From NCBI GenBank assembly GCA_964644035.1, contig CAZXUH010000002.1, forward strand, positions 756 through 64,755: 64,000 nucleotides of DNA, given 5' to 3'. The number at the start of each line of letters is the position of its first letter. The first letter of the stretch is position 1. The position numbers were made by a program, and so were the translations under genes. A model generated the notes under the pieces. It had not been told where the DNA came from. It worked only from the letters and a program-made list of their open reading frames with translations, and did no database searches. This DNA is from an uncultured Candidatus Saccharibacteria bacterium (GTDB lineage Bacteria > Patescibacteriota > Minisyncoccia > Phycocordibacterales > DAORIS01). This document shows, in pieces, positions 1 to 64,000 of the stretch.

Positions 1-3
1 TCT

Positions 4-912
4 TTGCTCAAAAATGCTCATTATTTGGACAAAATCTCAAAAGAAAGGATTAGAGACGAGTTCGTCAAACTCCTCAACTCAGAAGACCCAGAATATGGCC
101 TTATTCTTATGAGACAACTAGGAGTACTGAAGTATGTACTACCTGAACTTGAAGAAGGAGTAGGGATGGAACAAAACCAAGCTCATGCTTATGATGTGTT
201 TACGCACATTATAAAATCCACTCAAGCAGCTGCGGATAAAAAATGGCCGCTCGATACTCGTCTAGCAGCCCTCCTACACGACATAGGAAAGCCTAGGACG
301 CGCAGAAAGGGAACAGGTGTACATAAGTGGACTTTTTATGGTCACGACGTCGTAGGAGCAAAAATGGCCCGAGAAATACTTGTCCGTCTGAAATTTCCTC
401 GTGAAACAATAGAAAAAGTTACGAAACTGGTACGTTGGCATATGTTTTTCTCTGATACAGAACAAATTACTCACTCAGCCGTCAGGAGATTGATCGTCCA
501 AGTAGGCAAAGATGATATTTGGGACCTTATGAACCTTAGAGTATGTGATCGTCTTGGTACAGGTAGACCCAAAGAAAACCCTTATAGACTAAGGAAATTC
601 CACTCTATGATAGAGGAGGTCCTAAGAGACCCTATTTCTGTCGGAATGTTGAAAATAGATGGAAAGAGAGCCATGGAAGTGACAAAAACACCTGCCGGAC
701 CAAGGATAGGGTGGTTATTGCACGCCCTATTGGAAGATGTGCTCGATGACCCTAAGAAAAATACCCCTGAATACCTGGAAGAAAGGATTATTGAGCTATC
801 AAAGCTCTCTGATGCAAAACTTAAGAAAATGGGTGAAGAAGGAAAAGATAAGAAAACAGAAGCTGAAGAAAAAGAAGTAGTAAAAATTCGTGGAAAGCAT
901 TTTGTAGAATAG
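4..912 (+). CDS. cca: CCA-adding tRNA nucleotidyltransferase / poly(A) polymerase family, C-terminal HD-domain part (5' end cut by the window edge)
   Basis: ORF opens at the window edge. The HD motif ...LAALLHDIGKP... and the downstream ...VRWHMFF... match the tail of bacterial CCA enzymes. Confidence 0.6.
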   Translation: MLKNAHYLDKISKERIRDEFVKLLNSEDPEYGLILMRQLGVLKYVLPELEEGVGMEQNQAHAYDVFTHIIKSTQAAADKKWPLDTRLAALLHDIGKPRTRRKGTGVHKWTFYGHDVVGAKMAREILVRLKFPRETIEKVTKLVRWHMFFSDTEQITHSAVRRLIVQVGKDDIWDLMNLRVCDRLGTGRPKENPYRLRKFHSMIEEVLRDPISVGMLKIDGKRAMEVTKTPAGPRIGWLLHALLEDVLDDPKKNTPEYLEERIIELSKLSDAKLKKMGEEGKDKKTEAEEKEVVKIRGKHFVE

Positions 913-1152
913 TTTCTAATTATTTTTATTTTAAGATAAAAATTTAGGTAAAAAAAAGAGACTTAATTCTTTGGCACTCCGGAGAGTGATCAGAAACAAG
1001 TCTCTTGGTATCAGTGAAGACTGAAGGGCTTCGACGTGAGACGTCGACTACAAGTGGGCCAGTTAGAAAACTGACTTTAAAAATTCGACTTTGTGAGTCG
1101 AGGTACAAACTTAATGTTCAATGATCTGGCCTGGATTCATTGTAGCAACTAT

Positions 1153-1189
1153 AAAGGACATGTCAACGAGTTATCCACAGCCGTCCTTT
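1153..1189. terminator. inverted repeat AAAGGAC/GTCCTTT just 3' of xth (large loop, weak)
   Basis: A 7-bp stem flanks a 23-nt loop that contains a perfect TTATCCACA 9-mer. It sits directly after the xth stop on the minus strand. Confidence 0.3.
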
Positions 1190-1198
1190 ATAATCAAA

Positions 1199-1966
1199 TT
1201 ATTTTATTATCAACTCAATAGGACAGTGGTCTGAGCCGAGTACGTCCTTGTGCACTACGACGTCTTTTACCTTATTCATTATATTTTGACTAGCGAAAAA
1301 GTAGTCTATACGCCACCCAACATTGCGCTCTCTTGCAGCAGTCTTCATGTCCCAATACGTGTAGACGTCTTTTTTATTGGGATAGAGTGTCCTATAGACA
1401 TCGACGAAGCCCGATGAAATAACTTCATCGATCCACGCTCTTTCTTCTGGTAGAAATCCTGTATTCTTTTCATTTTCTTTTGGTCGTGCCAAATCGATTT
1501 CTTCATGTGCAGTGTTTATATCTCCACAAAAAATAACTGGCTTTTTCTTTTTCAATTTATTTACGTATGCAAGAAAATCATCGTAAAATCTCAATTTGTA
1601 ATCGAGCCTGACTGGACCACCGCCGCCATTGGGGAAATATACGTTGAGCAAATAGAAATCTTCCATCTCGAGCATAACCACTCTGCCTTCTTGATCATAT
1701 TCTTCGAATCCAAAACCTATTTGGGCCATCACTGGCTTAATTTTTGTATAAATAGCTACACCGCTATAGCCCTTTTTAACAGAAGAGTGAGCAAAATAGC
1801 TCATGTGATATCCCAAAATATCCTTTATTTCAGGCCCCAATTGGTCTGGATGAGCTTTTGTCTCCTGTATGCAGAAAATATCTGGAGATTTCTTTATAAA
1901 CCATTCAAAATTGCCTTTTTTATATACTGCTCTGATGCCATTTACGTTCCAACAGACGATATTCAT
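1199..1966 (-). CDS. xth: exodeoxyribonuclease III (ExoIII/APE1-family AP endonuclease)
   Basis: N-terminus MNIVCWNVNGIRA..., ...FCIQETK..., C-terminal ...GSDHCPI... are all characteristic of the EEP/ExoIII family. 255 aa. Confidence 0.9.
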   Translation of the reverse strand: MNIVCWNVNGIRAVYKKGNFEWFIKKSPDIFCIQETKAHPDQLGPEIKDILGYHMSYFAHSSVKKGYSGVAIYTKIKPVMAQIGFGFEEYDQEGRVVMLEMEDFYLLNVYFPNGGGGPVRLDYKLRFYDDFLAYVNKLKKKKPVIFCGDINTAHEEIDLARPKENEKNTGFLPEERAWIDEVISSGFVDVYRTLYPNKKDVYTYWDMKTAARERNVGWRIDYFFASQNIMNKVKDVVVHKDVLGSDHCPIELIIK

Positions 1967-1967
1967 G

Positions 1968-2945
1968 TTATTTTTTATTGTGAAACTTCTTATGTATCTC
2001 TTTGAGATGTTTATCAGTGATATGGGTATAGATCTGCGTGGTCGCTATATTAGCATGGCCAAGTAACATCTGAACAGAACGCAGATCAGCTCCATTTTGT
2101 AAAAGATCGGTAGCAAAACTGTGTCGTATAACGTGGGGTGTAACTTTTTTTGAAATTCCAGCTTTGATAGCATAGTGTTTGACGATGCGTTCGATAGAAC
2201 GAGGAGTGAGACGCAATGTACTCTTAGTTTTATCTTTCTGAAGAGGGGAAAACTGTATAAAAAGAGCATCGTCGGTGTCAGCACGCTTATCCAAATAGAG
2301 TTTGATCGATGTTTTTGCTTCATCTGAGAGGAAAACAACTCGTACTTTATCACCCTTGCCTCTCACAGAGAATTCATCGCTCTTGAGATTGATATCTCTA
2401 GAGAGACCTGCTAGTTCTGAAACACGGAGTCCTGTGGAGAAAAATAGTTGCAGTAGAGCCATATCTCGCAAAGCTATAATGTCTACATCCTGCTTTTTGG
2501 TCTTCTTTGATTCATTTTGAGATCTCATTTTCGGTGCCTCAAGAAGACGATCAAGCTCATCTCGAGAGATAAGATCAATGGACCTCTCTGGAATCTTCGC
2601 CAACTCTATTCTGTCTGGGGAGAGAGAAGTAATGTTTCTTTTAACCAAATACTTGAGGAAAGCTCTCATGGCTATAAGATGATAATTCTGAGTCTTCTTC
2701 TTTAATGTTTCATTCCTACCATCAATAGTACGTCCAGAGGGCTGTCTGTTGAGCCAAAGGCGAAACTCTCTTATAGAGTCGTCACTTATATCATTGGACT
2801 TAGAAAGCTTGGTAAAATCGTGAAATTTGGACAGATAATGCTCGTAATTGCGTATCGTCTTGAGGCTTCTGCCTTTTTCTATCTCCAAATACTCCAAAAA
2901 TTCGCGTATTCGAGTCCAAAGCTCTGATTTTTTATTGTCCGACAT
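1968..2945 (-). CDS. tyrosine site-specific recombinase, XerC/XerD family
   Basis: C-terminal catalytic region ...HVIRHSFATDLLQNGADLRSVQMLLGHANIATTQIYTH... carries the R..H..R..Y signature of the family. 325 aa. Confidence 0.85.
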   Translation of the reverse strand: MSDNKKSELWTRIREFLEYLEIEKGRSLKTIRNYEHYLSKFHDFTKLSKSNDISDDSIREFRLWLNRQPSGRTIDGRNETLKKKTQNYHLIAMRAFLKYLVKRNITSLSPDRIELAKIPERSIDLISRDELDRLLEAPKMRSQNESKKTKKQDVDIIALRDMALLQLFFSTGLRVSELAGLSRDINLKSDEFSVRGKGDKVRVVFLSDEAKTSIKLYLDKRADTDDALFIQFSPLQKDKTKSTLRLTPRSIERIVKHYAIKAGISKKVTPHVIRHSFATDLLQNGADLRSVQMLLGHANIATTQIYTHITDKHLKEIHKKFHNKK

Positions 2946-3029
2946 TGGATAAAGTATACCACCTTAAAATACTAGGGTCATATGAAATCACTTGCGCAGT
3001 AAAGATATTTATGCTATTATATCAGAACC

Positions 3030-3302
3030 ATGTTGACGAAAACGCAAAAAGCTAAAATCACGAAGGAAATCGCAGTCCACGACAAGGACACGGGTTCTCC
3101 AGAAGTTCAGGTTGCCCTTCTCACTAAGAGAATCGAGGAATTGACCGATCACCTCAAGAAAAATAAGAAGGATAAGCACTCACGACGCGGACTTCTCCAG
3201 ATGGTTGCAGATCGACAGACTCATCTCAACTACCTTATGAAGAAAGACGAGAAGCGATATTCGACAGTGGTAAAGAAGCTTGGTCTCAAGAAAAAATCCT
3301 AA
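3030..3302 (+). CDS. rpsO: 30S ribosomal protein S15
   Basis: 90 aa, ...[35 protein letters not shown]..., typical of S15. Confidence 0.95.
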
Positions 3303-3314
3303 TTTCAACACATT

Positions 3315-3346
3315 CTGCCCACCACAAGGTGGGCAGTGTGCTTTTT
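3315..3346 (+). terminator. Rho-independent terminator after rpsO
   Basis: CTGCCCACC-acaa-GGTGGGCAG stem-loop followed by TGTGCTTTTT. Confidence 0.7.
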
Positions 3347-3390
3347 AGATCTCCCCCAAGCGGGAGAAAATAATATATACTTAATAGAAT

Positions 3391-4011
3391 ATGACAGTTA
3401 TTAAACACAAAGAACAGAGAGTTGGTATTTTTATCGACGCTCAAAACCTCTATCACAGTGCAAAAAATCTTTATAGAGCAAAAGTCAATTTTGGCCAGAT
3501 TATGAAAGATGCCGTTGCTGGACGAGCACTTATCCGGGCAGTGGCATATGTAATTACTACCGAATCAGGTGAAGAAAAAAGCTTTTTCGAAGCTTTGGAA
3601 AAACTTGGTATCGAAACAAAAACAAAAAATCTGCAGATCTTTTCAGGTGGCGCAAAAAAAGGTGATTGGGACGTCGGTCTCGCAGTTGATGCTATAAAAA
3701 TGGCACCCAAACTCGATACGGTTATTTTGGCCTCTGGAGATGGAGACTTCGTACCGCTCGTCGAATACTTGAAAATGAATGAAGGATGTCAGGTAGAAGT
3801 AATCGCCTTTGGAAAATCTTCTTCATCAAAACTTATCGAATCGACCGACGACTTTATCGATCTCTGCGACAATCCTAAAAAATACATTCTCGGTTATAGA
3901 AGCGAAAGATATCAAGGCTCAAATAAAAATAGCCGCAATGAGAAACACTCAGATGCGGTATTTGCTCAGACAGAAGCTTCCGATGACGAATCAGAAGGTA
4001 AAGAATTTTAA
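3391..4011 (+). CDS. NYN-domain (LabA/NYN-like) putative RNase
   Basis: GIFIDAQNLYHSAKNLY..., ...VILASGDGDFVPLVEYLK... matches the PIN-like NYN fold pattern. Confidence 0.65.
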   Translation: MTVIKHKEQRVGIFIDAQNLYHSAKNLYRAKVNFGQIMKDAVAGRALIRAVAYVITTESGEEKSFFEALEKLGIETKTKNLQIFSGGAKKGDWDVGLAVDAIKMAPKLDTVILASGDGDFVPLVEYLKMNEGCQVEVIAFGKSSSSKLIESTDDFIDLCDNPKKYILGYRSERYQGSNKNSRNEKHSDAVFAQTEASDDESEGKEF

Positions 4012-4049
4012 TACACTATCGGCTGAAAGGGTGTTAGACTTTAGTACAC

Positions 4050-5015
4050 ATGCACGAAGACGAGAATAAAAAAGACCTGACCGGAGCTCTCAAGGCATTG
4101 GAATTTAACAATGCCATTATCAAGCCCGAGGAGAAGAAAAAACAAGACGATTTTGCTGAGCAACAGGCATCTATAGCAAATGATTCTCTGATTCGACCAC
4201 TTCGAACCTTCGAAAGCGATTCCGCAGAAGCGATAAAACAAGGCCAGCAGTCCTTGTACTCAATAGCTCAAGCAGAAAAAGCAAAGCGAGCTAAGAGAGG
4301 TGAATCTGATCCAGAAAAAGAAGATATTAAAAAGAATAGTGCTCTACTTTTGCTCAGCGGTGCACTCTTTCTTGCTGGCGGAGCATTCCTTTTATATTTT
4401 TTCCTACTAAGAACTTTTTTACCTGATAAAACAGTGTTGGTAACACCAACAATCAATTCAGTTATTACCAGTCAACACGAAATTGACCTAGCAAATACCG
4501 ACCAAACATCGAGAGGAGCAATCGTGGCATCAGTGCGAACTGTGCTCGGTCAAAATCCTAGAAATAAAGATGAGATAGAAAATATACGTATCACCAAAGA
4601 CGGAAAAGATATTGATATCAGTGACATTATTTTAGATTTTTCAGAAAATACACCTCCATCACTCTTGAGATCATTCAGTACCAACGAATACATGATCGGA
4701 TCTATCCAAAAAGAAACAAAATTGCCTTTCTTCATCACGAAGATCAATTATTATGACAATGCATTTGCTGGAATGCTTAAATGGGAAGAAGATATGCAGC
4801 AAGTATTTGTAAAATTAGGTATCAGCGCTCTTACTACTGCTCCTTGGAGGGATGCGATTGTTAAAAATAAAGACGTACGACTTCTAAAAAACGAAAGCGG
4901 TGATACTGTAATGCTGTATGGATTTTACGACAAAGAAACACTGGTTATAGCTCCGAGCGAAGAGGTGTTTTCCGACGTACTTGCTGGCCTACGAGCACGA
5001 CAAACAAGCAGATAA
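4050..5015 (+). CDS. hypothetical single-pass membrane protein
   Basis: 321 aa. A charged N-terminal region, one hydrophobic helix (ALLLLSGALFLAGGAFLLYFFLL), then a C-terminal domain with no recognisable family. Confidence 0.45.
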   Translation: MHEDENKKDLTGALKALEFNNAIIKPEEKKKQDDFAEQQASIANDSLIRPLRTFESDSAEAIKQGQQSLYSIAQAEKAKRAKRGESDPEKEDIKKNSALLLLSGALFLAGGAFLLYFFLLRTFLPDKTVLVTPTINSVITSQHEIDLANTDQTSRGAIVASVRTVLGQNPRNKDEIENIRITKDGKDIDISDIILDFSENTPPSLLRSFSTNEYMIGSIQKETKLPFFITKINYYDNAFAGMLKWEEDMQQVFVKLGISALTTAPWRDAIVKNKDVRLLKNESGDTVMLYGFYDKETLVIAPSEEVFSDVLAGLRARQTSR

Positions 5016-5050
5016 TTGCAGGGCCATACCGCCTAGGGTATGATAGGTAT

Positions 5051-5416
5051 ATGGACACAAACGATTACAAAACATATACCGAAAAACTGAAGCAGGAACT
5101 TGCTCTTCTAGAAAAAGAGCTCAGTGCTACCGGCAGAAAGAACCCCGACCATCCGGGAGATTGGGAAGCAAAGCCCGATGAACTTGATATTCAGGCCTCT
5201 GACGAAAATGAGGTTGCCGACAAACTTGAATCCTACGAAAGTAACGAGGTAATATTGAATCAACTCGAAGCAAGATACAATCAAGTTAAAAATGCGCTCA
5301 CTCGTATAGAAGAAAAAGCATTTGGTATCTGCAAAATCTGTCAGAAACCAATCGAAAAAGAAAGATTGGAAGCAAATCCTGCAGCCGAAACTTGTATCGA
5401 TCACAAAAACGAATAA
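5051..5416 (+). CDS. DksA/TraR-family C4 zinc-finger protein
   Basis: A coiled-coil N-terminus followed by ...GICKICQKPIEKERLEANPAAETCIDHK at the C-terminus, which is the typical DksA/TraR finger. Confidence 0.7.
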   Translation: MDTNDYKTYTEKLKQELALLEKELSATGRKNPDHPGDWEAKPDELDIQASDENEVADKLESYESNEVILNQLEARYNQVKNALTRIEEKAFGICKICQKPIEKERLEANPAAETCIDHKNE

Positions 5417-5440
5417 TTCAGACAAAGAAAATCAAAATAT

Positions 5441-5470
5441 ACCCCTTTAACTAACAGGGGTTTTATTTTT
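5441..5470 (+). terminator. Rho-independent terminator
   Basis: ACCCCT-ttaactaac-AGGGGT hairpin followed by a T-run. Confidence 0.7.
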
Positions 5471-5522
5471 TCTATAACAAAACTACAGACATTCTTCATG
5501 CCGATTGAGCAATAATGGGTGA

Positions 5523-7022
5523 ATGAATTTTGCAAAAGTGCACAGTGCACAAACTTTTTTACTAAAAGCTCACATTATCGATATAGAAGTAGACATATCA
5601 AGAGGCATGCATGCCTTTTCAATCGTAGGCTTGCCTGACAAAGCAGTAGAGGAGGCGAGGGATAGAGTAGCAGCAGCTATCAAACATGCAGGCTTTGTTT
5701 CACCCAAACAATCCAATCAAAAAATAACTATTTCATTGGCACCAGCTCATGTCAGAAAAGAGGGGCCGCATTTTGATTTGGGTATAGCGATAGCGTATTT
5801 GATTGCCAAAGAAGAAATATCCTACGAGGCAAACAAAACTCTTTTCCTTGGGGAACTATCGCTCGATGGAATGATCCGTCCGATACGAGGTACGCTGCCC
5901 TTGGTTGCTCATGCAAAAGAAGTTGGATTCAATGCCGTCTTTCTTCCAAAAGAAAATGCTAAAGAAGCAGCATTGATCGAGGGAATAAATATATTTGGAG
6001 CTTCATCGATCCATGAAGTACTTAAACATATTTCAAGCGACTCATTGATATCTTCTCAGCCAAAAACTATTCTCGAAGAAAATGAGAAGCTTGAAGTTAT
6101 TGATATCTCCGAAATAGCTGGGCAAGAAGTGGCGAAGAGGGCACTACTGATCGCGGCGGCAGGCGGACACAACATGGCACTCTGGGGACCACCCGGTACT
6201 GGCAAGACCATGCTGGCAAAATCATTTAGAGGAATTTTACCGGATCTGACATTTGAAGAATCATTGGAGGTCACATCAATACACTCTGTCGCAGGATTGC
6301 TCAAAGAAAGTTTAATGGTATTGCCCCCATTTAGGTCACCGCACCATACTGCTTCGTATAGTTCACTTGTGGGTGGAGGAACTGTACCTAAACCCGGAGA
6401 AGTAACACTCGCTCACAAGGGAGTTTTATTTTTGGATGAATTACCTGAATTTGATTCCAAAGTACTCGATGCACTCAGAGAACCGCTCGAGGAACATTCG
6501 GTAAGTATATCGAGAGTCAAAGGTAGTGGACATTTTCCAGCAGATTTTATTCTGATTGCTGCACTCAATCCTTGTCCGTGCGGAAATTATGAGTCAGCAG
6601 GTCGAACATGCACCTGTCCACCGCAGATTATTGATAAATATAGAGGCAGAGTATCAGGACCGATCGTCGATAGAATAGATATGTGGGTTGAAGTATCAAC
6701 AGTGCACTATGAAAAAATGTATTCGAAAAACGAGACACTGACTTCTGTAGATTTGCGTAAGAAAGTAGAATTCGCCAGAGAAAAACAAAGACAGAGATCA
6801 AAATATATAAATAGCAGAGTGCCGAGAAAATTTATAGACCAATTAAATATAGAAAAGAGTAGTCTTAACCTTCTCAATTCTTCTGCAGAAAGATTGGGTT
6901 TGTCGGGAAGGAGTTACCATAAGATTATTCGCTTAGCCCGAACAATTGCTGATATAGAAAATGCAGATCAGGTACTTCCAGCACATATACTGGAAGCACT
7001 GCAATATCGAAAGAAGTATTAG
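5523..7022 (+). CDS. comM: YifB/ComM Mg-chelatase-like AAA+ ATPase
   Basis: N-terminal Lon-protease-like (ChlI) domain, Walker A GPPGTGKT, and the C-terminal Mg-chelatase subunit ChlI domain. 499 aa. Confidence 0.9.
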   Translation: MNFAKVHSAQTFLLKAHIIDIEVDISRGMHAFSIVGLPDKAVEEARDRVAAAIKHAGFVSPKQSNQKITISLAPAHVRKEGPHFDLGIAIAYLIAKEEISYEANKTLFLGELSLDGMIRPIRGTLPLVAHAKEVGFNAVFLPKENAKEAALIEGINIFGASSIHEVLKHISSDSLISSQPKTILEENEKLEVIDISEIAGQEVAKRALLIAAAGGHNMALWGPPGTGKTMLAKSFRGILPDLTFEESLEVTSIHSVAGLLKESLMVLPPFRSPHHTASYSSLVGGGTVPKPGEVTLAHKGVLFLDELPEFDSKVLDALREPLEEHSVSISRVKGSGHFPADFILIAALNPCPCGNYESAGRTCTCPPQIIDKYRGRVSGPIVDRIDMWVEVSTVHYEKMYSKNETLTSVDLRKKVEFAREKQRQRSKYINSRVPRKFIDQLNIEKSSLNLLNSSAERLGLSGRSYHKIIRLARTIADIENADQVLPAHILEALQYRKKY

Positions 7023-7990
7023 AAAGGATTTTTACCGCCGCGAACTTCAAAGTGTAGATGTATACCAGTTGCTTTACCTGATGCGCCCATTTTACCTACT
7101 TGCTGTCCCTGAACAACCGTTTCACCCACACCAACAGATACTTCGGAGAGGTGGGCATAGAGAGTTTGCATACCATTTGGATGACTTATAACAACGTAGC
7201 TTCCGTAACCACCATTCCAACCGGCGCTTCTACTGATTACTACAGTTCCGCCGGCAGCCGCTACAATCGGAGCACCCATCTTACTTGCAAGATCAACGCC
7301 ATTGTAACCGTGTATACCCTGAGTACGTCGAGCACCAGAAACTGGATTGATAAAGTATCCTGTTGAATCTTTGCCGGCGCTTGCAGAGATAAGAACACCG
7401 TTGGCGCCACCAGATTTGACCGTTGAAGTTGTTTTTACAGGTGCTGAAAGGACCAATTCACCATCAGGAATAATGACTGTATCACCAACTGCGAGAGTAG
7501 CATTGTCGGCAAGGGCATTGAAAGACCTGATTTCGGCTTCATCGGCCTTGTATTTCTTGGCAATAGTCTGAATCGTATCGCCTTTCTTAACAATATGCGA
7601 AACGCCGCTCACTGGAAGAATGACGAGAGTCTGGCCAGGCTTGATCCTATCCTTGGTAGTGAGATTGTTGGACCACATGACGGTATTGACCGACACTTGG
7701 AACATTTCCGCGATCTGGCTGAGGGTATCGCCTTCGCGAACAACGTATGTACTAATGAGTTGGCTATGCTTCTGAGAAACATCCTCCGTAGGGACAGCCA
7801 AAGCATCGTGATCAACTACAAGTTCATCCTGAAGAGTGTAGTTACCAGCCACCAAAGCCTCCATAGTCTGAGAATTTTGCCGTGGAACCTCTGCCTTTAC
7901 CTTTGTAGTCACAAAAAAGCTCTTTACCGTCGTAAAAATGTTTGCCTGAGCTCTCAAATACGGGAAAAAGACCAGCACAAAAAAACACAC
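7019..7990 (-). CDS. LysM-domain M23 peptidase (peptidoglycan endopeptidase)
   Basis: Two LysM-like repeats (VREGDTLSQIAEMF, VKKGDTIQTIAKKY) and an M23 catalytic region ...HGYNGVDL...GIHLHFEVR. Confidence 0.85.
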   Translation of the reverse strand: MCFFVLVFFPYLRAQANIFTTVKSFFVTTKVKAEVPRQNSQTMEALVAGNYTLQDELVVDHDALAVPTEDVSQKHSQLISTYVVREGDTLSQIAEMFQVSVNTVMWSNNLTTKDRIKPGQTLVILPVSGVSHIVKKGDTIQTIAKKYKADEAEIRSFNALADNATLAVGDTVIIPDGELVLSAPVKTTSTVKSGGANGVLISASAGKDSTGYFINPVSGARRTQGIHGYNGVDLASKMGAPIVAAAGGTVVISRSAGWNGGYGSYVVISHPNGMQTLYAHLSEVSVGVGETVVQGQQVGKMGASGKATGIHLHFEVRGGKNPF

Positions 7991-8222
7991 ACCAGCGAGG
8001 ATGGTTTTTAAAACATATTTGATGAGCCGTTTACCAGAAGAAGGAGTACTTCTACCAGAGTAATCGGAATGGTTCGAGGTTGGTCGGATATATTTTTTGA
8101 CTTAGCGACAGTATCGGAAATGGCTTAATGGAGCCATATTAAGGGAGAATCGGTATGACATGCTTAGAACGTTTTCTTCCAAACATAGTGAAACTATAGA
8201 CGATTGATGGCAAGAGTCAACG

Positions 8223-8262
8223 TTGACAAAAAATTGATAAATATGGATAAAAATAATGAATT
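8223..8262 (+). promoter_or_regulatory. candidate sigma70-like promoter upstream of pcrA
   Basis: TTGACA hexamer followed by an AT-rich -10-like GATAAAAAT in a 289-nt divergent intergenic region. Sequence inspection only. Confidence 0.25.
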
Positions 8263-8300
8263 TTAGGGGTCTGAAAGACCAAATGATATAGTAAGTATCC

Positions 8301-10238
8301 ATGGAACATCTCGAAAGCTTAAACGAACGTCAAAAAGAAGTTGTATTGCACCGCGATGGACCGATTTTGATCCTCGCTGGGGCCGGTGCAGGCAAGACAA
8401 AGACGATTACTCACCGAATTCTCCATCTTATAAAGCAAGGAGTAGCTCCGCATGAAATTCTGGCCATTACTTTTACAAACAAAGCTGCAAAAGAGATGCG
8501 TGAGAGAGTGCTGAAGCTATTGCAAGGCGACAAAACACTCAATGTTCCTATTTCTTTTACTGAAAAGCCATTTGTGAGCACATTTCACTCGCTTGGCGTA
8601 CATATTATCAAGGAACAATGTGAAAAAATCGGTGTCACTAAGAATTTCAGCATCTTGGACAGAGGGGATTCAAAACGTTTGGTCAAAGAGGCTGAAGAAA
8701 AACTCGGTCTTGACCCAAAACAGTTCGAACCAGGCAAAATACTTGGTATTATCTCCCGCCAAAAGGGAAATATGGTCAATGTCGACCAATATCAGGCTAT
8801 GGCTGGCAATGGATATATAGAAAGGATTGTTGGGGACATATGGGAACAGTATGAAAAACTATGCTTGAGAGAGAAAGCACTCGATTTTGATGATCTTCTG
8901 ATAAAAGCTGCGCAGTTGCTCCAAAACGATCTCTCAGTCAGAGCTCACTATGCCAATATTTGGAAATACGTTCATATCGATGAATATCAAGACACAAACA
9001 AGGTTCAATACCGGATTTCCAAACTGCTTGCCGAAACCAATCGTAATGTCTGTGCGGTTGGGGATATTGATCAGACCATTTATAGTTGGCGAGGTGCCGA
9101 TATCTCAAACATCCTCAACTTTGAGAAAGATTATCCTGAAGCCAAGGTAGTACTTCTTGAGCAAAACTATCGTTCAACAAAAACTATCCTTGAGGCTGCA
9201 AATTCCATCATCGAAAAAAACAAAAGAAGAAAAAAGAAAATTCTTTTTACAGAAAATGAAGATGGGGAGAAAATCAGCCTCTATGGCGCATATGATGAAA
9301 GTGATGAAGCGCATTTCATTGCTCTAAAAACAAAAGAATTGCTCGGTGAGGGAATACCCGCCGAAGAGATCGCCGTATTATATAGAGCAAATTTCCAATC
9401 GCGTATTCTTGAAGAAGCATTTCTTTCTCACAACGTACCGTATCAGGTCTTGGGCACACGATTCTTCGAACGAAAAGAAATCAAAGATATTATTTCGTAT
9501 ATAAAAGCCGCGCTCAATCCCGATTCGCTGAGCGATATTAAAAGAATTATCAATGCACCACCACGTGGGATTGGAAAAGTTGGTCTCCTAAAAATATTTT
9601 CCGGAAACAGAGAGGCTCTACCTGCTGCTCAAAAAGATAAGGTAAATCATTTCTATGATTTACTTGGAAAAATAAAAGATGCATCAGAAACCGAGACACC
9701 AAGCAGACTTATACGATACGTATTTGAAATAAGTGGTATGAAAACAGTACTTGAGCAAGGTACCGACGAAGATGTTGAAAGAATAGAGAACGTACAAGAA
9801 CTCGTCACCCTCGCCTCAAGATATGACGGCATGCCCAAAGAAAAAGCGCTCGAGACTTTTATAGAAGATGTTTCACTTGCATCGGATCAAGACTCAATGG
9901 ACAACAAAGGCAGTGCGACACGACTCATGACTGTACATGCATCCAAAGGTTTGGAATTCCAGTATGTATTTATCTGCGGACTCGAAGAAGATCTATTTCC
10001 TCATACCAAAGATGGCGAAGTAAAAGATGATGACGAAGAAGAACGCAGACTTTTCTATGTGGCACTTACAAGAGCAAAGAAAAAATTGTATCTTTCCTAC
10101 GCCGGTGTCCGCACGATCTTCGGTAGTAAGCAGATCAATGTACCATCTCAATTTTTGGGTGAGATAGGTGACACACTTATCGAAGCAGAATCTTCGGGAG
10201 GTAACCATGGAGTAAGAAAAGTGATATATTTCGATTAA
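8301..10238 (+). CDS. pcrA: ATP-dependent DNA helicase, UvrD/PcrA/Rep family
   Basis: GAGAGKTKTITHRI (motif I), DEYQDTN (motif II), and the C-terminal ...LYVALTRAKKKL... helicase motif VI region. 645 aa. Confidence 0.9.
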   Translation: MEHLESLNERQKEVVLHRDGPILILAGAGAGKTKTITHRILHLIKQGVAPHEILAITFTNKAAKEMRERVLKLLQGDKTLNVPISFTEKPFVSTFHSLGVHIIKEQCEKIGVTKNFSILDRGDSKRLVKEAEEKLGLDPKQFEPGKILGIISRQKGNMVNVDQYQAMAGNGYIERIVGDIWEQYEKLCLREKALDFDDLLIKAAQLLQNDLSVRAHYANIWKYVHIDEYQDTNKVQYRISKLLAETNRNVCAVGDIDQTIYSWRGADISNILNFEKDYPEAKVVLLEQNYRSTKTILEAANSIIEKNKRRKKKILFTENEDGEKISLYGAYDESDEAHFIALKTKELLGEGIPAEEIAVLYRANFQSRILEEAFLSHNVPYQVLGTRFFERKEIKDIISYIKAALNPDSLSDIKRIINAPPRGIGKVGLLKIFSGNREALPAAQKDKVNHFYDLLGKIKDASETETPSRLIRYVFEISGMKTVLEQGTDEDVERIENVQELVTLASRYDGMPKEKALETFIEDVSLASDQDSMDNKGSATRLMTVHASKGLEFQYVFICGLEEDLFPHTKDGEVKDDDEEERRLFYVALTRAKKKLYLSYAGVRTIFGSKQINVPSQFLGEIGDTLIEAESSGGNHGVRKVIYFD

Positions 10239-10252
10239 GTAGACGCGTATGT

Positions 10253-11065
10253 ATGGAACAAAAAATAATCGCTAAAAAATCTCTCGGTCAAAATTTTCTA
10301 AAGTGCGGTTGGGCACTTTCTGCTATTGTCTCTTCAGCCAAAATAGAATCCAATGAAACCGTGCTCGAAATCGGACCGGGCAAAGGAATTCTTACTGCAC
10401 TCTTGCTCAAAAAGAGCGCTCATGTACTTGCAGTAGAAAAAGACGATAGAATGATTCCATATCTACAAGAAAAATTTTCTCAGGAAATATCCAACGGCAA
10501 ACTAGAAATCATTCATGGCGACATACTCGAGGAGCATATTCAGAAAGATGTGTTTGAACGCCTTGAAAAAACGGGGGACTATAAGCTGATTGCAAATATA
10601 CCGTATTACATTACAGGCCAACTTATAGAGAACTTCTTGTCAGCACAGCAGCAACCAAAAAAAATGGTGTTGATGCTGCAAAAAGAAGTCACCAAAAGAA
10701 TTGTCTCGACTGACAAAAAAGAAAGTATATTGTCGATTTCCGTCAAAGCCTACGGCACGCCATGCAAAGTAGCGGACGTGCCACGCTCTTGTTTCTCTCC
10801 AAGTCCCAATGTTGACTCGGCTATTTTGGAAGTAAGTGACATTTCAAAAAAGTTTTTCGGCGATGTTACTGAAGATTACTTTTTTAATGTACTAAAGACA
10901 GGTTTTGCTCATAAAAGAAAAATTTTAAGTGGAAATCTATCGGAAAAATTTGATAAATCTCATATCCAAGAAATATTTACCTCACTCGGCCTAGAAAAGA
11001 ATATCCGCGCAGAAAATATACCTGTTGAAATGTGGTTCAAAATCGCTGAGGGTTTGAAAAACTAA
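10253..11065 (+). CDS. rsmA: 16S rRNA (adenine1518/1519-N6)-dimethyltransferase
   Basis: LGQNFL N-terminal motif and the SAM-binding EIGPGKGILT. 270 aa. Confidence 0.9.
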   Translation: MEQKIIAKKSLGQNFLKCGWALSAIVSSAKIESNETVLEIGPGKGILTALLLKKSAHVLAVEKDDRMIPYLQEKFSQEISNGKLEIIHGDILEEHIQKDVFERLEKTGDYKLIANIPYYITGQLIENFLSAQQQPKKMVLMLQKEVTKRIVSTDKKESILSISVKAYGTPCKVADVPRSCFSPSPNVDSAILEVSDISKKFFGDVTEDYFFNVLKTGFAHKRKILSGNLSEKFDKSHIQEIFTSLGLEKNIRAENIPVEMWFKIAEGLKN

Positions 11066-11448
11066 AGAGAAGTACCTGTTGTAGGACCAATCATACCGAG
11101 ATTGGGTAGAGGGAAGCAGAAAAATGCAGCGTACATCCAGCACATCTGCACGCCTGGTATAACGCTTCCAAGAACATGGGCACCGGGATGAGGAATATAA
11201 TGAGCATATCCGATCGTTCCCACCACCCATGACAAACTACCAGCTCCGATTGGTCGAGGAAATGAAAATTTACCAAAATATATTTGATGAACAGCACCTC
11301 CAGTGCACGTGCAGGGTATATGAGCAACATCTAGACCTCCAAAAGGTACGAGTGGAGGAACAAGAGCTTGAGTTGTTAGTGGAAAGAATGAAAAAACCAA
11401 CACATCAAGCAGCACGAGTGAGAAGAAAAATATTTTTGAGTGTTTCAT
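11062..11448 (-). CDS. hypothetical small secreted Gly/Pro-rich protein (uncertain)
   Basis: 128-aa ORF with a signal-peptide-like N-terminus. Its start sits 1 nt after the stop of the upstream gene (TAA-T-ATG). No family recognised and competing overlapping ORFs exist. Confidence 0.3.
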   Translation of the reverse strand: MKHSKIFFFSLVLLDVLVFSFFPLTTQALVPPLVPFGGLDVAHIPCTCTGGAVHQIYFGKFSFPRPIGAGSLSWVVGTIGYAHYIPHPGAHVLGSVIPGVQMCWMYAAFFCFPLPNLGMIGPTTGTSL

Positions 11449-11449
11449 A

Positions 11450-12541
11450 TTACTTTACTATTATAAATGATGCTGTCGGTGTCATTCCATTTTCATTTCC
11501 GACCATAATCGGCATCGAAAACTTCGTGCCCGGATCTTTAACCATTACATCTTTGATGATATTTTGATACTGGAACGATGACAATGAAAAAGTAAGTGTC
11601 TTGCCGTCCAAAGATGCGACACCCTCAAGAATACCTATTGAAGTAGCAATAGTATTGTTTGAATTGAAACCAGTACCAGTCAGAGTGACTGTGTCCTGAA
11701 GGGTTGCTTCGGCAGGTGAGACTGTGTTTATGACTGGAACATTTGCTGCGGTATTACCAACAGTAATTTTTGCGAGCGATCCAGATACTTCTGACTTACC
11801 TCGCACATTTGAAACACCAATTTCATAGGTGCCCAGTGAAATACTACTTGGCACCGTGACTTTAATCGTAGTGCCATCTGCCGAGCTAATATTTTCCAAT
11901 GTCGCAGCATTGCCTATATATACAGTATTGCCTGTCGGCATGAAACCTGTACCCTGTATTGTTATTGTTGTACTTGCCACAAGTTTATAAGGCGTCACAC
12001 CATATACTTTTACTTTCTGAAGAAAGTTTCTTACTTCAATCGGCAAAAGAGGAGAATCAAAATATCCTTCATTGGAATTTGAAGTAGAGACAACTTGATT
12101 GTTTATCGTTTGATTATTTGCCGTCATATTACTTGCAGGGTTGGAACTTACCTCAATAATTTGATTTGAATTATTCTGGACAGTTTTTGCATTCAATTCA
12201 TTGAGCTTTATGCGAGTGAGAGAACCGACAAATCCCGTGCCGCTTGTAAGGCTAGCTTTGACCAAAATATCTTGTCTATACGTTTCTTGAAAACGAATCA
12301 CTGCATTTTTAGTGAGATTGCCAAAATAAGTAGTTTCATTGCCAGGAGAACCAGGACCAATGCTTGCAATTTTGCTATTAGCCTGAGAATTGAGAAGTTT
12401 TTGCAGAGCAAGCACGTCAGAACCCTCATCACCGACAGTAAGATTGCGACTAAAAGTGAAATTGTTCTGAGCAAAAGCAGTCAAAAACACGCTAGTGAAG
12501 CAAAAAATAGAAACGAAACCTGCTAAAATTATTTTTTTCAT
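11450..12541 (-). CDS. secreted protein with peptidoglycan-binding-like domain and Ig/TIG-like repeats
   Basis: Signal peptide, then ...LTVGDEGSDVLALQKLLNSQ... (PG_binding_1-like), then T/S-rich beta-repeat regions. Confidence 0.5.
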   Translation of the reverse strand: MKKIILAGFVSIFCFTSVFLTAFAQNNFTFSRNLTVGDEGSDVLALQKLLNSQANSKIASIGPGSPGNETTYFGNLTKNAVIRFQETYRQDILVKASLTSGTGFVGSLTRIKLNELNAKTVQNNSNQIIEVSSNPASNMTANNQTINNQVVSTSNSNEGYFDSPLLPIEVRNFLQKVKVYGVTPYKLVASTTITIQGTGFMPTGNTVYIGNAATLENISSADGTTIKVTVPSSISLGTYEIGVSNVRGKSEVSGSLAKITVGNTAANVPVINTVSPAEATLQDTVTLTGTGFNSNNTIATSIGILEGVASLDGKTLTFSLSSFQYQNIIKDVMVKDPGTKFSMPIMVGNENGMTPTASFIIVK

Positions 12542-12589
12542 AAAATACCATCAAAGTATACCATCATAGCGATTGAGATTGCAGGGTAA

Positions 12590-13420
12590 TTGGTATATCA
12601 TTGTCCTATGAAGAGATTATTTAAAGGTCCTATTTTTATTGCACTGACCATTGTCTTTAGTCTCTTAGCAATTGTCGGTGCTTACCGCTATAGACACTCT
12701 CAAGAAGCGACGGTATATAGCTCTTCTACAGGATCTACGACCCCTTTGACGATTTTGGCTGAAAATATATCGGACGAAGACTGGCAGGAGCTCCTGAATA
12801 GGGTGGGTGAGACACAAAATAGCACAAATACGGCTCCATTGAGCAATTCTGACGTGATTTCTAGGGAAATATTTGCCCAATTTGTCTATACCAAGCAGCA
12901 AGGCAAGAATATTACCCCTGAACAAGCCAAACTTATTGCCAATGACCTTATAAAATATGCCGATTCTATCGATGTACCCCTCAAACAGTACACCCCTGCG
13001 GACATAAAAGTGGTCAAAAACCCCACTCAAAATGACATTGTGACCTACAGAAACCAGCTCAACAGCATCGTATTTTCAGAAAAACAGGAAATTGGCAATG
13101 AATTGGTCATTATGCAGGAGGCAGTGGTAGACAACAACCTCGAAAATATGTCCAAACTGAAAGGAATTTCTGATTTTTACAATAAAATTGCCTTTCAACT
13201 CCTCGCTGTAAGCGCTCCAGCACCTATTGCGCAAGAGCATCTCGATATAGTCAACCTTTATTTGCGAATTGCCAAAGACGTAAAGTCATTCGACAAACTT
13301 AAAAACGATCCTATCATCGCTGCGAAGAATTTTGGAGACTACAGTAATGCCGATTTGGCCCTTTTTAAGACCTTTCAAAAAATCATGGTTTATTTTGAGT
13401 CACAGGGTGTTGATTTCTAA
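12590..13420 (+). CDS. hypothetical membrane-anchored protein
   Basis: 276 aa. The N-terminal TM IFIALTIVFSLLAIVGAY is followed by a soluble domain. It is the first gene of the + strand T4SS-like block. Confidence 0.45.
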   Translation: MVYHCPMKRLFKGPIFIALTIVFSLLAIVGAYRYRHSQEATVYSSSTGSTTPLTILAENISDEDWQELLNRVGETQNSTNTAPLSNSDVISREIFAQFVYTKQQGKNITPEQAKLIANDLIKYADSIDVPLKQYTPADIKVVKNPTQNDIVTYRNQLNSIVFSEKQEIGNELVIMQEAVVDNNLENMSKLKGISDFYNKIAFQLLAVSAPAPIAQEHLDIVNLYLRIAKDVKSFDKLKNDPIIAAKNFGDYSNADLALFKTFQKIMVYFESQGVDF

Positions 13421-13455
13421 AAAGACATTGAAAAATATGTGTTAAAATAAACTGG

Positions 13456-15105
13456 ATGACATCTTGGAAATTGAAATCCATCTCCTTTGTTTTGTTTGTT
13501 GCCATAATCGCACCATCATTAGTTTGGATTTTTGCTCCGAAGACACAAGTTGAGGCTGCAATTTTTAATTGTGCACCTTCCGTTGCAGAGCAGGTAACAC
13601 GAACGGGGGCACAAACCGCTGAAAATGCTGCCTACAGCACACTTGGAGTTCCGGTTGATATTGGACCAGTTTATAAAACAAGTCTTACACAAGGTGCAGG
13701 TGCAGCAGTAAGTGATAATCGAAAGACGAGCTGCATGGATGGTATTGGTTGGATGCTCGCAAAAATTGCCGTCGCATATATTACACAGTCAGTAGTGCAA
13801 TGGATCAATAGTGGCTTCAATGGATCACCAACATTCATCACTGATCCAAAAGGATTCATACTTAAAGTGGCCGACGAGCAATTTGCAAATATTATGACCA
13901 CGCTATTTCCATCGACCAGTGGTCTTGCGGATCTGGTCTGTAGTCCATTTAGTTTGGATATAAAATTAAAGTTGGCACTCAAATTTAATTTCAATTATAA
14001 ACGTCTCAACATACCAAGCGGCTGTAGCTTGACCGATATTAGTAACAATATCGGAGGAGCTGTCGGGGGAGCACAACAAAGTATTACAGAACAGTACAAT
14101 GATTTTACCAGTGGAAATTTCAGTAATGGCGGATGGGATCGATGGTATGAGATTACACAAAATTCCGACAACAATAAATACGGCGCAGAGCTCAACACAG
14201 ATATTGCAGTCACCGCTGCAATAGAAGACGCACAAGGACAAGAAGTTGATTTACTCAATTCAAACAATTGGTTTAAATCACTCACAAAAGGAGAGGGGAA
14301 TATCACAGGTGCTATAAACAGTATTATTACTCCTGGAAAACAAATCCAAGGAATGCTCTCAAACAGTATCCAAGATCCGACAGATGAACTAAAACTTGCA
14401 GACAGTATTGATGAAATTGTTGGTGCGCTTATCCAACAATTGATTGGTCAGGCAATCGGCGATGGTGGTATTGCTGGACTCAGCCAAACAGATACAAGTG
14501 AGGGTCAAACATCAAGCTATGCTGATCAAATACTTGAGGAACGTAATGCAATGGAAGAAGAGAATACAAATGATCAAAATACTATTCCTCAGCCACCTGG
14601 CTTACCTACATCAACACCTCCAATATCGGGTGGCGGACAACCAAATACTCCGACAAACGTCGCTCTCAACAAACGTCCTCAGCAATCGAGCAACTATGCT
14701 GGTTCGACCGGAGCTATAAAAGCCGTGGATGGAATGACCCAAGATGTTCCTGTACAGGATTTTTATGCTATTACCAATAGCCAAGTACAAGCATGGTGGC
14801 AAGTTGATCTCGAACAAAGTGAAGACATTGGTAGCATTGAAGTTTGGCCTCGAGGTGATGCGACCGATCCGCTCAACAACTTCTACGTATTGGTTTCCGA
14901 TCAACCAATATCAGGAAGTCTCGATCAGATTATTGCTGACAGTAGTGTGAGGAAGTTTAGAATTTCTGGAGGTATTGCAAATCCTCCTCAGGTCATCAAT
15001 GTCAATGGAATGGGTCGATATGTTCGCGTGCAACGTGCTGATACCACTCCAAAATTTCTTGAGCTTTTGGAAGTGAGAGTAATTTCAAGACCAACTGAAA
15101 ATTAG
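13456..15105 (+). CDS. secreted protein with C-terminal F5/8 type C (discoidin) domain
   Basis: Signal peptide. The C-terminal ~140 aa (...AWWQVDLEQSEDIGSIEVWPRGD...RYVRVQRAD...LELLEVRV) fit the discoidin/F5_F8_type_C pattern. Confidence 0.55.
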   Translation: MTSWKLKSISFVLFVAIIAPSLVWIFAPKTQVEAAIFNCAPSVAEQVTRTGAQTAENAAYSTLGVPVDIGPVYKTSLTQGAGAAVSDNRKTSCMDGIGWMLAKIAVAYITQSVVQWINSGFNGSPTFITDPKGFILKVADEQFANIMTTLFPSTSGLADLVCSPFSLDIKLKLALKFNFNYKRLNIPSGCSLTDISNNIGGAVGGAQQSITEQYNDFTSGNFSNGGWDRWYEITQNSDNNKYGAELNTDIAVTAAIEDAQGQEVDLLNSNNWFKSLTKGEGNITGAINSIITPGKQIQGMLSNSIQDPTDELKLADSIDEIVGALIQQLIGQAIGDGGIAGLSQTDTSEGQTSSYADQILEERNAMEEENTNDQNTIPQPPGLPTSTPPISGGGQPNTPTNVALNKRPQQSSNYAGSTGAIKAVDGMTQDVPVQDFYAITNSQVQAWWQVDLEQSEDIGSIEVWPRGDATDPLNNFYVLVSDQPISGSLDQIIADSSVRKFRISGGIANPPQVINVNGMGRYVRVQRADTTPKFLELLEVRVISRPTEN

Positions 15106-15113
15106 AAAAGTAT

Positions 15114-17801
15114 ATGAGCAAGATGTATAAGAAAAAATACGTATTCCTTACTGCCCTGAGCGTAGTTTTGATTGTTTTTCTTATTCCAAAAGCAGCTCAT
15201 GCTGATATTTTTGATATTGCACTGGATTCTGCTCTCAATGCAGGCATAGGATTGATCCGAGGACTGATGATTGGAATTCTTGCTCTTTTCAGCTGGATAC
15301 TTTTTGCAGTAGGTAGCCTGCTCGATCTCACGGTGAAGTACACAATTATTGAGATGGGTGAATTTGTGAATGGTGTTAATTCGATCAGCATTGCCTGGAA
15401 ATTCTTCCGAGACATAGCAAATATGTTCTTTATTTTTGTTCTGACATATGCCGGAATCACCACTATTTTGGGTGTACAAAGATCAGATTGGAAAACTATT
15501 CTTCGCAACATTGTCATTGCTGGCCTGCTCATAAACTTTAGCCTTTTCTTCACAAAAATTCCTATCGACATTTCAAATATTATTTCTATCCAGCTCTACA
15601 AGGCTATGACAAGCAACGTCACTTCGACCGTTGCAGGACAACAAGTCTCTGGTATGGCAGTGGAATTCATGAACCACCTAAAAGTTCAGACTATTTATAG
15701 ACCTTCAGGGGAGGGGGTCATTGACGCAACAGAAGTAAATCTTGTTGACCAACTCAGCACTATTCTTATCTCATCGATCTTTGGTATCACGATTATACTC
15801 ATTACAGCGTGTGTCTTTTTGGCAATTGCCGCTATGCTCCTTCATCGCTTTGTAAAACTCATATCACTAATGATTCTTTCTCCTTTGTACTTCTTAGGCA
15901 TGATTTTGCCAAGTGCCAAGGAATACGGAGGAAGGTGGAAACAAGACCTGATAAGTCAGTGTATATTTCCCGTAGTATTGTTTGGTCTTCTCTATGTAGT
16001 AGTACTATTCCTACGAACAGGCACATTGAGCAAATTCTCAGCTGGAACTTTTGCAGAAGGACTCAATGGCTCAGGAACAATCATTGCAAATCTTTTGATC
16101 AATTACGGATTGATCATGGCTATGATTGTCGGATCACTTACAGCAGCACAAAAAGCTGGTGGTGAGGGAGGTAGATTTATGGACAATAGAATTAAGAGTT
16201 TGCAAAAATTCCCAGGCAGATTGCTATCATCAACTGCAAATACAGCAGCGAGAACAGCATCATGGGCAGGTGGTGCTGCCGTGCGCCAAGTAGTACGTGG
16301 TGGAGATACAGTTGCTGAGAAATCTGGCGCAAAGAAATGGGCAACGACCAGACTCAAGGCTGGAGCTGCTACTCAAAGCGAAGATCTCAAACTTAAAGGC
16401 AATAACACTGTCACAAAAATTGCTGGCGGTGCAATAAACATTGCAACAGGACTTACTGGTATACGCCTTCTTGCAGCAAAAGCAACACGAGGAGCTTCAA
16501 GTGCCTCGCTCAAAGCAGCTGGCAACTTTGCAAACAATGCAAGCTTCGATGCAATGGGTGTAGAGAAGAGAGGTTTTGCTAAAATCGATTCAGATGAAAG
16601 AGAAAAACTTACAGCTTCAAAAGTTTCTTATGAAGAACAAGTTAGAAAAAATGAATTCAAGAAAGCTCAGACAGAATTTAAAGACGTTTCTAAAATTAAA
16701 GTTAGAACAAATGATGATGGTAGAAACTTTGTCGACATTGGCGACGGCGTAGAAGTAGAAATGAGAGATGATGAGAGAGTTCGAGGTGTCGACATGCTAC
16801 TTAGCGAAGTTAAGAAAATTAGAAAACAATACACTGGTCTTCTTAAAAATCGCCGACCTAAGGAACTCGATAAGGTTAAATTCAACGATATTAAAGCTGC
16901 AGCAGATATTCTTACTGCCGAGCAGTTTACATATCTCGTTGGCAAAGAAAGCAAACTTACTGATCAAGAGAAGGATACACTCACCACCGAAAGAGTTAGT
17001 ATGCCAAAAGTTCTCATGGAAAGACTTGAGAGTGCTGAGAGGGAATTTGAGGAAGAAAACGATCCAGTTCAGAAAGCTGCTCGGGAAAATGCACTTAAGG
17101 CTGCACAGAAAAAGGTCAACGACTCACTCAAGAAACTTACCGACAAAGAAATGGAAGTTATTGCACCTCATTTCTTCGATACCAATAAAGACAGGACGTC
17201 TCTTCTTGAAACATTTGCAAAAAGCATCAGTCAAAGTACCGCCGACAAGCTCAAAAAACTTGATAAGCTTGGCGATGATGACAAACTACTTATCAATAAG
17301 ACCCGCAAGGCCGTCTTCCAAGCACCTCTCAATGCCTTTAGGACTGCATCTGCAACAGTTAATCGCCTACGAATGGCTGGTACAAGCAGCGGAACTGAAT
17401 TTGATAGAGCCCAAGCTGAAGCAAACAGGCAAGAAAAGAAGCTTAAGAGCGCATTTGCAAGATCATCGGGAGAGCAGATCGCAAAAATGGGTTCAGAATT
17501 TGTCACTGATCCTAAAATCATTGAACTTCTTGATGGTAAGCACTTGAAGAAGCTTGTGGAACTTGCCGAGGATATGGATAGCGTAACGATTAACGGTCAG
17601 GAAAGAAATCCATTTGAATATATTGCTGAAGAGAAAATAAGAATGCTTGAAGAACATGCAGCAGGAAATCGAGAAGAAAAACCAAAAGGTATAGACTTCA
17701 TCCTTAGGAACGAGAACTCAGGCATATTTGATGTCGATGCAGATGAAGTCAGAACCACGATTCAAAATATAAGGTCAACAACACGAACACAACAACCATA
17801 A
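15114..17801 (+). CDS. VirB6/TrbL-like polytopic membrane protein with long charged C-terminal extension
   Basis: Signal peptide, then at least 6 predicted TM helices over ~330 aa, then a ~500-aa K/E/A-rich coiled-coil-like tail. Its position immediately upstream of the VirB3-like and VirB4 genes supports the call. Confidence 0.5.
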   Translation: MSKMYKKKYVFLTALSVVLIVFLIPKAAHADIFDIALDSALNAGIGLIRGLMIGILALFSWILFAVGSLLDLTVKYTIIEMGEFVNGVNSISIAWKFFRDIANMFFIFVLTYAGITTILGVQRSDWKTILRNIVIAGLLINFSLFFTKIPIDISNIISIQLYKAMTSNVTSTVAGQQVSGMAVEFMNHLKVQTIYRPSGEGVIDATEVNLVDQLSTILISSIFGITIILITACVFLAIAAMLLHRFVKLISLMILSPLYFLGMILPSAKEYGGRWKQDLISQCIFPVVLFGLLYVVVLFLRTGTLSKFSAGTFAEGLNGSGTIIANLLINYGLIMAMIVGSLTAAQKAGGEGGRFMDNRIKSLQKFPGRLLSSTANTAARTASWAGGAAVRQVVRGGDTVAEKSGAKKWATTRLKAGAATQSEDLKLKGNNTVTKIAGGAINIATGLTGIRLLAAKATRGASSASLKAAGNFANNASFDAMGVEKRGFAKIDSDEREKLTASKVSYEEQVRKNEFKKAQTEFKDVSKIKVRTNDDGRNFVDIGDGVEVEMRDDERVRGVDMLLSEVKKIRKQYTGLLKNRRPKELDKVKFNDIKAAADILTAEQFTYLVGKESKLTDQEKDTLTTERVSMPKVLMERLESAEREFEEENDPVQKAARENALKAAQKKVNDSLKKLTDKEMEVIAPHFFDTNKDRTSLLETFAKSISQSTADKLKKLDKLGDDDKLLINKTRKAVFQAPLNAFRTASATVNRLRMAGTSSGTEFDRAQAEANRQEKKLKSAFARSSGEQIAKMGSEFVTDPKIIELLDGKHLKKLVELAEDMDSVTINGQERNPFEYIAEEKIRMLEEHAAGNREEKPKGIDFILRNENSGIFDVDADEVRTTIQNIRSTTRTQQP

Positions 17802-17802
17802 T

Positions 17803-18546
17803 ATGATTGCATTTTCAAAAGCAGATAAAATAAAAGCCTACAGACTTCTTTCACCGCAAGAAAAGAATACGGTGTTTTCTCAAACAGTTGGCGAGAAAAT
17901 AGATCTTATCTCAATGAAGTATGGATTGGATCCTGCAAAGTCCAAACGTTTCAAATACAGTTTAGGGTTGTTTCTTCTTGGTTTGATTACTAAAAATGAC
18001 ATTCCTCAAGTAATCAATGAGCGCTTGCCCGAACTACCAAATAACGAGGTTATGGAGGATATTAAGAGCATCTTTTTCCCAGAAGTAGAAAAAGTTATTC
18101 GAGAGTACAAACCCGATCCCGAGGAAGAAGAGCCCAACGCCAAGGACGAACCTCTTACTGAAGAACAAAAACAGATGGACGCTCAACTTGAGTCAGAACC
18201 TGAAGAAGTAAGTAGCGAAGAAGAGGGTATAGACCGTGAAGATCTTCTCAAAGCAATTGAGGATCCTGAAGAAAAAAATCTTCAAAAAAGTGCTGCGGCT
18301 TCACAGGATAAATATAGAGAACCTATCGAAACACCAAAACCAGTATCGACTGGCAATCCGGTAGAAGATCGTCTCAAAGGTATCGTATTTACTCCAAAAG
18401 AAACAAAACAAGTAGTGGTAGAAGCACCAAAACCTCAGCCTTTGCCAAGTAAACCTGTTGCAAAACCAAATACATCTATACCTCCGCTTCAGCAAAGCGT
18501 CCCTAAGTATCAAGGAAACGATCCGTACAGAGAACCTCTTTCGTAA
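17803..18546 (+). CDS. hypothetical acidic, Pro-rich protein
   Basis: 247 aa. The central region is rich in E/D/P (EEEEPNAKDEPLTEEQ...). No family recognised. Confidence 0.4.
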   Translation: MIAFSKADKIKAYRLLSPQEKNTVFSQTVGEKIDLISMKYGLDPAKSKRFKYSLGLFLLGLITKNDIPQVINERLPELPNNEVMEDIKSIFFPEVEKVIREYKPDPEEEEPNAKDEPLTEEQKQMDAQLESEPEEVSSEEEGIDREDLLKAIEDPEEKNLQKSAAASQDKYREPIETPKPVSTGNPVEDRLKGIVFTPKETKQVVVEAPKPQPLPSKPVAKPNTSIPPLQQSVPKYQGNDPYREPLS

Positions 18547-18652
18547 TAAAAAGGGCTGCTGTCGGATGAACAGCAGCCCAGGAACCCCATGGTTCCACCA
18601 AAGCCATGTGAAGTATGTATGTATAAAGTGGATGTATGCAACTGTATAAATA

Positions 18653-19108
18653 GTGCATAATATAGTCATGCAATTTCAGGTTCCTCAATTTATCGAAGTA
18701 GAAGATAAGATTTTCGGACCACTGACAATCCGCCAGTTCATCTATATTGCCGGCGGAGCAGGTATGGGCTATATCTGCTATGCTCTCTTGCCCTTGATCT
18801 TGGCTATACCTGCTATCGGCGCTGTCGGCACACTTACATTTCTATTGGCTTTTTATAAGTACAATAACCGTCCTTTTATCTATTTTGTCGAATCGGCTTT
18901 TAAATACAGGACCAATAATCGGCTCTATATATGGAAAAAGGATCAGCCTACGCCAAAAGCTCAGGAGGAAAAGAAAAAAGCTGCAGATCAACCAAAACTT
19001 TTTGTCCCAAAGCTCTCAGATAGCAAACTCAAAGACCTAACTTGGAGTCTTGATATCCGTGAAAGTCAAAATCCGCTGACAGGTAAAGATAACGAGACGA
19101 ATACATAA
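18653..19108 (+). CDS. VirB3/PrgI-like small membrane protein (T4SS)
   Basis: 151 aa with two adjacent TM helices near the N-terminus. It is encoded directly upstream of VirB4, the conserved VirB3 position. Confidence 0.45.
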   Translation: MHNIVMQFQVPQFIEVEDKIFGPLTIRQFIYIAGGAGMGYICYALLPLILAIPAIGAVGTLTFLLAFYKYNNRPFIYFVESAFKYRTNNRLYIWKKDQPTPKAQEEKKKAADQPKLFVPKLSDSKLKDLTWSLDIRESQNPLTGKDNETNT

Positions 19109-19154
19109 ATAGAGAGGGGAAACATAGTTATAATTTTAGGATATAATAGAAAGA

Positions 19155-19796
19155 ATGGCACCTATATCAGAAAGCGCAAAGGCAACGCAAGATTTCGTAC
19201 CGATTCAGGAGGTTCGAGACGGTGTTATTGTACTCAAAGATGGCTCGCTACGAGCTGTAGTACTTGTTTCATCGATCAACTTCGACCTCAAATCAGAAGA
19301 TGAACAGAAATCCATCCTTTTTCAATTCCAAAACTTCCTCAACTCCCTCGATTTCTCTATTCAAATGTTCATCCAGTCGAGAAAGCTCGATATACGCCCA
19401 TATATAGCGCTTTTACAGGGCAGACTCAAGGAGCAAACCAATGATCTTATGAAGGTTCAGGTGCAAGAATACATAGAATTCATCAAGAAATTCACCGATT
19501 CGAGTAATATCATGTCAAAAAGCTTCTTTATTGTTGTTTCCTATGCTCCTGCAACACTGACAATAAAAAGAAATCCTCTTTCAAAACTGTTTGGTAAGGG
19601 TGAATCGACACAAACTGTCGAAAATACAAAGTTTGAAGAAGCACGAAGCCAGCTCGAAGAGCGTGTATCGGTCATAGAGCAGGGTCTTGTACGCACCGGA
19701 GTCAGAGCAGCACGCTTGGGCACAGAAGAAGTGGTCGAACTCTTCTATAAGATGTTCAATCCTGGCGACACCGAGAAGCCGATTATTCAATTATAA
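19155..19796 (+). CDS. virB4: VirB4-family protein, N-terminal domain fragment (Gram-positive TcpF/Orf16/PrgJ-type N-terminus)
   Basis: ...FVPIQEVRDGVIVLKDGSLRAVVLVSSINFDLKSEDEQKSILFQFQNFLNSLDFSIQMFIQ... resembles the N-terminal ~200 aa of monoderm VirB4 ATPases, from my recollection of Tn916 Orf16-like proteins. It stops 8 nt before the ATPase ORF in another frame. Confidence 0.6.
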   Translation: MAPISESAKATQDFVPIQEVRDGVIVLKDGSLRAVVLVSSINFDLKSEDEQKSILFQFQNFLNSLDFSIQMFIQSRKLDIRPYIALLQGRLKEQTNDLMKVQVQEYIEFIKKFTDSSNIMSKSFFIVVSYAPATLTIKRNPLSKLFGKGESTQTVENTKFEEARSQLEERVSVIEQGLVRTGVRAARLGTEEVVELFYKMFNPGDTEKPIIQL

Positions 19797-19803
19797 TATT
19801 TAT

Positions 19804-21642
19804 ATGTCATTACTAGGAGGACTTTTCGGCAAAAAAGAAGAAGCAACACCGGCAAATACATCTATTCTGCCTCAACAGATTTATGAAGCTGGAGTACTCG
19901 AGCTCAAGGATATTATTGCTCCCTCTGCACTTAAAATAGGCCCTAGAAGCCTCTCTCTGGGAGACAAGATTCTTCGATCATTCTTTGTTATTTCATATCC
20001 TCGCTATCTTACAGAGAGCTGGTTTTCTCCTATCATCAACCTCGACAAGGTATTTGATGTTTCAATATTCATTCATCCAGTAGATACTGCAAGAGCACTC
20101 AAGCAATTTCAGAAAAAAGTAGCTGAAGTGCTTAGTCAGATCAGTGCTCGTGAAGAAAAAGGCTTGGTACGCGATCCTAAACTCGATACAGCCTATCAAG
20201 ACCTCGAATCATTGAGAGACAATCTCATGCAAGCTCAGGAAAAACTCTTTGATGTTGGTCTTTATATAACACTCTACGGAGAAAGCGAAGAAGAACTCGA
20301 TAAAATCGAATCTGAAATCAAATCCATCCTCGAAGCAAAGCTTATTTATATAAAACCTTCTCTTTTCCAACAAGAACAAGGCTTCAGAAGCACGTTGCCA
20401 ATCCAAGACGACCAATTGGCCGTGCATTCCAAACTCAATTCTTCACCTCTTTCTAGTCTTTTTCCTTTCGTCTCATTTGACCTGACATCCGATAGGGGAA
20501 TTCTCTACGGCATCAATAGACACAATTCAAGTTTGGTGCTTTTCGATCGCTTCTCACTCGAAAACTACAACTCTCTTATCTTTGCAAAATCCGGTTCTGG
20601 TAAATCATATACAACCAAACTCGAAATCCTACGCTCACTCATGTTTGATACTGACGTTATTGTTATTGACCCAGAAAGAGAATACGAGTACATGGCTCAA
20701 GCAACAGGTGGAAGATATTTCAATATCTCTCTCAATTCAGACAACCATATCAATCCTTTCGATTTGCCTGTGCCCAATGAAGATGAGACTCCAGCAAGCG
20801 TCTTACGTTCTCAAATCATCAACCTTGTCGGACTATTTCGTATCATGATGGGAGGTATTACACCCGAAGAAGATGCAATTATTGACCGAGCCATCACTGA
20901 AACATATGCTCTCAAAGATATTACTCCTGAATCTGATTTTTCATCGATCGAAGCACCTCTTCTTTCTGACTTTGAACTTGTCCTTGCTGGTATGGAAGGA
21001 GGGGAATCACTTGCACAACGCCTTACAAAATACACTCGTGGTACATGGGCAGGATTTATAAACAGACCATCGAACGTTGATATCAATAAAAAGTTTGTCG
21101 TCTTTTCTCTCCGAGATATGGAAGACGAACTCAAGCCTGTCGGTATGTATATCGTCATGCATTATATTTGGAATGCAATCAGGAGAAATCTCAAGAAGCG
21201 CTTGCTTGTAATCGACGAAGCGTGGTGGATGATGAAGTCCGAAGATACGGCCTCATTCCTACTCTCTTTGGCAAAACGTGGACGCAAATACTATCTCGGT
21301 CTTGCAACAATTACCCAAGACGTCGACGACTTTATGCGTTCTCCATATGGTCAACCGATCATCACCAACTCTTCGATTCAGCTTCTCTTGAAGCAATCAC
21401 CATCTTCTATCGACAGACTGCAGCAAGTATTCAATCTTACTGACGAAGAAAAATATCTATTGCTCGAATCAGGAGTAGGAGAAGGTATATTCTTTGCTGG
21501 TCTCAAGCACGTGGCTATAAAAGTTATTGCATCATATACAGAAGATCAGATTATCACTTCTGATCCATCGCAGATTCTCGCTATCAAGGAAGCCAGAAGG
21601 GAACTTGAACAAGCTGGCGGCGAGACACCTGCGCAACAATGA
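19804..21642 (+). CDS. virB4: VirB4/TrbE/CagE-family T4SS ATPase (central and C-terminal parts)
   Basis: CagE_TrbE_VirB-like middle region, Walker A FAKSGSGKSY, Walker B LLVIDEAWWMM, and a C-terminal ...LATITQDVDDF... region. The start is taken at MSLLGG, the first ATG after the upstream stop. Confidence 0.85.
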   Translation: MSLLGGLFGKKEEATPANTSILPQQIYEAGVLELKDIIAPSALKIGPRSLSLGDKILRSFFVISYPRYLTESWFSPIINLDKVFDVSIFIHPVDTARALKQFQKKVAEVLSQISAREEKGLVRDPKLDTAYQDLESLRDNLMQAQEKLFDVGLYITLYGESEEELDKIESEIKSILEAKLIYIKPSLFQQEQGFRSTLPIQDDQLAVHSKLNSSPLSSLFPFVSFDLTSDRGILYGINRHNSSLVLFDRFSLENYNSLIFAKSGSGKSYTTKLEILRSLMFDTDVIVIDPEREYEYMAQATGGRYFNISLNSDNHINPFDLPVPNEDETPASVLRSQIINLVGLFRIMMGGITPEEDAIIDRAITETYALKDITPESDFSSIEAPLLSDFELVLAGMEGGESLAQRLTKYTRGTWAGFINRPSNVDINKKFVVFSLRDMEDELKPVGMYIVMHYIWNAIRRNLKKRLLVIDEAWWMMKSEDTASFLLSLAKRGRKYYLGLATITQDVDDFMRSPYGQPIITNSSIQLLLKQSPSSIDRLQQVFNLTDEEKYLLLESGVGEGIFFAGLKHVAIKVIASYTEDQIITSDPSQILAIKEARRELEQAGGETPAQQ

Positions 21643-22343
21643 AGCGTCATGCAAAAAAAATAGGAATATTTACTTGTATAGCCCTAATAATTGCTGCTGG
21701 ATTTTTTGACCTTATACAATTTTTACTCGATCTTGTGGTGGCAGGTTTGATTGCGGATACTATTTTAGCCTTACTGTTCTTTATACCTCTCAATTTATGG
21801 CTTTTACTGACAGGTAGACTCAATGGAAAAGTGGCTGCCAATTCATTGATAGCTTTTATTATAGGTCTCATACCAGTCATAAACGCTCTTCCAGAGTGTT
21901 TGTATGCAGTGGTAATGATTATTATTTTTAATAATCTAAAAGAAATCCTTCAGGTTGTAACAAAGATGGCTCCGTATATGAAAACTGCAGCAAAATTTGT
22001 TCCACCCTTGCAAGCCCCAGTAAAAACAATCGAGGTTGTACAGAAAATAGACAAAGCAACAGGAGGAAATATAGCTAAGAAGATAGCAAAAGAAACTCAA
22101 ACAGGCGACCAGACGCTCGATTTTAAGTCATTTGATGGCTCAACACAGGCTCAAAACTATACAAATGGCGTTGCAAACCAAGTTCTTGTCATAAAAAAGA
22201 AGGGTGGTTTGACTGAAAATACCCTTGATCTGCAAAATAAAATGCAGTCTGCAGCTGACAGACCAAGTGGAAATCTTCCCCAAATTTCAAATAGGAAAGG
22301 TGTTACAATAGAGGGTGCAAATGAAAAAAGGCCTATTGCATAA
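21639..22343 (+). CDS. hypothetical T4SS-associated membrane protein
   Basis: 234 aa. Three or four N-terminal TM helices and a hydrophilic C-terminus. The start ATGA overlaps the VirB4 stop, indicating translational coupling. Confidence 0.45.
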   Translation: MKRHAKKIGIFTCIALIIAAGFFDLIQFLLDLVVAGLIADTILALLFFIPLNLWLLLTGRLNGKVAANSLIAFIIGLIPVINALPECLYAVVMIIIFNNLKEILQVVTKMAPYMKTAAKFVPPLQAPVKTIEVVQKIDKATGGNIAKKIAKETQTGDQTLDFKSFDGSTQAQNYTNGVANQVLVIKKKGGLTENTLDLQNKMQSAADRPSGNLPQISNRKGVTIEGANEKRPIA

Positions 22344-23313
22344 CATCGCTATTTTCACCACTCTCTTGATAGCGGTTTTTGTCTGTGGCATAACTTCTAC
22401 TCATGCAGAAGTGACCAATCCTTCTGACGTAACATCTATTATCTCCACTGTCAGCCCTGAGTATCCGAAAGCGTTTGATGAAGTTACTATTTCTATCAAG
22501 AGTTATGCTATGGACCTACAACGATCACTTATACGTTGGTATGTCGATGGAAAACTACTGTCAGAAAAGACTGCACTGACACAACTATCAGTACAAGCAG
22601 GGAATTATGGCACCACAAAGACAGTAAAAATACAGGTTATTGCTGCCGATGGTAGAGTAGCTGAAAAATCAATCTTTATAACACCTTCGGATTTGAGCCT
22701 TGTATGGCAAGCTGATACGTATACCCCTCCTTTTTATAAAGGAAAGCGTCTCTATAGCGCTAGCTCAGACATACTCATGATGGCAATACCAAGTGGTAAG
22801 TACGATTCAGATAAAATTATCTTTACATGGAAACAAGATGCCGACGTCATACCAAATAGTGGGGGGCTTGGAAAAAACACTATTACTATTCCAGGAACAC
22901 TTGTCACCAGAGAGAAAATGATCATTGTAGAAGCAATTTCTGTCGATGGTACCTATCATGCACGTCAGATAGTTACTCTGTCTCCAATTTTTACAAAAGT
23001 ATTGATGTACGAAAACAATCCACTGTTTGGAGTATGGTATGAAAACGCTTTGGTAAAAAACCAAACTATCGCATCAGCAGAATTCAAAGTGGCAGCATAT
23101 CCATTCTTTTTCTCTACAAAAAGCAGATTTTTGGATGATGTTCAGTATCTCTGGAGCGTAAACGGTGCAGGAGCAACGACAGCCTCTGGTAAAAGTTCTA
23201 TAACTCTCCAAAGGGATCAGAGTATTTCCAAAGCAGGTCTAGGTGTTGAGGCTCGGCATAAAAGCAAAATACTGCAAGATGCAAAAACATCAGTAAATCT
23301 AAACTTTAAATAA
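22315..23313 (+). CDS. secreted protein with internal ~100-aa beta-rich repeats
   Basis: Signal peptide (IAIFTTLLIAVFVCGITSTHA) and repeated Ig-like modules (...IRWYVDGKLL..., ...IIFTWKQDADV..., ...VQYLWSVNGAG...). Confidence 0.45.
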   Translation: MQMKKGLLHNIAIFTTLLIAVFVCGITSTHAEVTNPSDVTSIISTVSPEYPKAFDEVTISIKSYAMDLQRSLIRWYVDGKLLSEKTALTQLSVQAGNYGTTKTVKIQVIAADGRVAEKSIFITPSDLSLVWQADTYTPPFYKGKRLYSASSDILMMAIPSGKYDSDKIIFTWKQDADVIPNSGGLGKNTITIPGTLVTREKMIIVEAISVDGTYHARQIVTLSPIFTKVLMYENNPLFGVWYENALVKNQTIASAEFKVAAYPFFFSTKSRFLDDVQYLWSVNGAGATTASGKSSITLQRDQSISKAGLGVEARHKSKILQDAKTSVNLNFK

Positions 23314-23314
23314 T

Positions 23315-24244
23315 ATGACCCAAACTATTTCAACTTTGTATTTTAAAAAAATAATTTCACTACTAGTCTTTTTAACAGCTATTATCGCTGGTTTTTCTTT
23401 TTTAACTTCACTGACGCATGCTGTAGAGATAGACACCAGTTACGATCCACTTGTTAAGATTGAAGGTGTCACCGATGCCCAAACAACCGATGCAGATATT
23501 GGTTCTTATGTATCAGGTGCATATAAATGGACGATTTCGCTCGCAATTGCCTTGGCGGTGATCATGTTTACCTTCTACGCTTTTCAATACCTACTTTCCG
23601 AATCTACTATTACGAGCAAAGCTCATGCAAAAGAGGGGATGAAGAATGTTATTATCGGTCTTTTACTTATTTTTGCAGCATATCTCGTACTCCAGACAAT
23701 CAACCCTCAACTTGTAGCATTCAATTTAACCTTAGATTTGCCCGAAGCTACTTCGGTTTCAGAATCAGATAATGGTTGTGCTGGAGCAGATATAAAACCA
23801 ACTGGTGTAGGAGTTTATTACATTACAAATATAGAATGCCGAAAAGCTATTCCAGGCAGTGATCAGTTCGTTACTACTCAAGCAACGCGTTACAACGTGT
23901 ACAGTGGCTCTATTAATAGATGCCAGCAAGATGTGAGGGATGGGAATCTAGGTAACAATGTTGTCGGATGTGTAATATACAGCTCCAATTGGATTATTCG
24001 CCAAAGAATACAACTAACTGCCTCTCAAGAAGGTGGTGCTGACTACTCTGAATCCACATACTATCCTTCTGATCTAAGTAAGGGCTGGAGTACGGAGGGA
24101 GAGTGCCAAGCTCAAATTCCAAACTACGGTAAAACCGATATACCTGCATACTGTGCTGAAGAAAGAGCGGGGGAATGGGAATTTTTTGGTTGCTCTGTTA
24201 TAAAAGAATGTCATCGATACGACGGTAATATCACTACTGAATAA
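23315..24244 (+). CDS. VirB2/TrbC-like pilin-topology protein fused to a Cys-rich C-terminal domain
   Basis: Signal peptide, a ~40-aa spacer, then two TM helices (ISLAIALAVIMFTFYAFQYL / VIIGLLLIFAAYLVLQTI) as in T4SS pilins. The C-terminal ~170 aa carry 9 Cys. Confidence 0.45.
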   Translation: MTQTISTLYFKKIISLLVFLTAIIAGFSFLTSLTHAVEIDTSYDPLVKIEGVTDAQTTDADIGSYVSGAYKWTISLAIALAVIMFTFYAFQYLLSESTITSKAHAKEGMKNVIIGLLLIFAAYLVLQTINPQLVAFNLTLDLPEATSVSESDNGCAGADIKPTGVGVYYITNIECRKAIPGSDQFVTTQATRYNVYSGSINRCQQDVRDGNLGNNVVGCVIYSSNWIIRQRIQLTASQEGGADYSESTYYPSDLSKGWSTEGECQAQIPNYGKTDIPAYCAEERAGEWEFFGCSVIKECHRYDGNITTE

Positions 24245-24250
24245 ACAATT

Positions 24251-25555
24251 ATGCTATCAAAAAAAACACTTCTCCTATTTCTAGTTCTCGTCCTGCTTGC
24301 AGTCGGAGCAGCGTTTTATTTTGTATCAGTAAATAAGCAGGGTGGAACGGTTCTTAATAGCGTTAGAAACCTTCTTCCTTTTGGCAGCAACGATATTTCT
24401 TCTGGCAGCATAGGAACTCCCTCGGATAATATTCCGGGTGGAACAGAGGACGAACCTATTGTTGTTAATACAAATACCGATGCACCAGTACCGGTCTTTA
24501 GAAAAATTGCAGATGGACCAGTATCTGGCTTCACAGTATTTACTAGACAACGCACTGAAATTCGTGAAGGTAAGAAAGTAACGATTACTGAAACACCTAT
24601 TAGATACATTGAGCGAAAAAACGGCAATGTCTTTGAAACATTCTCAACATCGACACGAACAAATCGTCTTACCAACACTACCTATCCACGTATTCAGGAA
24701 GCATTCTTTACCAATACAGGAAATTCTCTTGTTATCAGAAGCCTTGGTGACACAGATGAAATAAAAACATATCTTGCTGATATTATTTTGCCAGAAACAA
24801 CTTCTACTTCTACGGTTTTTGATGAAGAATCACTTGGATCTCTCAAGGGCTTCTATATTAAGGACGATGTTTCTTTTGTAGACATTTCTCCTGATACCAA
24901 AACAATACTTCTTGCTACAGAAGACGTATCAGGTACCTCTATTCAGACTATAGATACAAAAGGTGGTGGTACAAAAAATATATTTAGCTCAAGACTAGGG
25001 GAATGGCTCGTACAGTGGTATAGCGCCGACACAATCGCCCTTACATCTAAACCTTCTTCTGGTGTTAATGGTCTCACCATGCTTCAGAATATTAGAAATA
25101 GCACATCTGAGAAACCAGTTACCAATGTCCCTGGCCTCACTTCTCTCGTCAATTCTAAGGGCGATAAAATTCTATTCTCACAAGCCCAGAACAAAGGCTT
25201 CGCACTTGGATATTATGATAAAAAAACCGGTCTAAAGACCCAAGCAGACAGACCAACCCTTCCAGAAAAATGCGTCTGGTCAAAGAAACAAACAAATATC
25301 GTATACTGTCTTGTGCCAAACATAGTCAACAGTGGAACATATCCGGATGATTGGTATCAGGGTACTATTAGTTTTACTGACAGCATCTGGAAACTAGACA
25401 CAACTTCAAATTCTATCTCTTCTCTCTATGATCCTGCAGATACGGACAACGCTGAAATAGACGGTATTAGACCAGCACTTTCTCCAAACGAAGATTATCT
25501 TATCTTTATGAATAAAAAAGACGGTTCACTCTGGTCACTCAAACTCGAAATCTAG
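24251..25555 (+). CDS. secreted/membrane-anchored protein with beta-propeller-like (TolB/PD40-like) C-terminal region
   Basis: N-terminal TM (LLLFLVLVLLAVGAAFYFV). C-terminal repeats such as ...KGDKILFSQ..., ...NIVYCL..., ...YLIFMNKKDGSLWSL... resemble PD40/WD-like blades. Confidence 0.4.
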   Translation: MLSKKTLLLFLVLVLLAVGAAFYFVSVNKQGGTVLNSVRNLLPFGSNDISSGSIGTPSDNIPGGTEDEPIVVNTNTDAPVPVFRKIADGPVSGFTVFTRQRTEIREGKKVTITETPIRYIERKNGNVFETFSTSTRTNRLTNTTYPRIQEAFFTNTGNSLVIRSLGDTDEIKTYLADIILPETTSTSTVFDEESLGSLKGFYIKDDVSFVDISPDTKTILLATEDVSGTSIQTIDTKGGGTKNIFSSRLGEWLVQWYSADTIALTSKPSSGVNGLTMLQNIRNSTSEKPVTNVPGLTSLVNSKGDKILFSQAQNKGFALGYYDKKTGLKTQADRPTLPEKCVWSKKQTNIVYCLVPNIVNSGTYPDDWYQGTISFTDSIWKLDTTSNSISSLYDPADTDNAEIDGIRPALSPNEDYLIFMNKKDGSLWSLKLEI

Positions 25556-26316
25556 TTCTTAACTGTATTCGATTCTACAATTACTACTGGTTCTGTAAGC
25601 TTTCGGCGATGGCGTCGTAGAAGAAGCTCTTGGAAGACCATAAAAATGTTGCTGGTGATGAAATAAAGAGCAATAAAGGCAGGTAGTCTGAATGAAATGA
25701 AGAAAATCATTATCGGAAGGATGTATTTGATCTGAACACTCATACTGCGAGCAATATCATCTTGGAAAGATGGTTTTACACCTGGCTTTTTTGGCTCTAC
25801 CGTCATCATTGGCTGGAACTGACCCTGAATAAACTGCGTAATAGCTGCTATAACAGCAGTTAGAATGCTTTTCTGAGTTATATCGAGCAAACCTAGGAAT
25901 GTTGTGCTGACGAACAATGTAGGATGAATAAATGGGTAGAGTAAACTTTCATTGATCTGAGTCAGTGTACCACTTGAGAAGATGTGGTAGAGAGAAATAA
26001 TAATAGGAAGCTGAATAAGAAGCACAAAGAAGCTAGAGAGAGGATTGATTTTATTAGCTTTGTAGAGTTTGAGTATTGCCTGACCCTGCTCCTTAACATC
26101 CTTTATCTCATTTTTGATCTTTTTGAGCTCTGGATCTACCTCTTTGAGCTTAATCTGTGTCAACAAAGCCTTCTTTTGGAGAGGATAGAGGGCAAACTTC
26201 ACAATAACTGTGAAAAGAACTACCGCCATACCTGCATCTATCCCTGGAATAGCCAAAATAAGAACAAAGGCATTGTAAAGCGGTATATAGAATATCTGTT
26301 TGATTATATTAAACAT
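25552..26316 (-). CDS. yidC: membrane protein insertase YidC/Oxa1 (short monoderm type)
   Basis: 254 aa. ...LYPLQKKALLTQIKLKEVDPELKKIKNEIKD...KINPLSSFFVLLIQLPIIISLY... is typical of YidC. Confidence 0.85.
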   Translation of the reverse strand: MFNIIKQIFYIPLYNAFVLILAIPGIDAGMAVVLFTVIVKFALYPLQKKALLTQIKLKEVDPELKKIKNEIKDVKEQGQAILKLYKANKINPLSSFFVLLIQLPIIISLYHIFSSGTLTQINESLLYPFIHPTLFVSTTFLGLLDITQKSILTAVIAAITQFIQGQFQPMMTVEPKKPGVKPSFQDDIARSMSVQIKYILPIMIFFISFRLPAFIALYFITSNIFMVFQELLLRRHRRKLTEPVVIVESNTVKN

Positions 26317-26318
26317 CG

Positions 26319-26666
26319 TTAGATTCTAGCTTTTTTAAGCAGAAAGTCTATTTCTTCCTTCAACTGAGCTAGTCTGACTGTAGAAATGGACTTTTGAATG
26401 AAAAACACAAAAGTATAGGGCTTAGTGAGATCCTTACCTAGTATATTTTTGATGATTGGATAGACTCTACGTCTTGACCGATTCCTCAAAACTGCTGTCT
26501 TCTCTATTTTTTTAGACACTACAACAGAAAATTTTGATTTTGGGAAAACAGCCTCGGAATTCCTTGTTATTTTTAGTGAGATATGATCAGAAGAAAAATG
26601 ATTACCTTTCTGAACTTGAAGGATTCGATGGGTGCGAGCATCAATACGATGACTCTTGGGGAACAT
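26319..26666 (-). CDS. rnpA: ribonuclease P protein component
   Basis: 115 aa, a basic protein lying between rpmH and yidC. MFPKSHRIDARTHRILQ... matches the RnpA family. Confidence 0.8.
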   Translation of the reverse strand: MFPKSHRIDARTHRILQVQKGNHFSSDHISLKITRNSEAVFPKSKFSVVVSKKIEKTAVLRNRSRRRVYPIIKNILGKDLTKPYTFVFFIQKSISTVRLAQLKEEIDFLLKKARI

Positions 26667-26696
26667 AGAGGATTATTTTGTCAAAAAAAAGACAGT

Positions 26697-26831
26697 TTAG
26701 ACGGCCAATCGAGCGCGTCCCTTCCTTCGACGGCGTGTAATAGTGTTGCGTCCGGTCTTGGTTGATTTTCTTTTTAGAAAACCATGAACCTTTTTGCGGC
26801 GACTTTTCTTTGGTTGAAATGTTTGAGACAT
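26697..26831 (-). CDS. rpmH: 50S ribosomal protein L34
   Basis: Not in the ORF track because it is only 44 aa. My manual translation of the minus strand gives [44 protein letters not shown], which is the canonical L34. Confidence 0.9.
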
Positions 26832-26939
26832 AAAACGAGGTCGAATTAAATATTAACAGGTTATGCACACATTATAAACATATAAATCAAAATTTAACAA
26901 GTTCTCTAATATCAATCCAGGTATATAATTCTTATCACT
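26832..26939. promoter_or_regulatory. rpmH-dnaA divergent intergenic region with DnaA-box-like 9-mer (part of the origin region)
   Basis: TTATGCACA at 26861-26869, one mismatch from TTATCCACA, in an AT-rich context. Confidence 0.4.
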
Positions 26940-28289
26940 ATGAATGATCAAGACTTGTGGAATGTTGCTTTAAAAGAACTAGAACCTATTGTTTCTAAAA
27001 GCAATCACGGTCTGTTTAAAAAAACATCGATCATGAAACTCGAGGATGGCACTGCTCATATTGCTGTACCAAGCCTCTTTGTAAAAGAAGTTTTATCGAC
27101 AAAATTCAATAAAAGCATTCTCAGGGCTCTACGTCTTCAGTCTGACACAATCAGAAATATCTCCTACACTATAAGCGAATTGAGTGCTCAGGATAAGAAA
27201 AAAGAGGTGGTAGTAATCAAAAAACAGGAAACTACGGCTCAACTACCGCTTAATGACTACTATGTAAATAAAGATGACAATCTAAATCCTCGTTATACCT
27301 TTGATTCTTTCATAATTGGCCCCTTCAACCAACTCGCCCACGCCGCTTCTCAGGCGGTCATACAAAAGCCGGGTACAGCATACAATCCGCTCTTTATATA
27401 TGGAGATACAGGTAGGGGAAAGACGCATTTGATCCAAGCAATAGGCAATCAAATGAAGCATTTGTATCCAAGTAAGAAAGTGTTCTACTTAACCTCAGAA
27501 AAATTCGCGACAGAATACTTTAACTCTTTGCAAAACGGAAAAATAAACCAGTTCAAACAAAAATACCGAGTGTACGATGTATTTATCATGGATGATATAC
27601 AATTTTTCTCAAATAAAGAGAAAAGTCAGGAAGAATTGTTCCATGTATTCAACGAACTCTACGACAACAACAAACAAATCATCTTTTCTTCAGATAAACA
27701 CCCACATTACATTCAAAATCTCGAAGAAAGGCTCAAATCTCGCTTCGGAGCAGGTATGATTGTCGATATTCCAGCTCCAGATCACGAATCGAGAGCTGCT
27801 ATTTTGAAAGCAAAAGCTCGACATCACAATATAGAACTCACTCACGACATAATTGATTTTATTGCTTCAACAGTTGAAGCAAATATTAGAGAACTCGAAG
27901 GAATTATCAATTCGATTATTATTCGAAGTCAAATAGAAGCCCGATCACTTTCTCTTTCTGATATAAAAACAATTATAAAAGGTCCGGCTCGACCTCGACG
28001 CAATGTTTCTGTAAAAGATGTCATTAAAACTATATCTCAGTTTTACGATGTAGAAGAGAAAAGTATATATGAGAAAACCCGAAAAAAGGAGGTGGTTAAG
28101 CCACGCCAGGTGATTATGTACATACTCAGAGAAGACTACGATGTATCATATCCATCGATAGGAGAGAAGCTTGGCGGTAGAGATCATACTACTGTTATTC
28201 ATTCATGTGAAAAGGTAAAAGGGGATATAAAAACCAATCCTGTATTTGCTGAGGAGATAGAAAGAATTCGTTCGATTATCTCATGTTGA
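26940..28289 (+). CDS. dnaA: chromosomal replication initiator protein DnaA
   Basis: AAA+ Walker A GDTGRGKTHL, sensor and box VII regions, and a C-terminal domain IV helix-turn-helix. 449 aa. Confidence 0.95.
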   Translation: MNDQDLWNVALKELEPIVSKSNHGLFKKTSIMKLEDGTAHIAVPSLFVKEVLSTKFNKSILRALRLQSDTIRNISYTISELSAQDKKKEVVVIKKQETTAQLPLNDYYVNKDDNLNPRYTFDSFIIGPFNQLAHAASQAVIQKPGTAYNPLFIYGDTGRGKTHLIQAIGNQMKHLYPSKKVFYLTSEKFATEYFNSLQNGKINQFKQKYRVYDVFIMDDIQFFSNKEKSQEELFHVFNELYDNNKQIIFSSDKHPHYIQNLEERLKSRFGAGMIVDIPAPDHESRAAILKAKARHHNIELTHDIIDFIASTVEANIRELEGIINSIIIRSQIEARSLSLSDIKTIIKGPARPRRNVSVKDVIKTISQFYDVEEKSIYEKTRKKEVVKPRQVIMYILREDYDVSYPSIGEKLGGRDHTTVIHSCEKVKGDIKTNPVFAEEIERIRSIISC

Positions 28290-28508
28290 TAAAACTGGGG
28301 AAAAAAATCGTACAACTTCTTAATAAACCCTTGATAAATACAGAAAAAATATTTTTAAAGAAAAATTAAAAAAATAATCCGATGTTTTCCACAGAAAATC
28401 AGAAAAATTTTTCAGAAAAAATCGTTACAGAGAAACAAATTAAAGGGTTATCAACATATCCCCAGGCCTAATAGTAATAATAAATAAATTCTTATATTAA
28501 TAATACAT
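28290..28508. promoter_or_regulatory. candidate oriC / DNA unwinding region between dnaA and dnaN
   Basis: A very AT-rich 219-nt spacer with DnaA-box-like TTTTCCACA (28385-28393) and TTATCAACA (28448-28456), plus long A/T runs. Confidence 0.5.
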
Positions 28509-29603
28509 ATGAAAATCGAATGCACTAGAGAGAGTTTGGTAGACGTGTTAAGTAAGGCTGAGAAAATAGCTGGTAAGAATCTCACTATGCCGATTTTGAG
28601 TTGTATTTTACTTGATGCAAGCACAGATCGATTGCTTATACGCGCCACAAATCTTGAGTTGGCACTCCAGGTCACGATTCCAGTTAAAATCGCTAATAAA
28701 GGTATTGTGGCCGTTCCAGCGCATACATTTAGCTCCTACATAAACACGTTGGATAAGGATAAGATAGTTACACTTGAGTTGATAGAACAAAATCTTAAGA
28801 TTTCTTCCGCTTCAAACACTACTCTTATTAAAACATTCAATCATGAAGATTTTCCAACTATCCCAGAAATAGAAAATCCTACTTCTTTTACTATAAAACC
28901 TTCTCTTTTCTCAGATGGTTTGAAGTCGGTTTCATATTCTTCGGCCCAAACAAGCATGAAACCAGAGCTTTCAAGTGTATATATTTATACTGAGGACGGG
29001 AATTTGGTTTTTGTTGCTACAGACTCATTTAGACTGGCTGAAAAGAAAATAAAGGCTAAGTTTAGCGACGAATGGAATACTCTTATTCCTGTAAAAAACA
29101 CCCCTGATATCATACGAATACTCGATACTATGGCCGAAGATGTGGAAGTAATGGTTACTAAACACCAAATTGTATTTAGGGGTAAGAATCTCTACCTCAC
29201 TTCTAGGGTGATAGAGGGATCTTTTCCTGATTATCGACAAATCATTCCAAAAGATTCAAAAACTGAAGTCACTATTCTTCGTCAGGATCTTCTTAAGGCT
29301 TTTAGAGTTGCAACTATCTTTTCTGATAAGTTTAATAAATTAAACATGAAGGCAATTCCATCTCAAAGTAGAATGGAAATCAAAACAAGTAATCAAGATG
29401 TTGGAGAAACACTTACCAATATCGAAGGTACAGTCACAGGAGAAGAAGTGGATGTAAATTTCAACTATCGGTATATTTCAGATTGCATGCAATCAATCGA
29501 AACGACAAGTATTGTATTCCAATTCAACGGTCTTGGAAAATTGGTGATTAAAGGAGTAGGGGATGCTATGTTTATGTATCTTGTAATGCCAATGAATCGA
29601 TAA
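28509..29603 (+). CDS. dnaN: DNA polymerase III beta sliding clamp
   Basis: 364 aa with a three-domain clamp pattern. It sits immediately downstream of dnaA. Confidence 0.9.
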   Translation: MKIECTRESLVDVLSKAEKIAGKNLTMPILSCILLDASTDRLLIRATNLELALQVTIPVKIANKGIVAVPAHTFSSYINTLDKDKIVTLELIEQNLKISSASNTTLIKTFNHEDFPTIPEIENPTSFTIKPSLFSDGLKSVSYSSAQTSMKPELSSVYIYTEDGNLVFVATDSFRLAEKKIKAKFSDEWNTLIPVKNTPDIIRILDTMAEDVEVMVTKHQIVFRGKNLYLTSRVIEGSFPDYRQIIPKDSKTEVTILRQDLLKAFRVATIFSDKFNKLNMKAIPSQSRMEIKTSNQDVGETLTNIEGTVTGEEVDVNFNYRYISDCMQSIETTSIVFQFNGLGKLVIKGVGDAMFMYLVMPMNR

Positions 29604-29606
29604 TAC

Positions 29607-29858
29607 ATGCTCAATATAAACGATTATTTAAAAAAGTTTAGTGGTATTGTAAATAATAAACATCAGGCATATAAGATTGTTTCTTCAGAAGTACAAAAAA
29701 TTCTAGGTATTGAAATAAAAAAGCAGGCTGTTGAAATAAAAGAAGGTATCCTTTATCTAAAAGAAAGTCCTATTATAAAAAATACTATTTTCTTCAATAA
29801 GAAAATGATTCTTGAGAATATGCAGAGAGCAGGTTTGAAGATTGTTGATATTCGCTAA
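29607..29858 (+). CDS. DUF721/DciA-like small protein (candidate replicative helicase loader)
   Basis: 83 aa. ...ILGIEIKKQAVEIKEGILYLKESPIIKNTIFFNKKMILENMQRAGLKIVDIR fits the DUF721 pattern. The position just after dnaN is the typical one. Confidence 0.45.
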   Translation: MLNINDYLKKFSGIVNNKHQAYKIVSSEVQKILGIEIKKQAVEIKEGILYLKESPIIKNTIFFNKKMILENMQRAGLKIVDIR

Positions 29859-32057
29859 CTAGAAACCAAAGGTTGATGTAGGTCTCTGCGCCGCATCAAA
29901 GATGATGGTAGAGGTAGAAGATGAGGGAGTAATACCTTGAGATATTGCCCAGAGTCGTACAGGGTATTCCCATTGTTCAAATTGTGAATCAGAATAAGGG
30001 TCGTTTGATCGAGGAATAGTAGGATTTTCTTTATCAATATAGTAAAGGATTTCATGAGGGTCTTGAGCATTGATTTCTCCTCGTACCATAGCAGGATAGC
30101 TACTACTATCTGGTGGAATTGGTTTCTTGAAGTTTTCCTTGGGTACTATCTGTAGAGCTTCTTTCATAAATGCATTCCACATAGGAGCGACGACTAGACC
30201 AGCCACCTTTTTCTCTATAGGTGTATTGTCGTTGTTTCCAGCCCATGCTGCGACGGCAATCGTCGGGCTGTATCCAACAATCCACGTGTCTCTAAAATCG
30301 TTTGTAGTACCTGTTTTGGCCGCTACATCATATCCAGGAAGATAGAGTGCTGAGTATGCGCCATATGCTGGTATACGAGCATTGTTGTCCGACAGAACAT
30401 CGTTGATCATCAGAGCTACATTCTCTTCAAGTACTCGTGTAGGTTCGGGTTTATATTCTTCTATAACATTTCCTTCGCGATCAGTGATTTTGAGTATGCT
30501 TGCTGGTTTGTTTTTTATACCTTCATTGGCAAATACTCCATAAGCACCAGCCATATCGAGGGGAGAAACTTCGCCGCCTCCAAGTACGAGAGTAAGACCA
30601 TAGTCATTTGCTGACTTGAGGCTTGTAATACCCATATCTTTTGCCAAACGGAGGGCATTGCCTATACCTGTTAAGTACAAAACCTTAATAGCAGGAATGT
30701 TTCTTGATTGAGCGAGAGCATTTCTCAAAGAAATAGGTCCTACGAATACATCATCGTAGTTTTGTGGCATATAACAGTTGGCCGTAGGAGACTTGGGTGT
30801 TCCATCTGGGTTGCAGGCTGTTGAGAATTCGGTCTTAACGTCGTATACCACTGTTTCGGGTAGATAACCTTTATTGAAAAGCGATGCATAGACAAAAGGT
30901 TTAAACGAAGAACCAGGTTGGCGGTGGGCTGTGGCAACATTGAAATTGCCCTCTATATCCTTGTCAAAATAATCTCTCGAACCAATCATGGTGAGGATTT
31001 GTCCTGTTTTAGGATCAATAGCAACTAGTGAAGCATTTTCAGCATTAAACTTCTTTTCATTTTCCAAAGCATATTGTTTTACTATTTCTTCACCTTTTTT
31101 CTGAAGTTCAAAGTCGAGTGTGGTGACAATATTGAATCCACGGCGTACAAGCTCTTCTGCTCCGTATTTTTCTTCAAGATATTCTTTTATATACATTACA
31201 AAATGCGGAGCCTTGATAGAAATATTTTCTTGAGGAATAAAGGTGATAACTTCAGCTTTTGCCGCTTCATATTCTGATTCGCTAATCATATCTTCCTCGT
31301 ACATTTTTCTAAGAACGAGATTTTTTCGATTCATGAGCGCTTCTCTATGATTTCCGTAAGGAGAATAATACGTTGGAGCCTGAGGAAGAGCGGCTAGTGT
31401 CGCTGCTTCACCAAGAGTAACGTCAGCTGAGGTTTTACCAAAAAAAGCCATACTTGCTTCCTCTATACCGTAGATATTTCCTCCATATGGGTTTTCATTG
31501 AGATAGATATTGAGAATATCTTCTTTAGTCATAATTCTCTCAAGATTGATAGCAAGAACCCACTCCTTTACCTTTCTTGAAATCAATTTGTCTTTTGTGA
31601 GTAGGGCATTCTTCACTACTTGCTGAGTGATAGTTGATCCACCCTGAGTAAAACCTCCTGTTGTCAGGTTGACGATTATTGCTCGTGCAAAAGAAAGAGG
31701 TCTTACACCATGGTGATCGTAAAATTCCGAGTCTTCAATAGCAACAGTGGCATTTTTTACATATCTTGAAATCTGATTGCTTGCAACCACGGTTCTGCGG
31801 GTGTTTTGATTGAGGTCATAGAGAAGTATTTTGCCTGTACGATCATAAATCTTGGTAGATACGTCCACTCGGCGCTCTTCAAACGACTCTATATCAGGAA
31901 GTTTGAGGGTTGAAGCCCATACGAAGAAAATACCCACAAAGAGTATGAACAATGAAGCGTAAAGCAACATCATGTTCTTGGTGAAGAGGAATGAGACCCG
32001 CTTGAATCGTCGCAGGACGTGCTTAATTACGCGTTTAATGCGTGGAACTATTCTCAT
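29859..32057 (-). CDS. class A penicillin-binding protein (bifunctional glycosyltransferase/transpeptidase, PBP1A-type)
   Basis: N-terminal TM, GT51 motifs (...EDSEFYDHHG..., ...QGGSTITQQ...) and transpeptidase motifs (...SSFKPF..., SRN, KTGT). 732 aa. Confidence 0.9.
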   Translation of the reverse strand: MRIVPRIKRVIKHVLRRFKRVSFLFTKNMMLLYASLFILFVGIFFVWASTLKLPDIESFEERRVDVSTKIYDRTGKILLYDLNQNTRRTVVASNQISRYVKNATVAIEDSEFYDHHGVRPLSFARAIIVNLTTGGFTQGGSTITQQVVKNALLTKDKLISRKVKEWVLAINLERIMTKEDILNIYLNENPYGGNIYGIEEASMAFFGKTSADVTLGEAATLAALPQAPTYYSPYGNHREALMNRKNLVLRKMYEEDMISESEYEAAKAEVITFIPQENISIKAPHFVMYIKEYLEEKYGAEELVRRGFNIVTTLDFELQKKGEEIVKQYALENEKKFNAENASLVAIDPKTGQILTMIGSRDYFDKDIEGNFNVATAHRQPGSSFKPFVYASLFNKGYLPETVVYDVKTEFSTACNPDGTPKSPTANCYMPQNYDDVFVGPISLRNALAQSRNIPAIKVLYLTGIGNALRLAKDMGITSLKSANDYGLTLVLGGGEVSPLDMAGAYGVFANEGIKNKPASILKITDREGNVIEEYKPEPTRVLEENVALMINDVLSDNNARIPAYGAYSALYLPGYDVAAKTGTTNDFRDTWIVGYSPTIAVAAWAGNNDNTPIEKKVAGLVVAPMWNAFMKEALQIVPKENFKKPIPPDSSSYPAMVRGEINAQDPHEILYYIDKENPTIPRSNDPYSDSQFEQWEYPVRLWAISQGITPSSSTSTIIFDAAQRPTSTFGF

Positions 32058-32111
32058 AGTCTAGAACTATTAAAATACCACAAAAAGGTCAGCTATGATA
32101 GAGTAGTTTAT

Positions 32112-33302
32112 ATGACGGAAGCTGAAAAAAACCAAAGAATCGACGACATACTTACTCGCGGTGTAGAGGATATCTTTATAAAAGAAAGTCTCAAAGCAAA
32201 ACTCCTTTCAGGCAAAAAGCTCAGAGTGAAGCTTGGTTTTGACCCAACATCAAAACATGTACATGTAGGACGGGCAATACAGCTCTGGAAACTACGTGCT
32301 TTTCAAGAACTCGGCCATACGGTTGTCTTTATTGTCGGAGATTTCACCGCTCTTATTGGTGATCCATCGGATAAGCTTGCCAAAAGGCCTATGCTTACCA
32401 AGGAGGCAGTGAAGGAAAACTTAAAAACATATAAAGAACAGATCGGAAAAATAATCGATCTCTCAAAAGCAGAATTTCAACACAATTCAGAGTGGTTGGA
32501 GAAACTCAATTTTGCCCAGATAGCAGAACTAGCAGAAAGTTTTACGGTTAGTCAGATGCTTGAAAGAAGAAATTTCAAAGAACGTTATGAAAAAGGAGAT
32601 CATATTTCACTACGAGAATTTTTATATCCACTTTTGCAGGGATATGACTCGGTAATGGTAAAAGCAGATGTTGAAATAGGTGGCTTCGATCAACTTTTCA
32701 ATCTCAAAGCAGGCAGAGTAATACAAAAACATTATGATATGCCTGAGCAGGATGTGCTAACAGGGCAAATGCTTGAGGGTACCGACGGTCGCAAGATGTC
32801 ATCGAGCTGGGGCAACATTATTTCTATTACTGATGCCCCAGCAGATATGTATGGCAAGGTTATGTCGCTCAAAGACGAATTGATCGAACGTTATTTTACT
32901 CTCTGCACGCAACTCTCACTTGCAGAAATCAAAGAAATAGTAGAAGAGCTTGCCTCAGGCACCAATCCAAAAGATATTAAAATGCGCTTGGCTAGAGAGA
33001 TTGTTACGCTTTATCACAGCAAAGAAGATGCACAGAAAGCTGAGACAGCATTTATTGATACGTTTTCACACGGCAAGATTCCAGAAGATGTTGCTGAAAT
33101 TAAGGCAGAAAAAAATAAACAGCTCGCTGAGCTGCTTATTACTGCCAATATTATTGCTTCCAAGACCGAATGGCGCCGACTTGTCACAGAAGGAGCTGTT
33201 TCTATTGTTTCAACTGATGAGAAAATTACCGATCCACTCTATATTCCAGAAAAGGGAAGTGTATTGAGAATAGGAAAGAAGAGATTTGTAAAAATCGCCT
33301 GA
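32112..33302 (+). CDS. tyrS: tyrosine--tRNA ligase
   Basis: HIGH-like ...HVHVGRAIQL... and KMSKS-like KMSSSWGN motifs, plus a C-terminal S4-like region. The start is taken at MTEAEKN to avoid the overlap with the PBP gene. Confidence 0.7.
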   Translation: MTEAEKNQRIDDILTRGVEDIFIKESLKAKLLSGKKLRVKLGFDPTSKHVHVGRAIQLWKLRAFQELGHTVVFIVGDFTALIGDPSDKLAKRPMLTKEAVKENLKTYKEQIGKIIDLSKAEFQHNSEWLEKLNFAQIAELAESFTVSQMLERRNFKERYEKGDHISLREFLYPLLQGYDSVMVKADVEIGGFDQLFNLKAGRVIQKHYDMPEQDVLTGQMLEGTDGRKMSSSWGNIISITDAPADMYGKVMSLKDELIERYFTLCTQLSLAEIKEIVEELASGTNPKDIKMRLAREIVTLYHSKEDAQKAETAFIDTFSHGKIPEDVAEIKAEKNKQLAELLITANIIASKTEWRRLVTEGAVSIVSTDEKITDPLYIPEKGSVLRIGKKRFVKIA

Positions 33303-33566
33303 TTATTCGTCGCTTCGATAGTCATCGAGAGGGTTCCAGCTCTCCTCATCATCCTCGTCGTCGGGATTTTTACTCTCTCCATCCTCATCATCCTCAAGAT
33401 TGACGGTGCCTTCTGGTGGATCTTCCTCTTCCTCCTCTTCTTTTACATTTAATTTTTCAGGATCAATAGGCAAGGATTCTTCAGCACCTTCTTCTTTTTC
33501 AGATTCAGGAGTTTCTTCTTCCTCTTCTTCAGTCATCTCTTCATCATCATTACTTCTTCGTGCCAT
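33303..33566 (-). CDS. hypothetical highly acidic small protein (D/E-rich)
   Basis: 87 aa, roughly half Glu/Asp (MARRSNDDEEMTEEEEEETPESEKEE...). Low complexity and no family recognised. Confidence 0.4.
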   Translation of the reverse strand: MARRSNDDEEMTEEEEEETPESEKEEGAEESLPIDPEKLNVKEEEEEEDPPEGTVNLEDDEDGESKNPDDEDDEESWNPLDDYRSDE

Positions 33567-33620
33567 TGCTATTCGATATTAATTATAAATTTTGTTTTAT
33601 GGCTATAGTTGTACCAAAAA

Positions 33621-34106
33621 CTATTTTTTTTGCAATAGAAGGGCGCGTTGGGGATAACTTGCCTCACCAGCAAGAGCTATGGCAATAGCATCATATTCAT
33701 CATCTTTTACTTTTTCTTTATTTATTTTGACCAAACGCTTGACCATATCAGTCACTTGCTGCTTATCACTCTTTCCATAGCCAGTAACAGCTACTTTTAC
33801 CTGCAGAGGGGACAATTCAAAGACAGATACATTGTTTTTACAGGCTTCGTATATGATTACACCGCGTGCTTCAGACACGCGCATGGCAGTCTTTTGATTA
33901 TTGGTGAAAAAAAGTGTCTCTATCGATAGGAGTTGTGGTTTGTATGATTGTATTATGTCCGAAATTTTATTGCCAATCGAGTGTATTCTAATATTTGCAT
34001 CATCTGCGCGTGAAGTCTCAAAACATTCTGAGTAAATGAGTTTGCTATTCTCAACTATTGCTATACCAACACGATCATACCCTGGATCGATACCAAGAGT
34101 GCGCAT
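33621..34106 (-). CDS. ruvC: crossover junction endodeoxyribonuclease RuvC
   Basis: MRTLGIDPGYDRVGIAIVE... is the N-terminal RuvC catalytic motif. The start is taken at this Met, which abuts the yebC stop. Confidence 0.85.
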   Translation of the reverse strand: MRTLGIDPGYDRVGIAIVENSKLIYSECFETSRADDANIRIHSIGNKISDIIQSYKPQLLSIETLFFTNNQKTAMRVSEARGVIIYEACKNNVSVFELSPLQVKVAVTGYGKSDKQQVTDMVKRLVKINKEKVKDDEYDAIAIALAGEASYPQRALLLQKK

Positions 34107-34107
34107 A

Positions 34108-34638
34108 TTATTCTGCATTGGTGAAGACATCTTGTACTTCATCGTTCTCTTCGAGCTCACCAATAAGGTTTTCAAGCACGGTAGCGTCCTCACCAGTCAC
34201 AGGTATAGTGGTATTTGGTACCCATTCTCGATTTTGTTTGCTAAAGGCCCATGATGCCGATCCTGGAGCAGCAAGAGCGAAGCCTTGTTTGGAGAGGATG
34301 TGCTTTACTTCTTGTGCAGCTTTGTTTCTATTGTCTGTGAGCGCTTCAATAATAACTGCACATCCAGCTGGGCCGTATGCTTCATAGGTAATATTCTCCA
34401 TAGCAGCGCTATTGTCGGTCGTAGCTTTTTTAATAGCACGCTCAATCGTGTCTGATGGCATGTTTTCTGCTCGAGCTTTTTCTATAGCAGCCTTGAGACC
34501 GGGGGAATTGAGATTGCCGCCAGCTTTCTTTGCTTCGACGGCAATATATCTCCCCATTTTGGTGAATATTTTACTCTTCTGAGCATCGGTACCAGCTTTC
34601 TGACGTTTTATTTTTGACCATTTATTGTGTCCTGCCAT
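34108..34638 (-). CDS. yebC: YebC/PmpR-family transcriptional regulator (shortened, 176 aa)
   Basis: MAGHNKWSKIKRQKA...DTIERAIKK... at the N-terminus and ...DEVQDVFTNAE at the C-terminus. The middle of the canonical ~240-aa protein appears to be absent. Confidence 0.8.
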   Translation of the reverse strand: MAGHNKWSKIKRQKAGTDAQKSKIFTKMGRYIAVEAKKAGGNLNSPGLKAAIEKARAENMPSDTIERAIKKATTDNSAAMENITYEAYGPAGCAVIIEALTDNRNKAAQEVKHILSKQGFALAAPGSASWAFSKQNREWVPNTTIPVTGEDATVLENLIGELEENDEVQDVFTNAE

Positions 34639-34640
34639 AT

Positions 34641-35627
34641 TTATTTCTTTATGTGATGACGTGCCTTCGTCGTCGCTACTCTTCCGCGTGGTGTGCGTTC
34701 AAGCATGCCGATCTGTATAAGATACGGTTCATTGAAATCTTCGACAGTGTTCGCTTCTTCCGAAAGTGCCGCTGCAATAGTATTGACTCCAACTGGGCCG
34801 CCGTCAAACTTTTCAATAATCACTTCGAGCAATGCTCTGTCTGACGGAGCAAGGCCGTGTTCGTCGATTCCAAGCAAACTCAAAGCATTGAGTACGGTAT
34901 CTTGTGAGAGATCTTTCTTTTTTACCTGAGCAAAGTCACGGCTGCGCTTCAAAAGATAGTTGGCAGTACGTGGTGTGAAGCGACTTCTTTCAGCGATGAG
35001 TCTTACTGCTTTTTCATCAACTTTTATACCAAGTAATTTTGCAGATTTTCTAATGATTTCCATCATTTCATCGGTCGAATAGAATTCCATTCTAAATACT
35101 CCACCAGCAAAACGACTGCGTAGTGGGGAAGAGAGCATAGATATACGTGTTGTTGCAGCAATAAGTGTGAAAGGCTGCAACTCGAGTTGTATGGTGCGCG
35201 CCGAAGGACCTTTTCCCAAAATAATATCGAGAGAACGTGATTCCATAGCAGGATAAAGAACTTCTTCAATAGTTTTATTGAGACGATGTATTTCGTCGAT
35301 AAACAAAACATCTCCTGCCTGAAGATTGGTAAGAATAGAAGCGAGATCTCCAACCTTTTCAATCGCTGGACCTGACGTAATTTTCATGTTAGAACCTATT
35401 TCCTTGGCGATGAGATGCGCCAAAGTCGTCTTTCCGAGTCCTGGTGGCCCGTAAAAGAGTACATGTTCGGGTGGGTGACCGCGTTCGCGGGCAGCCTTAA
35501 TAAGAATATCGAGATTTTCCTTGATATTTTCCTGACCAACGTAGTCTTCGAAGCTGCTCGGCCGCAGCGTAGTGTCGAGGGCGACGACTTCTTCCTCAGG
35601 AATGTTATCGAGGGCGGTACTTGACAT
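34641..35627 (-). CDS. ruvB: Holliday junction branch migration helicase RuvB
   Basis: GPPGLGKTTLA Walker A, ...DVLFIDEIHRL..., and a C-terminal winged helix. 328 aa. Confidence 0.95.
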   Translation of the reverse strand: MSSTALDNIPEEEVVALDTTLRPSSFEDYVGQENIKENLDILIKAARERGHPPEHVLFYGPPGLGKTTLAHLIAKEIGSNMKITSGPAIEKVGDLASILTNLQAGDVLFIDEIHRLNKTIEEVLYPAMESRSLDIILGKGPSARTIQLELQPFTLIAATTRISMLSSPLRSRFAGGVFRMEFYSTDEMMEIIRKSAKLLGIKVDEKAVRLIAERSRFTPRTANYLLKRSRDFAQVKKKDLSQDTVLNALSLLGIDEHGLAPSDRALLEVIIEKFDGGPVGVNTIAAALSEEANTVEDFNEPYLIQIGMLERTPRGRVATTKARHHIKK

Positions 35628-35897
35628 AAAAAATAATGTATGATAATATTGTGGTCTGACGGACGGTTCTCGTCTTGGTTCCTGGTCAACCCAATAAATC
35701 TCTAAGCAATGGCCTCACGCTTGCGCGAGGTATAAAGATCCTTTTGCGAGGATAACCTGGTGTTGTGCCTTGCAGCACTCCGTGCTGGGTTACCCCTTAG
35801 AAATGAATCTGGCTTTTAGTGCTTTATATTAAAAGTATTGCTTAGAGATTTATGTGGTGGACCGTGTACAATACTCTCTACATGCTACGTGCTCAGC

Positions 35898-35930
35898 TAA
35901 AAAACACAACTTGTTAAGTTGTGTTTTTTA
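35898..35930. terminator. bidirectional Rho-independent terminator (ends pilB transcript)
   Basis: AAAAAACACAACTT-gtt-AAGTTGTGTTTTTT, a perfect hairpin flanked by an A-run and a T-run. Confidence 0.75.
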
Positions 35931-37631
35931 TATCGTAAGTGCCGGATCGGACTTTTTTTGTATATCATCGAGGTCAACAACACGCTCGAGCTCTTCAATG
36001 GTTGTTAAACCTGTAATAACCTTGAGAATTCCATCTTGTTGGAGTGTAAAAATACCCTGTGGAGCAGCTGCGGTGCGTATATCACGCTCGCTGGGGTTGT
36101 TGATAACTGTTTTTTCAATTGCTTCATCGGTCACGATCGCTTCATAGACTCCAATTCGGCCAACATAGCCAGTCATATTGCATTTGGCACAGCCGACAGG
36201 CTTATATATAGTCCACGCTGAAGGTATTTTTGTCTTATCTGGAATGGTTGCGAGAATATCATCGATCGTTTTCTTATCCATAGCATTGATTTCTATTTTT
36301 TCTCGGCAATCTGGGCAGAGTTTGCGCACCAAACGTTGTGCCATCGACAGACTGAGTGCTGAAGTAAGGATTTTTGGATTGACACCGAGGTCTATAAGTC
36401 GGGGATAGGTGCCGGCAGCATTATTGGTATGCAATGTAGAGAAGACAAGGTGACCAGTGAGCGATGCATTGACCGCAATCTCGGCAGTTTCTTGGTCTCG
36501 GATTTCACCAACCATGATTACGTCCGGATCTTGTCGGAGTGCTGCTCGCAGTCCTGAGAGGAAGGTATAACCTTTTTCACTATCGGTCTGTGTTTGAACA
36601 ATACCTGGTAGATGATATTCAATCGGGTTTTCAATAGTAATGATTTTTACTTCTGGTTTGTGAATTTTCTTAAGAAAAGCATAGAGAGTAGTGGTTTTTC
36701 CAGAACCAGTGGGGCCGGTGGTCAGGATCATGCCGTTGGGTTTAGTAAGAGATTTTTGTATGACTTCCAAAAGTGCATCGCTAATGCCAAGATCTTCGAG
36801 TGGTACGCCGATCGATTCAGGATTGAGAATACGCATGACGACAGAATCATTGTATGCACCAGGCAAAATCGAAGTTCTGATTTCTATATCTGACTTTTCG
36901 ATCTTAATACTGAATCTTCCATCTTGAGAATTGCCTTTTGTATTGAGTTTCAAGCCCGAAAGAAGCTTGATACGTGAAAGAATAAGAGAATAAGTGCTGG
37001 TATCAAACTGCACAATATCGACAAGGACACCGTCGAGACGATATCGCAGGCGTACATATGATTGTTCGGGTTCTATGTGTATATCAGAAGCATTGGTTGC
37101 GAGTCCGCCGGAGAGAATGATTTCCAAAATTTTAGAAATACGATGACTTTTCTTCAGAGCCAACGTTTCTTCAATAAGTTTTTTAACATCAGGGAGAGTC
37201 CTGACGTTTTTTAGTATTTCATTGATCTCTTCATTGGAAATATCAAGAGCGCCAGCCTTGGTTTCAAAAGAAAAAGACAAATCTTTGTAACGTGCCCAGA
37301 CACTTTCAAGACTGTTCATGGAAACGATATGCAAATCTACCTCGTATCCTTTTTGTTTGAGCTCGGCGATGAAATCAATAGTTTTTTGATTATTAGGAGC
37401 AGCGACTGCCATTTCAACTTTTCGTGCCATAACACTAAAGGGAGCAATAAGTGCTTCACGAGCTTTTGCTTCGTCGACTATTCGCAGTGCTTCGACATTG
37501 ATCGGTGTAATCGTTAGGTCGGCGTAGGGGATGGAGTACTTTGTCGACAATGCTCGGGCTAGATTTTCTTCATCTAGGTCCTTGAGCTCCTTGGACATCT
37601 TTTTCTGCTTCTCATCATCGAAGACAATCAT
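35928..37631 (-). CDS. pilB: type IV pilus assembly ATPase PilB (GspE family)
   Basis: N-terminal GSPII_E_N-like region, Walker A GPTGSGKTTT, Asp/His boxes, and a tetracysteine CPDC...CAKC. The start is taken at MIVFDDEK; the ORF track extends to 37778. Confidence 0.85.
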   Translation of the reverse strand: MIVFDDEKQKKMSKELKDLDEENLARALSTKYSIPYADLTITPINVEALRIVDEAKAREALIAPFSVMARKVEMAVAAPNNQKTIDFIAELKQKGYEVDLHIVSMNSLESVWARYKDLSFSFETKAGALDISNEEINEILKNVRTLPDVKKLIEETLALKKSHRISKILEIILSGGLATNASDIHIEPEQSYVRLRYRLDGVLVDIVQFDTSTYSLILSRIKLLSGLKLNTKGNSQDGRFSIKIEKSDIEIRTSILPGAYNDSVVMRILNPESIGVPLEDLGISDALLEVIQKSLTKPNGMILTTGPTGSGKTTTLYAFLKKIHKPEVKIITIENPIEYHLPGIVQTQTDSEKGYTFLSGLRAALRQDPDVIMVGEIRDQETAEIAVNASLTGHLVFSTLHTNNAAGTYPRLIDLGVNPKILTSALSLSMAQRLVRKLCPDCREKIEINAMDKKTIDDILATIPDKTKIPSAWTIYKPVGCAKCNMTGYVGRIGVYEAIVTDEAIEKTVINNPSERDIRTAAAPQGIFTLQQDGILKVITGLTTIEELERVVDLDDIQKKSDPALTI

Positions 37632-37805
37632 GTTCCATATTCTAGCATACACCGTCACAATTAAGCTCCTTAAAACACCCCTTTCTAGGCCTAAAATAGC
37701 CCAGCTAAGCTTATTGACAAGTGCTATATAAATATGATATAATATACACGGAGTACGATCATTGAATGAATCAATCAAAACATTTTCCCAATGAAAGGGG
37801 AATTT

Positions 37806-38327
37806 ATGAAAACGATCATTTGTCTTGCGCTTCTGTCACTGCTTACTGGTTGCGCGGCCTACAATCCGCAGACTGGCAAGCAAGCTACACCAGTTGATGG
37901 ACTGACTGCAACAGGCACCTATCTTGCGAAGGCGTTTACCCCGGGCAACCGAGAGTATGCCAACACTTCCACACTAAATGCTGTAAAGCATGAAATGCGG
38001 AAGGAAGGATTTGTGCCCGTTCGCATCCCACGCAACTACGATCAATACGATCGTGGCCAGCGTTACTACCGAGATTCGTCTTCTTCATTTGTCGGCGCTG
38101 GTGTTTTCACCGGACGCGATGAGTACGAAGATACTTGGGCTTGGCAGGATGAAAAAGGTATTTGGCATGTCCAAAGCGGCTATGCCACATACTCCGAGAT
38201 TGAGGTTGCAGCTGAGGCTGAAATTCATATCGTCGGACAAGGCATCGATGTTGAAAAGAAGGTTCGTGATTACGAAAATTACCACAGTGTGCGAGCTCAA
38301 CGCGAGCACGGCGGTAAGCAAAAGTAA
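37806..38327 (+). CDS. hypothetical lipoprotein (GC-rich gene)
   Basis: MKTIICLALLSLLTGC lipobox. The gene's GC content is visibly higher than its surroundings. Confidence 0.55.
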   Translation: MKTIICLALLSLLTGCAAYNPQTGKQATPVDGLTATGTYLAKAFTPGNREYANTSTLNAVKHEMRKEGFVPVRIPRNYDQYDRGQRYYRDSSSSFVGAGVFTGRDEYEDTWAWQDEKGIWHVQSGYATYSEIEVAAEAEIHIVGQGIDVEKKVRDYENYHSVRAQREHGGKQK

Positions 38328-38336
38328 CTCCTTCCC

Positions 38337-38389
38337 GGGCCCTGCTGATAATCGAGTACGTGTGTACTCGGCAGCAGGGCCTTTCTTTT
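38337..38389 (+). terminator. Rho-independent terminator (nested GC-rich hairpins)
   Basis: GGGCCCTGCTG...CAGCAGGGCC stem enclosing a CGAGTAC/GTACTCG hairpin, followed by TTTCTTTT. Confidence 0.7.
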
Positions 38390-38418
38390 ACACAATCTTT
38401 TACCTGAAGAGGTAAACA

Positions 38419-38886
38419 ATGAAAACCATTTCGGCAATCATTCTGTGTATGGTGGGGGTGATCAATACTGGTTGCTCCACCTGGGTGCCGAGCTATGTGT
38501 CGAAGGACACGCTTTCTGGCAACATGACTCCCAAGGAAGTATCAATCGCCGACGGTCGCGTGCTCTACGAGTTTCGTGACAATGTTGGAGATATGACTGG
38601 GGTATACTGGGTCTTCGAAAAATGCGATCCAGATCCCGACGTCTTCTACTATCCGGAGGCAGCATTTGCTCAAGCTTTTGCCGTCCTTGCTGACGGATAC
38701 AATCCTTTCAATGGCGACGAAGTGTACTCTTTTGCAATCCGAGGTCAGAACCATGCGTCTTGGATTGAATTTGAGACACATTCGGGCACACATTATATAG
38801 GTTGCATGAGGGGATACTGGGATATTTCAAAACCTGTACCCCCAGGGCGGTCTGTCGTAGTGTATTTGCCCGGATACGAGTATTGA
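38419..38886 (+). CDS. hypothetical lipoprotein (GC-rich gene)
   Basis: MKTISAIILCMVGVINTGC lipobox. 155 aa and no family recognised. Confidence 0.55.
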   Translation: MKTISAIILCMVGVINTGCSTWVPSYVSKDTLSGNMTPKEVSIADGRVLYEFRDNVGDMTGVYWVFEKCDPDPDVFYYPEAAFAQAFAVLADGYNPFNGDEVYSFAIRGQNHASWIEFETHSGTHYIGCMRGYWDISKPVPPGRSVVVYLPGYEY

Positions 38887-38913
38887 TTGGTAAAATTCTA
38901 ATGATGGTCTATT

Positions 38914-38944
38914 GGCCCGCGATTAAAAATCGCGGGCCTTTTCT
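38914..38944 (+). terminator. Rho-independent terminator
   Basis: GGCCCGCGATT-aaaa-AATCGCGGGCC followed by TTTTCT. Confidence 0.75.
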
Positions 38945-38953
38945 ATACTACTT

Positions 38954-39421
38954 ATGTGCTACAATCGATCTATTATGGTAAGCGAAAGCGTGGAGGAAAC
39001 AAAAGCTATCGCCGAAAAGTTCTTAAAACAGCTTCTGATAGAAGAGCAGAAGGATAGAGCCTATGTCGTAGCCCTATCGGGTGATTTGGGATCGGGTAAG
39101 ACGACCTTTACCCAGGCTATTGCTAGTTTGCTTGGTATCAAGGAGCAAGTTCTTAGTCCGACCTTTGTGCTCGAGAAGATATATAAGATAGAACATCTTC
39201 ACTTTACGCATTTTATACATATCGATGCATATCGACTTGAAGATGAAGGGGAGATTGTGGCGATAGGATTTAATGACATGGTGACGAATAATAAAAATCT
39301 GATCTTCATTGAATGGCCAGAGAAGATAGAAAAAGCTATTCCAAAACCTTACGTAAAAATAACATTTGATCACAAAGACGAAAACAGTCGAGAAATAAGT
39401 TTTGATTATGAAAAAAACTGA
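38954..39421 (+). CDS. tsaE: tRNA threonylcarbamoyladenosine biosynthesis protein TsaE
   Basis: P-loop ...LSGDLGSGKTTFTQ... and ...SPTFVL... are typical of YjeE/TsaE. Confidence 0.8.
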   Translation: MCYNRSIMVSESVEETKAIAEKFLKQLLIEEQKDRAYVVALSGDLGSGKTTFTQAIASLLGIKEQVLSPTFVLEKIYKIEHLHFTHFIHIDAYRLEDEGEIVAIGFNDMVTNNKNLIFIEWPEKIEKAIPKPYVKITFDHKDENSREISFDYEKN

Positions 39422-41822
39422 AGGTAAAAAAGAAACATCAACAAAAAAACGTCTTGTATTGCTCGACTCGCATGCAATTTTGCACCGAGCGTATCATGCA
39501 TTGCCAGATTTTTCTTCGAGCAAGGGCGAACCGACTGGGGGACTCTATGGTCTAGTAACGATGCTTATCAATATTGTCGATCAGCTCAATCCTGATTATG
39601 TTGTAGCGTGTTTTGATTTACCCAAGCCAACATATCGTCACGAAGCATACAAAGACTATAAAGCTGGCAGAGCAAAGACCGACGAAGCGCTTATTGCACA
39701 GATCGTACGATCTCGCGATGTGTTCAAAGCTTTTTCTATTCCTATATATGAAAAAGAAGGTTTTGAAGCCGATGATATGCTTGGAACGATTGCTGAATGT
39801 CTGAAGAAAGATAAGACGATAGATATTGTCATTGCTTCGGGTGATATGGATACGTTGCAGCTTATCGATGATAAAAGAGTCCAGGTCTATACGCTCAAAA
39901 AAGGTATTAAAGATACTATTTTATATGACGAGGATGGTGTAAAGAATCGATTTGGTTTTGGTCCTGAACTTTTGCCGGATTATAAAGGTCTTCGAGGTGA
40001 TCCATCGGACAATATTATAGGTATCAAGGGTATAGGGGAAAAGACTGCTACAGAGCTCATCACAAACTTTGGCTCTATCGAAGAAATATATAAAGCCTTA
40101 AAGAAAAATAAAGAGCAATTCAAGAAAGCAGGCTTTACCGATAGAATTATTACACTTATAGAAGATGGAGAGGAAGAAGCGCTCTTCTCAAAAATGCTGG
40201 CCACAATACGGAGGGATGCGCCTATTGATTTTGAATTACCAGAAAAAACATGGAGAAAAACGATAGATATGCAGCATGTCACGGATTTGTTCAAAGAATT
40301 GGAGTTTAAAACATTGGGAATACGGGTTAAAGAGTTGCTTGGGCTGACTGATGCATTTGGTGACGAGATTTCTTCAGATGAAAAAGCTGGTGAAACCAAG
40401 GAAGAAGAGGTTCCAGTCAATTTTGATCCTATGGTATTGAGAAAAGCTCAAATAGCACTTTGGGTACTCGATTCCAATTTTACCAATCCAACCGCAGAGG
40501 ATGTATCAAATCATACTGGTACAAAAGATCCAGCAAAATCTTTGGAAATGCTTGAGAAGCAAATAGCAGAGAAGAAACTGACACATGTCTATGAAGATAT
40601 TGAGTTGCCACTTATACCTGCACTCGATGCTATGCATGATAAAGGTATAAAAATAGATACTGCATATCTCAATGATTTGTCGAAGAAGTATCATACCGAA
40701 CTTGATTCTTTGGAAAAGAAAATATACAAAGCTGCCGGAGAAGAATTTAATATCAATTCTCCGAAGCAGCTTGGAGTGGTGTTGTTTGAAAAACTTAGTT
40801 TGAAGGCTAAGAATCAGAAGAAGACCGCGGGCGGAGCACTTTCGACGAGGGAATCGGAACTTGAAAAGCTCAAGGACGTGCATCCGATCATTCCTTTTAT
40901 CTTATCTTATAGAGAGCTGCAAAAACTTCTCTCTACGTATATAGATGTCATTCCGACTCTTATAGATGAAAAAGATAAGCGTTTGCATACAACATTTATA
41001 CAAACTGGTTCGACAACTGGTCGCATGGCCTCACACAATCCAAATCTTCAGAACATACCGATAAAGACCGAGCTGGGTCGGGCTATTAGGGGAGCGTTTG
41101 TCACAGAAAAGGGATGTGAGCTTGTAGAGTTTGATTATTCTCAGATCGAATTGCGCGTAGCAGCATTTCTTTCTAAAGATCAGAAGCTTATAGAGATTTT
41201 TAAATCGGGAAGAGATGTACATACAGAAGTTGCCGCACGTGTGTTCAAGGTGCCTTCGGAACAAGTTGACAAGGAAATGCGTCGCAAAGCCAAGGTGATC
41301 AACTTTGGTATTCTCTACGGCATGGGAGTCAATGCACTACGGGCAAATCTTGGAGGAGATCGAGCTGAAGCGCAGCAATTTTACAATGAATACTTTGCAA
41401 CCTTCACAGAATTGGCCGCATATCTACAAGCGGTGAAAGCCGACGTCCAACGCAAGGGTTATACTGAAACCTTTTTCGGTCGACGCAGGTATTTTAAGGG
41501 TATCAATTCTAAACTTCCATTTATAAAAGCCCAGGCTGAGCGTATGGCTATCAATGCTCCTATTCAAGGTACTGAATCTGACCTGATAAAAAAGGCCATG
41601 ATAGAGATCTATAAGAAATTCAAAGATAATAAAGATATTTTCTTACTCTTACAGATTCACGATTCGCTGATATTTGAAATAAAGAAAGAAAAGGTCAAAG
41701 AATATGCTGTTGAAGTGAAGAAAATAATGGAATCGGTCATGTCGCTCAAAGATACTGAAGGTGTACCGATCATTACTGATGCCCACAGCGGTATAAGTTG
41801 GGGTGAAATGAAGAAAATATGA
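39402..41822 (+). CDS. polA: DNA polymerase I (5'-3' exonuclease + polymerase domains)
   Basis: N-terminal 5'-nuclease region (LLDSHAILHRAYHAL...), polymerase motif A ...LVEFDYSQIELR..., and motif C ...LQIHDSLIFE.... 806 aa. Confidence 0.9.
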   Translation: MIMKKTEGKKETSTKKRLVLLDSHAILHRAYHALPDFSSSKGEPTGGLYGLVTMLINIVDQLNPDYVVACFDLPKPTYRHEAYKDYKAGRAKTDEALIAQIVRSRDVFKAFSIPIYEKEGFEADDMLGTIAECLKKDKTIDIVIASGDMDTLQLIDDKRVQVYTLKKGIKDTILYDEDGVKNRFGFGPELLPDYKGLRGDPSDNIIGIKGIGEKTATELITNFGSIEEIYKALKKNKEQFKKAGFTDRIITLIEDGEEEALFSKMLATIRRDAPIDFELPEKTWRKTIDMQHVTDLFKELEFKTLGIRVKELLGLTDAFGDEISSDEKAGETKEEEVPVNFDPMVLRKAQIALWVLDSNFTNPTAEDVSNHTGTKDPAKSLEMLEKQIAEKKLTHVYEDIELPLIPALDAMHDKGIKIDTAYLNDLSKKYHTELDSLEKKIYKAAGEEFNINSPKQLGVVLFEKLSLKAKNQKKTAGGALSTRESELEKLKDVHPIIPFILSYRELQKLLSTYIDVIPTLIDEKDKRLHTTFIQTGSTTGRMASHNPNLQNIPIKTELGRAIRGAFVTEKGCELVEFDYSQIELRVAAFLSKDQKLIEIFKSGRDVHTEVAARVFKVPSEQVDKEMRRKAKVINFGILYGMGVNALRANLGGDRAEAQQFYNEYFATFTELAAYLQAVKADVQRKGYTETFFGRRRYFKGINSKLPFIKAQAERMAINAPIQGTESDLIKKAMIEIYKKFKDNKDIFLLLQIHDSLIFEIKKEKVKEYAVEVKKIMESVMSLKDTEGVPIITDAHSGISWGEMKKI

Positions 41823-42526
41823 TTTACGTTTTTCACGGCACTGATGCATTAAAGCTTCGAAGCAAGGTCAGAGACCTGGTGTCGAGTTTGCTTAAGAAAA
41901 AGCCAGATGCTTTGCACATGCGTGTTACCGAAAGCGAGTGGAACGAGACTATTCTTCCTGAAACAATAGGTTCTCAAGGTCTTTTTTCTGAGAAATTTAT
42001 CGTTCAGCTTGATAATTTGCTTGATACCGATGCTAAAGAAGCAATTGTTGAGTCTTTGGCAGACATAAAATCTTCGCAGAATATTTTTGTATTGGTAGAA
42101 AATGAAATAGATGCTAAGACACTCAAACAACTTGAGAAATATGCTGAAAAGGTGCAGGAATTTGCTTCTGCAGTCGTCGAAGAAAAAGAACCGACACTCT
42201 TTGCTCTAGCCGATGCATTTGGCCGACGTGATAAGAAAATGCTCTGGGTTGAATATCAAAAAGCTCGAGAGAGGGAAGTAGCTTCTGAAGAAATACACGG
42301 TATGCTGTTTTGGCAGCTCAAATCGATGCTTATAGCAGGTAGGACCAATGCTACAGAGTCTGGTCTCAAACCTTTTGTATACAATAAATCAAAACAGTTT
42401 TCTAAAAACTTCAAACCAGAAGAACTACAAAAAATTTCAGGACAATTGGTATCTATGTATCATGATGCGCATAGGGGATTGGTAGATTTTGGGAATGCTT
42501 TGGAAGTATTCACACTAAGTGTTTAG
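41819..42526 (+). CDS. DNA polymerase III delta subunit-like protein (short)
   Basis: The N-terminus MIYVFHGTDALKL... and ...LFSEKFIVQL... resemble HolA. It is shorter than canonical HolA at 235 aa and overlaps the polA stop (ATGA). Confidence 0.35.
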   Translation: MIYVFHGTDALKLRSKVRDLVSSLLKKKPDALHMRVTESEWNETILPETIGSQGLFSEKFIVQLDNLLDTDAKEAIVESLADIKSSQNIFVLVENEIDAKTLKQLEKYAEKVQEFASAVVEEKEPTLFALADAFGRRDKKMLWVEYQKAREREVASEEIHGMLFWQLKSMLIAGRTNATESGLKPFVYNKSKQFSKNFKPEELQKISGQLVSMYHDAHRGLVDFGNALEVFTLSV

Positions 42527-42586
42527 TGTCTGTGTACTTTAGAGTTACCTCTCCTATTTATAGGAGGGGCTAGGGGTGGTATTATA

Positions 42587-42994
42587 TTGGATATGTTAAA
42601 TCCATTCCCGCAATTGCTCGATTTTGCTCTTTTTGCACCACTTATTTTGCGCTTAGCAGCTGGTCTTATCATGATTGGCTTTGGTAAAGAGCATCTTAAG
42701 CGCGAGAGCAATTGGAAATCGTTTTTTGATGTCATTGGCTTGCGCCCAGCGGGATTGTATATCGGTATTATTGGTACACTCGAAATCATTGCTGGTGTAA
42801 TGCTAGTTGCTGGTCTCGGTACACAACTCGCAGCAATCTTTGCGAGCGTGATTGTAGCTGCAGCGACGGTCATTGAGTCTAAAAATGATCGTCTTCTCAA
42901 GCGTGATTTAGTTTTCTATATCCTTCTCTTGTGCGTGTGCTTATCACTTATTCTCTCTGGTGCTGGTATCCCAGCACTCGATTTGCCGCTGTAA
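42587..42994 (+). CDS. DoxX-family membrane protein
   Basis: 135 aa with four hydrophobic helices. ...LILRLAAGLIMIGFGKEHL... follows the DoxX pattern. Confidence 0.55.
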   Translation: MDMLNPFPQLLDFALFAPLILRLAAGLIMIGFGKEHLKRESNWKSFFDVIGLRPAGLYIGIIGTLEIIAGVMLVAGLGTQLAAIFASVIVAAATVIESKNDRLLKRDLVFYILLLCVCLSLILSGAGIPALDLPL

Positions 42995-43058
42995 TATCTG
43001 TACAGGGCTGGTTTTTCTGGTATTATCCATTTCACGGTAAGTTTCATTTACCATATAT

Positions 43059-43131
43059 GCACCCATAGCTCAGTCGGTAGAGCAGCTCCCTTTTAAGGAG
43101 ACGGTCGTAGGTTCGATTCCTACTGGGTGCA
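43059..43131 (+). tRNA. tRNA-Lys (anticodon UUU)
   Basis: I folded a cloverleaf by hand: acceptor GCACCCA/TGGGTGC, anticodon loop CTTTTAA, T-arm GGTTCGATTCC. CCA is not encoded. Confidence 0.85.
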
Positions 43132-43146
43132 CACTTTATAAAAATA

Positions 43147-43182
43147 AAACCGCTAGGCCAAGGGGCGTAGCGGTTTTTGTTG
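43147..43182 (+). terminator. Rho-independent terminator after tRNA-Lys
   Basis: AAACCGCTA...TAGCGGTTT hairpin followed by TTGTTG. Confidence 0.65.
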
Positions 43183-43203
43183 TCGATTTGTGCGAGCAAC
43201 AAT

Positions 43204-43368
43204 TTAGCGGAAAAAGTAAAAAATAAAGCACGTAATAAGTACACCAGCAACGATACCCATACAAAACGCACCGATTACACTCAACCGAGCTTGTCCTTGC
43301 TCGTATTTGACCCACCGGTCTCTTTCTTCGATGATGTCCTGAACACTGCCGATTTGTGGTTTAGTCAT
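43204..43368 (-). CDS. hypothetical 54-aa small membrane protein
   Basis: Translated by hand as MTKPQIGSVQDIIEERDRWVKYEQGQARLSVIGAFCMGIVAGVLITCFIFYFFR. GGAGA lies 5 nt upstream of the ATG. It is below the ORF-track size cutoff. Confidence 0.4.
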   Translation of the reverse strand: MTKPQIGSVQDIIEERDRWVKYEQGQARLSVIGAFCMGIVAGVLITCFIFYFFR

Positions 43369-43379
43369 GACTGTCTCCT

Positions 43380-43637
43380 TTATGTGGTGTTTAAGTCTCG
43401 CTCGTGAGCAATTCGTCGACGACGAATCAGTTCGAGTTCGATTTTCTCCCGCTTTTCCGGAGGAAGAGAATGTGTATACTCTGGATTCGAGTCATAACAT
43501 GGATGGAACTCATCCTTTCGATTCCACAACCCTGACCATCGATGACGTAGGGCATTTGGCAATGAGCGGCAGAGTGTACGGTCAAACCAGTCCCAACACC
43601 AGATGAACGGATGCATGAGATATTTGAGAAATCGCAT
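43380..43637 (-). CDS. hypothetical Trp/Cys-rich small protein
   Basis: 85 aa with an AGGAGA RBS 4 nt upstream. Its GC content is higher than its neighbours. No family recognised. Confidence 0.4.
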   Translation of the reverse strand: MRFLKYLMHPFIWCWDWFDRTLCRSLPNALRHRWSGLWNRKDEFHPCYDSNPEYTHSLPPEKREKIELELIRRRRIAHERDLNTT

Positions 43638-43909
43638 AAGTCTCCTTTTGGTTTAGTTCGAGATAATCCAAAGAATGTTTTCGGTGTTCGGATCAGTTTT
43701 ACGGGCGATGGCCCATAAGATAAAGAAAACCGCGGCAGCGCAAGCCATAAAAAGAATGACTCCTAAAATACCCATCCTTTCACACTTTTCGTCAGATCCG
43801 TTCGGATCGTTCTGTTTATTTTCCACCAAGACTCCTTTGTAAGAACTAGGTTCAAGTTAACGCTACACAATATTGATAAATCAGGCAATACGTGTAGATT
43901 TAGGTTTAT

Positions 43910-44380
43910 ATGATGCTAATCCTTCACGATATTCGCAGTGCGGAAAATGTGGGCTCTATATTTAGAACTTCTGATGCTTCAGGCATAACTAAAATATTTC
44001 TGACTGGGTATACACCAGCTCCACTCGATCGATTTAATAGAGAAAATAAAAAGATTGCTAAAACTGCACTTGGTGCTGAGAAAAGTATTGAATGGGAGAA
44101 AATCTCTGATGTATTTGAAGTAATAAAAAATCTAAAGAAAGAAAAAGTACACATATTGGCACTAGAACAGCATACAAAGTCTGTTGATTATAAAGAAATC
44201 AAAATAGATTTAAAAAATAATACTTTTGCGCTCATTGTTGGCAATGAAGTCGAGGGAATAGATAAAAATATTTTAAAAAAATGTGATCAGATTGTCGAAA
44301 TACCAATGAAAGGGGAGAAAGAGTCGCTCAATGTTGCTGTCGCGACAGGGATAGCGTTGTTTAGAATGCTGGGCGTCTAA
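43910..44380 (+). CDS. SpoU/TrmH-family RNA 2'-O-methyltransferase
   Basis: SPOUT motifs: ...NVGSIFRTSDASG..., ...IVGNEVEGID..., ...EIPMKGEKESLNVAVATGIALF. Confidence 0.8.
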   Translation: MMLILHDIRSAENVGSIFRTSDASGITKIFLTGYTPAPLDRFNRENKKIAKTALGAEKSIEWEKISDVFEVIKNLKKEKVHILALEQHTKSVDYKEIKIDLKNNTFALIVGNEVEGIDKNILKKCDQIVEIPMKGEKESLNVAVATGIALFRMLGV

Positions 44381-44405
44381 CCCCTCACCTCGAAGACAGA
44401 TTTGG

Positions 44406-45317
44406 TTAGTACAATATCTGGTGTGTGTCGCAGAAATGTCCACTGCGGCCACCTATCATTTTCCTCTGGATCGTCCCATTGCAACCCTTCTTAGTACATG
44501 GTTTCCCAGTTCTTCGATATGCATTGTGCCTGTGCTGAAATTTACCCCTCTCGCCATAGATATTGCGATAGTCTGAGTCCGAATCGCCGCCAAAATCAAT
44601 ACCTTTCTTGAGCACTACCTTCATAGCCTTAAAGAGCTTTTTATACTCACTCAAAGGCACTTTTGAAGGTTTGGAGAGCGGACTAATACCAGATTCCCAT
44701 AGCATTTCATCGGAATAGATATTGCCTATACCAGAAATGATATGTTGATCCATTAACACCTGTTTCATGGGTGTTTTTTGTTTTTTCTGCAGCCTTTCGA
44801 TCATTATTTTCTCTGTAAAATCACTTTTGAGCGGATCGGGACCCAAATGCATGAGGTCTTCTATCTTGTGTTCATCTTCAGTATTGAAAATAAATACTTT
44901 TGCGAATTTTCTAAGGTCTGAAAAGACAAGATGGTGTTTGTTGGAAAAAATAAATACCAAATGAATGTATTTATTGTACGGATCGAGCAGGGGACCGTCT
45001 TTTGCAACAGGTTTCCACTCTTTGTTTTTCAAAATATATTTACCATACATCAAATGGCCAGTCATTTTCATGTGAATGAGAACGGTTTTGTGATTGGAAA
45101 GGTGAATAAGAACATTTTTACCTTGTCTCGAAGCATGAGTGACCTTGGTATTTGCTACATCTTTTTTAAAAAGGGCAAAATACTTTGGATTTTTAATATT
45201 GTTTTTGCCGGCATGAAAACTACTGCCATAGTCAGTCCATACATCGTCTATTTTCAACCCTTTTATCTCGGCATTGATGCCGTCGACGGTTGTCTGCACC
45301 TCAGGTAATTCTGGCAT
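44406..45317 (-). CDS. Fpg/Nei-family DNA glycosylase (formamidopyrimidine-DNA glycosylase-like)
   Basis: MPELPEVQT N-terminal catalytic motif, H2TH region, and a C-terminal zinc finger C..C...C..C. Confidence 0.8.
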   Translation of the reverse strand: MPELPEVQTTVDGINAEIKGLKIDDVWTDYGSSFHAGKNNIKNPKYFALFKKDVANTKVTHASRQGKNVLIHLSNHKTVLIHMKMTGHLMYGKYILKNKEWKPVAKDGPLLDPYNKYIHLVFIFSNKHHLVFSDLRKFAKVFIFNTEDEHKIEDLMHLGPDPLKSDFTEKIMIERLQKKQKTPMKQVLMDQHIISGIGNIYSDEMLWESGISPLSKPSKVPLSEYKKLFKAMKVVLKKGIDFGGDSDSDYRNIYGERGKFQHRHNAYRRTGKPCTKKGCNGTIQRKMIGGRSGHFCDTHQILY

Positions 45318-45326
45318 TGTATAAGG

Positions 45327-46595
45327 CTATTTTAGCTTTCCGAGTTCTTCTCTCGCTACATCTGCATCGCTCCAGAGCGTCTTTTTATTGTTCGCTTCCA
45401 TAATATATGGATCGGTACCTTTGCCGGTAATAAGTACGACAGTATTTTCAGGATTGAGGGCGATTTCTGCTTTGAGAAATGCTTTTCTAATAGCAGTTCT
45501 TCTATCCATCTCTACTTCATATGGCCGGCGACTGATTCCTGGTAACATTTCTTCAATAATTGCTCGTGGGTCTTCATCGTACGGATCTTCATTGGTCAAA
45601 ATGATTTCATCGCAGTATGTATCAGCAACTTTTGCCATTTCAGGACGTTTCCATTTATCTCTACCGCCTCCTGTATTGCCCAATATACAGATTTTCCTTC
45701 TACCTTCAAATGCTTGATAGAGTTTGGTGAGGGAATCGGACGTATGAGCGTAGTCGACAATGACTTCGAAGAGTTGTCCGGCCTTTATACTCTGAACACG
45801 GCCTGGAATCTCGGCAACTTTTTCAATACCGGCTTTAATATCTTTGTTTGCAATACCTAGAGCGTGAGCGCAGGTCGCTGCTGCTAAAATATTGTAAATA
45901 TTGAAGCGACCACGGATCTTTGGTCCGATCGACATCTCTTTGAAATGCATTTCAATATTGCCTTCATGGCTGACATTGAAAGGCGCAGCATCTTCTATGG
46001 TAAATGTGTTTCTTTTATCTATTTTGTGATTCAAAAATCTGTCTGCTTCTTTGTCCTCCATATTTACGATCAGAGCCTTGTCTTTCTTGGGGGAGCGTTC
46101 AAGTTCTTTGGCAATAGAGACCTTAGCTGCAACGTATTTTTCATATCCACCATGTGATTCTATATGTTCGGGGGAGAGATTGAGAAATACCAGCGCATTG
46201 AGACCTAGAAACTTATGTCGGTGTTGCTTGGCTGCTTCGGAACTTATTTCGACAATAGCGTGCGTGCAACCGTCTTTGACCGCTTGGCGTAGGAAATGCT
46301 GGAGAAAAAAACGTCCTGGTGTCGTCATTTTGAAAAGATTTCGTATCGTACGGTCACCAGTTTTGAAACGAATCGTATTTACGACAGCAGTTTTAAATCC
46401 TGCTGTTTCAAAAATAGAATTAATAATTTCCGTAGTGCTCGATTTGCCCTTGGTACCTGTTACTCCGATCACTACAAGCTTACGAGCAGGGAAGCGGTAG
46501 ATAATAGCTCCGAGGAGTGCCAAAATATAGTGATAGGTGGGTTGGAAAAAAGTAAATATTTTCTTTGGAATGATTTTTTTGAGGATAGTGAGCAT
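45327..46595 (-). CDS. Mur ligase-family protein (MurE-like UDP-N-acetylmuramoyl-tripeptide ligase; short N-terminus)
   Basis: P-loop VIGVTGTKGKSSTTEI, ...NLSPEHIESHG... (the Mur ligase central-domain motif), and a C-terminal Mur_ligase_C-like region. 422 aa. Confidence 0.6.
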   Translation of the reverse strand: MLTILKKIIPKKIFTFFQPTYHYILALLGAIIYRFPARKLVVIGVTGTKGKSSTTEIINSIFETAGFKTAVVNTIRFKTGDRTIRNLFKMTTPGRFFLQHFLRQAVKDGCTHAIVEISSEAAKQHRHKFLGLNALVFLNLSPEHIESHGGYEKYVAAKVSIAKELERSPKKDKALIVNMEDKEADRFLNHKIDKRNTFTIEDAAPFNVSHEGNIEMHFKEMSIGPKIRGRFNIYNILAAATCAHALGIANKDIKAGIEKVAEIPGRVQSIKAGQLFEVIVDYAHTSDSLTKLYQAFEGRRKICILGNTGGGRDKWKRPEMAKVADTYCDEIILTNEDPYDEDPRAIIEEMLPGISRRPYEVEMDRRTAIRKAFLKAEIALNPENTVVLITGKGTDPYIMEANNKKTLWSDADVAREELGKLK

Positions 46596-46604
46596 GAATA
46601 AATA

Positions 46605-47177
46605 TTATTTTTTACTTAGAAAACCTAACGCACTCTTGATTTGCTTCTCAGCGCTCTCTTTATTGTCGAGTTTCTTCAATACATTCCTAATATCCTGTTC
46701 TCTGTATCCAAGCATGGTTAAGGCATCGATAACATCGTGACCATCTTGGCCAAGAGTCTGTTTTTCTATATCAGCTATACCGTCGATCTTGCCAGAGAGT
46801 TCAAATACAATCTTCTCTGCTGTCTTTTTGCCTATACCTGATATTTTGGTGAGGTATCCTGGATCGCCTGAAACAATGCCTTGTTTGAGAGTTTCAACAC
46901 TAGCTATGTTCATAACACCAAGGCCAGTCTTAGGACCTATACCCGAGACGGTGATAAGGATCTTGAAGAAGGCGAGGTCCTCTTTGTCCAAAAAGCCATA
47001 TAAGTCTTGACTGTCTTCACGGAATGCGTGATGGGTCCAGAGGACAATAGGTTGATCGATCTTGATTTTTTTGAGATTTTCACCAGTAGTCCACACCATA
47101 TACGCAAGTCCTCCACAGTCAATCAACAATGAATCCCCAGTTTTATCCACAAGTTTTCCAGATACTCTTCGAATCAT
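46605..47177 (-). CDS. ruvA: Holliday junction DNA helicase RuvA
   Basis: MIRRVSGKLVDKTGDSLLIDCGGLAYMV..., ...SGIGPKTGLGV..., ...ISGIGKKTAEKIV... (HhH pairs). Confidence 0.85.
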   Translation of the reverse strand: MIRRVSGKLVDKTGDSLLIDCGGLAYMVWTTGENLKKIKIDQPIVLWTHHAFREDSQDLYGFLDKEDLAFFKILITVSGIGPKTGLGVMNIASVETLKQGIVSGDPGYLTKISGIGKKTAEKIVFELSGKIDGIADIEKQTLGQDGHDVIDALTMLGYREQDIRNVLKKLDNKESAEKQIKSALGFLSKK

Positions 47178-47249
47178 GTGCTCATCATAACATCTGTAAT
47201 ACCCTTGAGTATCCTTGTCTTTTTAAAAAACATGATGTAGTATTCGGCC

Positions 47250-47519
47250 ATGCCAATCACATCTTCAGCAAAAAAGGCTCTCCGCGCGTCAAAGCGAAAG
47301 CGCGTATTCAATCTTAACCGAAAGAATACAATGCTTAATGCGATCAAAATGATCAAGAAGCTCGTATCTGATAAAAACGTAAAGGAGGCTGAAAAATATC
47401 TCGTCCTTGCATACAAAGCCATCGACAAGGCTGCAAAGACGAGCTTTATTAAGAAAAACAATGCATCTCGCAAGAAATCTCGTCTTGCAAAGATGGTCGC
47501 CAAGGCTTCGAAGAAATAG
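47250..47519 (+). CDS. rpsT: 30S ribosomal protein S20
   Basis: 89 aa, basic. ...SAKKALRASKRKRVFNLNRK... is typical of S20. Confidence 0.9.
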   Translation: MPITSSAKKALRASKRKRVFNLNRKNTMLNAIKMIKKLVSDKNVKEAEKYLVLAYKAIDKAAKTSFIKKNNASRKKSRLAKMVAKASKK

Positions 47520-47528
47520 ATTAAAAGA

Positions 47529-47564
47529 AAACACCCCGCATTTATGTGCAGGGAGTGTTTTTGA
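47529..47564 (+). terminator. imperfect hairpin + T-run after rpsT
   Basis: ACACCCCGCA...TGCAGGGAGTGT followed by TTTTTG. Confidence 0.5.
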
Positions 47565-47570
47565 TTATAT

Positions 47571-47600
47571 AAAAAAGCCGCCAACTTATGGCGGCTTGTT
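47571..47600. terminator. bidirectional terminator hairpin (serves the minus-strand regulator gene)
   Basis: AAAAAAGCCGCCA-actta-TGGCGGCTT; on the minus strand this is followed by TTTTTT. Confidence 0.6.
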
Positions 47601-47610
47601 CGATGGAAAC

Positions 47611-48042
47611 CTACTTTAAAGTCGTACTGAGTTGCTCGATGATCTGGTCGATGATTGCTTCTGGATTGAGTGTTTCATTGCGATTATGAGTAGGAAGATT
47701 TTCTATTTCTATGAGCCCACGCGCTTGTTCGTTTAGAGTGATTTCAATATACTTTCTCCCTTTGTCCGTAATTTTGATGAGCGTTCCACCATTTGGTGCA
47801 CCAGATTCTCTGGCGATAAGTCCCTGGCTTACAAGCTTTTCTGTTATTTTTTGAACTTGGGATGTACTTATGTGAACCAGATCGGCACAGATAACCTGAG
47901 AAAGAACTCCTTTTTCAGAATAAAAAAGTCGAGCGAGAATAAGAAACTTCCTTTCTTGTGTGAGATCGAGTCTTCGGGTCTGAATTCCTTGAAGCTTTAA
48001 CAGGGTTTCAAGTAAGACAATCTTTTTTGAGAAAGCGGTCAT
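47611..48042 (-). CDS. winged-helix transcriptional regulator (MarR-like)
   Basis: ~144 aa. ...LTQERKFLILARLFYSEKGVLSQVICADLVHISTSQVQKITEKLVSQGLIARE... is an HTH plus wing pattern. The start is taken at MTAFSKK. Confidence 0.5.
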   Translation of the reverse strand: MTAFSKKIVLLETLLKLQGIQTRRLDLTQERKFLILARLFYSEKGVLSQVICADLVHISTSQVQKITEKLVSQGLIARESGAPNGGTLIKITDKGRKYIEITLNEQARGLIEIENLPTHNRNETLNPEAIIDQIIEQLSTTLK

Positions 48043-48133
48043 AGTAATCCTTCTGTTGGTAGGTATATGGATTTGTCCGGAGTAAATACTACATAAGAGG
48101 GTCATAAAGTAAAGGTATTAGTTTTGATTACAT

Positions 48134-48159
48134 AAAAAAGCCACCGAGAGTTCGGTGGC
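48134..48159 (-). terminator. Rho-independent terminator for small gene 48183-48362
   Basis: On the minus strand: GCCACCGA-actc-TCGGTGGC followed by TTTTTT. Confidence 0.6.
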
Positions 48160-48182
48160 GTAAAATACGAGTAGTGATGCTA

Positions 48183-48362
48183 TCAGTTCACTAGAATTCG
48201 TGACAAGCTCGAATTCTCCCTCCATTTTCGCATTGCTTTGCTGTAGTGGGCGATCCTGGTCGGTTTATGATTTCCTTTCTTGATCTTGGTGAGATCAAGA
48301 CGGTAATCAGCGGAACCATTTGGATTGGTTCCAACTTTTACAATTCCGTTAGCGTAAGACAT
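48183..48362 (-). CDS. hypothetical 59-aa basic protein (not in ORF track)
   Basis: Hand translation: MSYANGIVKVGTNPNGSADYRLDLTKIKKGNHKPTRIAHYSKAMRKWRENSSLSRILVN. AAAGGA RBS about 9 nt upstream and its own terminator downstream. Confidence 0.5.
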   Translation of the reverse strand: MSYANGIVKVGTNPNGSADYRLDLTKIKKGNHKPTRIAHYSKAMRKWRENSSLSRILVN

Positions 48363-48388
48363 GAGTTACATCCTTTCGAAAAAAAGAT

Positions 48389-48709
48389 CTAACGAATGAC
48401 TGCATTCCAGTCGTATCCGCAGTCGCTACAGTGGAGGGGACAGGTGCCTTCTTCAGGTGGACCGGCTGTTTGCCATGATTTTTGACCACATTGAGGACAT
48501 TTTGTACCGGATTTTTCCAGTCTGATCCTCAGCATGCAGGTGTTTATGACCATGGCGATGATAACCACCAGTCCGAGTGTTCCTGAGCAAAGTACGACTT
48601 TGCTATTGAGGTTCATTTTTCCGCTTGCCCAATATACAAAAGAGACAAGGACCACGACCAAAAGAATGAACTTAAGTTCAGACTTGATCGACTTCAGAAT
48701 TGTTTTCAT
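48389..48709 (-). CDS. membrane-anchored zinc-ribbon protein
   Basis: Two TM helices, then C-terminal CPQCG...CPLHCSDCGYDW cysteine pairs. Confidence 0.5.
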   Translation of the reverse strand: MKTILKSIKSELKFILLVVVLVSFVYWASGKMNLNSKVVLCSGTLGLVVIIAMVINTCMLRIRLEKSGTKCPQCGQKSWQTAGPPEEGTCPLHCSDCGYDWNAVIR

Positions 48710-48785
48710 AGAGAACCTACCTTTCTGGTCAAAAGGTTAGCATGAAAACAGGGGAAAACAAGCGCTATTTCTTTGTCCCCCCGTT

Positions 48786-48857
48786 AGGAATCGAACCTAA
48801 ATTTAGAGATCCGCAATCTCTTGTCCTATCCATTGAACGACGAGGAGTGTACGTCGA
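48786..48857 (-). tRNA. tRNA-Arg (anticodon read as GCG; isotype needs confirmation)
   Basis: Minus-strand cloverleaf: acceptor CTCCTCG/CGGGGGG (two G-U pairs), anticodon stem AGAGA/TCTCT with loop TTGCGGA, T-arm TTAGG-TTCGATT-CCTAA. Confidence 0.65.
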
Positions 48858-48903
48858 AAGACTAGCATATTTTATATTTTTTCCAAAACAAAACGTCTGA
48901 AAC

Positions 48904-49365
48904 CTAGAATCCTAGATGATTGAGTAGTTTGTGAAGAAAGGGCTCTGGATGATCATCTTCTTTGAGATGTTTCTTGATTTCTGAATCGACAAGGAAAGGA
49001 TCAGCACCGTCCATGCGAATAATAATAAGCGGCATGAAAAACTTTTTTGATTTGAGGATCAGTTTTGGATCGGTGTCTTTGTTTTCTATATGATATGAAT
49101 CGAGACTTTCAAAAAGGTATGCTTTTTTATCTACCCTGATGCCGATATTGCCTAGTTCAACCTCGATTACCTGAGGTTCTTTATTTGAATAGTAGGCTAG
49201 AAGATATACGCTGAGACCAACGACGATTCCGAAAAGGGTATTGTCGAGCATGATGCAAATAATAATAATTGCAATCGTAATGATGCCTACAACCCAGAAC
49301 CAGTCGCTGGAATTTTTCTTCGGCTCATGTTCATACGCCTCCCAAAGAATAGAATCTTCATTCAT
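48904..49365 (-). CDS. hypothetical membrane protein
   Basis: 153 aa. Two TM helices near the N-terminus (WFWVVGIITIAIIIICIML / LFGIVVGLSVYLLAYY). Confidence 0.45.
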   Translation of the reverse strand: MNEDSILWEAYEHEPKKNSSDWFWVVGIITIAIIIICIMLDNTLFGIVVGLSVYLLAYYSNKEPQVIEVELGNIGIRVDKKAYLFESLDSYHIENKDTDPKLILKSKKFFMPLIIIRMDGADPFLVDSEIKKHLKEDDHPEPFLHKLLNHLGF

Positions 49366-49437
49366 GGATATAGTGTACCATTTTTAATTTCGTCCGAGAG
49401 GGAAGGGTGTGAATACTGAACAGATTTTGGAGACAGT

Positions 49438-49803
49438 CTACTGAACCTGATCCTTTTTAGGTACAGCAAGAGCGAGCGCAGCACCTAGAAGTCCGAAGTC
49501 TCTGACAGCTGTTGCGCTAAGACCACCTTTAACGATCAAAGAAAGGACGATTTGAGCGAGCATAAGAGCAAGAATCGAAGCTGCAGCACGAACATAGAGC
49601 TTGGCAATCAAGGCTATGCCCAAAACGCAGAGCACGATTCCGTGAATAAGAACCAATGTGGTGAGCGGCAAGATGCTACCCATAAATGGTGGAACAAATG
49701 TGACCCACATTTGAGGCGATATGATTTCTGATGAACCGAACCATAGTACTACTAAGCCGAGAAAGACACGAAGGATGAGTTGAGCAGTGATTCTTTGTGA
49801 CAT
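49438..49803 (-). CDS. hypothetical 4-TM membrane protein (DoxX-like topology)
   Basis: 121 aa and hydrophobic throughout. Confidence 0.45.
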   Translation of the reverse strand: MSQRITAQLILRVFLGLVVLWFGSSEIISPQMWVTFVPPFMGSILPLTTLVLIHGIVLCVLGIALIAKLYVRAAASILALMLAQIVLSLIVKGGLSATAVRDFGLLGAALALAVPKKDQVQ

Positions 49804-50003
49804 ATATTTATTAATTAATTATTTCTAAATACCGTCTAATGTGTAAATAGTACCACGTTCTGCAAGGGAATATGACAAGACAAAGTTGCAGACATCTCCT
49901 ATTTTGCTAAGATGCGTTCATCTATTGAGTATATAGATTGGAGGAGTGGACCGCCTACGCTCCTAACGGAGCTTCGTCGGTCAAAGCAGAGTGGTCTAGA
50001 ATT

Positions 50004-50090
50004 GGAGGAGTGGCAGAGTGGTCTATCGCACTTGTCTTGAAAACAAGAGGGCTGGCAACGGTCCCGTGAGTTCGAATCTCACCTCCTCCG
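50004..50090 (+). tRNA. tRNA-Ser (anticodon UGA)
   Basis: Acceptor GGAGGAG/CTCCTCC, anticodon stem CTTGT/ACAAG with loop CTTGAAA, a long variable arm, and T-arm GTGAG-TTCGAAT-CTCAC. Confidence 0.85.
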
Positions 50091-50138
50091 CCTTCGCCTC
50101 GCCGGAGTCCTTCTAGGACGAAGGCGGGGCTTTAGTTT
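50090..50138 (+). terminator. GC-rich hairpin downstream of tRNA-Ser (weak T-tract)
   Basis: GCCTTCG...CGAAGGC stem, then GGGGCTTTAGTTT. Confidence 0.4.
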
Positions 50139-50218
50139 CGGCTCGGCTTCGGCGAGATGAAATCCGCTCGTTGCCTTTACTTGGTTTACGAGTAGTATAC
50201 GAATCAGAAAGGAGTTGA

Positions 50219-50548
50219 ATGAATATCATTCCTATCGGAATTCTTGTTTTACTGATCCTGCTTTTGTTTGTTTCGAGACTTTGTCAAAGGTTCTTAAACA
50301 GGAGGAGAGCGATAAAAAGGGAAGGTGAAGGTTGTTGCACGGTGTGCGGATATGACCTTAGGGAATCTTCTAGAACATGTCCCGAATGTGGCGCGCCAGC
50401 TAACCCTTACAACCTCTCAAACCCACACTGTGGAGCGAGTGGTTGCGGCTATCTGACTGTTCGCTATGGCAATGAGTGCAAATGTCCCAATTGCGGAAAG
50501 TGGTGCGTATGGAAAGAAAATAAATATAGTGAAGTACAAGCCGAGTAG
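50219..50548 (+). CDS. membrane-anchored Cys-rich double zinc-ribbon protein
   Basis: N-terminal TM, then CCTVCGYDL...CPECG and CGASGCG...CKCPNCGKWC. It shares the C..CGYD motif with the 48389-48709 product. Confidence 0.45.
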   Translation: MNIIPIGILVLLILLLFVSRLCQRFLNRRRAIKREGEGCCTVCGYDLRESSRTCPECGAPANPYNLSNPHCGASGCGYLTVRYGNECKCPNCGKWCVWKENKYSEVQAE

Positions 50549-50595
50549 CATATGCGAAAGGCTTTTTTTATTTCCCAAAACCACCATCACTTCTC

Positions 50596-51699
50596 ATGAT
50601 AGGATATTTTTATATGAAACATGCTCGCTCGAGGCTGATTGCAATGTTTCTTCTTATTTTTTCTATTAGTTGTATCGTTCAAGGAAGTTTGTGGTCATAT
50701 GCCGAATATACAGACGAGGGGATATGGACTTCTGCAGTCGAGAGATTTTTACAGGGAGTACAAATCACCATCGATGATCCAGAATACGGCTATCCTGCAA
50801 CTACTCTTCTCTTGCCAGCACGTGCATTTGTAGCTGCAGGCATGAGTGTTTCTTCATCGGTAGTAGCAACCATGACAGTATTGATATCTATTTTGATATC
50901 TTGCATTGGACTTATTACATATGTATTGAGACCAAAGAGGTTGTGGTGGCTTACGGTCACTGGCTGGCTCATATTTCACAGTCTATATACCGATGCCACA
51001 CCTCCTTCAGCGCTATTTTCGCTATTCTTTGTGCTTATTGCTCTAACTTTGCTTTATATTAAAGAACGTCAGATACAAACTGCATTACCTTTTGTTTTTT
51101 TAGGTATTGCCAATGGTCTTGCTCTAGCAACACGCCTCGATATGGCATTGTTTTTACTTGTCGGCGAAGCATTGTTTCTATGGTTTATTGATAAAAAGAA
51201 GACTTGGATGGTTGTTTTAATATCTGGAGCACTATTTTTACTTCTCGATTTTCATATGTGGACAATGCCGATTGAATATATAACTGGTATTTACCATAAA
51301 ATTCACTATCACTACGCATTCAAAAGCTCATCCACGTCACTTTTACGTATTCTTATGATGTCGCCGCTTGGTGTACTGTCACTATTTTTATCTGGGGCAT
51401 TACTTTATATCTCAAAAAAAGAATTTCCATTACCAAAAACATTTTGGTTATGGCTAATGGGTACCACTGTTGCTCTCGGGGGAGCGTTGTATTCATCTGA
51501 CTATCACCCAAGCTGGTATTTCTATCCATTGTTCTTTGTATGGGAAGTATTTTTTCCTCTTTTCCTACTTACTGCACTCGAAAAAGTTAAAACACCTCCA
51601 TCTCTGGCTTGGTTTACACAAAATATATTGAAATACACCTTCGTTTTTCTATTAATAGCTGCACAGATAATGGCGTTGTTGGTCTATGTATCTAAGTAG
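50596..51699 (+). CDS. polytopic membrane protein (GT-C-like glycosyltransferase topology, family uncertain)
   Basis: 367 aa with roughly 10 TM helices and no soluble domain. It resembles ArnT/PMT-type lipid-linked sugar transferases only in topology. Confidence 0.45.
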   Translation: MIGYFYMKHARSRLIAMFLLIFSISCIVQGSLWSYAEYTDEGIWTSAVERFLQGVQITIDDPEYGYPATTLLLPARAFVAAGMSVSSSVVATMTVLISILISCIGLITYVLRPKRLWWLTVTGWLIFHSLYTDATPPSALFSLFFVLIALTLLYIKERQIQTALPFVFLGIANGLALATRLDMALFLLVGEALFLWFIDKKKTWMVVLISGALFLLLDFHMWTMPIEYITGIYHKIHYHYAFKSSSTSLLRILMMSPLGVLSLFLSGALLYISKKEFPLPKTFWLWLMGTTVALGGALYSSDYHPSWYFYPLFFVWEVFFPLFLLTALEKVKTPPSLAWFTQNILKYTFVFLLIAAQIMALLVYVSK

Positions 51700-51780
51700 A
51701 AGTATTTGTTGATAGTACTCACACTTGTCTAAAAGTCTGGTATAATGCTGGGAAGCAGTTTTATAAGTAATAAAAAACAC

Positions 51781-52035
51781 ATGCCAAAGAGTAATTCCGC
51801 GTTTATGAAGCCGATGAATGTAAGTGAGGATCTAGCAGCCGTAGTCGGCAAAGGTCCTATGCCTCGATCAGAAGTAGTCAAGGCACTATGGGTATACATT
51901 AAGAAGAATAATCTTCAGGATGCTAAGAATAAGCGTAACATCAATGCTGATGCCAACCTTAAGAAGGTCTTCGACGGCAAGGCGACGGTTTCTATGTTTG
52001 AAATGACAAAGCTCGTTTCAAAACATCTCTCATAA
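51781..52035 (+). CDS. SWIB/MDM2-domain protein
   Basis: ...PSEDLAAVVGKGPMPRSEVVKALWVYIKKNNLQDAKNKRNINADANLKKVF...FEMTKLVSKHL matches the SWIB consensus. The start is taken at MPKSN. Confidence 0.65.
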   Translation: MPKSNSAFMKPMNVSEDLAAVVGKGPMPRSEVVKALWVYIKKNNLQDAKNKRNINADANLKKVFDGKATVSMFEMTKLVSKHLS

Positions 52036-52042
52036 ACCCTCT

Positions 52043-52077
52043 CTTCTAAGATAAAAACCCGCTTGATGTATCTTCAG
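52043..52077. terminator. bidirectional Rho-independent terminator
   Basis: AAAACCCGC-ttgatgtatcttcag-GCGGGTTTTT. Confidence 0.75.
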
Positions 52078-52106
52078 GCGGGTTTTTACGTTCCTATACT
52101 ATATTT

Positions 52107-52412
52107 CTACTGAGTAGGGGAAGTGTTCTTTGCGAGATCAGCCTTGATCTTGTCTTCCTTTGGTTTTGCGATGGAGTATATGTAGAAGATTTCAAGTAAA
52201 CCAAAGAGGTTTACGAGAAGCAATACGATAAACCAGTTTCTATCATAGAGGCGAGCGGCCTTCCATAGGGCTCTACCTTTCCAATACAGTGACCACACGA
52301 TAACAGCTAGCCAAACGATGGCAAATAGCACACCAAGCGGCGTTGTGAGAGCCTCAGGGCTCATTGTCTTGTGAAATGTGTAATTCATAAACTCATGATA
52401 GCATAAAACCAA
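52107..52412 (-). CDS. hypothetical small 2-TM membrane protein
   Basis: 101 aa with two hydrophobic helices. Confidence 0.4.
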   Translation of the reverse strand: MVLCYHEFMNYTFHKTMSPEALTTPLGVLFAIVWLAVIVWSLYWKGRALWKAARLYDRNWFIVLLLVNLFGLLEIFYIYSIAKPKEDKIKADLAKNTSPTQ

Positions 52413-52413
52413 T

Positions 52414-52803
52414 ATGGCATATATTTCGATAGATTACGGCAAAAAACGCATAGGAGTAGCATATTCCGATGAGTCCAACAGTATTGCCATGCCTCACGAT
52501 GTGGTCGCTAATGATAAAAATGTCACCAAAGAGATAGAAAAGATACTACTTGAGAAAAAACCCGATAAAATCATCATTGGACGTTCGGTAGACTTCAAAG
52601 GAAAGCCCAATAAGATACAAAAAGACATAGAGATATTTAAAAAAGAACTTAAAAAGTTATCAAAGAATGTTGAAATCATCGATCAGGACGAATTTCTCAC
52701 TTCAGCACATGTAGAAATGAAAAATGACATGCTCGATGCATCGGCAGCGGCACTGATACTGCAAAGATATCTAGAAACAGAAAAATATAATACATCAAAA
52801 TGA
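52414..52803 (+). CDS. ruvX: putative pre-16S rRNA nuclease YqgF/RuvX (RuvC-like resolvase fold)
   Basis: MAYISIDYGKKRIGVAYSD... is the typical YqgF N-terminus. 129 aa. Confidence 0.8.
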   Translation: MAYISIDYGKKRIGVAYSDESNSIAMPHDVVANDKNVTKEIEKILLEKKPDKIIIGRSVDFKGKPNKIQKDIEIFKKELKKLSKNVEIIDQDEFLTSAHVEMKNDMLDASAAALILQRYLETEKYNTSK

Positions 52804-53123
52804 TCAATATAGACGATTTCACAAAAGTAGAACTAACTGTAGGCAAGGTGCTGACTGTTGAAAAGGTGCCAGAGACCGACAAACTTCTTAAATTGTCGGT
52901 AGATTTTGGGGAATTGGGTCAGAGACAGGTAATTTCGGGTATTGCGCTTTACATAGCCGATCATCAAACACTCGTGGGTAAGCATATTGGCTTCGTAACA
53001 AACCTTGAACCAAGAACTATCAAAGGACTTGAAAGTCAGGCTATGATTTTGGCTGCTGGAGGGGTAGAACAGTTCTCCCCAGCCATATTTGAGGGAATAG
53101 CACCTGGCACACGCATCAAATAA
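52800..53123 (+). CDS. tRNA-binding domain protein (CsaA/Trbp111/EMAP-like OB fold)
   Basis: ...FTKVELTVGKVLTVEKVPETDKLLKLSVDFGELGQRQVISGIA... follows the tRNA_bind pattern. Confidence 0.75.
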   Translation: MINIDDFTKVELTVGKVLTVEKVPETDKLLKLSVDFGELGQRQVISGIALYIADHQTLVGKHIGFVTNLEPRTIKGLESQAMILAAGGVEQFSPAIFEGIAPGTRIK

Positions 53124-53140
53124 TGCGGTATACTTAGTGC

Positions 53141-54214
53141 ATGAGTGCTCTTGAATCTATCTTTAAATTTTTTCCTCCACCTGCATTGTTGACCATGCGT
53201 CACAGCGGTATTGCACTTTCGGACACAGGTATCTACATGGTTCGCTTCCAAGACAAATTTGGCGCCAGTCACAAGCTCGACGCACATTTTTTTGAACCGC
53301 TTGCTCCAGGAATTATCAAGTCAGGTACGATAGAGAAGCCAGAAGAGCTCATTACTGTTCTTAAGAAAGTAAAAAAGCAATACAATATCGATTTCGTCGC
53401 CGTTTCTATACCCGATGAAAAGGCATACATCTTTCATACGACAGTTCCACATCAGGAAAATATGAATCTGACCGATGTTGTGGCATTTAAAATACAAGAA
53501 ACAGTGCCGGTGTCTGGTCCCAATGCTGTTTTCGATTTCACCGTTATCAATACTTCTCCTCAGGGTGTAGAAATAGTGGTCAGAGTGGTGCATCAAAAGG
53601 CCGTCTTGGCATATTCAAGTGTTTTTGAAGCGGCCGGTATGAGGCCAACGCTTTTCAAGATCGAATCTCAGGCTGTAGCAGACGCCATTTGTGCTCCCGA
53701 TGATACTGATCCGCACATTGTCATTCACATGGAGCCTGTTAAGACAGTATGCATGATTGTTGAGAGGCGAGCGGTGATCTTTTCTATTGTGATCGATGTT
53801 GGTACCGATGCATTTGTCGAAGCGGTCAAGAAAACGTTTTCTGTCGATACCAATGGCGCTCGCGATATCATTAAAGGTGAGCACGGTACGGTAAAATCTC
53901 ACGAAGAAATATTTTTTGCTGTTACCAATATTATTTCTATCATTCGAGATCAGGTCATTAAGCTTCAGGAATACTGGAATACCAAGGAAAATTCTGACCG
54001 AGCTATCAATTCTCTTATTATTTCTGGCTTTCCAGCATGTCTCGATGGTTTTGCGCATTATCTTGAGATGAGTACAGAAATCACGTCAAAGGTCGGCAAT
54101 GTCTGGGAAAATGCTTTCTCAGTCAATAAACAAGTGCCCAATATTACTTTCGCTGAAGCGCTCGACTATGCTCCAGCTATCGGTTTGGCATTGCCGCACG
54201 CTCTTCATTTTTAA
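53141..54214 (+). CDS. pilM: type IV pilus assembly protein PilM (actin-like ATPase fold)
   Basis: 357 aa with an actin/HSP70-like fold pattern, followed by PilN/PilO-like single-TM genes. Confidence 0.65.
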   Translation: MSALESIFKFFPPPALLTMRHSGIALSDTGIYMVRFQDKFGASHKLDAHFFEPLAPGIIKSGTIEKPEELITVLKKVKKQYNIDFVAVSIPDEKAYIFHTTVPHQENMNLTDVVAFKIQETVPVSGPNAVFDFTVINTSPQGVEIVVRVVHQKAVLAYSSVFEAAGMRPTLFKIESQAVADAICAPDDTDPHIVIHMEPVKTVCMIVERRAVIFSIVIDVGTDAFVEAVKKTFSVDTNGARDIIKGEHGTVKSHEEIFFAVTNIISIIRDQVIKLQEYWNTKENSDRAINSLIISGFPACLDGFAHYLEMSTEITSKVGNVWENAFSVNKQVPNITFAEALDYAPAIGLALPHALHF

Positions 54215-54220
54215 ATTTCA

Positions 54221-54748
54221 ATGTTCAATCTTCTTGTAGAATCAGAAAAGAAAATTTTGCGCAAAGAATATGCGTGGCGTCGTTCGATTGTGTACCTTCT
54301 TGGTCTCGTCGGAGTAGTGTTTGTCTCTTTGATACTCCTTATACCTGTCTATGTCGTGTCGTATTACAAAATACTTTCGGCAAATATTGCTCATGACACG
54401 ATTATCGATAAAGAACATCCGACAGAACAGTCATATATTGGTGATATTAAGCGCATTAATGGTTTGCTGACAGTGCTCAAAGATACACCAACCATTTCTA
54501 CTGCTGATTTGGTAGAAAAAATAGTCGATGCACGACCACGTGGTATCAAACTCATATCGATTGCATATACAAAAAGCGATTCGATCGTACTTAAGCTCGA
54601 AGGAATAGCGGGGGATAGAGATGGACTGCGTGCATTTACAAAATCACTTTCGGAAATTCAGGGATTTACGGTTGAAGAATTGCCGATATCCGATTTCGTA
54701 CGTGATACGAAGATTCCTTTTACGATAAATATTGCTGTAAAAATATAA
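54221..54748 (+). CDS. pilN: PilN-like bitopic membrane protein
   Basis: The N-terminal TM (VYLLGLVGVVFVSLILLIPVYVV) with a periplasmic domain, in position after pilM. Confidence 0.5.
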   Translation: MFNLLVESEKKILRKEYAWRRSIVYLLGLVGVVFVSLILLIPVYVVSYYKILSANIAHDTIIDKEHPTEQSYIGDIKRINGLLTVLKDTPTISTADLVEKIVDARPRGIKLISIAYTKSDSIVLKLEGIAGDRDGLRAFTKSLSEIQGFTVEELPISDFVRDTKIPFTINIAVKI

Positions 54749-54752
54749 TCAC

Positions 54753-55295
54753 ATGCATTTCAATCTCACGCGCAACACGTTTCTCATTCTGACCATTATT
54801 TTGGTGGTGCTTGCTGGTGCCTATACTGGGCTGTATTTTTACATACACAGCATGCACAATAAGATCAACAACATCAATCAAGAAATTGCATTCCAGGAAA
54901 GAATACAAAGTCAGGAAGCATCACTCAAATTTTTGGCCAAAGATATCGCTCCCAATTTGGAAACGCTCGAATCATACGTAATTTCTTCCGAAGATGATAT
55001 TGAATTTATAAAATATCTTGAAAATTTGGGTAAAGAGGAAGGGGTTAATTTGAAAATAGTTTCTGCAACCGAAAGTGAAGAAAATGAATTCAAAAAAATT
55101 GTCTTTCAAGTCATGATAGAAGGCAGTTGGTCGCGCACCATTCATTTTGTCGATTTACTTGAGTCGATACCGTATAAAATGGTTGTGCAAGAGGTCAGAC
55201 TTGAACAGCTCGACGCAAGTAGCGATGGATCTGCAGCTAGCGGATCGCGCAATTGGCGTGCAGCAATGCAATTTTCGGTCGTAAAACAAAAATAA
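54753..55295 (+). CDS. pilO: PilO-like bitopic membrane protein
   Basis: Single N-terminal TM followed by a coiled-coil region, in position after pilN. Confidence 0.45.
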   Translation: MHFNLTRNTFLILTIILVVLAGAYTGLYFYIHSMHNKINNINQEIAFQERIQSQEASLKFLAKDIAPNLETLESYVISSEDDIEFIKYLENLGKEEGVNLKIVSATESEENEFKKIVFQVMIEGSWSRTIHFVDLLESIPYKMVVQEVRLEQLDASSDGSAASGSRNWRAAMQFSVVKQK

Positions 55296-55296
55296 T

Positions 55297-55599
55297 ATGA
55301 AATTTTCTTTTCACCGCCATCACAAAGAGTCTCTGTATCACCATGCGTTTCATGTCTATCGCGATTGGACAATACTTTTGGTGTGCGTCGTCGTCTTGTC
55401 GACGATAAGTGTCATGTTTCATGCATATATGTTTTACAATGCGCAGGATGATTCTTCGGTCATGCTTGGTGAGCCGACGAGCCAGCTGACGGTTGATCGT
55501 GAGCAACTCAAACAGGTCATGGATAGCTATGCGCAGCTGGAAACAGATTTCGAGCTGAAAAAGCAGGGTTCGACTGGTATTGTTGACCCGTCTGTGTAG
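55297..55599 (+). CDS. hypothetical single-TM protein downstream of pilO
   Basis: 100 aa with one TM (ILLVCVVVLSTISVMF). It could be a PilP-like accessory protein, but no motif was recognised. Confidence 0.35.
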   Translation: MKFSFHRHHKESLYHHAFHVYRDWTILLVCVVVLSTISVMFHAYMFYNAQDDSSVMLGEPTSQLTVDREQLKQVMDSYAQLETDFELKKQGSTGIVDPSV

Positions 55600-55690
55600 C
55601 CCTGCTAAAGTTCGTTTGTCACTCTATTTCTGTTGGTTATTCTTGTAGCTTCCTCCTGCGGAGGATAAGCAATAGAGTAGAGTAATATAT

Positions 55691-55762
55691 GCCCTTGTAG
55701 CTCAATGGATAGAGCAGCGCTCTTCTAAGGCGTTGATGCGGGTTCGATTCCTGCCGGGGGCA
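55691..55762 (+). tRNA. tRNA-Arg (anticodon UCU)
   Basis: Acceptor GCCCTTG/CGGGGGC (two G-U pairs), anticodon loop CTTCTAA, T-arm GCGGG-TTCGATT-CCTGC. Confidence 0.8.
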
Positions 55763-55795
55763 CATTTTTCGAAACTAGGTTAGAATTGGGGTACT

Positions 55796-56245
55796 ATGGC
55801 AGAAGAAAAAAAGAGGGTCGGGGCAGGATTTGGAGTAATACTCGAGAAAGATGGAAAGATTCTTCTTGGTATGAGACATCCCGATCCAGACAAAGCTGAT
55901 TCGGCATTTAGAAGTGCGGGAGAGTGGTCTTTGCCGGGAGGAAAAATGGAATGGGGCGAATCATTTGAAGAAGGTGCGATTCGCGAAGTAAAAGAAGAGA
56001 CGGGCATTACTATCAAAAATCCTCAAGTGATTTCGGTGCACAATTGCAAAAATGAGCATGCACACTTTATGACAGTAGGATTGCTTGCTCATGAATGGAC
56101 AGGGGAGGCTTCGGTCATGGAACCGGATGAAATGATTGACTGGCAATGGTTTGATATAAACGACTTGCCACAACCGCGCTATTTCCCAAGTTTCGAAGTT
56201 ATCGGTAATTATCTTCAGAAGAAGTTTTATATTCAGAGAAAATAA
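55796..56245 (+). CDS. NUDIX hydrolase
   Basis: Nudix box ...GGKMEWGESFEEGAIREVKEETGI.... 149 aa. Confidence 0.8.
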   Translation: MAEEKKRVGAGFGVILEKDGKILLGMRHPDPDKADSAFRSAGEWSLPGGKMEWGESFEEGAIREVKEETGITIKNPQVISVHNCKNEHAHFMTVGLLAHEWTGEASVMEPDEMIDWQWFDINDLPQPRYFPSFEVIGNYLQKKFYIQRK

Positions 56246-56293
56246 AACCCATCACTTTCGTAATGGGTTTTGAATCGAGTTTGTGCAGACATT

Positions 56294-56539
56294 CTAGCTG
56301 CGCCACCAGTTCTCAAATATTGCGCGTTTGATCTGGAAACTTACCAATATCAAACCTGCAATTATAGGAAGACAGGCAAGTGCTATTCCTGGGATAGAAA
56401 GAATCTCACCCCAATGCGTGTACACATCGCGGCTGGCTTTGCCGACAATCATTAAGATGCCAGCAATGACTGTGATGATGCCGACAATGCTCAGCGCAAT
56501 CGCAAATACAATACTGCGTCCTCTTTTGCATAGAGCCAT
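56294..56539 (-). CDS. hypothetical small 2-TM membrane protein
   Basis: 81 aa with two hydrophobic helices. Confidence 0.35.
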   Translation of the reverse strand: MALCKRGRSIVFAIALSIVGIITVIAGILMIVGKASRDVYTHWGEILSIPGIALACLPIIAGLILVSFQIKRAIFENWWRS

Positions 56540-56653
56540 GCAAGATCTCCTTGTAAGAGTTTCTATACAAAGACTAACGGGAATAGAAATAAAAGCAAAC
56601 AGCCTATTGTATAAATTGATCGACGTCGCTTAATGTGATAATCTCATCGTACC

Positions 56654-56726
56654 GCGCGATTAGCTCAGTTGGTAGAGCAATTCGTTTACACCGAAAAGGT
56701 CGGGGGTTCGAGTCCCTCATCGCGCA
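56654..56726 (+). tRNA. tRNA-Val (anticodon UAC)
   Basis: Acceptor GCGCGAT/ATCGCGC, anticodon loop TTTACAC, T-arm GGGGG-TTCGAGT-CCCTC. Confidence 0.85.
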
Positions 56727-56730
56727 CAAC

Positions 56731-56759
56731 AATACTGCAACTTTATTGCAGTATTTTGC
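56731..56759 (+). terminator. Rho-independent terminator after tRNA-Val
   Basis: AATACTGCAA-cttta-TTGCAGTATT followed by TTGCT. Confidence 0.65.
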
Positions 56760-56804
56760 TATTTAAGTAGTATTTAAATCAGAAATTTAACCTTGGAGGT
56801 ATTC

Positions 56805-57620
56805 ATGAGACCTGATCCAGCACGTCAGACATTACCCGCGTGGTATGAAATAGGGGTAAAAGATGCGAAGACTCTTGTTATTCGTATCCATATCGTGGCC
56901 ATGGAATATCTGAAAACGTATTCCTTTGCACAAGCGCCGGTCGTCAAAGATTTCTTGGAGGTATACAAACTCAAACCTTTTATTGAGTCTTCCGATGAAT
57001 GCTGGGGGTTTGGCGGTATTCTCATTCGAACAGAATCACAAGACCCTGCATGGCTTGTGTACGAATGTAGTTTGCCAGTGCTCCGCGAAGAAAAGGAATC
57101 TGATCTTGAAATGCAAGATGAACGTTCTGACGTTTGTACTCTAAGATCAACCTTGTCGGTTCTTTTTCAGGTTCTATGGCTCTTTGATGGTGATACGAAG
57201 TCTTCCTTGCCACAACTGATGGTTATTGAGTATTTACGAGTGGAGGCTGATATATATGGTGGTGCAATTGGCGTAACTCTCACGCCTTCGGTGGCGAAAT
57301 GGCTTTCAAAAATTCCTGACGATAATCTTCTTTTGGAAGTGCAGGAAGCCATGATGCAAGCAGATGCGCATATGTGGAGAGACAAAAGGTTTCCTCAATC
57401 TGCTCATTATTTCCGCGCATGGTGTCGCCAGCCAAAATGGATCAACATTTCTGTTCCAGGTAATGCATGTGGTCTTGATCCGAGTGACTATTACAGTGAC
57501 TCACTTGATCATGGTTACAAACTTTCTCCGCACAACACCGACAGTTCTTTGCAGCAGCTGACCCTTCTAATAGGTTTGGCAAAACTTCATGATCTTGTCC
57601 GAAAAGATTCAGGCCCTTGA
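56805..57620 (+). CDS. hypothetical protein (GC-rich gene)
   Basis: ~271 aa from MRPDPARQ. No family recognised and composition differs from the surroundings. Confidence 0.4.
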   Translation: MRPDPARQTLPAWYEIGVKDAKTLVIRIHIVAMEYLKTYSFAQAPVVKDFLEVYKLKPFIESSDECWGFGGILIRTESQDPAWLVYECSLPVLREEKESDLEMQDERSDVCTLRSTLSVLFQVLWLFDGDTKSSLPQLMVIEYLRVEADIYGGAIGVTLTPSVAKWLSKIPDDNLLLEVQEAMMQADAHMWRDKRFPQSAHYFRAWCRQPKWINISVPGNACGLDPSDYYSDSLDHGYKLSPHNTDSSLQQLTLLIGLAKLHDLVRKDSGP

Positions 57621-57721
57621 GCAACTGCTCGGGGGTCTTTTTATATAGTTTTTCTTTAGACTTTATGATAACTTGCACTCGGATCTGAACGAGAATACAA
57701 CTCATTTACAGGAGAATCTAT

Positions 57722-58129
57722 ATGGACAGTTTGCAGGCAAAAGCTGCATTGGCGGGGCTTTTCTTTGGCTTATGGCCGCTTTTTATCAATAGAAGCGGAG
57801 TAGCGACCAATGTTTCTTCACCGATATTCAGCCTGATTGTACTTATTGCAGTAAGTCCACTTTTCTTCATGGATTATAGTTCGATCCGTGAAGCGAAGTG
57901 GGGGATGATTATTACGGCCGGCATACTCGGTGCACTGGGACTTCTGTTCTTCAATAGCATGCTCGGCAAGGCCACACCCGAGAAAGTCGGACACTTGTTT
58001 GTGGTCATGGTGGTGGTCCAGGTCTGTATTCCAGCAATTTACAGCATCACCATAAATGGTGAATTGAATATCACTAAGATTGCAGGGTTTGTCGCAGCAC
58101 TCGTAGCTGCTATCTTGCTCCTTCGATAA
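57722..58129 (+). CDS. hypothetical 4-TM membrane protein
   Basis: 135 aa with four hydrophobic helices. Confidence 0.45.
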   Translation: MDSLQAKAALAGLFFGLWPLFINRSGVATNVSSPIFSLIVLIAVSPLFFMDYSSIREAKWGMIITAGILGALGLLFFNSMLGKATPEKVGHLFVVMVVVQVCIPAIYSITINGELNITKIAGFVAALVAAILLLR

Positions 58130-58136
58130 CCCCAAT

Positions 58137-58171
58137 CCGTCTTCTTACAAAAATATGAAGACGGTTTTTTT
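58137..58171. terminator. Rho-independent terminator
   Basis: CCGTCTTC...GAAGACGG followed by TTTTTTT. Confidence 0.7.
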
Positions 58172-59603
58172 ATTTACTCACTGTGAAAAAAGATTCTCGG
58201 CTTTGTACTGTTCGGGTACACATATCACGATATTCTTTTGGAGTAATTTCACATAGTTTTTGTCCAGCAGACAAAGATCCTTCTTGATTCATATACATAC
58301 TCACTATTCCTGAAACGCATGATTCTTGATCGAGATATGAACCAGCTTCTTTGCATATAGAAAAAACATTGGCCGGATTGTTCATATTTCGCTTTATTGC
58401 TTCTGTGCCGACGCCTCTAATACATGTAGATTTGTATCCTGTTTCTGCTTTTTCACATTCTTTTAAGATAGTAGAAAAATCTTTGCCAGAAGTTTGTGAA
58501 AGATAGGTTGGAATATATACATAGCAATCATTTTTGGCAGTCTTTCTTGTCGAACACGTCAGGAATGGATTTTCTGGATTCACAAATTCTTTTTCTTTGG
58601 CAAGAATTTCTAGATTGAACACTTCCATATACACTCCGTTCTGACAGCTTTCAATAGCTTCATTTCCTTTGAGACCATCGCTACAGAGTTTCAGCGATGC
58701 ATCGAGATCTCCACCAGTCAGATACATAAAGCCGTGGCCAATACCATGGTGACATTGCCATAGATCGAAGGGTCTTTTACCTGCGCCATATTCATTGCAT
58801 TGAGCGCTCAGATTGGCGAGGGGATCTTCTGCAGACTTAAAATAGGCCTCAAATAGGCCGTGAATATAGCCAGAATTGCAGAAATCTTCCTGAAACTTTA
58901 CTGCTTCCTTGAAACTGCCGTATTTGTCGTATGCAGTATGTCCTATGACATGCAACATATCGTGACAGAGCGACATAGTCTGACTATTTTCCAAAGATTC
59001 TTCTTTTAATACATGAATTGCTTCATCCGGGTCTTGATCGGTAACTATTTTTTCAAAACGATTTTTCAGATCTGTGTAAAATTGCGTGTTTGTAGCACCA
59101 GATTTTAAAGCAGTACTTTCTTTGGGTTTGATAATAAATATTTTCTTAAGACAGTCTAAAATAATTTGAAAAATACTTCTGCCGATATTTATTTCTCCTT
59201 TATATTGCGGCCATAGATGATCGTGCAGGGAATAGGTTCCAGCTTTTTCAAAAACAAATGACCATGATTGTCCGCTTGGAATGGGTTTGCAGGCATCAAA
59301 AGAAGTAGAGTTGTGCGATGCACAGTGTTCTTCAAGACTGGTGCCGTCATAGAGTGTGTGACTTGGATGATCGTCCGATGCAGGCCAGCGATCTTCTGTG
59401 CTCGTATTTTCAAAAATAACTTTGGTACCAATCTTCACTTTTATTTTGCTCGGTTCAAAACCCTTTTCACTCATATGAATAGTGACTGCATTTTCTTCCA
59501 CACTTTCATGGGCAGATACGTTTACTATCTGAAAGCAGAATAAAAATAGTACACACACTGCTATTTTCAAAAGAAATATTTTGTTGAGAGGATAGAGTCT
59601 CAT
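58170..59603 (-). CDS. secreted Cys-rich protein with N-terminal cupredoxin-like domain
   Basis: Signal peptide. Residues ~45-140 (...VTIHMSEKGFEPSKIKVKIGTKVIFEN...HPSH...C...GTYSLHDHLWP...) resemble a cupredoxin fold. The following ~340 aa contain many Cys. Confidence 0.5.
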   Translation of the reverse strand: MRLYPLNKIFLLKIAVCVLFLFCFQIVNVSAHESVEENAVTIHMSEKGFEPSKIKVKIGTKVIFENTSTEDRWPASDDHPSHTLYDGTSLEEHCASHNSTSFDACKPIPSGQSWSFVFEKAGTYSLHDHLWPQYKGEINIGRSIFQIILDCLKKIFIIKPKESTALKSGATNTQFYTDLKNRFEKIVTDQDPDEAIHVLKEESLENSQTMSLCHDMLHVIGHTAYDKYGSFKEAVKFQEDFCNSGYIHGLFEAYFKSAEDPLANLSAQCNEYGAGKRPFDLWQCHHGIGHGFMYLTGGDLDASLKLCSDGLKGNEAIESCQNGVYMEVFNLEILAKEKEFVNPENPFLTCSTRKTAKNDCYVYIPTYLSQTSGKDFSTILKECEKAETGYKSTCIRGVGTEAIKRNMNNPANVFSICKEAGSYLDQESCVSGIVSMYMNQEGSLSAGQKLCEITPKEYRDMCTRTVQSRESFFTVSK

Positions 59604-59625
59604 TACAAATAGATAGTAGCATTAA

Positions 59626-59657
59626 ATAAAAAATCCCCCGAGATACATCTCGGGGGA
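59626..59657 (-). terminator. Rho-independent terminator for the Gly-rich protein gene
   Basis: On the minus strand: TCCCCCGAGA-tgta-TCTCGGGGGA followed by TTTTTTATTT. Confidence 0.6.
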
Positions 59658-59685
59658 GTAGAACCGGCACCCTCAGCCGGAATTA

Positions 59686-60315
59686 TTATCGATGCTGATG
59701 TGGGGAGTATGTGCTGCGCTGATACTGAGGAACCATTCGCCAGCGTTTGTCGGCAGTCATGCCGCCGCTTGTTTGTCCGTGCATGCCGTAGACTGAATCA
59801 CGCCGATCGGAATTGTAGGTCGGGGCGCCTGTCATGCCTTGGCCGCGATAGCCGGCATTGATGCCGTGGTTATATCGCGATCGAATGACTGAATCGTAGC
59901 CGCTTTGTCCGCTGTTGTACTGGAATGCGACTTCGGCTTTGACATAATAGAAGCGTCCGTAGTACACGGGCTGGTCGGCGCGCAGGATGTAGGTGTACTG
60001 ACCGCCCATTTCATAGGACGGTCCGTACTGCCGGTCTGAGTATTGGTAGCGGTAATCGTAGGAATTGTAGGTTGGCTGGCCGGTGATACCACCATGCCCT
60101 CCGCGAATTCCCAGATTGCTGCCTCGCATTCCGGATCGGCTCGGTGTGATTCCACCCCGACTGCCGCGCATGCCGTCATTGTCGCCGGTGATACCACCGC
60201 GTCCGCCATCCATACCTTCCGCATAGACTGGGCGGTGCCACAGACTGAAGTTGATGAACAAATAGGCCGCTGCTGCCAAAATGAGCAGTTTTCGCATACA
60301 AAGAACTCCTTTCAA
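59686..60315 (-). CDS. secreted Gly/Tyr-rich repetitive protein
   Basis: Signal peptide, then degenerate G-M-R-G-S/G-G-I-T repeats and a Tyr/Gln-rich stretch. Confidence 0.45.
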   Translation of the reverse strand: MKGVLCMRKLLILAAAAYLFINFSLWHRPVYAEGMDGGRGGITGDNDGMRGSRGGITPSRSGMRGSNLGIRGGHGGITGQPTYNSYDYRYQYSDRQYGPSYEMGGQYTYILRADQPVYYGRFYYVKAEVAFQYNSGQSGYDSVIRSRYNHGINAGYRGQGMTGAPTYNSDRRDSVYGMHGQTSGGMTADKRWRMVPQYQRSTYSPHQHR

Positions 60316-60409
60316 TGTAGCAGTGCACCATGCATTGCTGTATTAATATAATAACATACTTTTACTATAAAATCAAGACATCTCAGCGCATATATGCTAT
60401 AGTAGTTTT

Positions 60410-61141
60410 GTGAAAAGCAAAGCCCAAAATATATCTATTATTTACGAAGACGAATCGGTGGTGGTCATCAATAAACCAGCCGGTCTTGTCGTACATGCCG
60501 ACGGACGTACTGAAGAGAAAACGCTTGTCGATTGGATTATGGAAAAATATCCTGAAGCAAAAGAAGTCGGCGAACCGATCACCACAGCATCAGGTCAAAC
60601 TATTTATCGTCCAGGGATCGTGCACAGACTCGACCGAGATACATCGGGCGTAATGATCGTCGCAAAAAACAATGATGCATTTAGATTTTTAAAATCACAA
60701 TTCCAAAATCGAGAGACAAAAAAGATATACCGGGCCTTTGTCTACGGCGTCGTGACAGATAATGATGGTATTATCGATCGACCAATCGCTCGAAGCAGAA
60801 AAGATTTTAGACTCTGGTCTGCTCAGCGCGGTGCGAGGGGAGAGACGCGCGATGCAGTGACACATTTCAAGGTTCTTGAGCGCGGCAATGATGCTACATA
60901 TATAGAAGCTGTGCCCAAAACCGGCCGAACACATCAGATCAGGGTGCATTTCAAAGCTATCAATCATCCAGTGGTGTGTGATCCACTCTATGCTCCGAAA
61001 AAGGAAACAATTCTAGGTTTTGAGCGTTTGGCTCTCCATTCGTACCAATTGACCATTACCTTGCCCAATGACGAGGAAAAGACCTTTGTTGCGCCGTTGC
61101 CTAAGGATTTTATAGGGGCGGAAAAGTTGCTAAAGGCCTAA
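60410..61141 (+). CDS. RluA-family pseudouridine synthase
   Basis: Catalytic ...HRLDRDTSGVMIVAKN... motif and ...GRTHQIRVH.... 243 aa; no S4 domain. Confidence 0.8.
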   Translation: MKSKAQNISIIYEDESVVVINKPAGLVVHADGRTEEKTLVDWIMEKYPEAKEVGEPITTASGQTIYRPGIVHRLDRDTSGVMIVAKNNDAFRFLKSQFQNRETKKIYRAFVYGVVTDNDGIIDRPIARSRKDFRLWSAQRGARGETRDAVTHFKVLERGNDATYIEAVPKTGRTHQIRVHFKAINHPVVCDPLYAPKKETILGFERLALHSYQLTITLPNDEEKTFVAPLPKDFIGAEKLLKA

Positions 61142-61167
61142 GGCTGTGGTAGATTGGTCTTCACGTC

Positions 61168-61593
61168 ATGAATACTTCAGTAAAAATTTCATCAGTAAAT
61201 ATCGATGCCCGAAAGAGCCTCGATCTTCGCGCAGGAGACACCGTCAAGGTATTCCAGAAGATCAAGGAAGGCGATAAGACCCGAACGCAGGTGTTCGAAG
61301 GTCTTGTACTTGCTCGTAAGCATGGCACGGAAGCTGGTGCGACATTCACTGTCCGAAAAGTTGCCTCAAACGTCGGTGTTGAACGTATCTTTCCCCTCTA
61401 CTCTCCAGCTATTGAAAAGATCGAAGTGGTAAAGCGAGTAAAAGTCCGCCGAGCAAAGCTCTATCACGTACGAGAAAAGGCTGCCAAGGAAATCCGCCGC
61501 GAAATGCGCCGAGAACTCACGAAGCCAGATTTTGTAGACGAAAAGGTAATTGCTCCAAAAGAAGAAGTCGCAGCGACAGCAGAAACAAAATAA
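61168..61593 (+). CDS. rplS: 50S ribosomal protein L19
   Basis: ...[31 protein letters not shown]...TFTVRKV...[11 protein letters not shown]... is canonical L19. Confidence 0.9.
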
Positions 61594-61595
61594 CA

Positions 61596-61619
61596 AAAAG
61601 AGGCCCCGGCCTCTTTTTG
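61596..61619 (+). terminator. Rho-independent terminator after rplS
   Basis: AAAAGAGGCC-cc-GGCCTCTTTTT. Confidence 0.75.
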
Positions 61620-61781
61620 ATTTATCTTAGACCCCCTCCGCCCCAATATAATTGGAGGCACCTCCCCCTTGATAAGGGGGAGGAAAATACAAAAGAAAGT
61701 TGAAAATTGGCCGCATTTCGGCTATAGTTCAGCGGCAAGTAGAGATTCACCTTCGCTCCTGTGGAGCTATGGTGGATAAAT

Positions 61782-61865
61782 ATGCGCAGGTGGCGAAATT
61801 GGTAGACGCACTACCTTGAGGTGGTAGCGCCCGCAAGGGTATGGAAGTTCGAGTCTTCTCCTGCG
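61782..61865 (+). tRNA. tRNA-Leu (anticodon GAG), class II
   Basis: Acceptor GCGCAGG/CCTGCGC, anticodon stem CTACC/GGTAG with loop TTGAGGT, a long variable arm, and T-loop TTCGAGT. Confidence 0.85.
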
Positions 61866-61956
61866 CACAAGTAGCATCAATAATTTTAATTAGCGATGTT
61901 ATCACAAACAACGGGCGAACAGGCATTCGTCTGATCGCTCATTTGTTTGTAAGTAT

Positions 61957-62031
61957 GGTGGCTATAGTTTAGTGGTAAAACTCGGGTTTGTGGAACCCGT
62001 ATCGAGAGTTCGATTCTCTCTAGCCACCCCA
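61957..62031 (+). tRNA. tRNA-His (anticodon GUG) with G-1 and encoded CCA
   Basis: G-1 plus acceptor GTGGCTA/TAGCCAC, anticodon stem CGGGT/ACCCG with loop TTGTGGA, T-loop TTCGATT, and 3' CCCCA. Confidence 0.85.
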
Positions 62032-63615
62032 TCGTAGAAGAAGAGATGCAAAAGCTGCATTTCGTGCTTCTACTGTAAGGTATTTCTCTAGTTCCAACCG
62101 ACGATATTCAGCTTCAAGCTCTGGATAGGCTTTTTCTATTGGAATTAGCCAATCGTTCTTATGAATCCTCACTATTTTGTCTTTTATCGAAAAGTTCCAA
62201 CCAAGTGCAGAGAAGATCTCTCGTTTCTTCTCCAAGGTTCCCGAAGTGTAGTTCTCTCGGGCATAGCATGCAAAGTTAAAGGTCTTGTCGGTCAGTTCTA
62301 ACCATTTCTCTGCTCGGTTCTCTGTGGTGCGTAAATTGGCCTGCAACTTGGTTAGCTTATTCTTTAAATCGTCACGCTCCTTAACAAAGGTGGCATCATC
62401 AATTAATTCTCGGTAACGCATCTTGGTGAGCGTATCGATCTCTTTTTGAGTTTCGGCGACAGCTTTATGCTGCGTTTCGTAAACCTTGGTCCGATCTTCT
62501 ATTTCTTTGTCATTTTCTCGGTTAAGAATTTCTAATGCCCAGTCCTTGAATTTAGGGAGAATGGTGTAGCGTTCAAGTTCAATATCAACTTGCTGTTCTA
62601 GTTCACCAAGAGTAATAGGTTTTCGTTGCGTACAGCTGGTGCCTTTCTTGCGACGAGTGCAATGATAATAAACATACTTCTCAAATTTTCCTGTCTTCTT
62701 AACAAACTTTGTTTTCTCACTTGCGGTATACATTGAGCCGCATTCTTCACAGTAAATAAGACCGGTGTATGCAAACTCATGAGTCTGACTTCGTGGTTTA
62801 CCATTCCGGCCTAAGATTGCTTGGACCCGATCATATTCCTCAAGACTAACCATAGGCTTATGGTTGCCTTTATACAGCTTTCCAGCCCACTCAAACATAC
62901 CGGCGTAGAAGATATTGGTGAATATCTTATAAATCATGCTGTTAGCTAATTCGCCACCACCACTTCGTTTGGTTTTTGGAGTTCTAAAACCCCATTTATC
63001 ATTCGCAATCTTTAAAATCTGCGGAGGAGTGTAATTGCCGGTAAGCATTGTATCCCACATCTTTCGGACCAAATCAAAACGGTCCTTATCTTCGATAATT
63101 GTATGCTCAAGTTTGTCGTTCAAATATCCCATCGGGGCACGAGAGGGTAGCCAACCTCGATCAGCTTTTCCTTCCATGCCACGCCTACTATTTTTGCGGA
63201 GGTCGATAATGAATTGGTTAGCCATTCCGCTTTCAACATTGAAAAGGAGAACATTGTCATCAGGCAAATACTGACGATCAATAGTTTGAATACATTTTAA
63301 AATTCCTTGCTGCAACATCCAGCTGATAGTTCCGCTATCGATAGGGTTTCGAGAAAGACGATTGATTTGCCAGCAAAGAATGCCATCAGCTTCGCCTTTC
63401 TCAATGCGTTTGAGCATGTCATCAAACACTGGACGGCAATAAGGCTTCTTGGCTGATTTGGCTTCGGTTAAAACCTCCTTAATCGTAATACCAAGCGTGT
63501 TTGCCAGCTCCTTGAGTCGGTTTACTTGGTCCTCGATAGACTGGACCTGCCGATCCTCACTTTCAGAGGATTTTCTGGCGTATATGTAGAGTATCCGTGG
63601 TGTATTTTGGTTCAT
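62020..63615 (-). CDS. large serine recombinase (phage-integrase-type serine recombinase)
   Basis: N-terminal resolvase catalytic domain (...YARKSSESEDRQVQSIEDQ... with the catalytic Ser), recombinase domain, a zinc ribbon (CEECG...HCTRRKKGTSC), and a C-terminal coiled coil. The stop codon lies inside the tRNA-His 3' end. Confidence 0.85.
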   Translation of the reverse strand: MNQNTPRILYIYARKSSESEDRQVQSIEDQVNRLKELANTLGITIKEVLTEAKSAKKPYCRPVFDDMLKRIEKGEADGILCWQINRLSRNPIDSGTISWMLQQGILKCIQTIDRQYLPDDNVLLFNVESGMANQFIIDLRKNSRRGMEGKADRGWLPSRAPMGYLNDKLEHTIIEDKDRFDLVRKMWDTMLTGNYTPPQILKIANDKWGFRTPKTKRSGGGELANSMIYKIFTNIFYAGMFEWAGKLYKGNHKPMVSLEEYDRVQAILGRNGKPRSQTHEFAYTGLIYCEECGSMYTASEKTKFVKKTGKFEKYVYYHCTRRKKGTSCTQRKPITLGELEQQVDIELERYTILPKFKDWALEILNRENDKEIEDRTKVYETQHKAVAETQKEIDTLTKMRYRELIDDATFVKERDDLKNKLTKLQANLRTTENRAEKWLELTDKTFNFACYARENYTSGTLEKKREIFSALGWNFSIKDKIVRIHKNDWLIPIEKAYPELEAEYRRLELEKYLTVEARNAAFASLLLRWGG

Positions 63616-63621
63616 AGTAAT

Positions 63622-63996
63622 TTATCCGGCTGCACCTGCACTTATATCCTCGTCCCTGATGTCATTTAAGTAAAGAGGATTTGGGCCTTCTTCCGCTTTT
63701 TTCCGGTCTATTTCGTCTAACTCATCCCGTTTTTCACCGTTTTTTAACGGCTGGATGATATCAGAATTGTTATCATTAGCTTCCCGTAAATTTCCCGTAT
63801 TTACGGACTCAATGATATCAATATTGATACTACTCCGATCATCCTTTTTATCTCCATTATTTTCCCTAATTTGGTCTAATTTTCCCACAGACTCTGCTCG
63901 TCTCCAAGGTGGTACATGGTTCATATTGCCGGAAGGGTTGGGAATAGCAAGTTTCTGTCTTTTATTGATATTCATCTGGTCAGCCAGGGACCGCAT
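63622..63996 (-). CDS. hypothetical protein of the integrated element
   Basis: 124-aa ORF, acidic and low-complexity, upstream of the recombinase on the same strand. Its start is close to the window edge. Confidence 0.3.
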   Translation of the reverse strand: MRSLADQMNINKRQKLAIPNPSGNMNHVPPWRRAESVGKLDQIRENNGDKKDDRSSINIDIIESVNTGNLREANDNNSDIIQPLKNGEKRDELDEIDRKKAEEGPNPLYLNDIRDEDISAGAAG

Positions 63997-64000
63997 TCGG

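Follow-up and report, generated by a model that had tools for sequence, protein, structure and literature searches.

A conserved, conjugation-derived type IV secretion-like operon beside dnaA in Paceibacteria, with a probable role in host interaction

The window analysed here, a single 64-kb stretch of DNA, contains a block of 11 open reading frames (g1 to g11) at 12590-25555, all on the + strand. Independent gene calls on an identical public contig agree with this reading of the ORFs, and with the eleven co-directional genes described in an earlier sequence-only reading, and give products of 270, 549, 895, 247, 146, 213, 612, 234, 330, 309 and 434 aa, respectively. The block is flanked by ksgA on one side and yidC-rnpA-dnaA-dnaN on the other, the flanking products KsgA, YidC, RnpA, DnaA, DnaN and PBP1 being recognized by Pfam. 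The location next to the replication origin proposed earlier was borne out; 1.4 kb separates the end of g11 from the start of dnaA. The G+C content of the block (0.39-0.41) equals that of its flanks, and no adjacent integrase or tRNA was seen beside it. A XerC/D-like recombinase gene lies 10 kb to the left. The features of the locus are as follows.

11450..12541, - strand: secreted protein with PG_binding_1 and IPT/TIG domains (Pfam), a possible associate; divergent, 48 bp upstream of g1
12590..13420, + strand: g1, bitopic membrane-anchored protein; one N-terminal TM segment, ectodomain mostly helical-looking
13456..15105, + strand: g2, secreted protein; helical N-domain, disordered linker and CBM32/F-lectin (discoidin) C-terminal head
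15114..17801, + strand: g3, VirB6-like polytopic membrane protein; signal and ~7 TM helices in residues 1-390 (hydropathy)
17803..18546, + strand: g4, acidic Pro-rich protein; pI 4.8, 11% Pro, TM segment absent
18553..18579, no strand assigned: G+C-rich hairpin with an 11-bp stem, in the g4-g5 gap, the only sizeable intergenic space of the block
18653..19108, + strand: g5, small VirB3-like membrane protein of the PrgI family (Pfam PrgI); two TM helices
19155..19796, + strand: g6, TrsD-like, free-standing VirB4 N-terminal domain (NCBIfam TrsD, NF041427)
19804..21642, + strand: g7, VirB4 ATPase body, 612 aa (NCBIfam CD1110 family, NF045971)
21639..22343, + strand: g8, small polytopic membrane protein, about four TM helices; ATGA overlap with virB4
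22315..23313, + strand: g9, secreted protein with three Ig-like beta repeats; W75, W172 and W280 invariant
23315..24244, + strand: g10, VirB2-like T4SS pilin module (Pfam T4SS_pilin) with an orphan head
24251..25555, + strand: g11, membrane-anchored extracytoplasmic protein (family alignment), a TolB-like propeller candidate

Relatives of the block were drawn from GTDB species genomes, where at least 547 relatives are encoded among the first 600 pattern matches listed. VirB4 identity is 77-83% in the best 80 of these (at least 547) relatives among the matches listed, and the loci of these 80 best related genomes, 44 of them complete, served as the synteny sample. The divergent PG_binding_1 and IPT/TIG gene adjoins the block in only 22 of the 80 related loci, and whether its product belongs to the T4SS-like system is uncertain. 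The hairpin is preceded by an A-run, and a T-run after it is absent on the + strand; at this junction, 8 of 68 related loci also have strong hairpins, some with A- and T-runs alongside. It may be an attenuator or an RNA-processing or stability element.

Genes g5, g6 and g7 encode products of recognized T4SS families. The product of g5 (likely start ATG 18668, 146 aa) matches Pfam PrgI with an E-value of 6.2e-12 (46.3 bits against a cut-off of 27), in line with the VirB3-like call made earlier, and PF12666 was also assigned in the independent gene call. The gene was found in 80 of 80 loci by tblastn (53% median identity) and in 77 by ORF-level jackhmmer. The g6 product matches the TrsD/TraD family (E 1.5e-9), positions 2-124 of the CD1110 VirB4 model, and PF26593 (TraC-like). 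That of g7, which likely starts at ATG 19804, 8 nt after the g6 stop, matches NF045971 over model positions 185-733 (375 bits against a cut-off of 325) and Pfam P-loop_TraG (E 4e-28), with intact Walker A (KSGSGKS) and Walker B (LLVIDEAW) motifs. The sequence-only reading had described VirB4 as being in two pieces. Two ORFs are indeed present, but they do not represent a disrupted gene: g6 stands as an ORF of its own in 80 of 80 loci (median identity 64%), and the split is a conserved TrsD/VirB4 arrangement of two intact genes, not a frameshift. An identical 612-aa VirB4 is present in NCBI, and hundreds of others from Paceibacterota, Parcubacteria, Taylorbacteria and Zambryskibacteria MAGs are 77-92% identical, whereas the nearest plasmid VirB4s, of the CD1110 type from Bacillota and Actinomycetota, share 29-35% identity. 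This difference makes it very likely that g7 falls within the monophyletic Patescibacteria VirB4 clade.

The g3 product, earlier described as polytopic with a charged tail of about 500 aa, has by hydropathy a membrane module of ~7 TM helices, conserved in 63 loci, followed by a charged, poorly conserved, cytoplasmic-type tail of 505 aa. This build resembles the 'extended VirB6' architecture. Pfam TrbL/VirB6 is matched by 4 of 25 family members (best E 1.6e-4), while g3 of the window gave no significant match to it, no PDB VirB6 was matched, and phmmer found no match for the window's tail among related loci.

The remaining envelope proteins are less readily placed. A single N-terminal hydrophobic segment (anchor or signal) was predicted by hydropathy in each of g1, g2, g9 and g11, in agreement with the membrane-anchored nature proposed for g1. 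The latter (likely start ATG 12608, 270 aa) gave no match in Pfam, NCBIfam or PDB searches; its family is present in 42 of 44 complete loci, always as the first gene of the block. The protein encoded by g4, acidic and Pro-rich as first described, consists of a conserved N-terminal region of ~90 aa and a low-complexity tail, and was found at the same position in 43 of 44 complete loci by iterative profile search; Pfam gave just one sub-threshold low-complexity match. The g8 protein, translationally coupled by position as the earlier reading held, combines a conserved TM module (invariant D24 and P85) with a variable tail, matches no Pfam or NCBIfam family and directly follows virB4 in 37 of 44 complete loci. 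The repeat protein g9 (likely start ATG 22321, 330 aa) is the most conserved accessory protein (41% mean column identity in the family alignment) and is present in 43 of 44 complete loci. Its weak matches were to BiPBP_C (6 of 25 members), Ig_3 (3 of 25) and PKD_3 (2 of 25), and PDB and plasmid searches gave none. The g11 family, found in 44 of 44 complete loci, carries a strongly conserved C-terminal motif (K340, C341, W343, C353, P356, W368, Y369, G371 and D377). By hydropathy the protein is secreted or anchored, as had been proposed; the accompanying beta-propeller call, here a TolB-like one, is probable but has weak support (E 0.035 for TolB with the family profile; DUF5050 in 1 of 25 members). 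No relatives of the g2 N-domain, g9 or g11 were found by tblastn on 72,556 plasmids. Searches revealed no fold or sequence link between g1, g4, g8, g9 or g11 and known T4SS parts, and profile comparisons with Prg/Trs proteins had no power, their positive controls being weak. The earlier statement that the accessory proteins lack recognizable families thus holds for g1, g4, g8, the g2 N-domain and the g10 head, but not entirely for g9 (Ig-like) and g11 (propeller-like), where generic fold hints exist.

Two proteins of the block end in highly variable domains. In g2, the secreted discoidin-domain protein of the first reading, a conserved all-helical N-domain (residues ~84-335; invariant W116, N118, G120, F121, P125 and N239) precedes the lectin head. 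In g10, likewise recognized earlier as a VirB2-like pilin with a Cys-rich domain, residues 1-140 form a pilin module with a signal peptide, a Y-x-P-L motif and two TM helices; its T4SS_pilin (PF18895) score is 27.5 bits (cut-off 26.6), and the model recognizes 24 of 25 family members. The C-terminal 169 aa hold all 8 Cys. Whereas the g10 N-modules are similar in 2008 of 2016 pairs, the heads are similar in just 78 of 1770 and form 32 unrelated clusters in a set of 60 species. The window's own head found only itself among 1.84 billion representatives, while some pilin orthologues carry SLT, NlpC/P60 plus CHAP, or M15 heads (peptidoglycan hydrolases). The g2 heads are hypervariable as well. Candidate swappable heads comprise lectins, Ig-like domains, wall hydrolases (SLT, CHAP, NlpC-P60 and M15) and orphan disulfide-rich domains such as that of the window.

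Species-level Paceibacteria genomes repeat the gene order uvrD-ksgA-[g1..g11]-yidC-rnpA-dnaA-dnaN. Of the 44 complete loci, 30 carry the full set of 11 genes in collinear order, each of the families is present in 37-44 of the 44, and the housekeeping neighbours are fixed throughout, so that the neighbourhood conservation check suggested with the first reading came out in favour of a kept order. Across related loci, VirB4 (median identity 80%) and TrsD (64%) are better conserved than DnaA (57.5%) and DnaN (47%). The block is a core operon passed on vertically, held between housekeeping genes in dozens of species and with a G+C content like its surroundings; the term 'island' applied to it earlier does not fit. 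The idea of an integrated conjugative element in decay, with a broken VirB4, to which the split gene, the missing relaxase and coupling protein (T4CP) and the distant recombinase might have pointed, is effectively refuted by synteny and conservation: 11 intact frames keep their order across dozens of species, VirB4 exceeds DnaA in conservation and retains its Walker motifs, the TrsD/VirB4 split recurs in 80 of 80 loci and in pSK41 too, and the block matches its flanks in G+C with no tRNA or integrase adjacent.

The absence of a VirD4-type ATPase and a relaxase from the window, noted at first reading, was supported by several searches. A Pfam search of the other 20 large ORFs in the window found neither a T4CP nor a relaxase, and VirD4, relaxase and MobC of a canonical CD1110-type plasmid gave 0 tblastn matches in the window plus the 80 loci (1.43 Mb), where the positive control, VirB4, was recovered in 81 of 81. 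A VirD4 and relaxase set just outside the block was also sought: none lies in the ~10 kb beyond the window's right end, in the <3 kb beyond its left end, or within 10 kb of virB4 in the 80 related genomes. Recognition of an oriT presupposes a known relaxase family. Across the phylum, 5,713 VirD4-like proteins have been reported in 2,918 Patescibacteria genomes, mostly encoded far from virB4, and relaxases in only 103 of 3,035 (PMC12102498). Since VirD4-like genes occur in most Patescibacteria (PMC12102498), transfer of DNA or of a coupled substrate is still conceivable.

Among described systems, the Patescibacteria-clade T4SS, exemplified by SEML1_0006-0019 of Southlakia epibionticum, is likewise chromosomal and near dnaA, dnaN, rnpA and ksgA. 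It shares an MPF-FATA-type VirB4, a separate TrsD, PrgI/VirB3, a VirB6-like protein (putative in the case of g3), VirB2-like pilin(s), a monoderm envelope, a cluster free of relaxase and T4CP, and many unannotated neighbours (PMC10633639; PMC12102498). However, downstream of its virB4 the Saccharibacterial cluster has a six-pilin array, a peptidase and a lysozyme, whereas the block described here carries a single pilin, whose head is large and variable, and, judged by description, an accessory set of its own (g1, g2, g4, g8, g9 and g11). The pGO1/pSK41 Trs and CD1110-type systems (pCF10 Prg/Pcf, CTn2-like) of Bacillota share the monoderm envelope and a CD1110-family VirB4 at 29-35% identity, and the pSK41 order TrsC/PrgI-TrsD-TrsE(VirB4)-TrsF is mirrored by g5-g6-g7-g8. 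Bacillota MPF-FATA systems, however, are carried by plasmids or ICEs that also encode VirD4 (CD1115 family), MobC, relaxase, a VirB1-type hydrolase and VirB8-like proteins, none of which is detectable here. A functional analogy is proposed with Bordetella Ptl and Brucella VirB, which are VirB4-driven and have neither a dedicated coupling protein nor DNA substrates; these belong to the diderm MPF-T type, with VirB11, known substrates and an outer-membrane core of VirB7/9/10, and the sequence relationship is remote. Helicobacter pylori ComB and archaeal Ced also combine a VirB4-family ATPase and a membrane channel, without relaxase and in a role other than conjugative export, but differ in envelope and accessory sets, and matches to CedB and CedD were far under their cut-offs.

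Gene families, synteny and literature (PMC10633639; PMC12102498) therefore agree with a monoderm-type T4SS-like apparatus rather than an ICE, as the sequence-only reading had argued. The block is almost certainly the Paceibacteria version of the Patescibacteria-clade chromosomal T4SS, derived from monoderm MPF-FATA (pGO1/CD1110-like) conjugation systems. That the apparatus is non-conjugative and serves host interaction seems rather probable. To the explanation as a whole, namely a conjugation-derived core operon beside dnaA, parted from DNA-processing genes and turned towards the host, we assign a probability of roughly 0.7. PrgI/VirB3, TrsD and VirB4 (g5 to g7) would form a membrane-docked ATPase motor, and the extended VirB6-like g3, perhaps with g8, the channel in the cytoplasmic membrane. 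VirB4 would extract the VirB2-like pilin g10 and assemble a filament or conduit across the wall, with g1, g9 and g11 as a wall-spanning or anchoring scaffold replacing the missing VirB8 and VirB1 partners; the roles of g1, g4, g8, g9 and g11 are guessed from where the genes lie and from protein topology. Species-specific heads on g2 (here a putative glycan-binding lectin) and g10 may engage or remodel the host cell surface, so that the apparatus would serve host contact and exchange of protein or other cargo, not DNA self-transfer. The lectin head of g2, the hypervariable g2 and g10 heads and the hydrolase heads of relatives support such a host-facing reading.

In S. epibionticum, epibiotic growth depends on the orthologous system as an essential one, and this system has no recognizable T4CP or relaxase (Wang et al. 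2023, Cell, PMC10633639); a phylum-wide survey concludes likewise (Quiñonero-Coronel et al. 2025, Microb Genom, PMC12102498). This essentiality, established by Tn-seq, is known for S. epibionticum only (PMC10633639), and the role of the Saccharibacterial T4SS has been described as "completely unknown" (PMC11665869). The tie to host attachment drawn earlier is looser than was stated.

Two further explanations deserve mention. In the first, a T4SS-derived channel and pilus would import DNA, nucleotides or other host macromolecules to feed a nucleotide auxotroph, an idea raised for Saccharibacteria, where ComEC-dependent competence is dispensable and the T4SS essential (PMC11665869; PMC12857230). 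The lack of relaxase and T4CP nearby and the very strong constraint on VirB4 would fit such a nutritional, essential role. Yet the partial match of g7 to CedB (E 8e-10) reflects merely shared ATPase ancestry and is far under the cut-off (38 against 700 bits), the block has no DNA-binding or ComEC-like component, and lectin or hydrolase heads denote surface engagement compatible with either direction of transport; import is considered unlikely. More doubtful still is continued conjugation (DNA export) with a coupling protein and relaxase whose genes lie in another part of the chromosome. A long distance between T4CP genes and virB4 is common (PMC12102498), and the genome was covered over 64 kb plus ~10 kb on the right and <3 kb on the left. 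However, relaxases are rare in the phylum, as noted above, and in S. epibionticum the remote T4CP is not essential while T4SS genes are (PMC12102498; PMC10633639). In addition, the operon occupies one chromosomal site among housekeeping neighbours across species and the VirB4 phylogeny reportedly tracks class taxonomy (PMC12102498), a combination that is a poor fit to a self-transmissible element.

The operon is real and biologically important, though not new. Its make-up (TrsD, PrgI, VirB6 and VirB2-like pilins), the missing relaxase and the position near dnaA at the origin had appeared in print in 2023-2025 (PMC10633639; PMC12102498). Possible additions to published work are the syntenic conservation of all 11 families, the build of g2, g3, g8 and g10 from a conserved N-module and a variable C-terminal part, and the diversity of g10 heads, a few of which are peptidoglycan hydrolases. 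More tentatively, the g10 pilin module and the g2 helical module may carry swappable, species-specific C-terminal heads that set host range, with the T4SS displaying or delivering a polymorphic host-targeting repertoire on its pilus, and with g1, g4, g8, g9 and g11 as new structural parts of a monoderm pilus-bearing T4SS. If true, the swappable heads would resemble polymorphic toxin or adhesin systems.

The sequence-only reading of this stretch had described eleven co-directional genes resembling a type IV secretion system (T4SS), and these are borne out by the open reading frames, by library matches and by independent gene calls on an identical public metagenome contig. The genes (g1-g11) are closely packed, with spacings of 1-46 nt or overlaps except for a gap of 106-121 nt between g4 and g5. 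In the independent calls, their products measure 270, 549, 895, 247, 146, 213, 612, 234, 330, 309 and 434 aa, respectively; the probable true starts of g1, g5 and g9 are ATG codons at 12608, 18668 and 22321. The principal features are as follows.

12590-25555, + strand: the block g1-g11
19804-21642, + strand: g7 (VirB4), compared for conservation with DnaA across L001-L080, the 80 related virB4 loci
26940-28289: DnaA, the other member of that comparison
23735-24241, + strand: variable C-terminal head of g10, 169 aa with 8 Cys
L063:13302-13730, L053:13589-14101, L078:7825-8196 and L062:13614-14111: examples of g10 heads in related loci

Library matches placed g5 in the PrgI family (VirB3-like, E 6e-12), identified an F5/8-type-C domain at the C-terminus of g2 and showed that g10 meets the Pfam T4SS_pilin cut-off. 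The g7 product lies above the curated cut-off of the CD1110 VirB4 model (375 vs 325 bits, positions 185-733) and retains Walker A (KSGSGKS) and Walker B (LLVIDEAW) motifs; g6 is TrsD/TraD-like and aligns with positions 2-124 of the same model. Hydropathy and composition agree with the topologies originally described, namely a polytopic g3 with about seven transmembrane segments and a charged tail of 505 aa, an acidic, Pro-rich g4 and a g10 whose eight cysteines all lie in the C-terminus. TrbL/VirB6 matches, sub-threshold to moderate (best E 1.6e-4), were obtained for 4 of 25 g3 orthologues and not for g3 of the window itself; g3 is thus likely, but not proven, to be a VirB6-type protein. The block had also been said to contain VirB4 in two pieces. 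Two reading frames are present, the TAA stop of g6 occupying 19794-19796 and the ATG of g7 lying 8 nt downstream at 19804, yet they are not a broken gene. They correspond to the TrsD + VirB4 arrangement of pGO1/pSK41, because the 612-aa g7 product is present verbatim in NCBI and g6 is its own reading frame in 80/80 related loci. A frameshift or pseudogene is ruled out by these intact, separate genes. We regard the identity of the block as a Patescibacteria-type T4SS as nearly certain.

Conservation was followed by tblastn and iterative profile searches in 80 species-representative loci with 10-kb flanks. Relatives of VirB4 number thousands; the 120 listed are 79-92% identical, and named sources among those listed are Paceibacterota, Parcubacteria, Taylorbacteria and Zambryskibacteria MAGs. 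In the window, the block is flanked on the left by UvrD and KsgA and on the right by YidC, RnpA, DnaA, DnaN and PBP1. The neighbourhood check proposed earlier for Patescibacteria, run on these 80 Paceibacteria-type loci, found the order uvrD-ksgA-[g1 g2 g3 g4 g5 g6 virB4 g8 g9 g10 g11]-yidC-rnpA-dnaA-dnaN-pbp1 to be kept. Each family was found in 37-44 of the 44 complete loci, and all eleven genes were collinear in 30 of them. Median protein identities across the 80 loci were 80% for VirB4, 64% for TrsD and 53% for PrgI, against 57.5% for DnaA, 55% for UvrD, 49% for KsgA and 47% for DnaN. The secretion motor is therefore more strongly constrained than the adjoining replication initiator (VirB4 80% vs DnaA 57.5%). 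Such constraint on VirB4 is unusually strong for a secretion ATPase. The G+C content of the block (0.39-0.41) is no different from that of its flanks. By synteny and composition, g1-g11 are a vertically inherited core operon; the term 'island', used in the sequence-only reading, does not suit a block in fixed synteny with housekeeping genes.

In the remaining 20 large reading frames of the window, Pfam detected no VirD4/TcpA or relaxase; all that it recognised were housekeeping functions, type IV pilus genes and two recombinases. Control queries were MobC, relaxase, CD1115-family VirD4 and VirB4 of a canonical CD1110-type Brevibacillus plasmid. The first three gave 0 matches at E <= 0.01 in the window and the 80 related loci (1.43 Mb, tblastn), and the VirB4, as positive control, matched 81/81 of these sequences. 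Similarly, no transfer genes occur in the roughly 10 kb beyond the window's right end or in a left extension of <3 kb. Thus, no VirD4 and relaxase pair adjoins the block, and their claimed absence holds for the window and these extensions, not as a genome-wide statement.

Much of this agrees with published work. In S. epibionticum, the T4SS cluster SEML1_0006-0019 proved essential; similar to the conjugative systems of Gram-positive bacteria, it has essential pilins, is without recognisable coupling and relaxase proteins, and was suggested to export proteins or to have an alternative capacity (Wang et al., 2023; PMC10633639). In a survey of 3,035 Patescibacteria genomes, the VirB4 clade was monophyletic and nested in MPF-FATA, and TrsD was the commonest partner (Quiñonero-Coronel et al., 2025; PMC12102498). 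PrgI/VirB3, VirB6 and VirB2-like pilins were found near virB4, and VirB8 was almost undetectable; typical neighbours of virB4 in Paceibacteria and Microgenomatia were dnaA, dnaN, rnpA, ksgA and rpmH (PMC12102498). A 2025 review covers the Patescibacteria T4SS as the first shown to be essential to the survival of its own bearer (PMC12857230). The finding as first claimed is therefore already published, since its features are reported in the 2023 and 2025 studies.

The proposal of a secretion/adhesion apparatus rather than a conjugative element is supported, and host interaction is our preferred function, at a probability of about 0.6. VirB3, TrsD and VirB4 would power the apparatus and VirB6 would form its channel, and the apparatus would assemble a VirB2-like filament together with wall-spanning and host-binding proteins. 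The earlier link to host attachment was, however, overstated, as a 2024 perspective describes the role of the T4SS as "completely unknown", naming delivery of effectors and acquisition of nucleotides or DNA as possibilities (PMC11665869). Uptake of DNA or nutrients, which such acquisition would represent, is in our estimate unlikely. Conjugation with remotely encoded partners is improbable. In the Patescibacteria survey, homologues of the coupling protein (T4CP) were mostly distant from virB4 and relaxases occurred in 103 genomes only (PMC12102498). A decayed integrative conjugative element (ICE), or an island of any such kind, is rejected on the conserved synteny and a G+C content equal to that of the flanks, and has almost no remaining likelihood.

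The nearest plasmid VirB4s belong to the CD1110 family of Bacillota and Actinomycetota (29-35% identity). The pSK41 order of TrsB (annotated CagC/VirB2-like), TrsC, TrsD, TrsE (VirB4), TrsF (membrane protein) and TrsG (CHAP) parallels g5-g6-g7-g8. Unlike the window block, pSK41, pCF10 and the Brevibacillus plasmid each also carry genes for VirD4, for a relaxase and for a hydrolase of the VirB1 type. On 72,556 plasmids, tblastn found 0 relatives of the g2 N-domain, g9 and g11. Comparison of accessory-family profiles with pCF10 Prg/Pcf, pSK41 Trs and the Brevibacillus plasmid (hmmsearch, hhalign) gave no signal; with positive controls that were themselves weak (PrgI 20% probability, TrsD 2%), it is without power. 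RefSeq labels pSK41 TrsB (L085:25115-25432), directly upstream of TrsC-TrsD-TrsE, a 'CagC family type IV secretion system protein', which makes it VirB2-like. Should this annotation hold, a pilin-like gene may go back to the ancestor of pGO1-type monoderm systems instead of having been co-opted by Patescibacteria; hhalign of the g10 family with TrsB gave 2.6% probability in a comparison equally without power.

Four proteins (g2, g3, g8 and g10) combine a conserved N-terminal module with a variable C-terminal part. With window queries (phmmer), the N-modules of g2, g3 and g10 were matched in 58-63 loci and the g8 transmembrane module in 25, against 0-5 matches for the C-terminal parts. For g10, 2008/2016 pairs of N-modules are similar compared with 78/1770 pairs of heads, which fall into 32 unrelated clusters among 60 species, the window head being a singleton. 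A full HMMER scan of this 169-aa head against 1.84 billion representative proteins returned only its own cluster and one marginal match. Identifiable heads among the 60 are Peptidase_M15_4 (2), SLT (1), NlpC/P60+CHAP (1) and an Ig domain (1), and several more show an H...D...HxH (LAS-like) pattern, as judged by eye. The g2 heads (14 clusters among 33) are likewise swapped, with discoidin in 3/25 and a bacterial Ig-like domain in 2/25. These patterns fit surface-exposed heads, host-facing or wall-remodelling, that would be under diversifying pressure. The architecture was not found stated in the cited literature on the Patescibacteria T4SS.

The description of the accessory proteins as lacking recognisable families stands. 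Family profiles of g1, g2, g3, g9, g10 and g11 found nothing significant among all PDB sequences, the best result being g11 with TolB (E 0.035); no family was assignable to g1, g4 or g8, and a word-indexed homologue search with g1 returned only itself. The g9 product is secreted, with three Ig-like repeats and invariant W75, W172 and W280, and some members weakly match BiPBP_C, Ig_3 and PKD. Membrane-anchored g11 has a strongly conserved C-terminal Cys/Trp-rich motif and is probably propeller-like. Predicted alone, the g2 N-domain gave a low-confidence model (pLDDT 59.6) with no meaningful structural neighbour; its assignment as VirB5/TrbJ, from a sub-threshold DUF4141 match in one homologue, is not supported. 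Judged by homology and gene order, the accessory proteins are conserved, syntenic system members in this class. Two wall-related secreted proteins are encoded upstream: an M23 peptidase with two LysM domains (7019-7990, - strand), 4.6 kb from the operon and near virB4 in 9/80 loci only, and a PG_binding_1 + IPT/TIG protein (11450-12541, - strand), divergent from g1 and found near virB4 in 22/80 loci. Either is a possible source of the VirB1-like function that is missing, although the linkage is weak.

A strong, G+C-rich hairpin with an 11-bp stem lies in the g4-g5 gap (18553-18579), with an A-run before it and no T-run after it on the + strand. Strong hairpins occur at this junction in 8/68 related loci, some resembling bidirectional terminators, and g1-g4 and g5-g11 may be separate units of a split or attenuated operon. 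In the 220-bp dnaA-dnaN spacer, three one-mismatch DnaA boxes (28284-28456) are clustered where G+C falls to 0.34-0.36, and one more lies upstream of dnaA (26861-26869). The cluster is suggestive of a candidate oriC; DnaA boxes window-wide are not above chance (17 vs 17.6 expected), and no distinct switch is seen in GC skew. Type IV pilus genes at 35928-37778 (-), 53141-54214 (+) and 54221-55295 (+) comprise a PilB-type T2SSE ATPase and PilM, then two small reading frames, possibly PilN/PilO. Both a type IV pilus and a T4SS are thus encoded in this genome, as has been described for Saccharibacteria. A large serine recombinase (62020-63615, - strand) adjoins tRNA-His and tRNA-Leu (region 61784-63615), and the sequence past the window end (L086:1-11817) carries an HTH protein, regulators, a copper P-type ATPase, cupredoxin and DsbD-like and DsbB-like genes. 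These genes probably make up a small metal-resistance islet that has integrated here, the sole mobile-looking element seen in the window and its extensions.

Patescibacteria form a large part of bacterial diversity, and their exploitation of hosts is poorly understood. The window offers a clean Paceibacteria example, rather than a new kind of system, with a fixed 11-gene order, a VirB4 more conserved than DnaA and a clear module/head architecture in the pilin and the lectin-bearing protein. The leads that it provides are the variable heads and, as candidate wall-spanning parts, the six conserved, family-less proteins.

Follow-up and report, generated by a model that had tools for sequence, protein, structure and literature searches.

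The window, i.e., the whole stretch of 64,000 nucleotides that was analysed, contains a cluster of conserved genes on the plus strand, adjoined by the genes for YidC, DnaA and DnaN. Two neighbouring genes of this cluster are the focus here: ORF A (13456..15105), which encodes a secreted modular protein of 549 amino acids composed of a signal peptide, a conserved and predicted helical N-domain, a Pro/Thr/Gly linker and a discoidin/F-type-lectin-like domain, and ORF B (15114..17801), which encodes an extended VirB6-like protein of 895 amino acids (892 according to NCBI, where the start is placed three codons downstream). ORF A is preceded by a conserved gene (12608..13420, also called in the identical contig L001) for a protein of 270 residues with an N-terminal transmembrane helix, for which a Pfam search returned no family and relatives of which lie directly 5' of A in most related loci. 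ORF B is followed by a gene for a weakly conserved acidic protein of 247 residues (17803..18546), a slot that is filled by some gene in most related loci. Located 0.9–2 kb downstream of ORF B are genes, identified by profile matches and gene calls, for a PrgI/VirB3-like membrane protein (18668..19108; PF12666 at 6.2e-12), a TrsD/VirB4-N-terminal-like protein (19155..19796; NCBIfam TrsD at 1.5e-9, VirB4 N-terminal matches and PF26593) and a VirB4 ATPase of the CD1110/MPF-FATA type (19804..21642, with the start as set by gene calling; PF19044, and NF045971 with a score of 374.9 bits for a cutoff of 325), VirB4 being represented here by two separate genes. Four more conserved genes (234, 330, 309 and 434 amino acids; 21639..25555) follow in an order that is kept in related loci, and the 309-residue product (23315-24244) contains a VirB2-type T4SS_pilin domain (PF18895, 27.5 bits; cutoff, 26.6). 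A LysM-M23 peptidase (7019-7990) and a PG_binding+TIG protein (11450-12541) represent candidate wall enzymes in the same window.

The presence of PrgI/VirB3, TrsD, VirB4 and a VirB2-like pilin bears out the earlier note in its reading of this locus as a type IV secretion system (T4SS), and the order of the VirB6-like gene and PrgI/TrsD/VirB4 is common to nearly every related locus that is long enough to span them. The monoderm-type VirB4, TrsD, PrgI/VirB3 and VirB2-like pilin, a VirB6 encoded near virB4 and the chromosomal, dnaA-proximal position are all features of the Patescibacteria-clade T4SS, which is related to MPF-FATA (Wang et al. 2023; Quinonero-Coronel et al. 2025, PMC12102498). A scan of the large ORFs of the window, with small ORFs covered non-exhaustively, found neither a relaxase nor a coupling protein. 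A mobile conjugative element was rejected on the basis of the housekeeping neighbours, the synteny of the cluster in a relative at ~35% identity and the relaxase not being found. The T4SS itself is already known, as is the long VirB6 tail, and the locus is one further copy of a known system. The published survey of Patescibacteria T4SSs reports no adhesins, VirB5 in one foreign MPF-T cluster only, VirB8 as largely undetected and VirB1 as sparse (PMC12102498); the family to which ORF A belongs, always encoded upstream of VirB6 in Paceibacteria, is absent from that work.

The membrane domain of ORF B (residues ~35-365; 15216..16208) is polytopic, with seven hydrophobic helices that come after a signal peptide, and with W95, N141, S143 and R245 as invariant residues. 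The identification of this gene as VirB6-like, as first proposed in the earlier note, holds through the family and not through a direct match: the ORF B family profile matches TrwI at 6e-4 and four of 47 homologues match TrbL (best 2.6e-6), whereas ORF B itself returned no match to Pfam PF04610 (TrbL) or the NCBIfam VirB6 models at E <= 0.1. ORF B has the VirB6 fold and more than five hydrophobic helices. With its large hydrophilic tail, it is an extended VirB6, a recognised category that includes the Rickettsiales VirB6 paralogues and the MPF-FA Orf15-type proteins of 700–900 amino acids, in which at least five hydrophobic helices likewise precede a large hydrophilic and partly unstructured region (PMC12857230).

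Comparative genomics of the pair, as the earlier note had advised, placed an A homologue immediately 5' of the VirB6-like gene in all 74 of 74 species-level loci; the pairing is invariant. The signal peptide, or N-terminal hydrophobic helix, of ORF A (residues 1-34, ending in KTQVEA before a further A; 13456..13557) aligns with the signal peptides of its homologues and is the sole hydrophobic segment of the protein. The N-domain (residues ~60-345; 13633..14490), as defined by alignments A3 and A5, exhibits an invariant W-I-N-S-G-F motif together with invariant Cys162 and Cys190, while the acidic residues D140, D316 and E320 are near-invariant. At 50% identity this N-domain family comprises at least 6,244 cluster representatives, and a one-pattern scan located it in 365 species genomes, with the 80 listed records all being Patescibacteria or unclassified MAGs. 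The AlphaFold2 (AF2) model of the N-domain is all-helical at low to medium confidence (mean pLDDT 60), and a Foldseek search with the model of ORF A matched solely the C-terminal domain, the low-confidence N-domain being without a fold match. Against PDB sequences, the A-family profile returned coiled-coil noise only (MutS2, Vipp1 and Cag19, at E >= 0.04). It is this N-domain, and not the discoidin module, that is the T4SS-tied portion of ORF A.

The C-terminal domain of ORF A (residues ~401-542; 14656..15081) is a discoidin/F-type-lectin-like beta-sandwich, as indicated by PF22633, F-type lectins in the PDB, Foldseek and motif inspection. That a secreted protein carries a discoidin-type domain, as originally claimed, is confirmed by the signal peptide and by PF22633, which scores 36.3 bits against a curated cutoff of 27.8; of the proposed F5/8 type C profile check, this part succeeded and the PF00754 part narrowly did not (26.6 bits, slightly below its cutoff of 28.2). 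Residues 445-540 are modelled by AF2 as a beta-sandwich jelly-roll fold with pLDDT values of 65–91, and the top Foldseek matches are fucose-binding modules, discoidin domains and CBM32 modules, with probabilities of up to 1.00. The domain was also rightly described as unusual for T4SS loci, being found in approximately five of the 115 A-family members examined; other members possess a Cys-capped helical C-terminus, which is the usual form, or Ig-like, PKD or Fib_succ_major modules, and the discoidin module is a lineage-specific substitute for the usual helical C-terminus.

The closest sequence and fold matches of this domain are F-type lectins or fucolectins (AAA, FBP32, the SpGH98 module and lectinolysin), which are counted within the galactose-binding-like (discoidin) superfamily. 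The fucose triad of F-type lectins has the form H-X26-R-X-D-X4-R/K. Like these lectins, the ORF A domain keeps the WWQVDL core and RGD, but unlike them it does not retain the triad His and the second Arg/Lys, which in the alignment to lectinolysin are replaced in ORF A by Ile and Pro, respectively, with no basic residue near the latter; the full triad is absent from all discoidin-bearing relatives inspected. Since these two residues are replaced, canonical fucose binding is unlikely, and the loss of two positions out of the canonical three leaves ligand binding by ORF A putative.

The position of ORF A invites comparison with VirB5, for which the protein of pTiC58 served as reference and whose gene on that plasmid is located directly upstream of virB6, in the same order as A and the VirB6-like gene. 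The A proteins share a place 5' of VirB6, a signal peptide and, as far as the low-confidence model indicates, a helical architecture with the VirB5/TrbJ/DUF4141 (PF13605) minor pilins, and a subset of the family also shares an AQ(F/W)VV(S/T)DP...Q...T motif following the signal peptide. A VirB5 N-terminal HMM returned a best value of 8.1e-8, with the top 16 of 4,314 ORFs all belonging to the A family, and NCBIfam TrbJ matches within the family reach 8.4e-5. Unlike VirB5 and TrbJ themselves, however, the A proteins display this similarity over ~40–70 N-terminal residues only, and at the level of family profiles it is too weak for a claim of homology: re-aligned canonical A-family N-termini compared with VirB5 by hhalign gave P = 0.005 and a probability of 6.7% (reversed control, P = 0.22). 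In the ORF A of the window the motif is degenerate and displaced (LGVPVDIGPV, residues 63-72), and the N-terminus of one A homologue (L026) returned nothing from the PDB, including TrwJ and TraC. Global VirB5 homology of the A N-domain (residues 1-345) was rejected, with hhalign assigning a probability of 0.25% against a Rhizobiales VirB5 alignment.

Because some A-family N-termini match the VirB5/TrbJ motif, we propose that A is an adhesin that takes the VirB5/TrbJ slot and docks on VirB6, ORF B acting as the extended VirB6 platform. On this explanation, to which as a whole we assign a probability of roughly 0.55, the two proteins would be neighbouring core parts of a chromosomal, origin-proximal T4SS in a Paceibacteria-type Patescibacterium. 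The arrangement would resemble the TrwI/VirB6–TrwJ/VirB5 stalk of R388 (PDB 7o3v, 8rt9) and DotA-IcmX of Legionella (9ngy), although here in a monoderm without an outer-membrane core; compared with TrwJ/VirB5, the partner A is over twice as large, lacks global profile similarity to VirB5 and bears a swappable C-terminal binding module.

An unlikely alternative is that ORF A assists the T4SS in envelope processing or as a structural accessory, be it a wall- or glycan-active enzyme or a periplasmic VirB1-/VirB8-like assembly factor, with the discoidin domain acting as a carbohydrate-binding module (CBM) directed at the wall of the bacterium itself or of its host. F-type lectin and discoidin folds are often CBMs on glycoside hydrolases, many of the Foldseek matches being CBM32 modules of glycosidases, and the Ig-like, PKD and Fib_succ_major modules of the family are also found on enzymes. 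The near-invariant D140, D316 and E320, the open VirB8 and VirB1 slots in Patescibacteria (PMC12102498) and the failure to find global VirB5 homology point in the same direction. Against this, searches of Pfam, NCBIfam and the PDB returned no hydrolase, VirB1 or VirB8 family match for A, the N-terminal motif matches VirB5/TrbJ specifically, the candidate wall enzymes sit elsewhere in the window (7019-7990 and 11450-12541), and A is strictly adjacent to VirB6 and not to VirB4.

The second question concerns the tail of ORF B, which extends in frame for ~530 residues and was correctly described in the earlier note as a very long charged extension of a VirB6-like protein; it is not special to this gene, since tails of 256–622 residues are found in all 89 of 89 homologues and extended VirB6 proteins are a known category (PMC12857230). 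The tail consists of a basic, Ala/Gly-rich linker predicted to be disordered (residues 366-493, 128 residues; 16209..16592; pLDDT 31–38), followed by a folded multi-helix domain of ~235 residues (617-851; 16962..17666), which is confidently modelled by AF2 and is probably alpha-solenoid-like and fast-evolving. This architecture, together with a length range of 256–622 residues within one family, distinguishes it from the extensions of other extended VirB6 proteins, with which it has no detectable sequence similarity. Comparison with Pfam and NCBIfam returned no family (DUF1706 at 0.079), and BLAST of the tail revealed no internal repeats and no relationship to the acidic gene downstream.

The earlier note had combined both proteins into a host-surface recognition unit and called the tail coiled-coil-like; read in this way, the tail would form an extracellular, extended coiled-coil arm. 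For ORF A alone such a role is plausible, though inferred, whereas an exposed arm is improbable: AF2 predicts a disordered linker and a compact helical domain in place of a long coiled coil, so that a giant coiled-coil tail was rejected, and cysteines, repeats and adhesin-type domains are all absent from the tail. Furthermore, as seven hydrophobic helices follow the signal peptide and the juxtamembrane segment after the last of these is strongly basic across the family (K+R of 5.75 versus D+E of 1.1 per sequence), the tail is probably cytoplasmic under classical topology. In favour of an exposed arm, no more than two of the VirB6 helices of R388 are inserted into the membrane, most of them lying outside it (PMC9259494), which would permit a C-terminal extension to emerge on the outer side and which renders a hydropathy-based topology, and hence the cytoplasmic assignment, insecure; in addition, the roles of the hydrophilic domains of extended VirB6 proteins are unknown (PMC12857230), and the tail shows the rapid evolution that is frequent in host-contact surfaces. 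That the tail is an artefact, i.e., a separate gene joined on by a frameshift or a false fusion, or a non-coding stretch that is read through, could be suspected from its poor conservation and its lack of a domain family, but this is effectively refuted, and the claim of a genuine tail stands, given a single unbroken frame with coding-type GC by codon position (0.54/0.38/0.32), an identical 895-residue product called in independent assemblies, the tails of all homologues and the confidently predicted fold of residues 617-851.

In the favoured explanation, with A as a VirB5-slot adhesin on an extended VirB6, the polytopic domain of ORF B would build the membrane platform or stalk base and its tail would most likely serve as a cytoplasmic docking scaffold. 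ORF A would be exported by the Sec pathway, its helical N-domain docking on the VirB6 assembly, perhaps at the VirB2-like pilus tip, and its C-terminal module would face outward and contact the host cell, where the discoidin/F-type-lectin-like domain could bind a surface glycan or lipid, though not fucose in the canonical manner.

The T4SS is essential in the sole Patescibacteria species tested, and its role has been called completely unknown (PMC11665869). Protein A may be an unrecognised host-contact part of this machine, and since neither an adhesin nor a native VirB5 was found in published surveys (PMC12102498), a secreted protein conserved as the partner of VirB6 would matter. More tentatively, the A family, defined by its WINSGF domain, could be the missing VirB5 equivalent of Patescibacteria T4SSs, a tip or stalk protein on extended VirB6 whose swappable C-terminal modules would determine, through receptor binding, which host cell is engaged by the secretion machine. 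If true, a VirB6 partner with swappable surface-binding modules would offer a handle on host recognition by these epibionts, and the VirB5–VirB6 stalk principle of Gram-negative machines would be extended to a monoderm lineage.

The two adjacent genes ORF A (13456-15105, 549 aa) and ORF B (15114-17801, 895 aa) lie 8 nt apart on the + strand, exactly where the earlier note had placed them, and identical products of both are called on several independent assemblies. For ORF B, the NCBI product comprises 892 aa from the second ATG (15123, MYKKK...), and Logan gene calls give 895 aa from 15114. ORF A possesses a single N-terminal hydrophobic helix (ending ...VEA/A), which is consistent with a predicted Sec signal peptide, and no further membrane segment beyond it. 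The ensuing N-domain (residues about 60-345) returned zero matches to Pfam and NCBIfam models; it is strongly conserved, with a W-I-N-S-G-F motif, Cys162 and Cys190 being invariant in family alignments, and is all-helical in the AF2 model at a pLDDT of only about 60. A Pro/Thr/Gly linker then leads to a beta-sandwich domain.

This beta-sandwich corresponds to the discoidin-type domain previously perceived in ORF A, as it passes the cutoff of PF22633 (36.3 bits, cutoff 27.8) and falls just below that of PF00754 (26.6 versus 28.2). Its nearest solved structures by sequence are F-type lectins (Sm-hPAF/lectinolysin, 8.7e-10; FBP32, 1.5e-8), and Foldseek returned the same class (2j1r, 2j22 and 3lei, at probability 1.00). 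The canonical fucose triad of F-type lectins is H-X26-R-X-D-X4-R/K, of which ORF A retains RGD alone in the alignment, with Ile in place of the His and Pro in place of the last Arg; the full triad is also absent from the few relatives bearing a discoidin domain. Because the triad is incomplete in ORF A and these relatives alike, we call the predicted C-terminal domain discoidin/F-type-lectin-like. The domain is indeed uncommon at T4SS loci, being present in 3 of 77 A-family (N-domain-sharing) species representatives, ORF A included, while a few other members carry Ig-like, PKD or Fib_succ_major modules. It follows that the T4SS-linked portion of A is its N-domain, the discoidin domain representing a rare swap.

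An exhaustive profile search retrieved 6,244 A-family cluster representatives at E <= 1e-3 and 4,055 at E <= 1e-30, and in a set sampled at one genome per species, 365 genomes encode the A N-domain. The typical member, of about 500 aa, combines the N-domain with a helical C-terminus that has conserved cysteines at its end, and all named homologues are from Patescibacteria, including Paceibacterota, Zambryskibacteria, Taylorbacteria and Kaiserbacteria. Many MAGs with this Paceibacteria-type cluster (loci L008, L010, L013 and others) are titled 'uncultured Candidatus Saccharibacteria'; either these titles are loose labels or the A-VirB6 pair reaches past Paceibacteria. Eighty loci were fetched, and their ORFs were called and searched with profiles of the window's genes, yielding a recurring order of 270-aa gene, A, VirB6-like gene, variable gene, PrgI, TrsD, VirB4, optional gene, 330-aa gene, pilin-like gene and 434-aa gene; several loci show the final two genes in reverse order or gave no hit for the pilin-like gene. 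Wherever at least 1.2 kb was available downstream of A, the VirB6-like gene lies directly 3' of it (74/74 loci, median gap 3.5 nt).

ORF B opens with a signal-peptide-like segment; seven hydrophobic helices lie inside residues 35-365, a membrane part modelled by AF2 with pLDDT > 90. Its own sequence returned zero family matches in Pfam and NCBIfam; TrwI, the VirB6 protein of R388, was retrieved by phmmer (E 0.031), by the ORF B family profile (6e-4) and by Foldseek, whose best three hits were TrwI chains (probability 0.96-0.99), and PF04610 TrbL was matched by 4 of 47 ORF B homologues (best 2.6e-6). Independent tests of sequence, profile and fold therefore converge on the VirB6-like identity that the earlier note had proposed.

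ORF B is followed on the + strand by a gene for an acidic 247-aa protein and, downstream, by PrgI/VirB3 (6.2e-12), a 213-aa TrsD-like VirB4 N-terminal protein (19155-19796) and a 612-aa VirB4 ATPase of the CD1110/MPF-FATA type (19804-21642; 374.9 bits, cutoff 325). This splitting of VirB4 in two is kept in related loci; a mechanical ORF list starts the ATPase further upstream, at 19687, overlapping the TrsD-like gene. Four genes lie 3' of VirB4, one of which (23315-24244) bears a VirB2-type T4SS_pilin domain (27.5 bits, cutoff 26.6) at residues 69-128 of a 309-aa protein, far longer than a classical VirB2 pilin; pilin-like relatives at other loci measure 127 to 402 aa. The 270-aa protein at 12608-13420, with an N-terminal TM helix and without family match, is probably another uncharacterised T4SS component, since its gene lies upstream of A in most related loci. 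YidC (- strand), DnaA and DnaN (25552-29603) directly follow the cluster, which thus adjoins the replication origin, an arrangement already described in Paceibacteria; the system is the chromosomal, origin-proximal Patescibacteria T4SS of Quinonero-Coronel et al. 2025 (PMC12102498). A scan of the window's large ORFs detected neither a relaxase nor a coupling protein, and the rest of the window is housekeeping (KsgA, UvrD, PBP1, TyrRS, PolA, Mur ligase, type IV pilus genes). The type IV pilus genes encode a PilB-type T2SSE ATPase carrying an MshEN domain (35928-37778, - strand) and PilM (53141-54214, + strand), and their presence is expected in epibionts of this kind. Two ORFs lie in the stretch from ksgA to the T4SS cluster and run opposite to the latter (11062-12541, - strand): one for a secreted 363-aa PG_binding_1 and IPT/TIG protein, the other for a small 128-aa product that is hydrophobic at its N-terminus and contains several cysteines. 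A LysM-LysM-Peptidase_M23 wall hydrolase (7019-7990, - strand), located 5 kb upstream and syntenic in the related locus L004, could fill the VirB1-like role considered in published work. Near the window end, a large serine recombinase (Resolvase, Recombinase and Zn ribbon; 62020-63615, - strand) sits beside a climb in GC to 0.47 at 60-62 kb, and the two may mark the edge of an integrated element.

Published surveys of Patescibacteria T4SSs report no adhesin, and the sole VirB5 they describe belongs to a foreign MPF-T cluster (PMC12102498); in the literature searched, we found no paper linking VirB5 to the Patescibacteria T4SS clade. Several A members start much like the mature VirB5 N-terminus (e.g., AEAQWVVTDPGNIVQSTITAANT versus ARAQFVVSDPATEAETLATALETA of A. 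fabrum VirB5). When all 4,314 ORFs called in the fetched loci were scored with an HMM of VirB5 residues 1-60, the best 16 were all A-family (top E 8.1e-8), as were the best 10 for the HMM without signal peptide (top 6.4e-7). PF13605 DUF4141 matches are common to genuine VirB5 and 5 of 77 A members (residues 6-57 in the member examined), and TrbJ is the only or best NCBIfam match of three A members (8.4e-5, 0.0014 and 0.0078), always N-terminal and on a par with true VirB5 under that model (0.0038). The order A then VirB6 is also that of virB5 then virB6, and in R388 the VirB6 pentamer carries a VirB5 pentamer (PMC9259494). On the other side, profile-profile comparison did not find global homology between A and VirB5 (probability 0.25%), the A family gave zero matches to TrwJ (the R388 VirB5) and TraC, the family-wide A N-terminal profile resembled VirB5 weakly (P = 0.005; reversed control 0.22), and the VirB5-like motif of the window's own ORF A is degenerate and displaced (LGVPVDIGPV). 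Because evidence exists both for and against, we infer from these sequence comparisons, at about even odds, that A occupies the VirB5 slot, a claim distinct from membership of the VirB5 family. That A, with its lectin-like domain, is instead an envelope enzyme or assembly factor fitted with a carbohydrate-binding module appears unlikely.

The ORF B tail (residues about 366-895; net charge +8) is Lys/Glu/Ala-rich, as the earlier note described (K 11.7%, E 9.5%, A 10.5%), but one long coiled coil is excluded, given that residues 366-493 are predicted to be disordered (pLDDT 31-38) and residues 617-851 form a packed helix bundle in AF2 (longest helix <=35 residues, pLDDT 75-93). It contains no internal repeats and shares only 24-28% identity with its two closest homologues. 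Since tails of 256-622 aa (median 376) and similar charge occur in 89/89 ORF B homologues, the long tail is a trait of the whole VirB6-like family, whose members measure 294-1146 aa (median 678) in 69 complete loci, and it matches the established 'extended VirB6' category of unknown function (PMC12857230). Seven helices after a cleaved signal peptide, together with a basic juxtamembrane segment (family-wide, K+R 5.75 versus D+E 1.1 per sequence), would place the tail in the cytoplasm, most likely as a scaffold; merely two R388 VirB6 helices are really in the membrane (PMC9259494), which makes this topology insecure. The tail as an exposed host-binding arm is more doubtful still than an enzymatic A. 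An artefactual tail is hardly credible, as it shares the frame of the membrane domain and its GC content varies across codon positions as is normal for coding sequence, which excludes a frameshifted separate gene.

We propose that B would form the VirB6 platform of the T4SS machine, while A would be secreted and would use its N-domain to dock on the VirB6 assembly or the VirB2-like pilus, allowing its C-terminal module, here a lectin-like domain of putatively non-canonical specificity, to touch the host. The initial observation of the gene pair is confirmed, and its interpretation as a host-surface recognition unit is supported in part. The T4SS and the extended VirB6 belong to kinds already described; what may be new is the A family, conserved, modular and paired with VirB6, and the discoidin-bearing ORF A is an unusual variant within it.

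Follow-up and report, generated by a model that had tools for sequence, protein, structure and literature searches.

In the stretch of DNA analyzed here (64,000 nt; hereafter, the window), a VirB4 ATPase is encoded by two consecutive open reading frames, ORF1 and ORF2, which are separated by a stop codon and lie in different frames. This locus raises the question of whether a single virB4 gene has been broken, or whether the two reading frames are separate genes with separate products. The initial annotation had offered three options: a genuine split gene, a recent frameshift with pseudogenisation, and an assembly or homopolymer error. We are highly confident that the locus represents a genuine, ancient two-gene arrangement in a chromosomal, origin-proximal T4SS locus of Patescibacteria of the Paceibacteria type.

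ORF1 (19155..19796, forward strand) begins with ATG at 19155 and ends with TAA at 19794-19796; the C-terminal end of its 213-aa product is FNPGDTEKPIIQL, followed by the stop. A spacer of 7 nt, TATTTAT (19797..19803), leads from this TAA to the ATG of ORF2. ORF2 (19804..21642, forward strand) runs from the ATG at 19804, with the product beginning MSLLGG, to a stop codon at 21640-21642; it encodes 612 aa and is in the +1 frame relative to ORF1. The initial annotation had described the same picture, that is, two reading frames with a TAA between them and a restart at MSLLGG in the +1 frame, and the sequence agrees with it. The spacer, which had been given as 8 nt, must be corrected to 7 nt. The two products had been said to sum to ~826 aa; they are indeed near the size of a single VirB4, but the count is 825 aa.

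The frame of ORF2 contains no stop codon for 117 nt 5' of its ATG, back to a TTG at 19687, and this open stretch overlaps the end of ORF1. A single indel within 19687-19796 would therefore formally join the two frames, as had been pointed out correctly in the initial annotation. The open stretch itself (LYAPESEQHAWAQKKW and onward) plays no role in homologues. A mechanically delimited ORF of 651 aa from TTG 19687 was considered as the true ORF2 and was rejected, because the homologues begin at an ATG equivalent to that at 19804. In 46 of 79 related loci, the tblastn alignment covers ORF2 from its first residue, which falls on the equivalent ATG. No Shine-Dalgarno motif was seen before ORF2, which is uninformative, since by eye few of 17 gene starts in the window have one.

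We compared the product of ORF1 with protein profiles. It matched the N-terminal parts of three VirB4 profiles, namely positions 2-124 of 752 in CD1110, 100-237 of 894 in VirB4_plasma and 4-170 of 792 in TIGR00929. Against the NCBIfam model for TrsD/TraD (NF041427) it scored 37.9 bits (E 1.5e-9), far under the cutoff of 200, while TrsD of pSK41 scored 227.6 bits against the same model. The context of ORF1 is that of a TrsD-type gene: its product is a stand-alone protein in the range of ~200-230 aa, PrgI is encoded upstream, and VirB4 is encoded 7 nt downstream. Judged by sequence comparison, ORF1 encodes a TrsD-like protein, that is, the N-terminal subdomain of VirB4 as a separate polypeptide. 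The same comparison makes it a TrsD/TraD homologue that falls outside the NF041427 subfamily as NCBI delimits the family. An identical database protein (P0001) carries a precomputed match to PF26593, 'TraC-like', and ORF1 had zero matches in a Pfam release older than this entry. Searches of PDB sequences with ORF1, both single-sequence and profile, gave nothing meaningful. In the structural comparison, the AF2 model of ORF1 (pLDDT 71.5) was used as the query of Foldseek, and the best 14 PDB matches were all TrwK/VirB4.

The best 120 homologues of ORF1 are 209-223 aa long, and all of them stand alone. The nucleotide identities at codon positions 1, 2 and 3 are 0.71, 0.83 and 0.39, a coding-type pattern, and the alignment of 39 sequences contains 68 invariant columns. 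Many more distant TrsD-like proteins (such as P0272, P0282, P0337 and P0389) measure 280-478 aa and are extended at either the C- or the N-terminus by long P-, Q-, A- and T-rich tails of low complexity; the window protein has no such tail. A paper on the pELF plasmid (PMC13492992) was set aside, because TraD there is a VirD4-type ATPase.

ORF2 was assigned to the CD1110 VirB4 family (NF045971) with 375.2 bits, above the cutoff of 325, and it also matched Pfam P-loop_TraG with 98.8 bits (cutoff 25.8). Its product contains a Walker A motif, GSGKS, at aa 264-268 (20593-20607) and a Walker B-like motif, LLVIDEAW, at aa 467-474 (21202-21225). It aligns with PDB 4AG5, the solved C-terminal domain of VirB4, with an E value of 3.3e-43. 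Residue 255 of ORF2 pairs with residue 445 of TrwK, and ORF2 therefore lacks ~190 N-terminal residues, which is roughly the size of ORF1. Its coverage of the three VirB4 profiles is 185-733 of 752 (CD1110), 292-893 of 894 (VirB4_plasma) and 264-725 of 792 (TIGR00929). That is, ORF2 alone has no complete N-terminal domain, starting as it does at position 185 of CD1110 and 264 of TIGR00929, and ORF1 supplies the missing part. The best 120 homologues of ORF2 are 595-645 aa long and likewise all stand alone, and the nucleotide identities at codon positions 1, 2 and 3 are 0.80, 0.90 and 0.42.

On all three full-length VirB4 profiles, ORF1 and ORF2 are collinear and do not overlap. The initial annotation had taken ORF1 for the N-terminal VirB4 region and the pair for one full-length VirB4 of the Gram-positive type, and the complementary profile coordinates bear this out. 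It had also proposed an alignment of both pieces to full-length VirB4; this places ORF1 as the first part and ORF2 as the remainder, without overlap. By these alignments, the first ~200 residues of single-chain VirB4 have their homologous and collinear counterpart in the 213-aa protein, and the remainder, comprising the second half of the N-terminal domain and the RecA-type ATPase domain, has it in the 612-aa protein. In single-chain VirB4 proteins (the CD1110 family, the Mbov_0397 family and TcpF) and in TrwK/VirB4 of R388, the same profile positions are covered end to end by one polypeptide, whereas two cover them in the window. For TrwK the likeness concerns both pieces, since the ATPase domain of ORF2 is homologous to TrwK, as it is to PDB 4AG5, and the model of ORF1 matches TrwK by Foldseek.

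A natural fusion allowed this collinearity to be examined directly. Among cluster representatives at 50% identity, 149 of the best 150 for ORF1 are unfused, and the single fused one is P0311, a protein of 797 aa encoded at L081:544-2937 in the MAG GCA_964615945.1. Its gene lies downstream of prgI and ~2.4 kb from dnaA. Residues 8-208 of ORF1 correspond to residues 5-214 of P0311, and residues 29-596 of ORF2 correspond to residues 225-793, with ~10 residues between the two parts. P0311 matches TIGR00929 as a single continuous stretch (17-750). This alignment confirms the exact collinearity of the window genes with a single-chain VirB4. In ORF1 the last few residues, and in ORF2 the first ~30, are linker-like tails. 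P0311 may be a candidate secondary fusion or may reflect an indel error in GCA_964615945.1. The AF2 model of P0311, made with an unpaired alignment (pLDDT 56.7, pTM 0.38), is too poor to show domain packing.

We then compared the orthologous loci of related genomes, 80 in all, each from another GTDB species of Paceibacteria-type Patescibacteria (for example Taylorbacteria and Zambryskibacteria). One locus was cut by a contig end, leaving 79 informative loci. In 79 of 79, the homologue of ORF1 terminates at a stop codon of its own and that of ORF2 starts at an ATG of its own, equivalent in position to the ATG of ORF2; a fused gene was found in none of the 79. According to the initial annotation, a split conserved across multiple independent genomes would be a real two-gene arrangement, and a split in every informative species-level locus is what the comparison of fused versus split states gave. 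The distance from the trsD-like gene to virB4 varies between -4 and 491 nt (median 6) and is 20 nt or less in 59 of the 79 loci; in five loci the two genes overlap as ATGA (-4). The relative frame is +1 in 33 loci, +2 in 30 and 0 in 16. Together with the codon-position pattern, these data show that both genes are independently terminated and initiated and are under purifying selection across the clade.

Four loci (L029:4631-5051, L036:4634-5124, L037:4649-5112 and L067:4315-4756) have the two genes 421-491 nt apart with another ORF between them. The intervening ORF of L037 matches Pfam 23S_rRNA_IVP with 122 bits; those of L029, L036 and L067 were read by eye only. The picture at these junctions suggests that a small mobile element has inserted repeatedly at the boundary between the trsD-like gene and virB4. 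The intervening ORFs of the four loci are flanked by inverted repeats and sit exactly between the two genes. About ten further loci (for example L016, L035, L044 and L063) have spacers of 80-130 nt at this junction, several of which look, by eye, like remnants of inverted repeats.

In a Zambryskiibacteriota MAG (L024:4632-8426), VirB4 is 1264 aa long and contains an intein of ~650 aa with a LAGLIDADG endonuclease (Pfam Intein_splicing, LAGLIDADG_3), placed directly after the Walker A motif GSGKS. A true frameshift was found at L075:4653-6447, within virB4 near residue 250, where the overlapping tblastn segments q1-252 and q250-599 lie in different frames. This frameshift probably stems from faulty assembly or sequencing; the conserved boundary between trsD and virB4 stands in contrast to it.

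We next weighed the other explanations of the locus against these data. A recent frameshift could have split a single virB4 and left a pseudogene or a decaying locus. The frame of ORF2, open 5' of its ATG and overlapping the end of ORF1 so that one indel would fuse the two, is compatible with such an event, and fused relatives do exist, as P0311 (one of 150 cluster representatives) illustrates. However, the split recurs in all the informative relatives, in all three relative frames and with the whole range of spacers, the positions of the ORF1 stop and the ORF2 ATG are conserved, the best 120 homologues of each ORF stand alone, and the codon-position identities indicate purifying selection on both ORFs and no relaxed selection. 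Moreover, the genuine frameshift in L075 looks different, with its overlapping segments inside virB4. We therefore reject the pseudogenisation offered in the initial annotation, and regard a recent frameshift as extremely improbable. An assembly or homopolymer sequencing error that created a false stop and frame change is, in our judgment, just as hard to believe. Indel errors are generally frequent in MAGs, and L075 shows that a related MAG can carry a frameshift in virB4. Nevertheless, the 151-nt junction (19680-19830) and the surrounding 2.2-2.6 kb are base-identical in four independent assemblies, from the SRA runs SRR14271359, SRR14271332, SRR14271354 and SRR14271336; no homopolymer of at least 4 nt occurs in 19680-19810; and the same architecture is present in every related genome. 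The artefact proposed in the initial annotation is rejected on the evidence of the identical assemblies and the missing homopolymer, whereas its option of a genuine split gene is supported by the 79 species-level loci.

Programmed recoding, by a +1 frameshift or a bypass of the TAA, might produce a fused VirB4 besides or instead of the two products, and the short spacer and the +1 offset in the window would fit such an event. Among the relatives, however, the offset is 0, +1 or +2 and five loci have the ATGA overlap, and no recoding signal could be conserved under these conditions. The ORF2 homologues also begin at their own ATG, and the presence of another ORF between the genes in four loci is incompatible with any read-through or recoding model. 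We give recoding next to no credence. The last alternative is that the TrsD-like protein is an independent accessory factor, such as a regulator, an adaptor or a chaperone-like subunit, which only shares ancestry with the N-terminus of VirB4. We think this unlikely, since the profile coordinates are complementary and not duplicated, ORF2 being without exactly the segment that ORF1 has, and since P0311 joins both parts through its linker of ~10 residues. The tight adjacency of the genes, with spacers suggesting translational coupling in 59 of 79 loci, argues in the same direction.

We therefore return to the genuine two-gene arrangement, under which the locus may work as follows. Two polypeptides would be produced from one transcript, and coupled translation is suggested by spacers that are very short (median 6 nt) and often of the form TAAnATG or ATGA. 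The products of ORF1 and ORF2 would then assemble non-covalently into a functional N-terminal domain of VirB4. In the R388 structures (PDB 7O41, 8RTB), the N-terminal domain of VirB4 is in contact with VirB3 and holds the ATPase hexamer in place beneath the membrane channel. By analogy with TrwK/VirB4 of R388, the rebuilt N-terminal domain may dock the hexameric ATPase onto VirB3/PrgI at the base of the secretion channel.

The genes around the pair were also analyzed. Directly upstream of ORF1 lies a gene for a PrgI/VirB3-like small membrane protein of 151 aa (18653..19108, forward strand; Pfam PF12666 PrgI, E 6.2e-12, 46.3 bits against a cutoff of 27), so that the gene order in the window is prgI/virB3-like, trsD-like and short virB4. 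Gene callers on identical contigs begin this gene 15 nt further in, giving 146 aa. A PrgI/VirB3-like gene was also called 5' of the TrsD-like gene in L081 and in L083-L086. The stop codon of virB4 overlaps the start of the next gene as ATGA at 21639-21642, and the operon is tightly packed. This next gene (21639-22343) encodes a predicted membrane protein of 234 aa without Pfam matches. A T4SS pilin-domain protein is encoded in the same cluster (23315..24244, forward strand; Pfam PF18895 T4SS_pilin, 27.5 bits against a cutoff of 26.6). At the head of the cluster stands an ORF for a membrane protein of 895 aa (15114-17801), which had no significant Pfam match; it is possibly a VirB6-like channel component. 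Read by eye, its N-terminal half is hydrophobic and apparently multi-pass, and its C-terminal half is long and charged.

Directly downstream of the T4SS cluster follow yidC (25552-26316, reverse strand; Pfam 60KD_IMP), rnpA (26319-26666, reverse strand; Pfam Ribonuclease_P), dnaA (26940..28289, forward strand; Pfam Bac_DnaA, 223.7 bits) and dnaN (28509-29603; Pfam DNA_pol3_beta), the whole region spanning 15114-29603 of the window. The cluster abuts these genes and is therefore origin-proximal, as published for Patescibacteria.

The two-gene TrsD-VirB4 arrangement has already been described by Quiñonero-Coronel et al. 2025 (PMC12102498). That study, a survey with the MPF_FATA TrsD profile (CONJScan), found TrsD to be more abundant in Patescibacteria than any other T4SS component, with 1,664 of 2,272 TrsD copies adjoining virB4; the T4SS clusters were often near dnaA, and TrsD figured among the essential genes of Ca. 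Southlakia epibionticum ML1, on the basis of Wang et al. 2023 (PMC10633639), in which the essential locus is SEML1_0006-0019. The same study stated that TrsD is 'remotely homologous to the N-terminal portion of VirB4'. We credit this statement to PMC12102498 only, because the term 'TrsD' is absent from the main text of Guglielmini et al. 2014 (PMC4027160). The published Patescibacteria systems (PMC12102498, PMC10633639) and the window cluster both have a small TrsD-like gene next to a short VirB4 gene with PrgI/VirB3-like and pilin genes nearby, both are chromosomal and near dnaA, and both belong to the same phylum-level clade. The window differs from them in nothing substantive and adds one more case, from a Paceibacteria-type genome. 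The split that the initial annotation treated as an anomaly is what is normal for this clade; the small protein already goes by the name TrsD-like, and the two-gene organization has been published.

The arrangement also resembles that of the staphylococcal conjugative plasmids pSK41 and pGO1, which belong to MPF_FATA, pGO1 subclass. In pSK41, trsC (VirB3-like) is followed by trsD (227 aa), a spacer of 14 nt and trsE (672 aa), where the window has 151 aa, 213 aa, 7 nt and 612 aa. The match to the CD1110 profile starts at position 183 for TrsE of pSK41 and at position 185 for ORF2, and residue 36 of ORF2 aligns with residue 36 of TrsE; the break point is therefore the same in pSK41 and in the window. 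The sequences are very divergent, with 23% identity between ORF2 and TrsE and, in a weak pairwise BLASTP match, 20% identity between ORF1 and TrsD (E 0.024). The conjugative plasmid pSK41 has both a relaxase and a coupling protein, whereas the Patescibacteria locus is, according to the literature, chromosomal and usually without a relaxase. We can only tentatively speculate, and rather doubt, that the break point common to Patescibacteria and pGO1/pSK41 is a shared derived character and not convergence on a domain boundary, and that the free TrsD-like subunit has gained a regulatory or adaptor role. If this were true, the shared break point would mark the monoderm conjugation lineage that donated the T4SS to Patescibacteria, and the TrsD-like subunit might control the timing of ATPase docking onto PrgI/VirB3, which a fused VirB4 cannot do.

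In conclusion, the correct annotation of this locus is a TrsD-like protein and a VirB4, not a disrupted gene or pseudogene, and neither pipelines nor readers should 'repair' the pair. Beyond annotation the finding has little importance, because the split state of the Patescibacteria T4SS ATPase is already catalogued. Our additions are small, namely the exact collinearity with single-chain VirB4, the break point common with pSK41 TrsD/TrsE, and the rare fused form P0311, a candidate secondary fusion; the first two are a small refinement over the description of TrsD in PMC12102498. The T4SS of Patescibacteria itself is of real interest, as it is essential for epibiotic growth in the one cultivated model.

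Follow-up and report, generated by a model that had tools for sequence, protein, structure and literature searches.

[quoted passage not shown] T4SSs are widespread in Patescibacteria, where they adjoin the replication origin. Quinonero-Coronel et al. described in these bacteria, particularly in Paceibacteria, an MPF-FATA-like T4SS with TrsD, PrgI, VirB4, VirB6, and VirB2-like pilins, which usually lacks a relaxase and often adjoins dnaA, dnaN, rnpA, and ksgA (PMC12102498). In Southlakia epibionticum, the one species tested, epibiotic growth requires the T4SS genes, an array of pilin genes among them (PMC10633639, PMC12857230), and the role of the Patescibacteria T4SS is unknown (PMC11665869, PMC12857230). 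We analyzed a 64-kb stretch of DNA (the window), for which a preliminary description had singled out an open reading frame (ORF) that it read as an adhesin tip fused to a pilin within a T4SS-like island.

A conserved T4SS locus near the replication origin

The ORF was placed correctly by the preliminary description: it runs from 23315 to 24244 on the + strand, begins with ATG, and encodes 309 aa. It lies 1.7 kb downstream of the VirB4 gene, on the same strand and in tight packing, its ATG 2 bases past the stop codon of the upstream gene, which encodes a secreted 332-aa protein, and its own stop codon 7 bases before the start of the downstream gene, which encodes an N-terminally anchored 434-aa protein. 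The assignment to a T4SS-like context stands, since PrgI, a TrsD-like protein, and VirB4 are all encoded here (Table 1). The split VirB4 (TrsD-like plus ATPase, 19155..21642) is likewise called as two genes in two other contigs that figure below, L001 and L083.

The term island, by contrast, does not suit the locus. ksgA flanks the cluster on one side and yidC-rnpA-dnaA-dnaN on the other, a layout that agrees with the Paceibacteria arrangement (PMC12102498). The GC and GC3 of the cluster are ordinary and its GC is uniform, a scan of the large ORFs turned up neither a relaxase nor a coupling protein, and synteny extends to 67 of 80 related loci and to L083. We conclude that this is a conserved chromosomal, relaxase-less Patescibacteria T4SS near oriC, a core locus. 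Elsewhere the window also encodes an M23/LysM protein and a PG_binding_1/TIG protein.

Table 1. Segments of the predicted pilin and other features of the window (positions are those of the window)
Feature	Position	Strand	Basis or remark
Signal peptide, aa 1-36	23315..23422	+	KK n-region, hydrophobic core aa 13-33 (hydropathy)
Mature N-terminal segment, aa 37-71	23423..23527	+	Predicted outside membrane; Y43-x-x-L46 motif
TM helix 1, aa 72-94	23528..23596	+	Hydropathy, Pfam T4SS_pilin (aa 69-128), AF2 helix
Lys-rich loop, aa 95-110, predicted cytoplasmic	23597..23644	+	Positive-inside rule
TM helix 2, aa 111-133	23645..23713	+	Hydropathy, clade HMM, AF2; ends with LQTINPQL
Acidic, Ser/Thr-rich linker, aa 134-154	23714..23776	+	Read from sequence
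Orphan Cys-rich C-terminal domain, aa 155-309, and stop codon	23777..24244	+	Cys pattern, no homologues
M23/LysM protein	7019-7990
ksgA	10253-11065		Flanks T4SS cluster on one side
PG_binding_1/TIG protein	11450-12541
Protein with discoidin domain	13456-15105	+	Upstream of pilin, packed cluster
895-aa protein and 247-aa protein		+	Upstream of pilin, packed T4SS cluster
PrgI (VirB3-like)	18653..19108	+	Pfam PF12666, E = 6e-12
TrsD-like N-terminal VirB4 gene	19155-19796	+	NCBIfam TrsD
VirB4 ATPase	Start 19687 or 19807, end 21642	+	CD1110-type VirB4, 375 bits
Polytopic 234-aa protein		+	Upstream of pilin, packed T4SS cluster
Secreted 332-aa protein	22315..23313	+	Conserved left neighbor of pilin
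N-terminally anchored 434-aa protein	24251..25555	+	Conserved right neighbor of pilin

The N-terminal half resembles a T4SS pilin

A Kyte-Doolittle scan of the protein finds three hydrophobic segments (aa ~10-33, 72-94, and 111-133). The first belongs to a probable signal peptide with a predicted cleavage site after T-H-A36 (LTHA/VE), judged by the rule of small residues at -3 and -1. An AlphaFold2 (AF2) model of aa 37-140, built from a 50-sequence alignment, consists of two long helices packed as a hairpin, with pLDDT of 84-94 across most of both helices (10-residue block means). The signal peptide and two close transmembrane (TM) helices of the preliminary description are thereby supported, and the competing topology it named, a cleaved signal plus one anchor, does not fit a protein with three hydrophobic segments in place of two. 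In an alignment of 69 pilins (A1), Y43 of the mature N-terminal segment is invariant and L46 is at least 90% conserved. The same holds, at 90% or above, for L126, T128, and I129 in the second helix, which closes with the family motif LQTINPQL, and for K102 in the 16-residue loop between the helices (SESTITSKAHAKEGMK), which also holds K105 and K110. By the positive-inside rule, and by analogy with the topology of VirB2/TraA, the hairpin would be oriented N-out/C-out with this basic loop inside. A signal peptide followed by two helices would therefore leave the C-terminal domain outside the cell.

Family searches agree with this architecture. PF18895 (T4SS_pilin) aligns to aa 69-128 with a score of 27.5 bits, which clears the curated cut-off (26.6) by only 0.9 bits, and the identical database protein (P0001) carries a precomputed match to the same family. 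A clade-specific hairpin HMM, constructed from 70 hairpin segments of syntenic pilins that include the window's own (via L001), scores the protein at 89 bits; the ORF is the sole match to this HMM in the window, and a paralogue search of the window found no second copy. There is also a weak NCBIfam match to the Mbov_0395 pilin-like conjugal transfer family. The features typical of PF18895 proteins are thus present (a score above threshold, signal peptide, two-helix hairpin with basic loop, and a T4SS cluster near virB4), with the exception of small size, as the protein is 309 aa long against a typical 100-150 aa or so. This mismatch is a domain-architecture variant and does not exclude the protein from the family.

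The link to the canonical conjugative pilins is looser. The protein has no match to PF04956 (TrbC/VirB2) at E<=0.1; matches to both PF18895 and PF04956 occur in one of 69 syntenic relatives and in two database homologues (P0047 and P0050). A search of PDB sequences with the hairpin profile found no solved pilin, and fold searches with the hairpin return generic helical hairpins and not specifically the solved VirB2/TraA pilins; the best placed of such structures, the Aeropyrum conjugation pilus, ranks 16th (E = 3.3, TM 0.68 normalized by target). Apart from the identical protein, a word-index search with the full-length sequence returned a single entry, a pilin extended at its N-terminus. The proposed VirB2/TrbC architecture therefore holds as to PF18895 membership and signal peptide/two-helix topology, with no PF04956 match and no sequence link to a solved pilin. 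From these sequence features we assign the N-terminal half to the T4SS pilin-type modules, which are VirB2-like; its relationship to the canonical VirB2/TrbC pilins appears indirect. The "novel pilus system" of CPR bacteria described on bioRxiv is a donor-strand-exchange pilus and unrelated.

The pilin C-terminus varies across related Paceibacteria

A search with the VirB4 sequence of species-representative genomes yielded 80 loci, every one from a Patescibacteria MAG; most of these MAGs are labeled Parcubacteria, Paceibacterota, Zambryskibacteria, or Taylorbacteria, and many bear the label "Candidatus Saccharibacteria." The pilin hairpin has a homologue in 67 of the 80, flanked by counterparts of the 332-aa protein on one side and of the 434-aa protein on the other. 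Homologues of the 332-aa protein occur in 76 of 82 loci, and in almost every related locus its gene is the one just before that of the pilin; homologues of the 434-aa protein occur in 62 loci. Median identity to the window is 80% for VirB4, 64% for TrsD, 54% for PrgI, 35% for the N-terminal part of the pilin (aa 1-139), and ~30% for the two flanking secreted proteins. For the C-terminal domain (C-domain), none is detectable.

A long C-terminus is nonetheless common at this locus, with 62 of 69 syntenic pilins extended beyond TM helix 2 by 68-434 aa (median 188). BLASTP groups the extensions into families of 10, 8, 6, 3, 2, 2, and 2 members plus 29 singletons, among which is the C-domain of the window. 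One extension (L026) is a He_PIG Ig-like domain, and one locus (L057) encodes two tandem pilins, one with an NlpC/P60 domain and the other with an SLT domain. Profiles of the two largest families (c1 and c2; 18 pilins, with L064:12158-13102 as a c2 member) match the Sonic/Indian hedgehog N-terminal domain over a stretch that includes the zinc-binding motif (E = 0.002 and 0.6), and both families have invariant His, Asp, His, and Glu residues. By sequence, we classify these 18 extensions as Hedgehog/DD-peptidase (LAS) type, with predicted Zn-ligand and catalytic residues retained. The pilin C-terminus is thus a hypervariable, modular slot across related Paceibacteria. We found no description of a pilin with a large C-terminal domain in the literature searched, where absence is no proof that none exists.

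Pilins lacking an extension also occur. The hairpin profile detected 47 further pilins in a collection of 5.8 billion proteins, all of them 101-154 aa long. Of these, P0020 is nearest to the window pilin (48% identity over 145 aa), and its gene lies on the 60-kb contig L083. Gene order there is that of the window, from an 879-aa protein through PrgI, TrsD, VirB4, and the pilin and onward through yidC, rnpA, dnaA, dnaN, PBP, and tyrS, with identities of 90% for VirB4, 82% for DnaA, 76% for DnaN, and 64% for YidC. The L083 pilin is 150 aa long and ends 21 residues past TM helix 2 in a Pro/Thr/Ala-rich tail; merely 45 bp separate its gene from the next, and the Cys-rich domain is absent. It follows that this domain was either gained in the lineage of the window or lost in that of L083, and that it is dispensable for whatever role the hairpin has of its own.

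An orphan, cysteine-rich C-terminal domain

The C-domain contains eight cysteines (aa 155, 175, 203, 219, 264, 280, 293, and 299), so that every cysteine of the protein lies within its last 155 residues and none in its first 154. The nine of the preliminary description are a miscount, as the motifs it listed also sum to eight. Relative to a Cys content of 0.82% across the 65 long ORFs of the window, 1.3 would be expected in 170 aa (binomial P = 7e-5). Cysteine number is also even in 47 of the 48 Cys-containing extensions of syntenic pilins (binomial P = 2e-13, a statistic that takes in related and thus not fully independent sequences), and Cys-containing singletons show the same regularity with the sole exception of L041, which has three. 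These even counts are strong indirect evidence that the extensions fold oxidatively outside the cell, and oxidative folding there lends support to the C-out topology. Most likely, the eight cysteines of the C-domain form four disulfides, and pairing is plausibly between neighbors, with spacings of 20, 16, 16, and 6 residues. A disulfide-rich extracellular module, as suggested in the preliminary description, is therefore favored by the Cys enrichment and the even counts, with the number of cysteines amended. A "[FYW]-x-[ST]-x-x-x-C" pattern, spotted by eye in several Cys-rich singletons, had no statistical support.

Searches with the domain itself returned almost nothing. Residues 140-309 match no Pfam family at E<=10, hydrolase and adhesin families included, and no PDB sequence. 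When 1.84 billion cluster representatives were searched exhaustively with phmmer, the only entries recovered were the protein itself and P0003, a 1570-aa Calx-beta/fn3-like repeat protein whose E value (4e-4) is summed over five repeat copies. The match covers a 42-residue strand-loop-strand stretch in which no cysteine is aligned, and the best single BLASTP E value is 8e-4. We rejected P0003 as a homologue because its score is inflated by repeats and its match is free of cysteine; at most, it hints at a beta-sandwich structure. Comparison with the 62 syntenic-pilin extensions and two Cys-rich clusters by phmmer --max, BLASTP, and hhalign gave nothing significant, nor did the 80 related loci contain a match. 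Single-sequence AF2 yields a tentatively beta-rich but unusable model of the C-domain (pLDDT 30-48), and we disregarded a Foldseek search started from it as meaningless. The linker that precedes the domain (aa 134-154) is modeled with low confidence and without regular structure. Assignments to He_PIG, Calx-beta, fn3, discoidin, or VirB5 domains were rejected, there being no Pfam match to any of them.

A sequence that finds no homologue in searches, is missing from its nearest relative, and defeats AF2 might be an artifact of annotation or assembly (fused ORFs or read-through) or a decaying remnant. We consider this exceedingly improbable. The protein is recorded in identical form at NCBI (P0001) and in several Logan assemblies from two runs. 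L001, an independent Logan contig, equals the window base for base over 20.9 kb, and the gene from the second run translates to an identical protein; among the contigs compared there is thus no variation, in DNA for L001 and in the encoded protein for the others. The ORF spans the entire gap between its neighbors, and no competing ORF that overlaps its C-domain part exceeds 54 aa. The GC and GC3 of the C-domain segment resemble those of neighboring genes, and the same values leave a recent foreign acquisition of the domain unsupported. Moreover, the eight cysteines depart strongly from chance and their number is even, and comparable extensions are the rule at the syntenic locus.

Given the contents of the slot in relatives, the domain might instead be an unrecognized envelope-degrading enzyme or toxin, VirB1-like or directed against the host wall, that is tethered through the hairpin. 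The NlpC/P60 and SLT domains of L057 argue for such a function, and so do 18 of the 62 extensions, which are Hedgehog/DD-peptidase-like and retain their Zn-ligand and catalytic residues. The properties of the window's own domain, however, make this reading unlikely. Its sole histidine (H301) precludes an H/D/H zinc site, and hhalign gives a probability of at most 0.1% against the profiles of c1 and c2. A LAS or Hedgehog/DD-peptidase identity was rejected on these two grounds, and NlpC/P60, CHAP, and SLT hydrolases were rejected for want of a Pfam match at E<=10 over aa 140-309. Eight locally paired cysteines would be more usual in a structural scaffold, and hydrolase functions could be supplied by the M23/LysM and PG_binding_1/TIG proteins encoded elsewhere in the window. 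Homology to an unrelated enzyme family, which the preliminary description had named as grounds for abandoning its reading, is likewise not seen in the protein. Its label of adhesin fares less well, as the domain matches no adhesin family and the corresponding slot in relatives often holds domains of cell-wall hydrolase type. An adhesin role may be entertained as a hypothesis, one among others.

A candidate exchangeable ectodomain on a pilin hairpin

With slightly better than even confidence, we favor the interpretation that the protein is the single VirB2-like T4SS pilin of an ultrasmall Paceibacteria (Parcubacteria) bacterium, with an exchangeable surface ectodomain that acts on the host envelope, most probably by binding. 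Following Sec export and cleavage of the signal peptide, the protein would sit in the membrane as an N-out/C-out helical hairpin, its short basic loop in the cytoplasm and its 170-residue C-terminal domain outside the cell. The hairpin would be the conserved core that interacts with the T4SS or polymerizes. The C-domain would be an accessory module, exchangeable and particular to the lineage, on the surface of the cell or of a pilus; it would act on the envelope of the host cell and, in the present case, most probably bind a structure on the host surface. Surface display, polymerization, and host binding are each steps that we infer. A role in host-envelope interaction is proposed because the slot elsewhere carries Ig-like and peptidoglycan-directed domains; binding is favored for the window's domain because it is disulfide-rich and lacks an enzyme motif, having no recognizable motif of either a binding or a catalytic kind.

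The word tip in the preliminary description is harder to reconcile with what we found. Both termini of the pilin face outward in the solved conjugative pili (VirB2/TraA). If the hairpin polymerizes, outward termini would put the domain on every subunit along the shaft and not at a tip. The domain also belongs to the only pilin gene of the window, so a polymer would carry it on each subunit. A 19-kDa domain per subunit may be incompatible with VirB2-type packing.

The hairpin could instead be a mere membrane anchor, Patescibacteria T4SSs not being known to form pili. In that case it would never polymerize, and would serve as a bitopic anchor that places a variable ectodomain beside the T4SS channel, with no pilus formed. 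We view this as somewhat doubtful, though several observations point toward it: monoderm T4SSs of the MPF-FATA type generally lack pili (PMC12102498, PMC12857230), the parts attached to the hairpin reach 434 aa and include enzymes, and nothing at the level of sequence links it to solved conjugative pilins. Yet conservation of the hairpin is good and extends to specific motifs (GG..YM, K, TINP), and some members of the family also match TrbC/VirB2 (PF04956). Hairpin-only versions of 101-154 aa are common and occur at the same locus in L083, which suggests that the hairpin serves some purpose independently. The anchor reading concerns the scaffold and is compatible with either role of the domain, binder or enzyme.

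Together, these observations make the pilin C-terminus a candidate determinant of host specificity or envelope attack. The pilin is the most exposed part of the Patescibacteria T4SS, and here and in most related Paceibacteria it carries a large domain predicted to face outward. The domains that replace one another there belong to unrelated families (Cys-rich orphans, Ig-like, hydrolase-like), against about 80% identity in the ATPase. That VirB2-like pilins are small proteins is a view now open to question, with either decorated pili or reuse of the hairpin as a T4SS-associated anchor to take its place. A bolder proposal, which we think quite improbable, is that the Paceibacteria pilin is a display scaffold, forming a polymerized, conjugative-type pilus with exchangeable ectodomains on every subunit that acts as a lineage-specific organelle of host recognition and envelope breaching; the slot would set host range in episymbiosis and the window's domain would be a new disulfide-rich fold. 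If this were true, the ectodomain would be a Cys-knotted binder here and a peptidoglycan hydrolase in relatives.

Comparison with known systems

Against the conjugative pilins VirB2, TrbC, and TraA (F, T, and pKM101 pili), the window pilin is alike in predicted topology and in linkage to a T4SS. The canonical proteins are about 70-120 aa in mature form, and their C-termini are trimmed or cyclized, with no globular extension. The window pilin differs further in having no PF04956 match and no sequence link to the solved pilins, and in belonging to a monoderm host with an MPF-FATA-like machine.

The pilin extensions of relatives also invite comparison with the VirB1-like cell-wall hydrolases of monoderms (PrgK/TcpG/TrsG; SLT plus CHAP/NlpC-P60). 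Hairpins that bear SLT, NlpC/P60, or LAS-type peptidase-like domains resemble these as putative membrane-anchored envelope enzymes of the T4SS. The window's domain matches no such family and lacks their catalytic residues. A looser parallel, by analogy only, may be drawn with domains D2/D3 of flagellin and the C-terminal region of type IV pilins, where a conserved assembly module is likewise joined to a diverging exposed part, and this outer region is partly disulfide-stabilized and varies between lineages. The folds and machineries are unrelated, and in the present case whole unrelated domains are exchanged or absent and polymerization is hypothetical.

The closest known counterparts are the PF18895 pilins of Patescibacteria (PMC12102498), including those of Southlakia (PMC10633639). 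The window pilin shares with them the signal peptide, the two-helix hairpin, and the family motifs, as well as a gene that adjoins PrgI, TrsD, and VirB4 near dnaA with no relaxase. It departs from them in size, since the typical members we retrieved are 101-154 aa long and the window pilin reaches 309 aa with its 170-aa Cys-rich domain, and in number, as the window holds a single pilin gene where Southlakia epibionticum has an array. What is known, then, is a T4SS_pilin in a Patescibacteria T4SS locus; what is unusual is its large ectodomain, the lack of relatives of that domain in the databases searched, and the modular slot in which it resides.

Pilin architectures at related loci

The nearest available relative of the window's locus, L083 (VirB4 90%, DnaA 82%, gene order identical), encodes a pilin of 150 aa whose hairpin is followed by just a 21-residue Pro/Thr-rich tail, without a C-terminal domain. 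Further architectures of the same pilin module were found at loci L013 and L029 and in the database homologue P0002. One of these ORFs contains two hairpins, and others have an N-terminal extension of 170-320 aa ahead of the hairpin, which is Ala-rich in P0002.

We considered 62 extensions, the regions C-terminal of TM2, in syntenic pilins of loci L001-L081. The number of Cys residues is even in 47 of the 48 that contain Cys. This pattern suggests that disulfides form systematically in the surface proteins of these ultrasmall monoderms.

Features of the window and of related T4SS loci
Feature	Location	Strand	Details
First large gene of T4SS cluster	window 13456-15105		549 aa; C-terminal F5/8 type C (discoidin, galactose-binding-like) domain
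TrsD-like N-terminal VirB4 gene	window 19155-19796
VirB4 ATPase gene	window 19687/19807-21642
PilB/GspE-type ATPase	window 35928-37778		T2SSE and MshEN domains
Small membrane-anchored protein	window 48389-48709		106 aa, 7 Cys; zinc-ribbon-like CxxC pairs
Small membrane-anchored protein	window 50219-50548		109 aa, 12 Cys; zinc-ribbon-like CxxC pairs
Cupredoxin-like protein	window 58170-59603		477 aa, 19 Cys
Two tRNA genes	window 61784-61867, 61958-62028		directly adjoining serine recombinase gene
Large serine recombinase	window 62020-63615	minus
Pilin of L083	L083:8001-8453		ENA ERZ25039521 contig_64504
Further pilin-module architectures	L013:11879-13300; P0002; L029:11463-12959; L029:13008-14306
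Cluster c1 pilins, syntenic position	L018, L046, L049, L053, L056, L059, L067, L069, L080, L081
Cluster c2 pilins, syntenic position	L023, L055, L060, L064, L066, L070, L071, L077
Two tandem T4SS_pilin-type genes	L057:11751-12830, L057:12873-13859		JAIXXV010000012.1

Other genes of the T4SS cluster and the window

VirB4 of the window is divided into a TrsD-like N-terminal gene and an ATPase gene. The mechanically called ORFs overlap; in the independent contigs L001 (the window's own locus) and L083, the two are called as separate genes. PMC12102498 describes a TrsD component, with which this division agrees. The discoidin protein is a candidate adhesin that would bind carbohydrates for the same T4SS.

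Outside this cluster, the presence of the PilB/GspE-type ATPase means that the genome also encodes machinery for type IV pili or type II secretion; such machinery is usual in Patescibacteria. Other ORFs rich in Cys are the two small membrane-anchored proteins and the cupredoxin-like protein. Within positions 60001-63615, the serine recombinase and both tRNA genes lie side by side in a stretch of raised GC content (0.47), possibly a boundary of an integrated element.

Predicted enzymatic domains fused to pilins

The two largest sequence clusters of extensions, c1 and c2, comprise 18 pilins. Profiles of their C-terminal domains matched the N-terminal domain of Sonic/Indian hedgehog in the PDB (E = 0.002 for c2 and 0.6 for c1), and His/Asp/His/Glu positions are invariant in these domains; a Pfam search of the same domains returned no match. 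The hedgehog matches and the invariant residues mark all 18 as Hedgehog/DD-peptidase (LAS)-like pilin fusions.

At L057, both tandem pilins carry a C-terminal cell-wall hydrolase domain, NlpC/P60 in one (aa 288-344) and SLT in the other (aa 233-304). Monoderm VirB1-like proteins have these same two domain types; in L057, each is joined to its own pilin hairpin.
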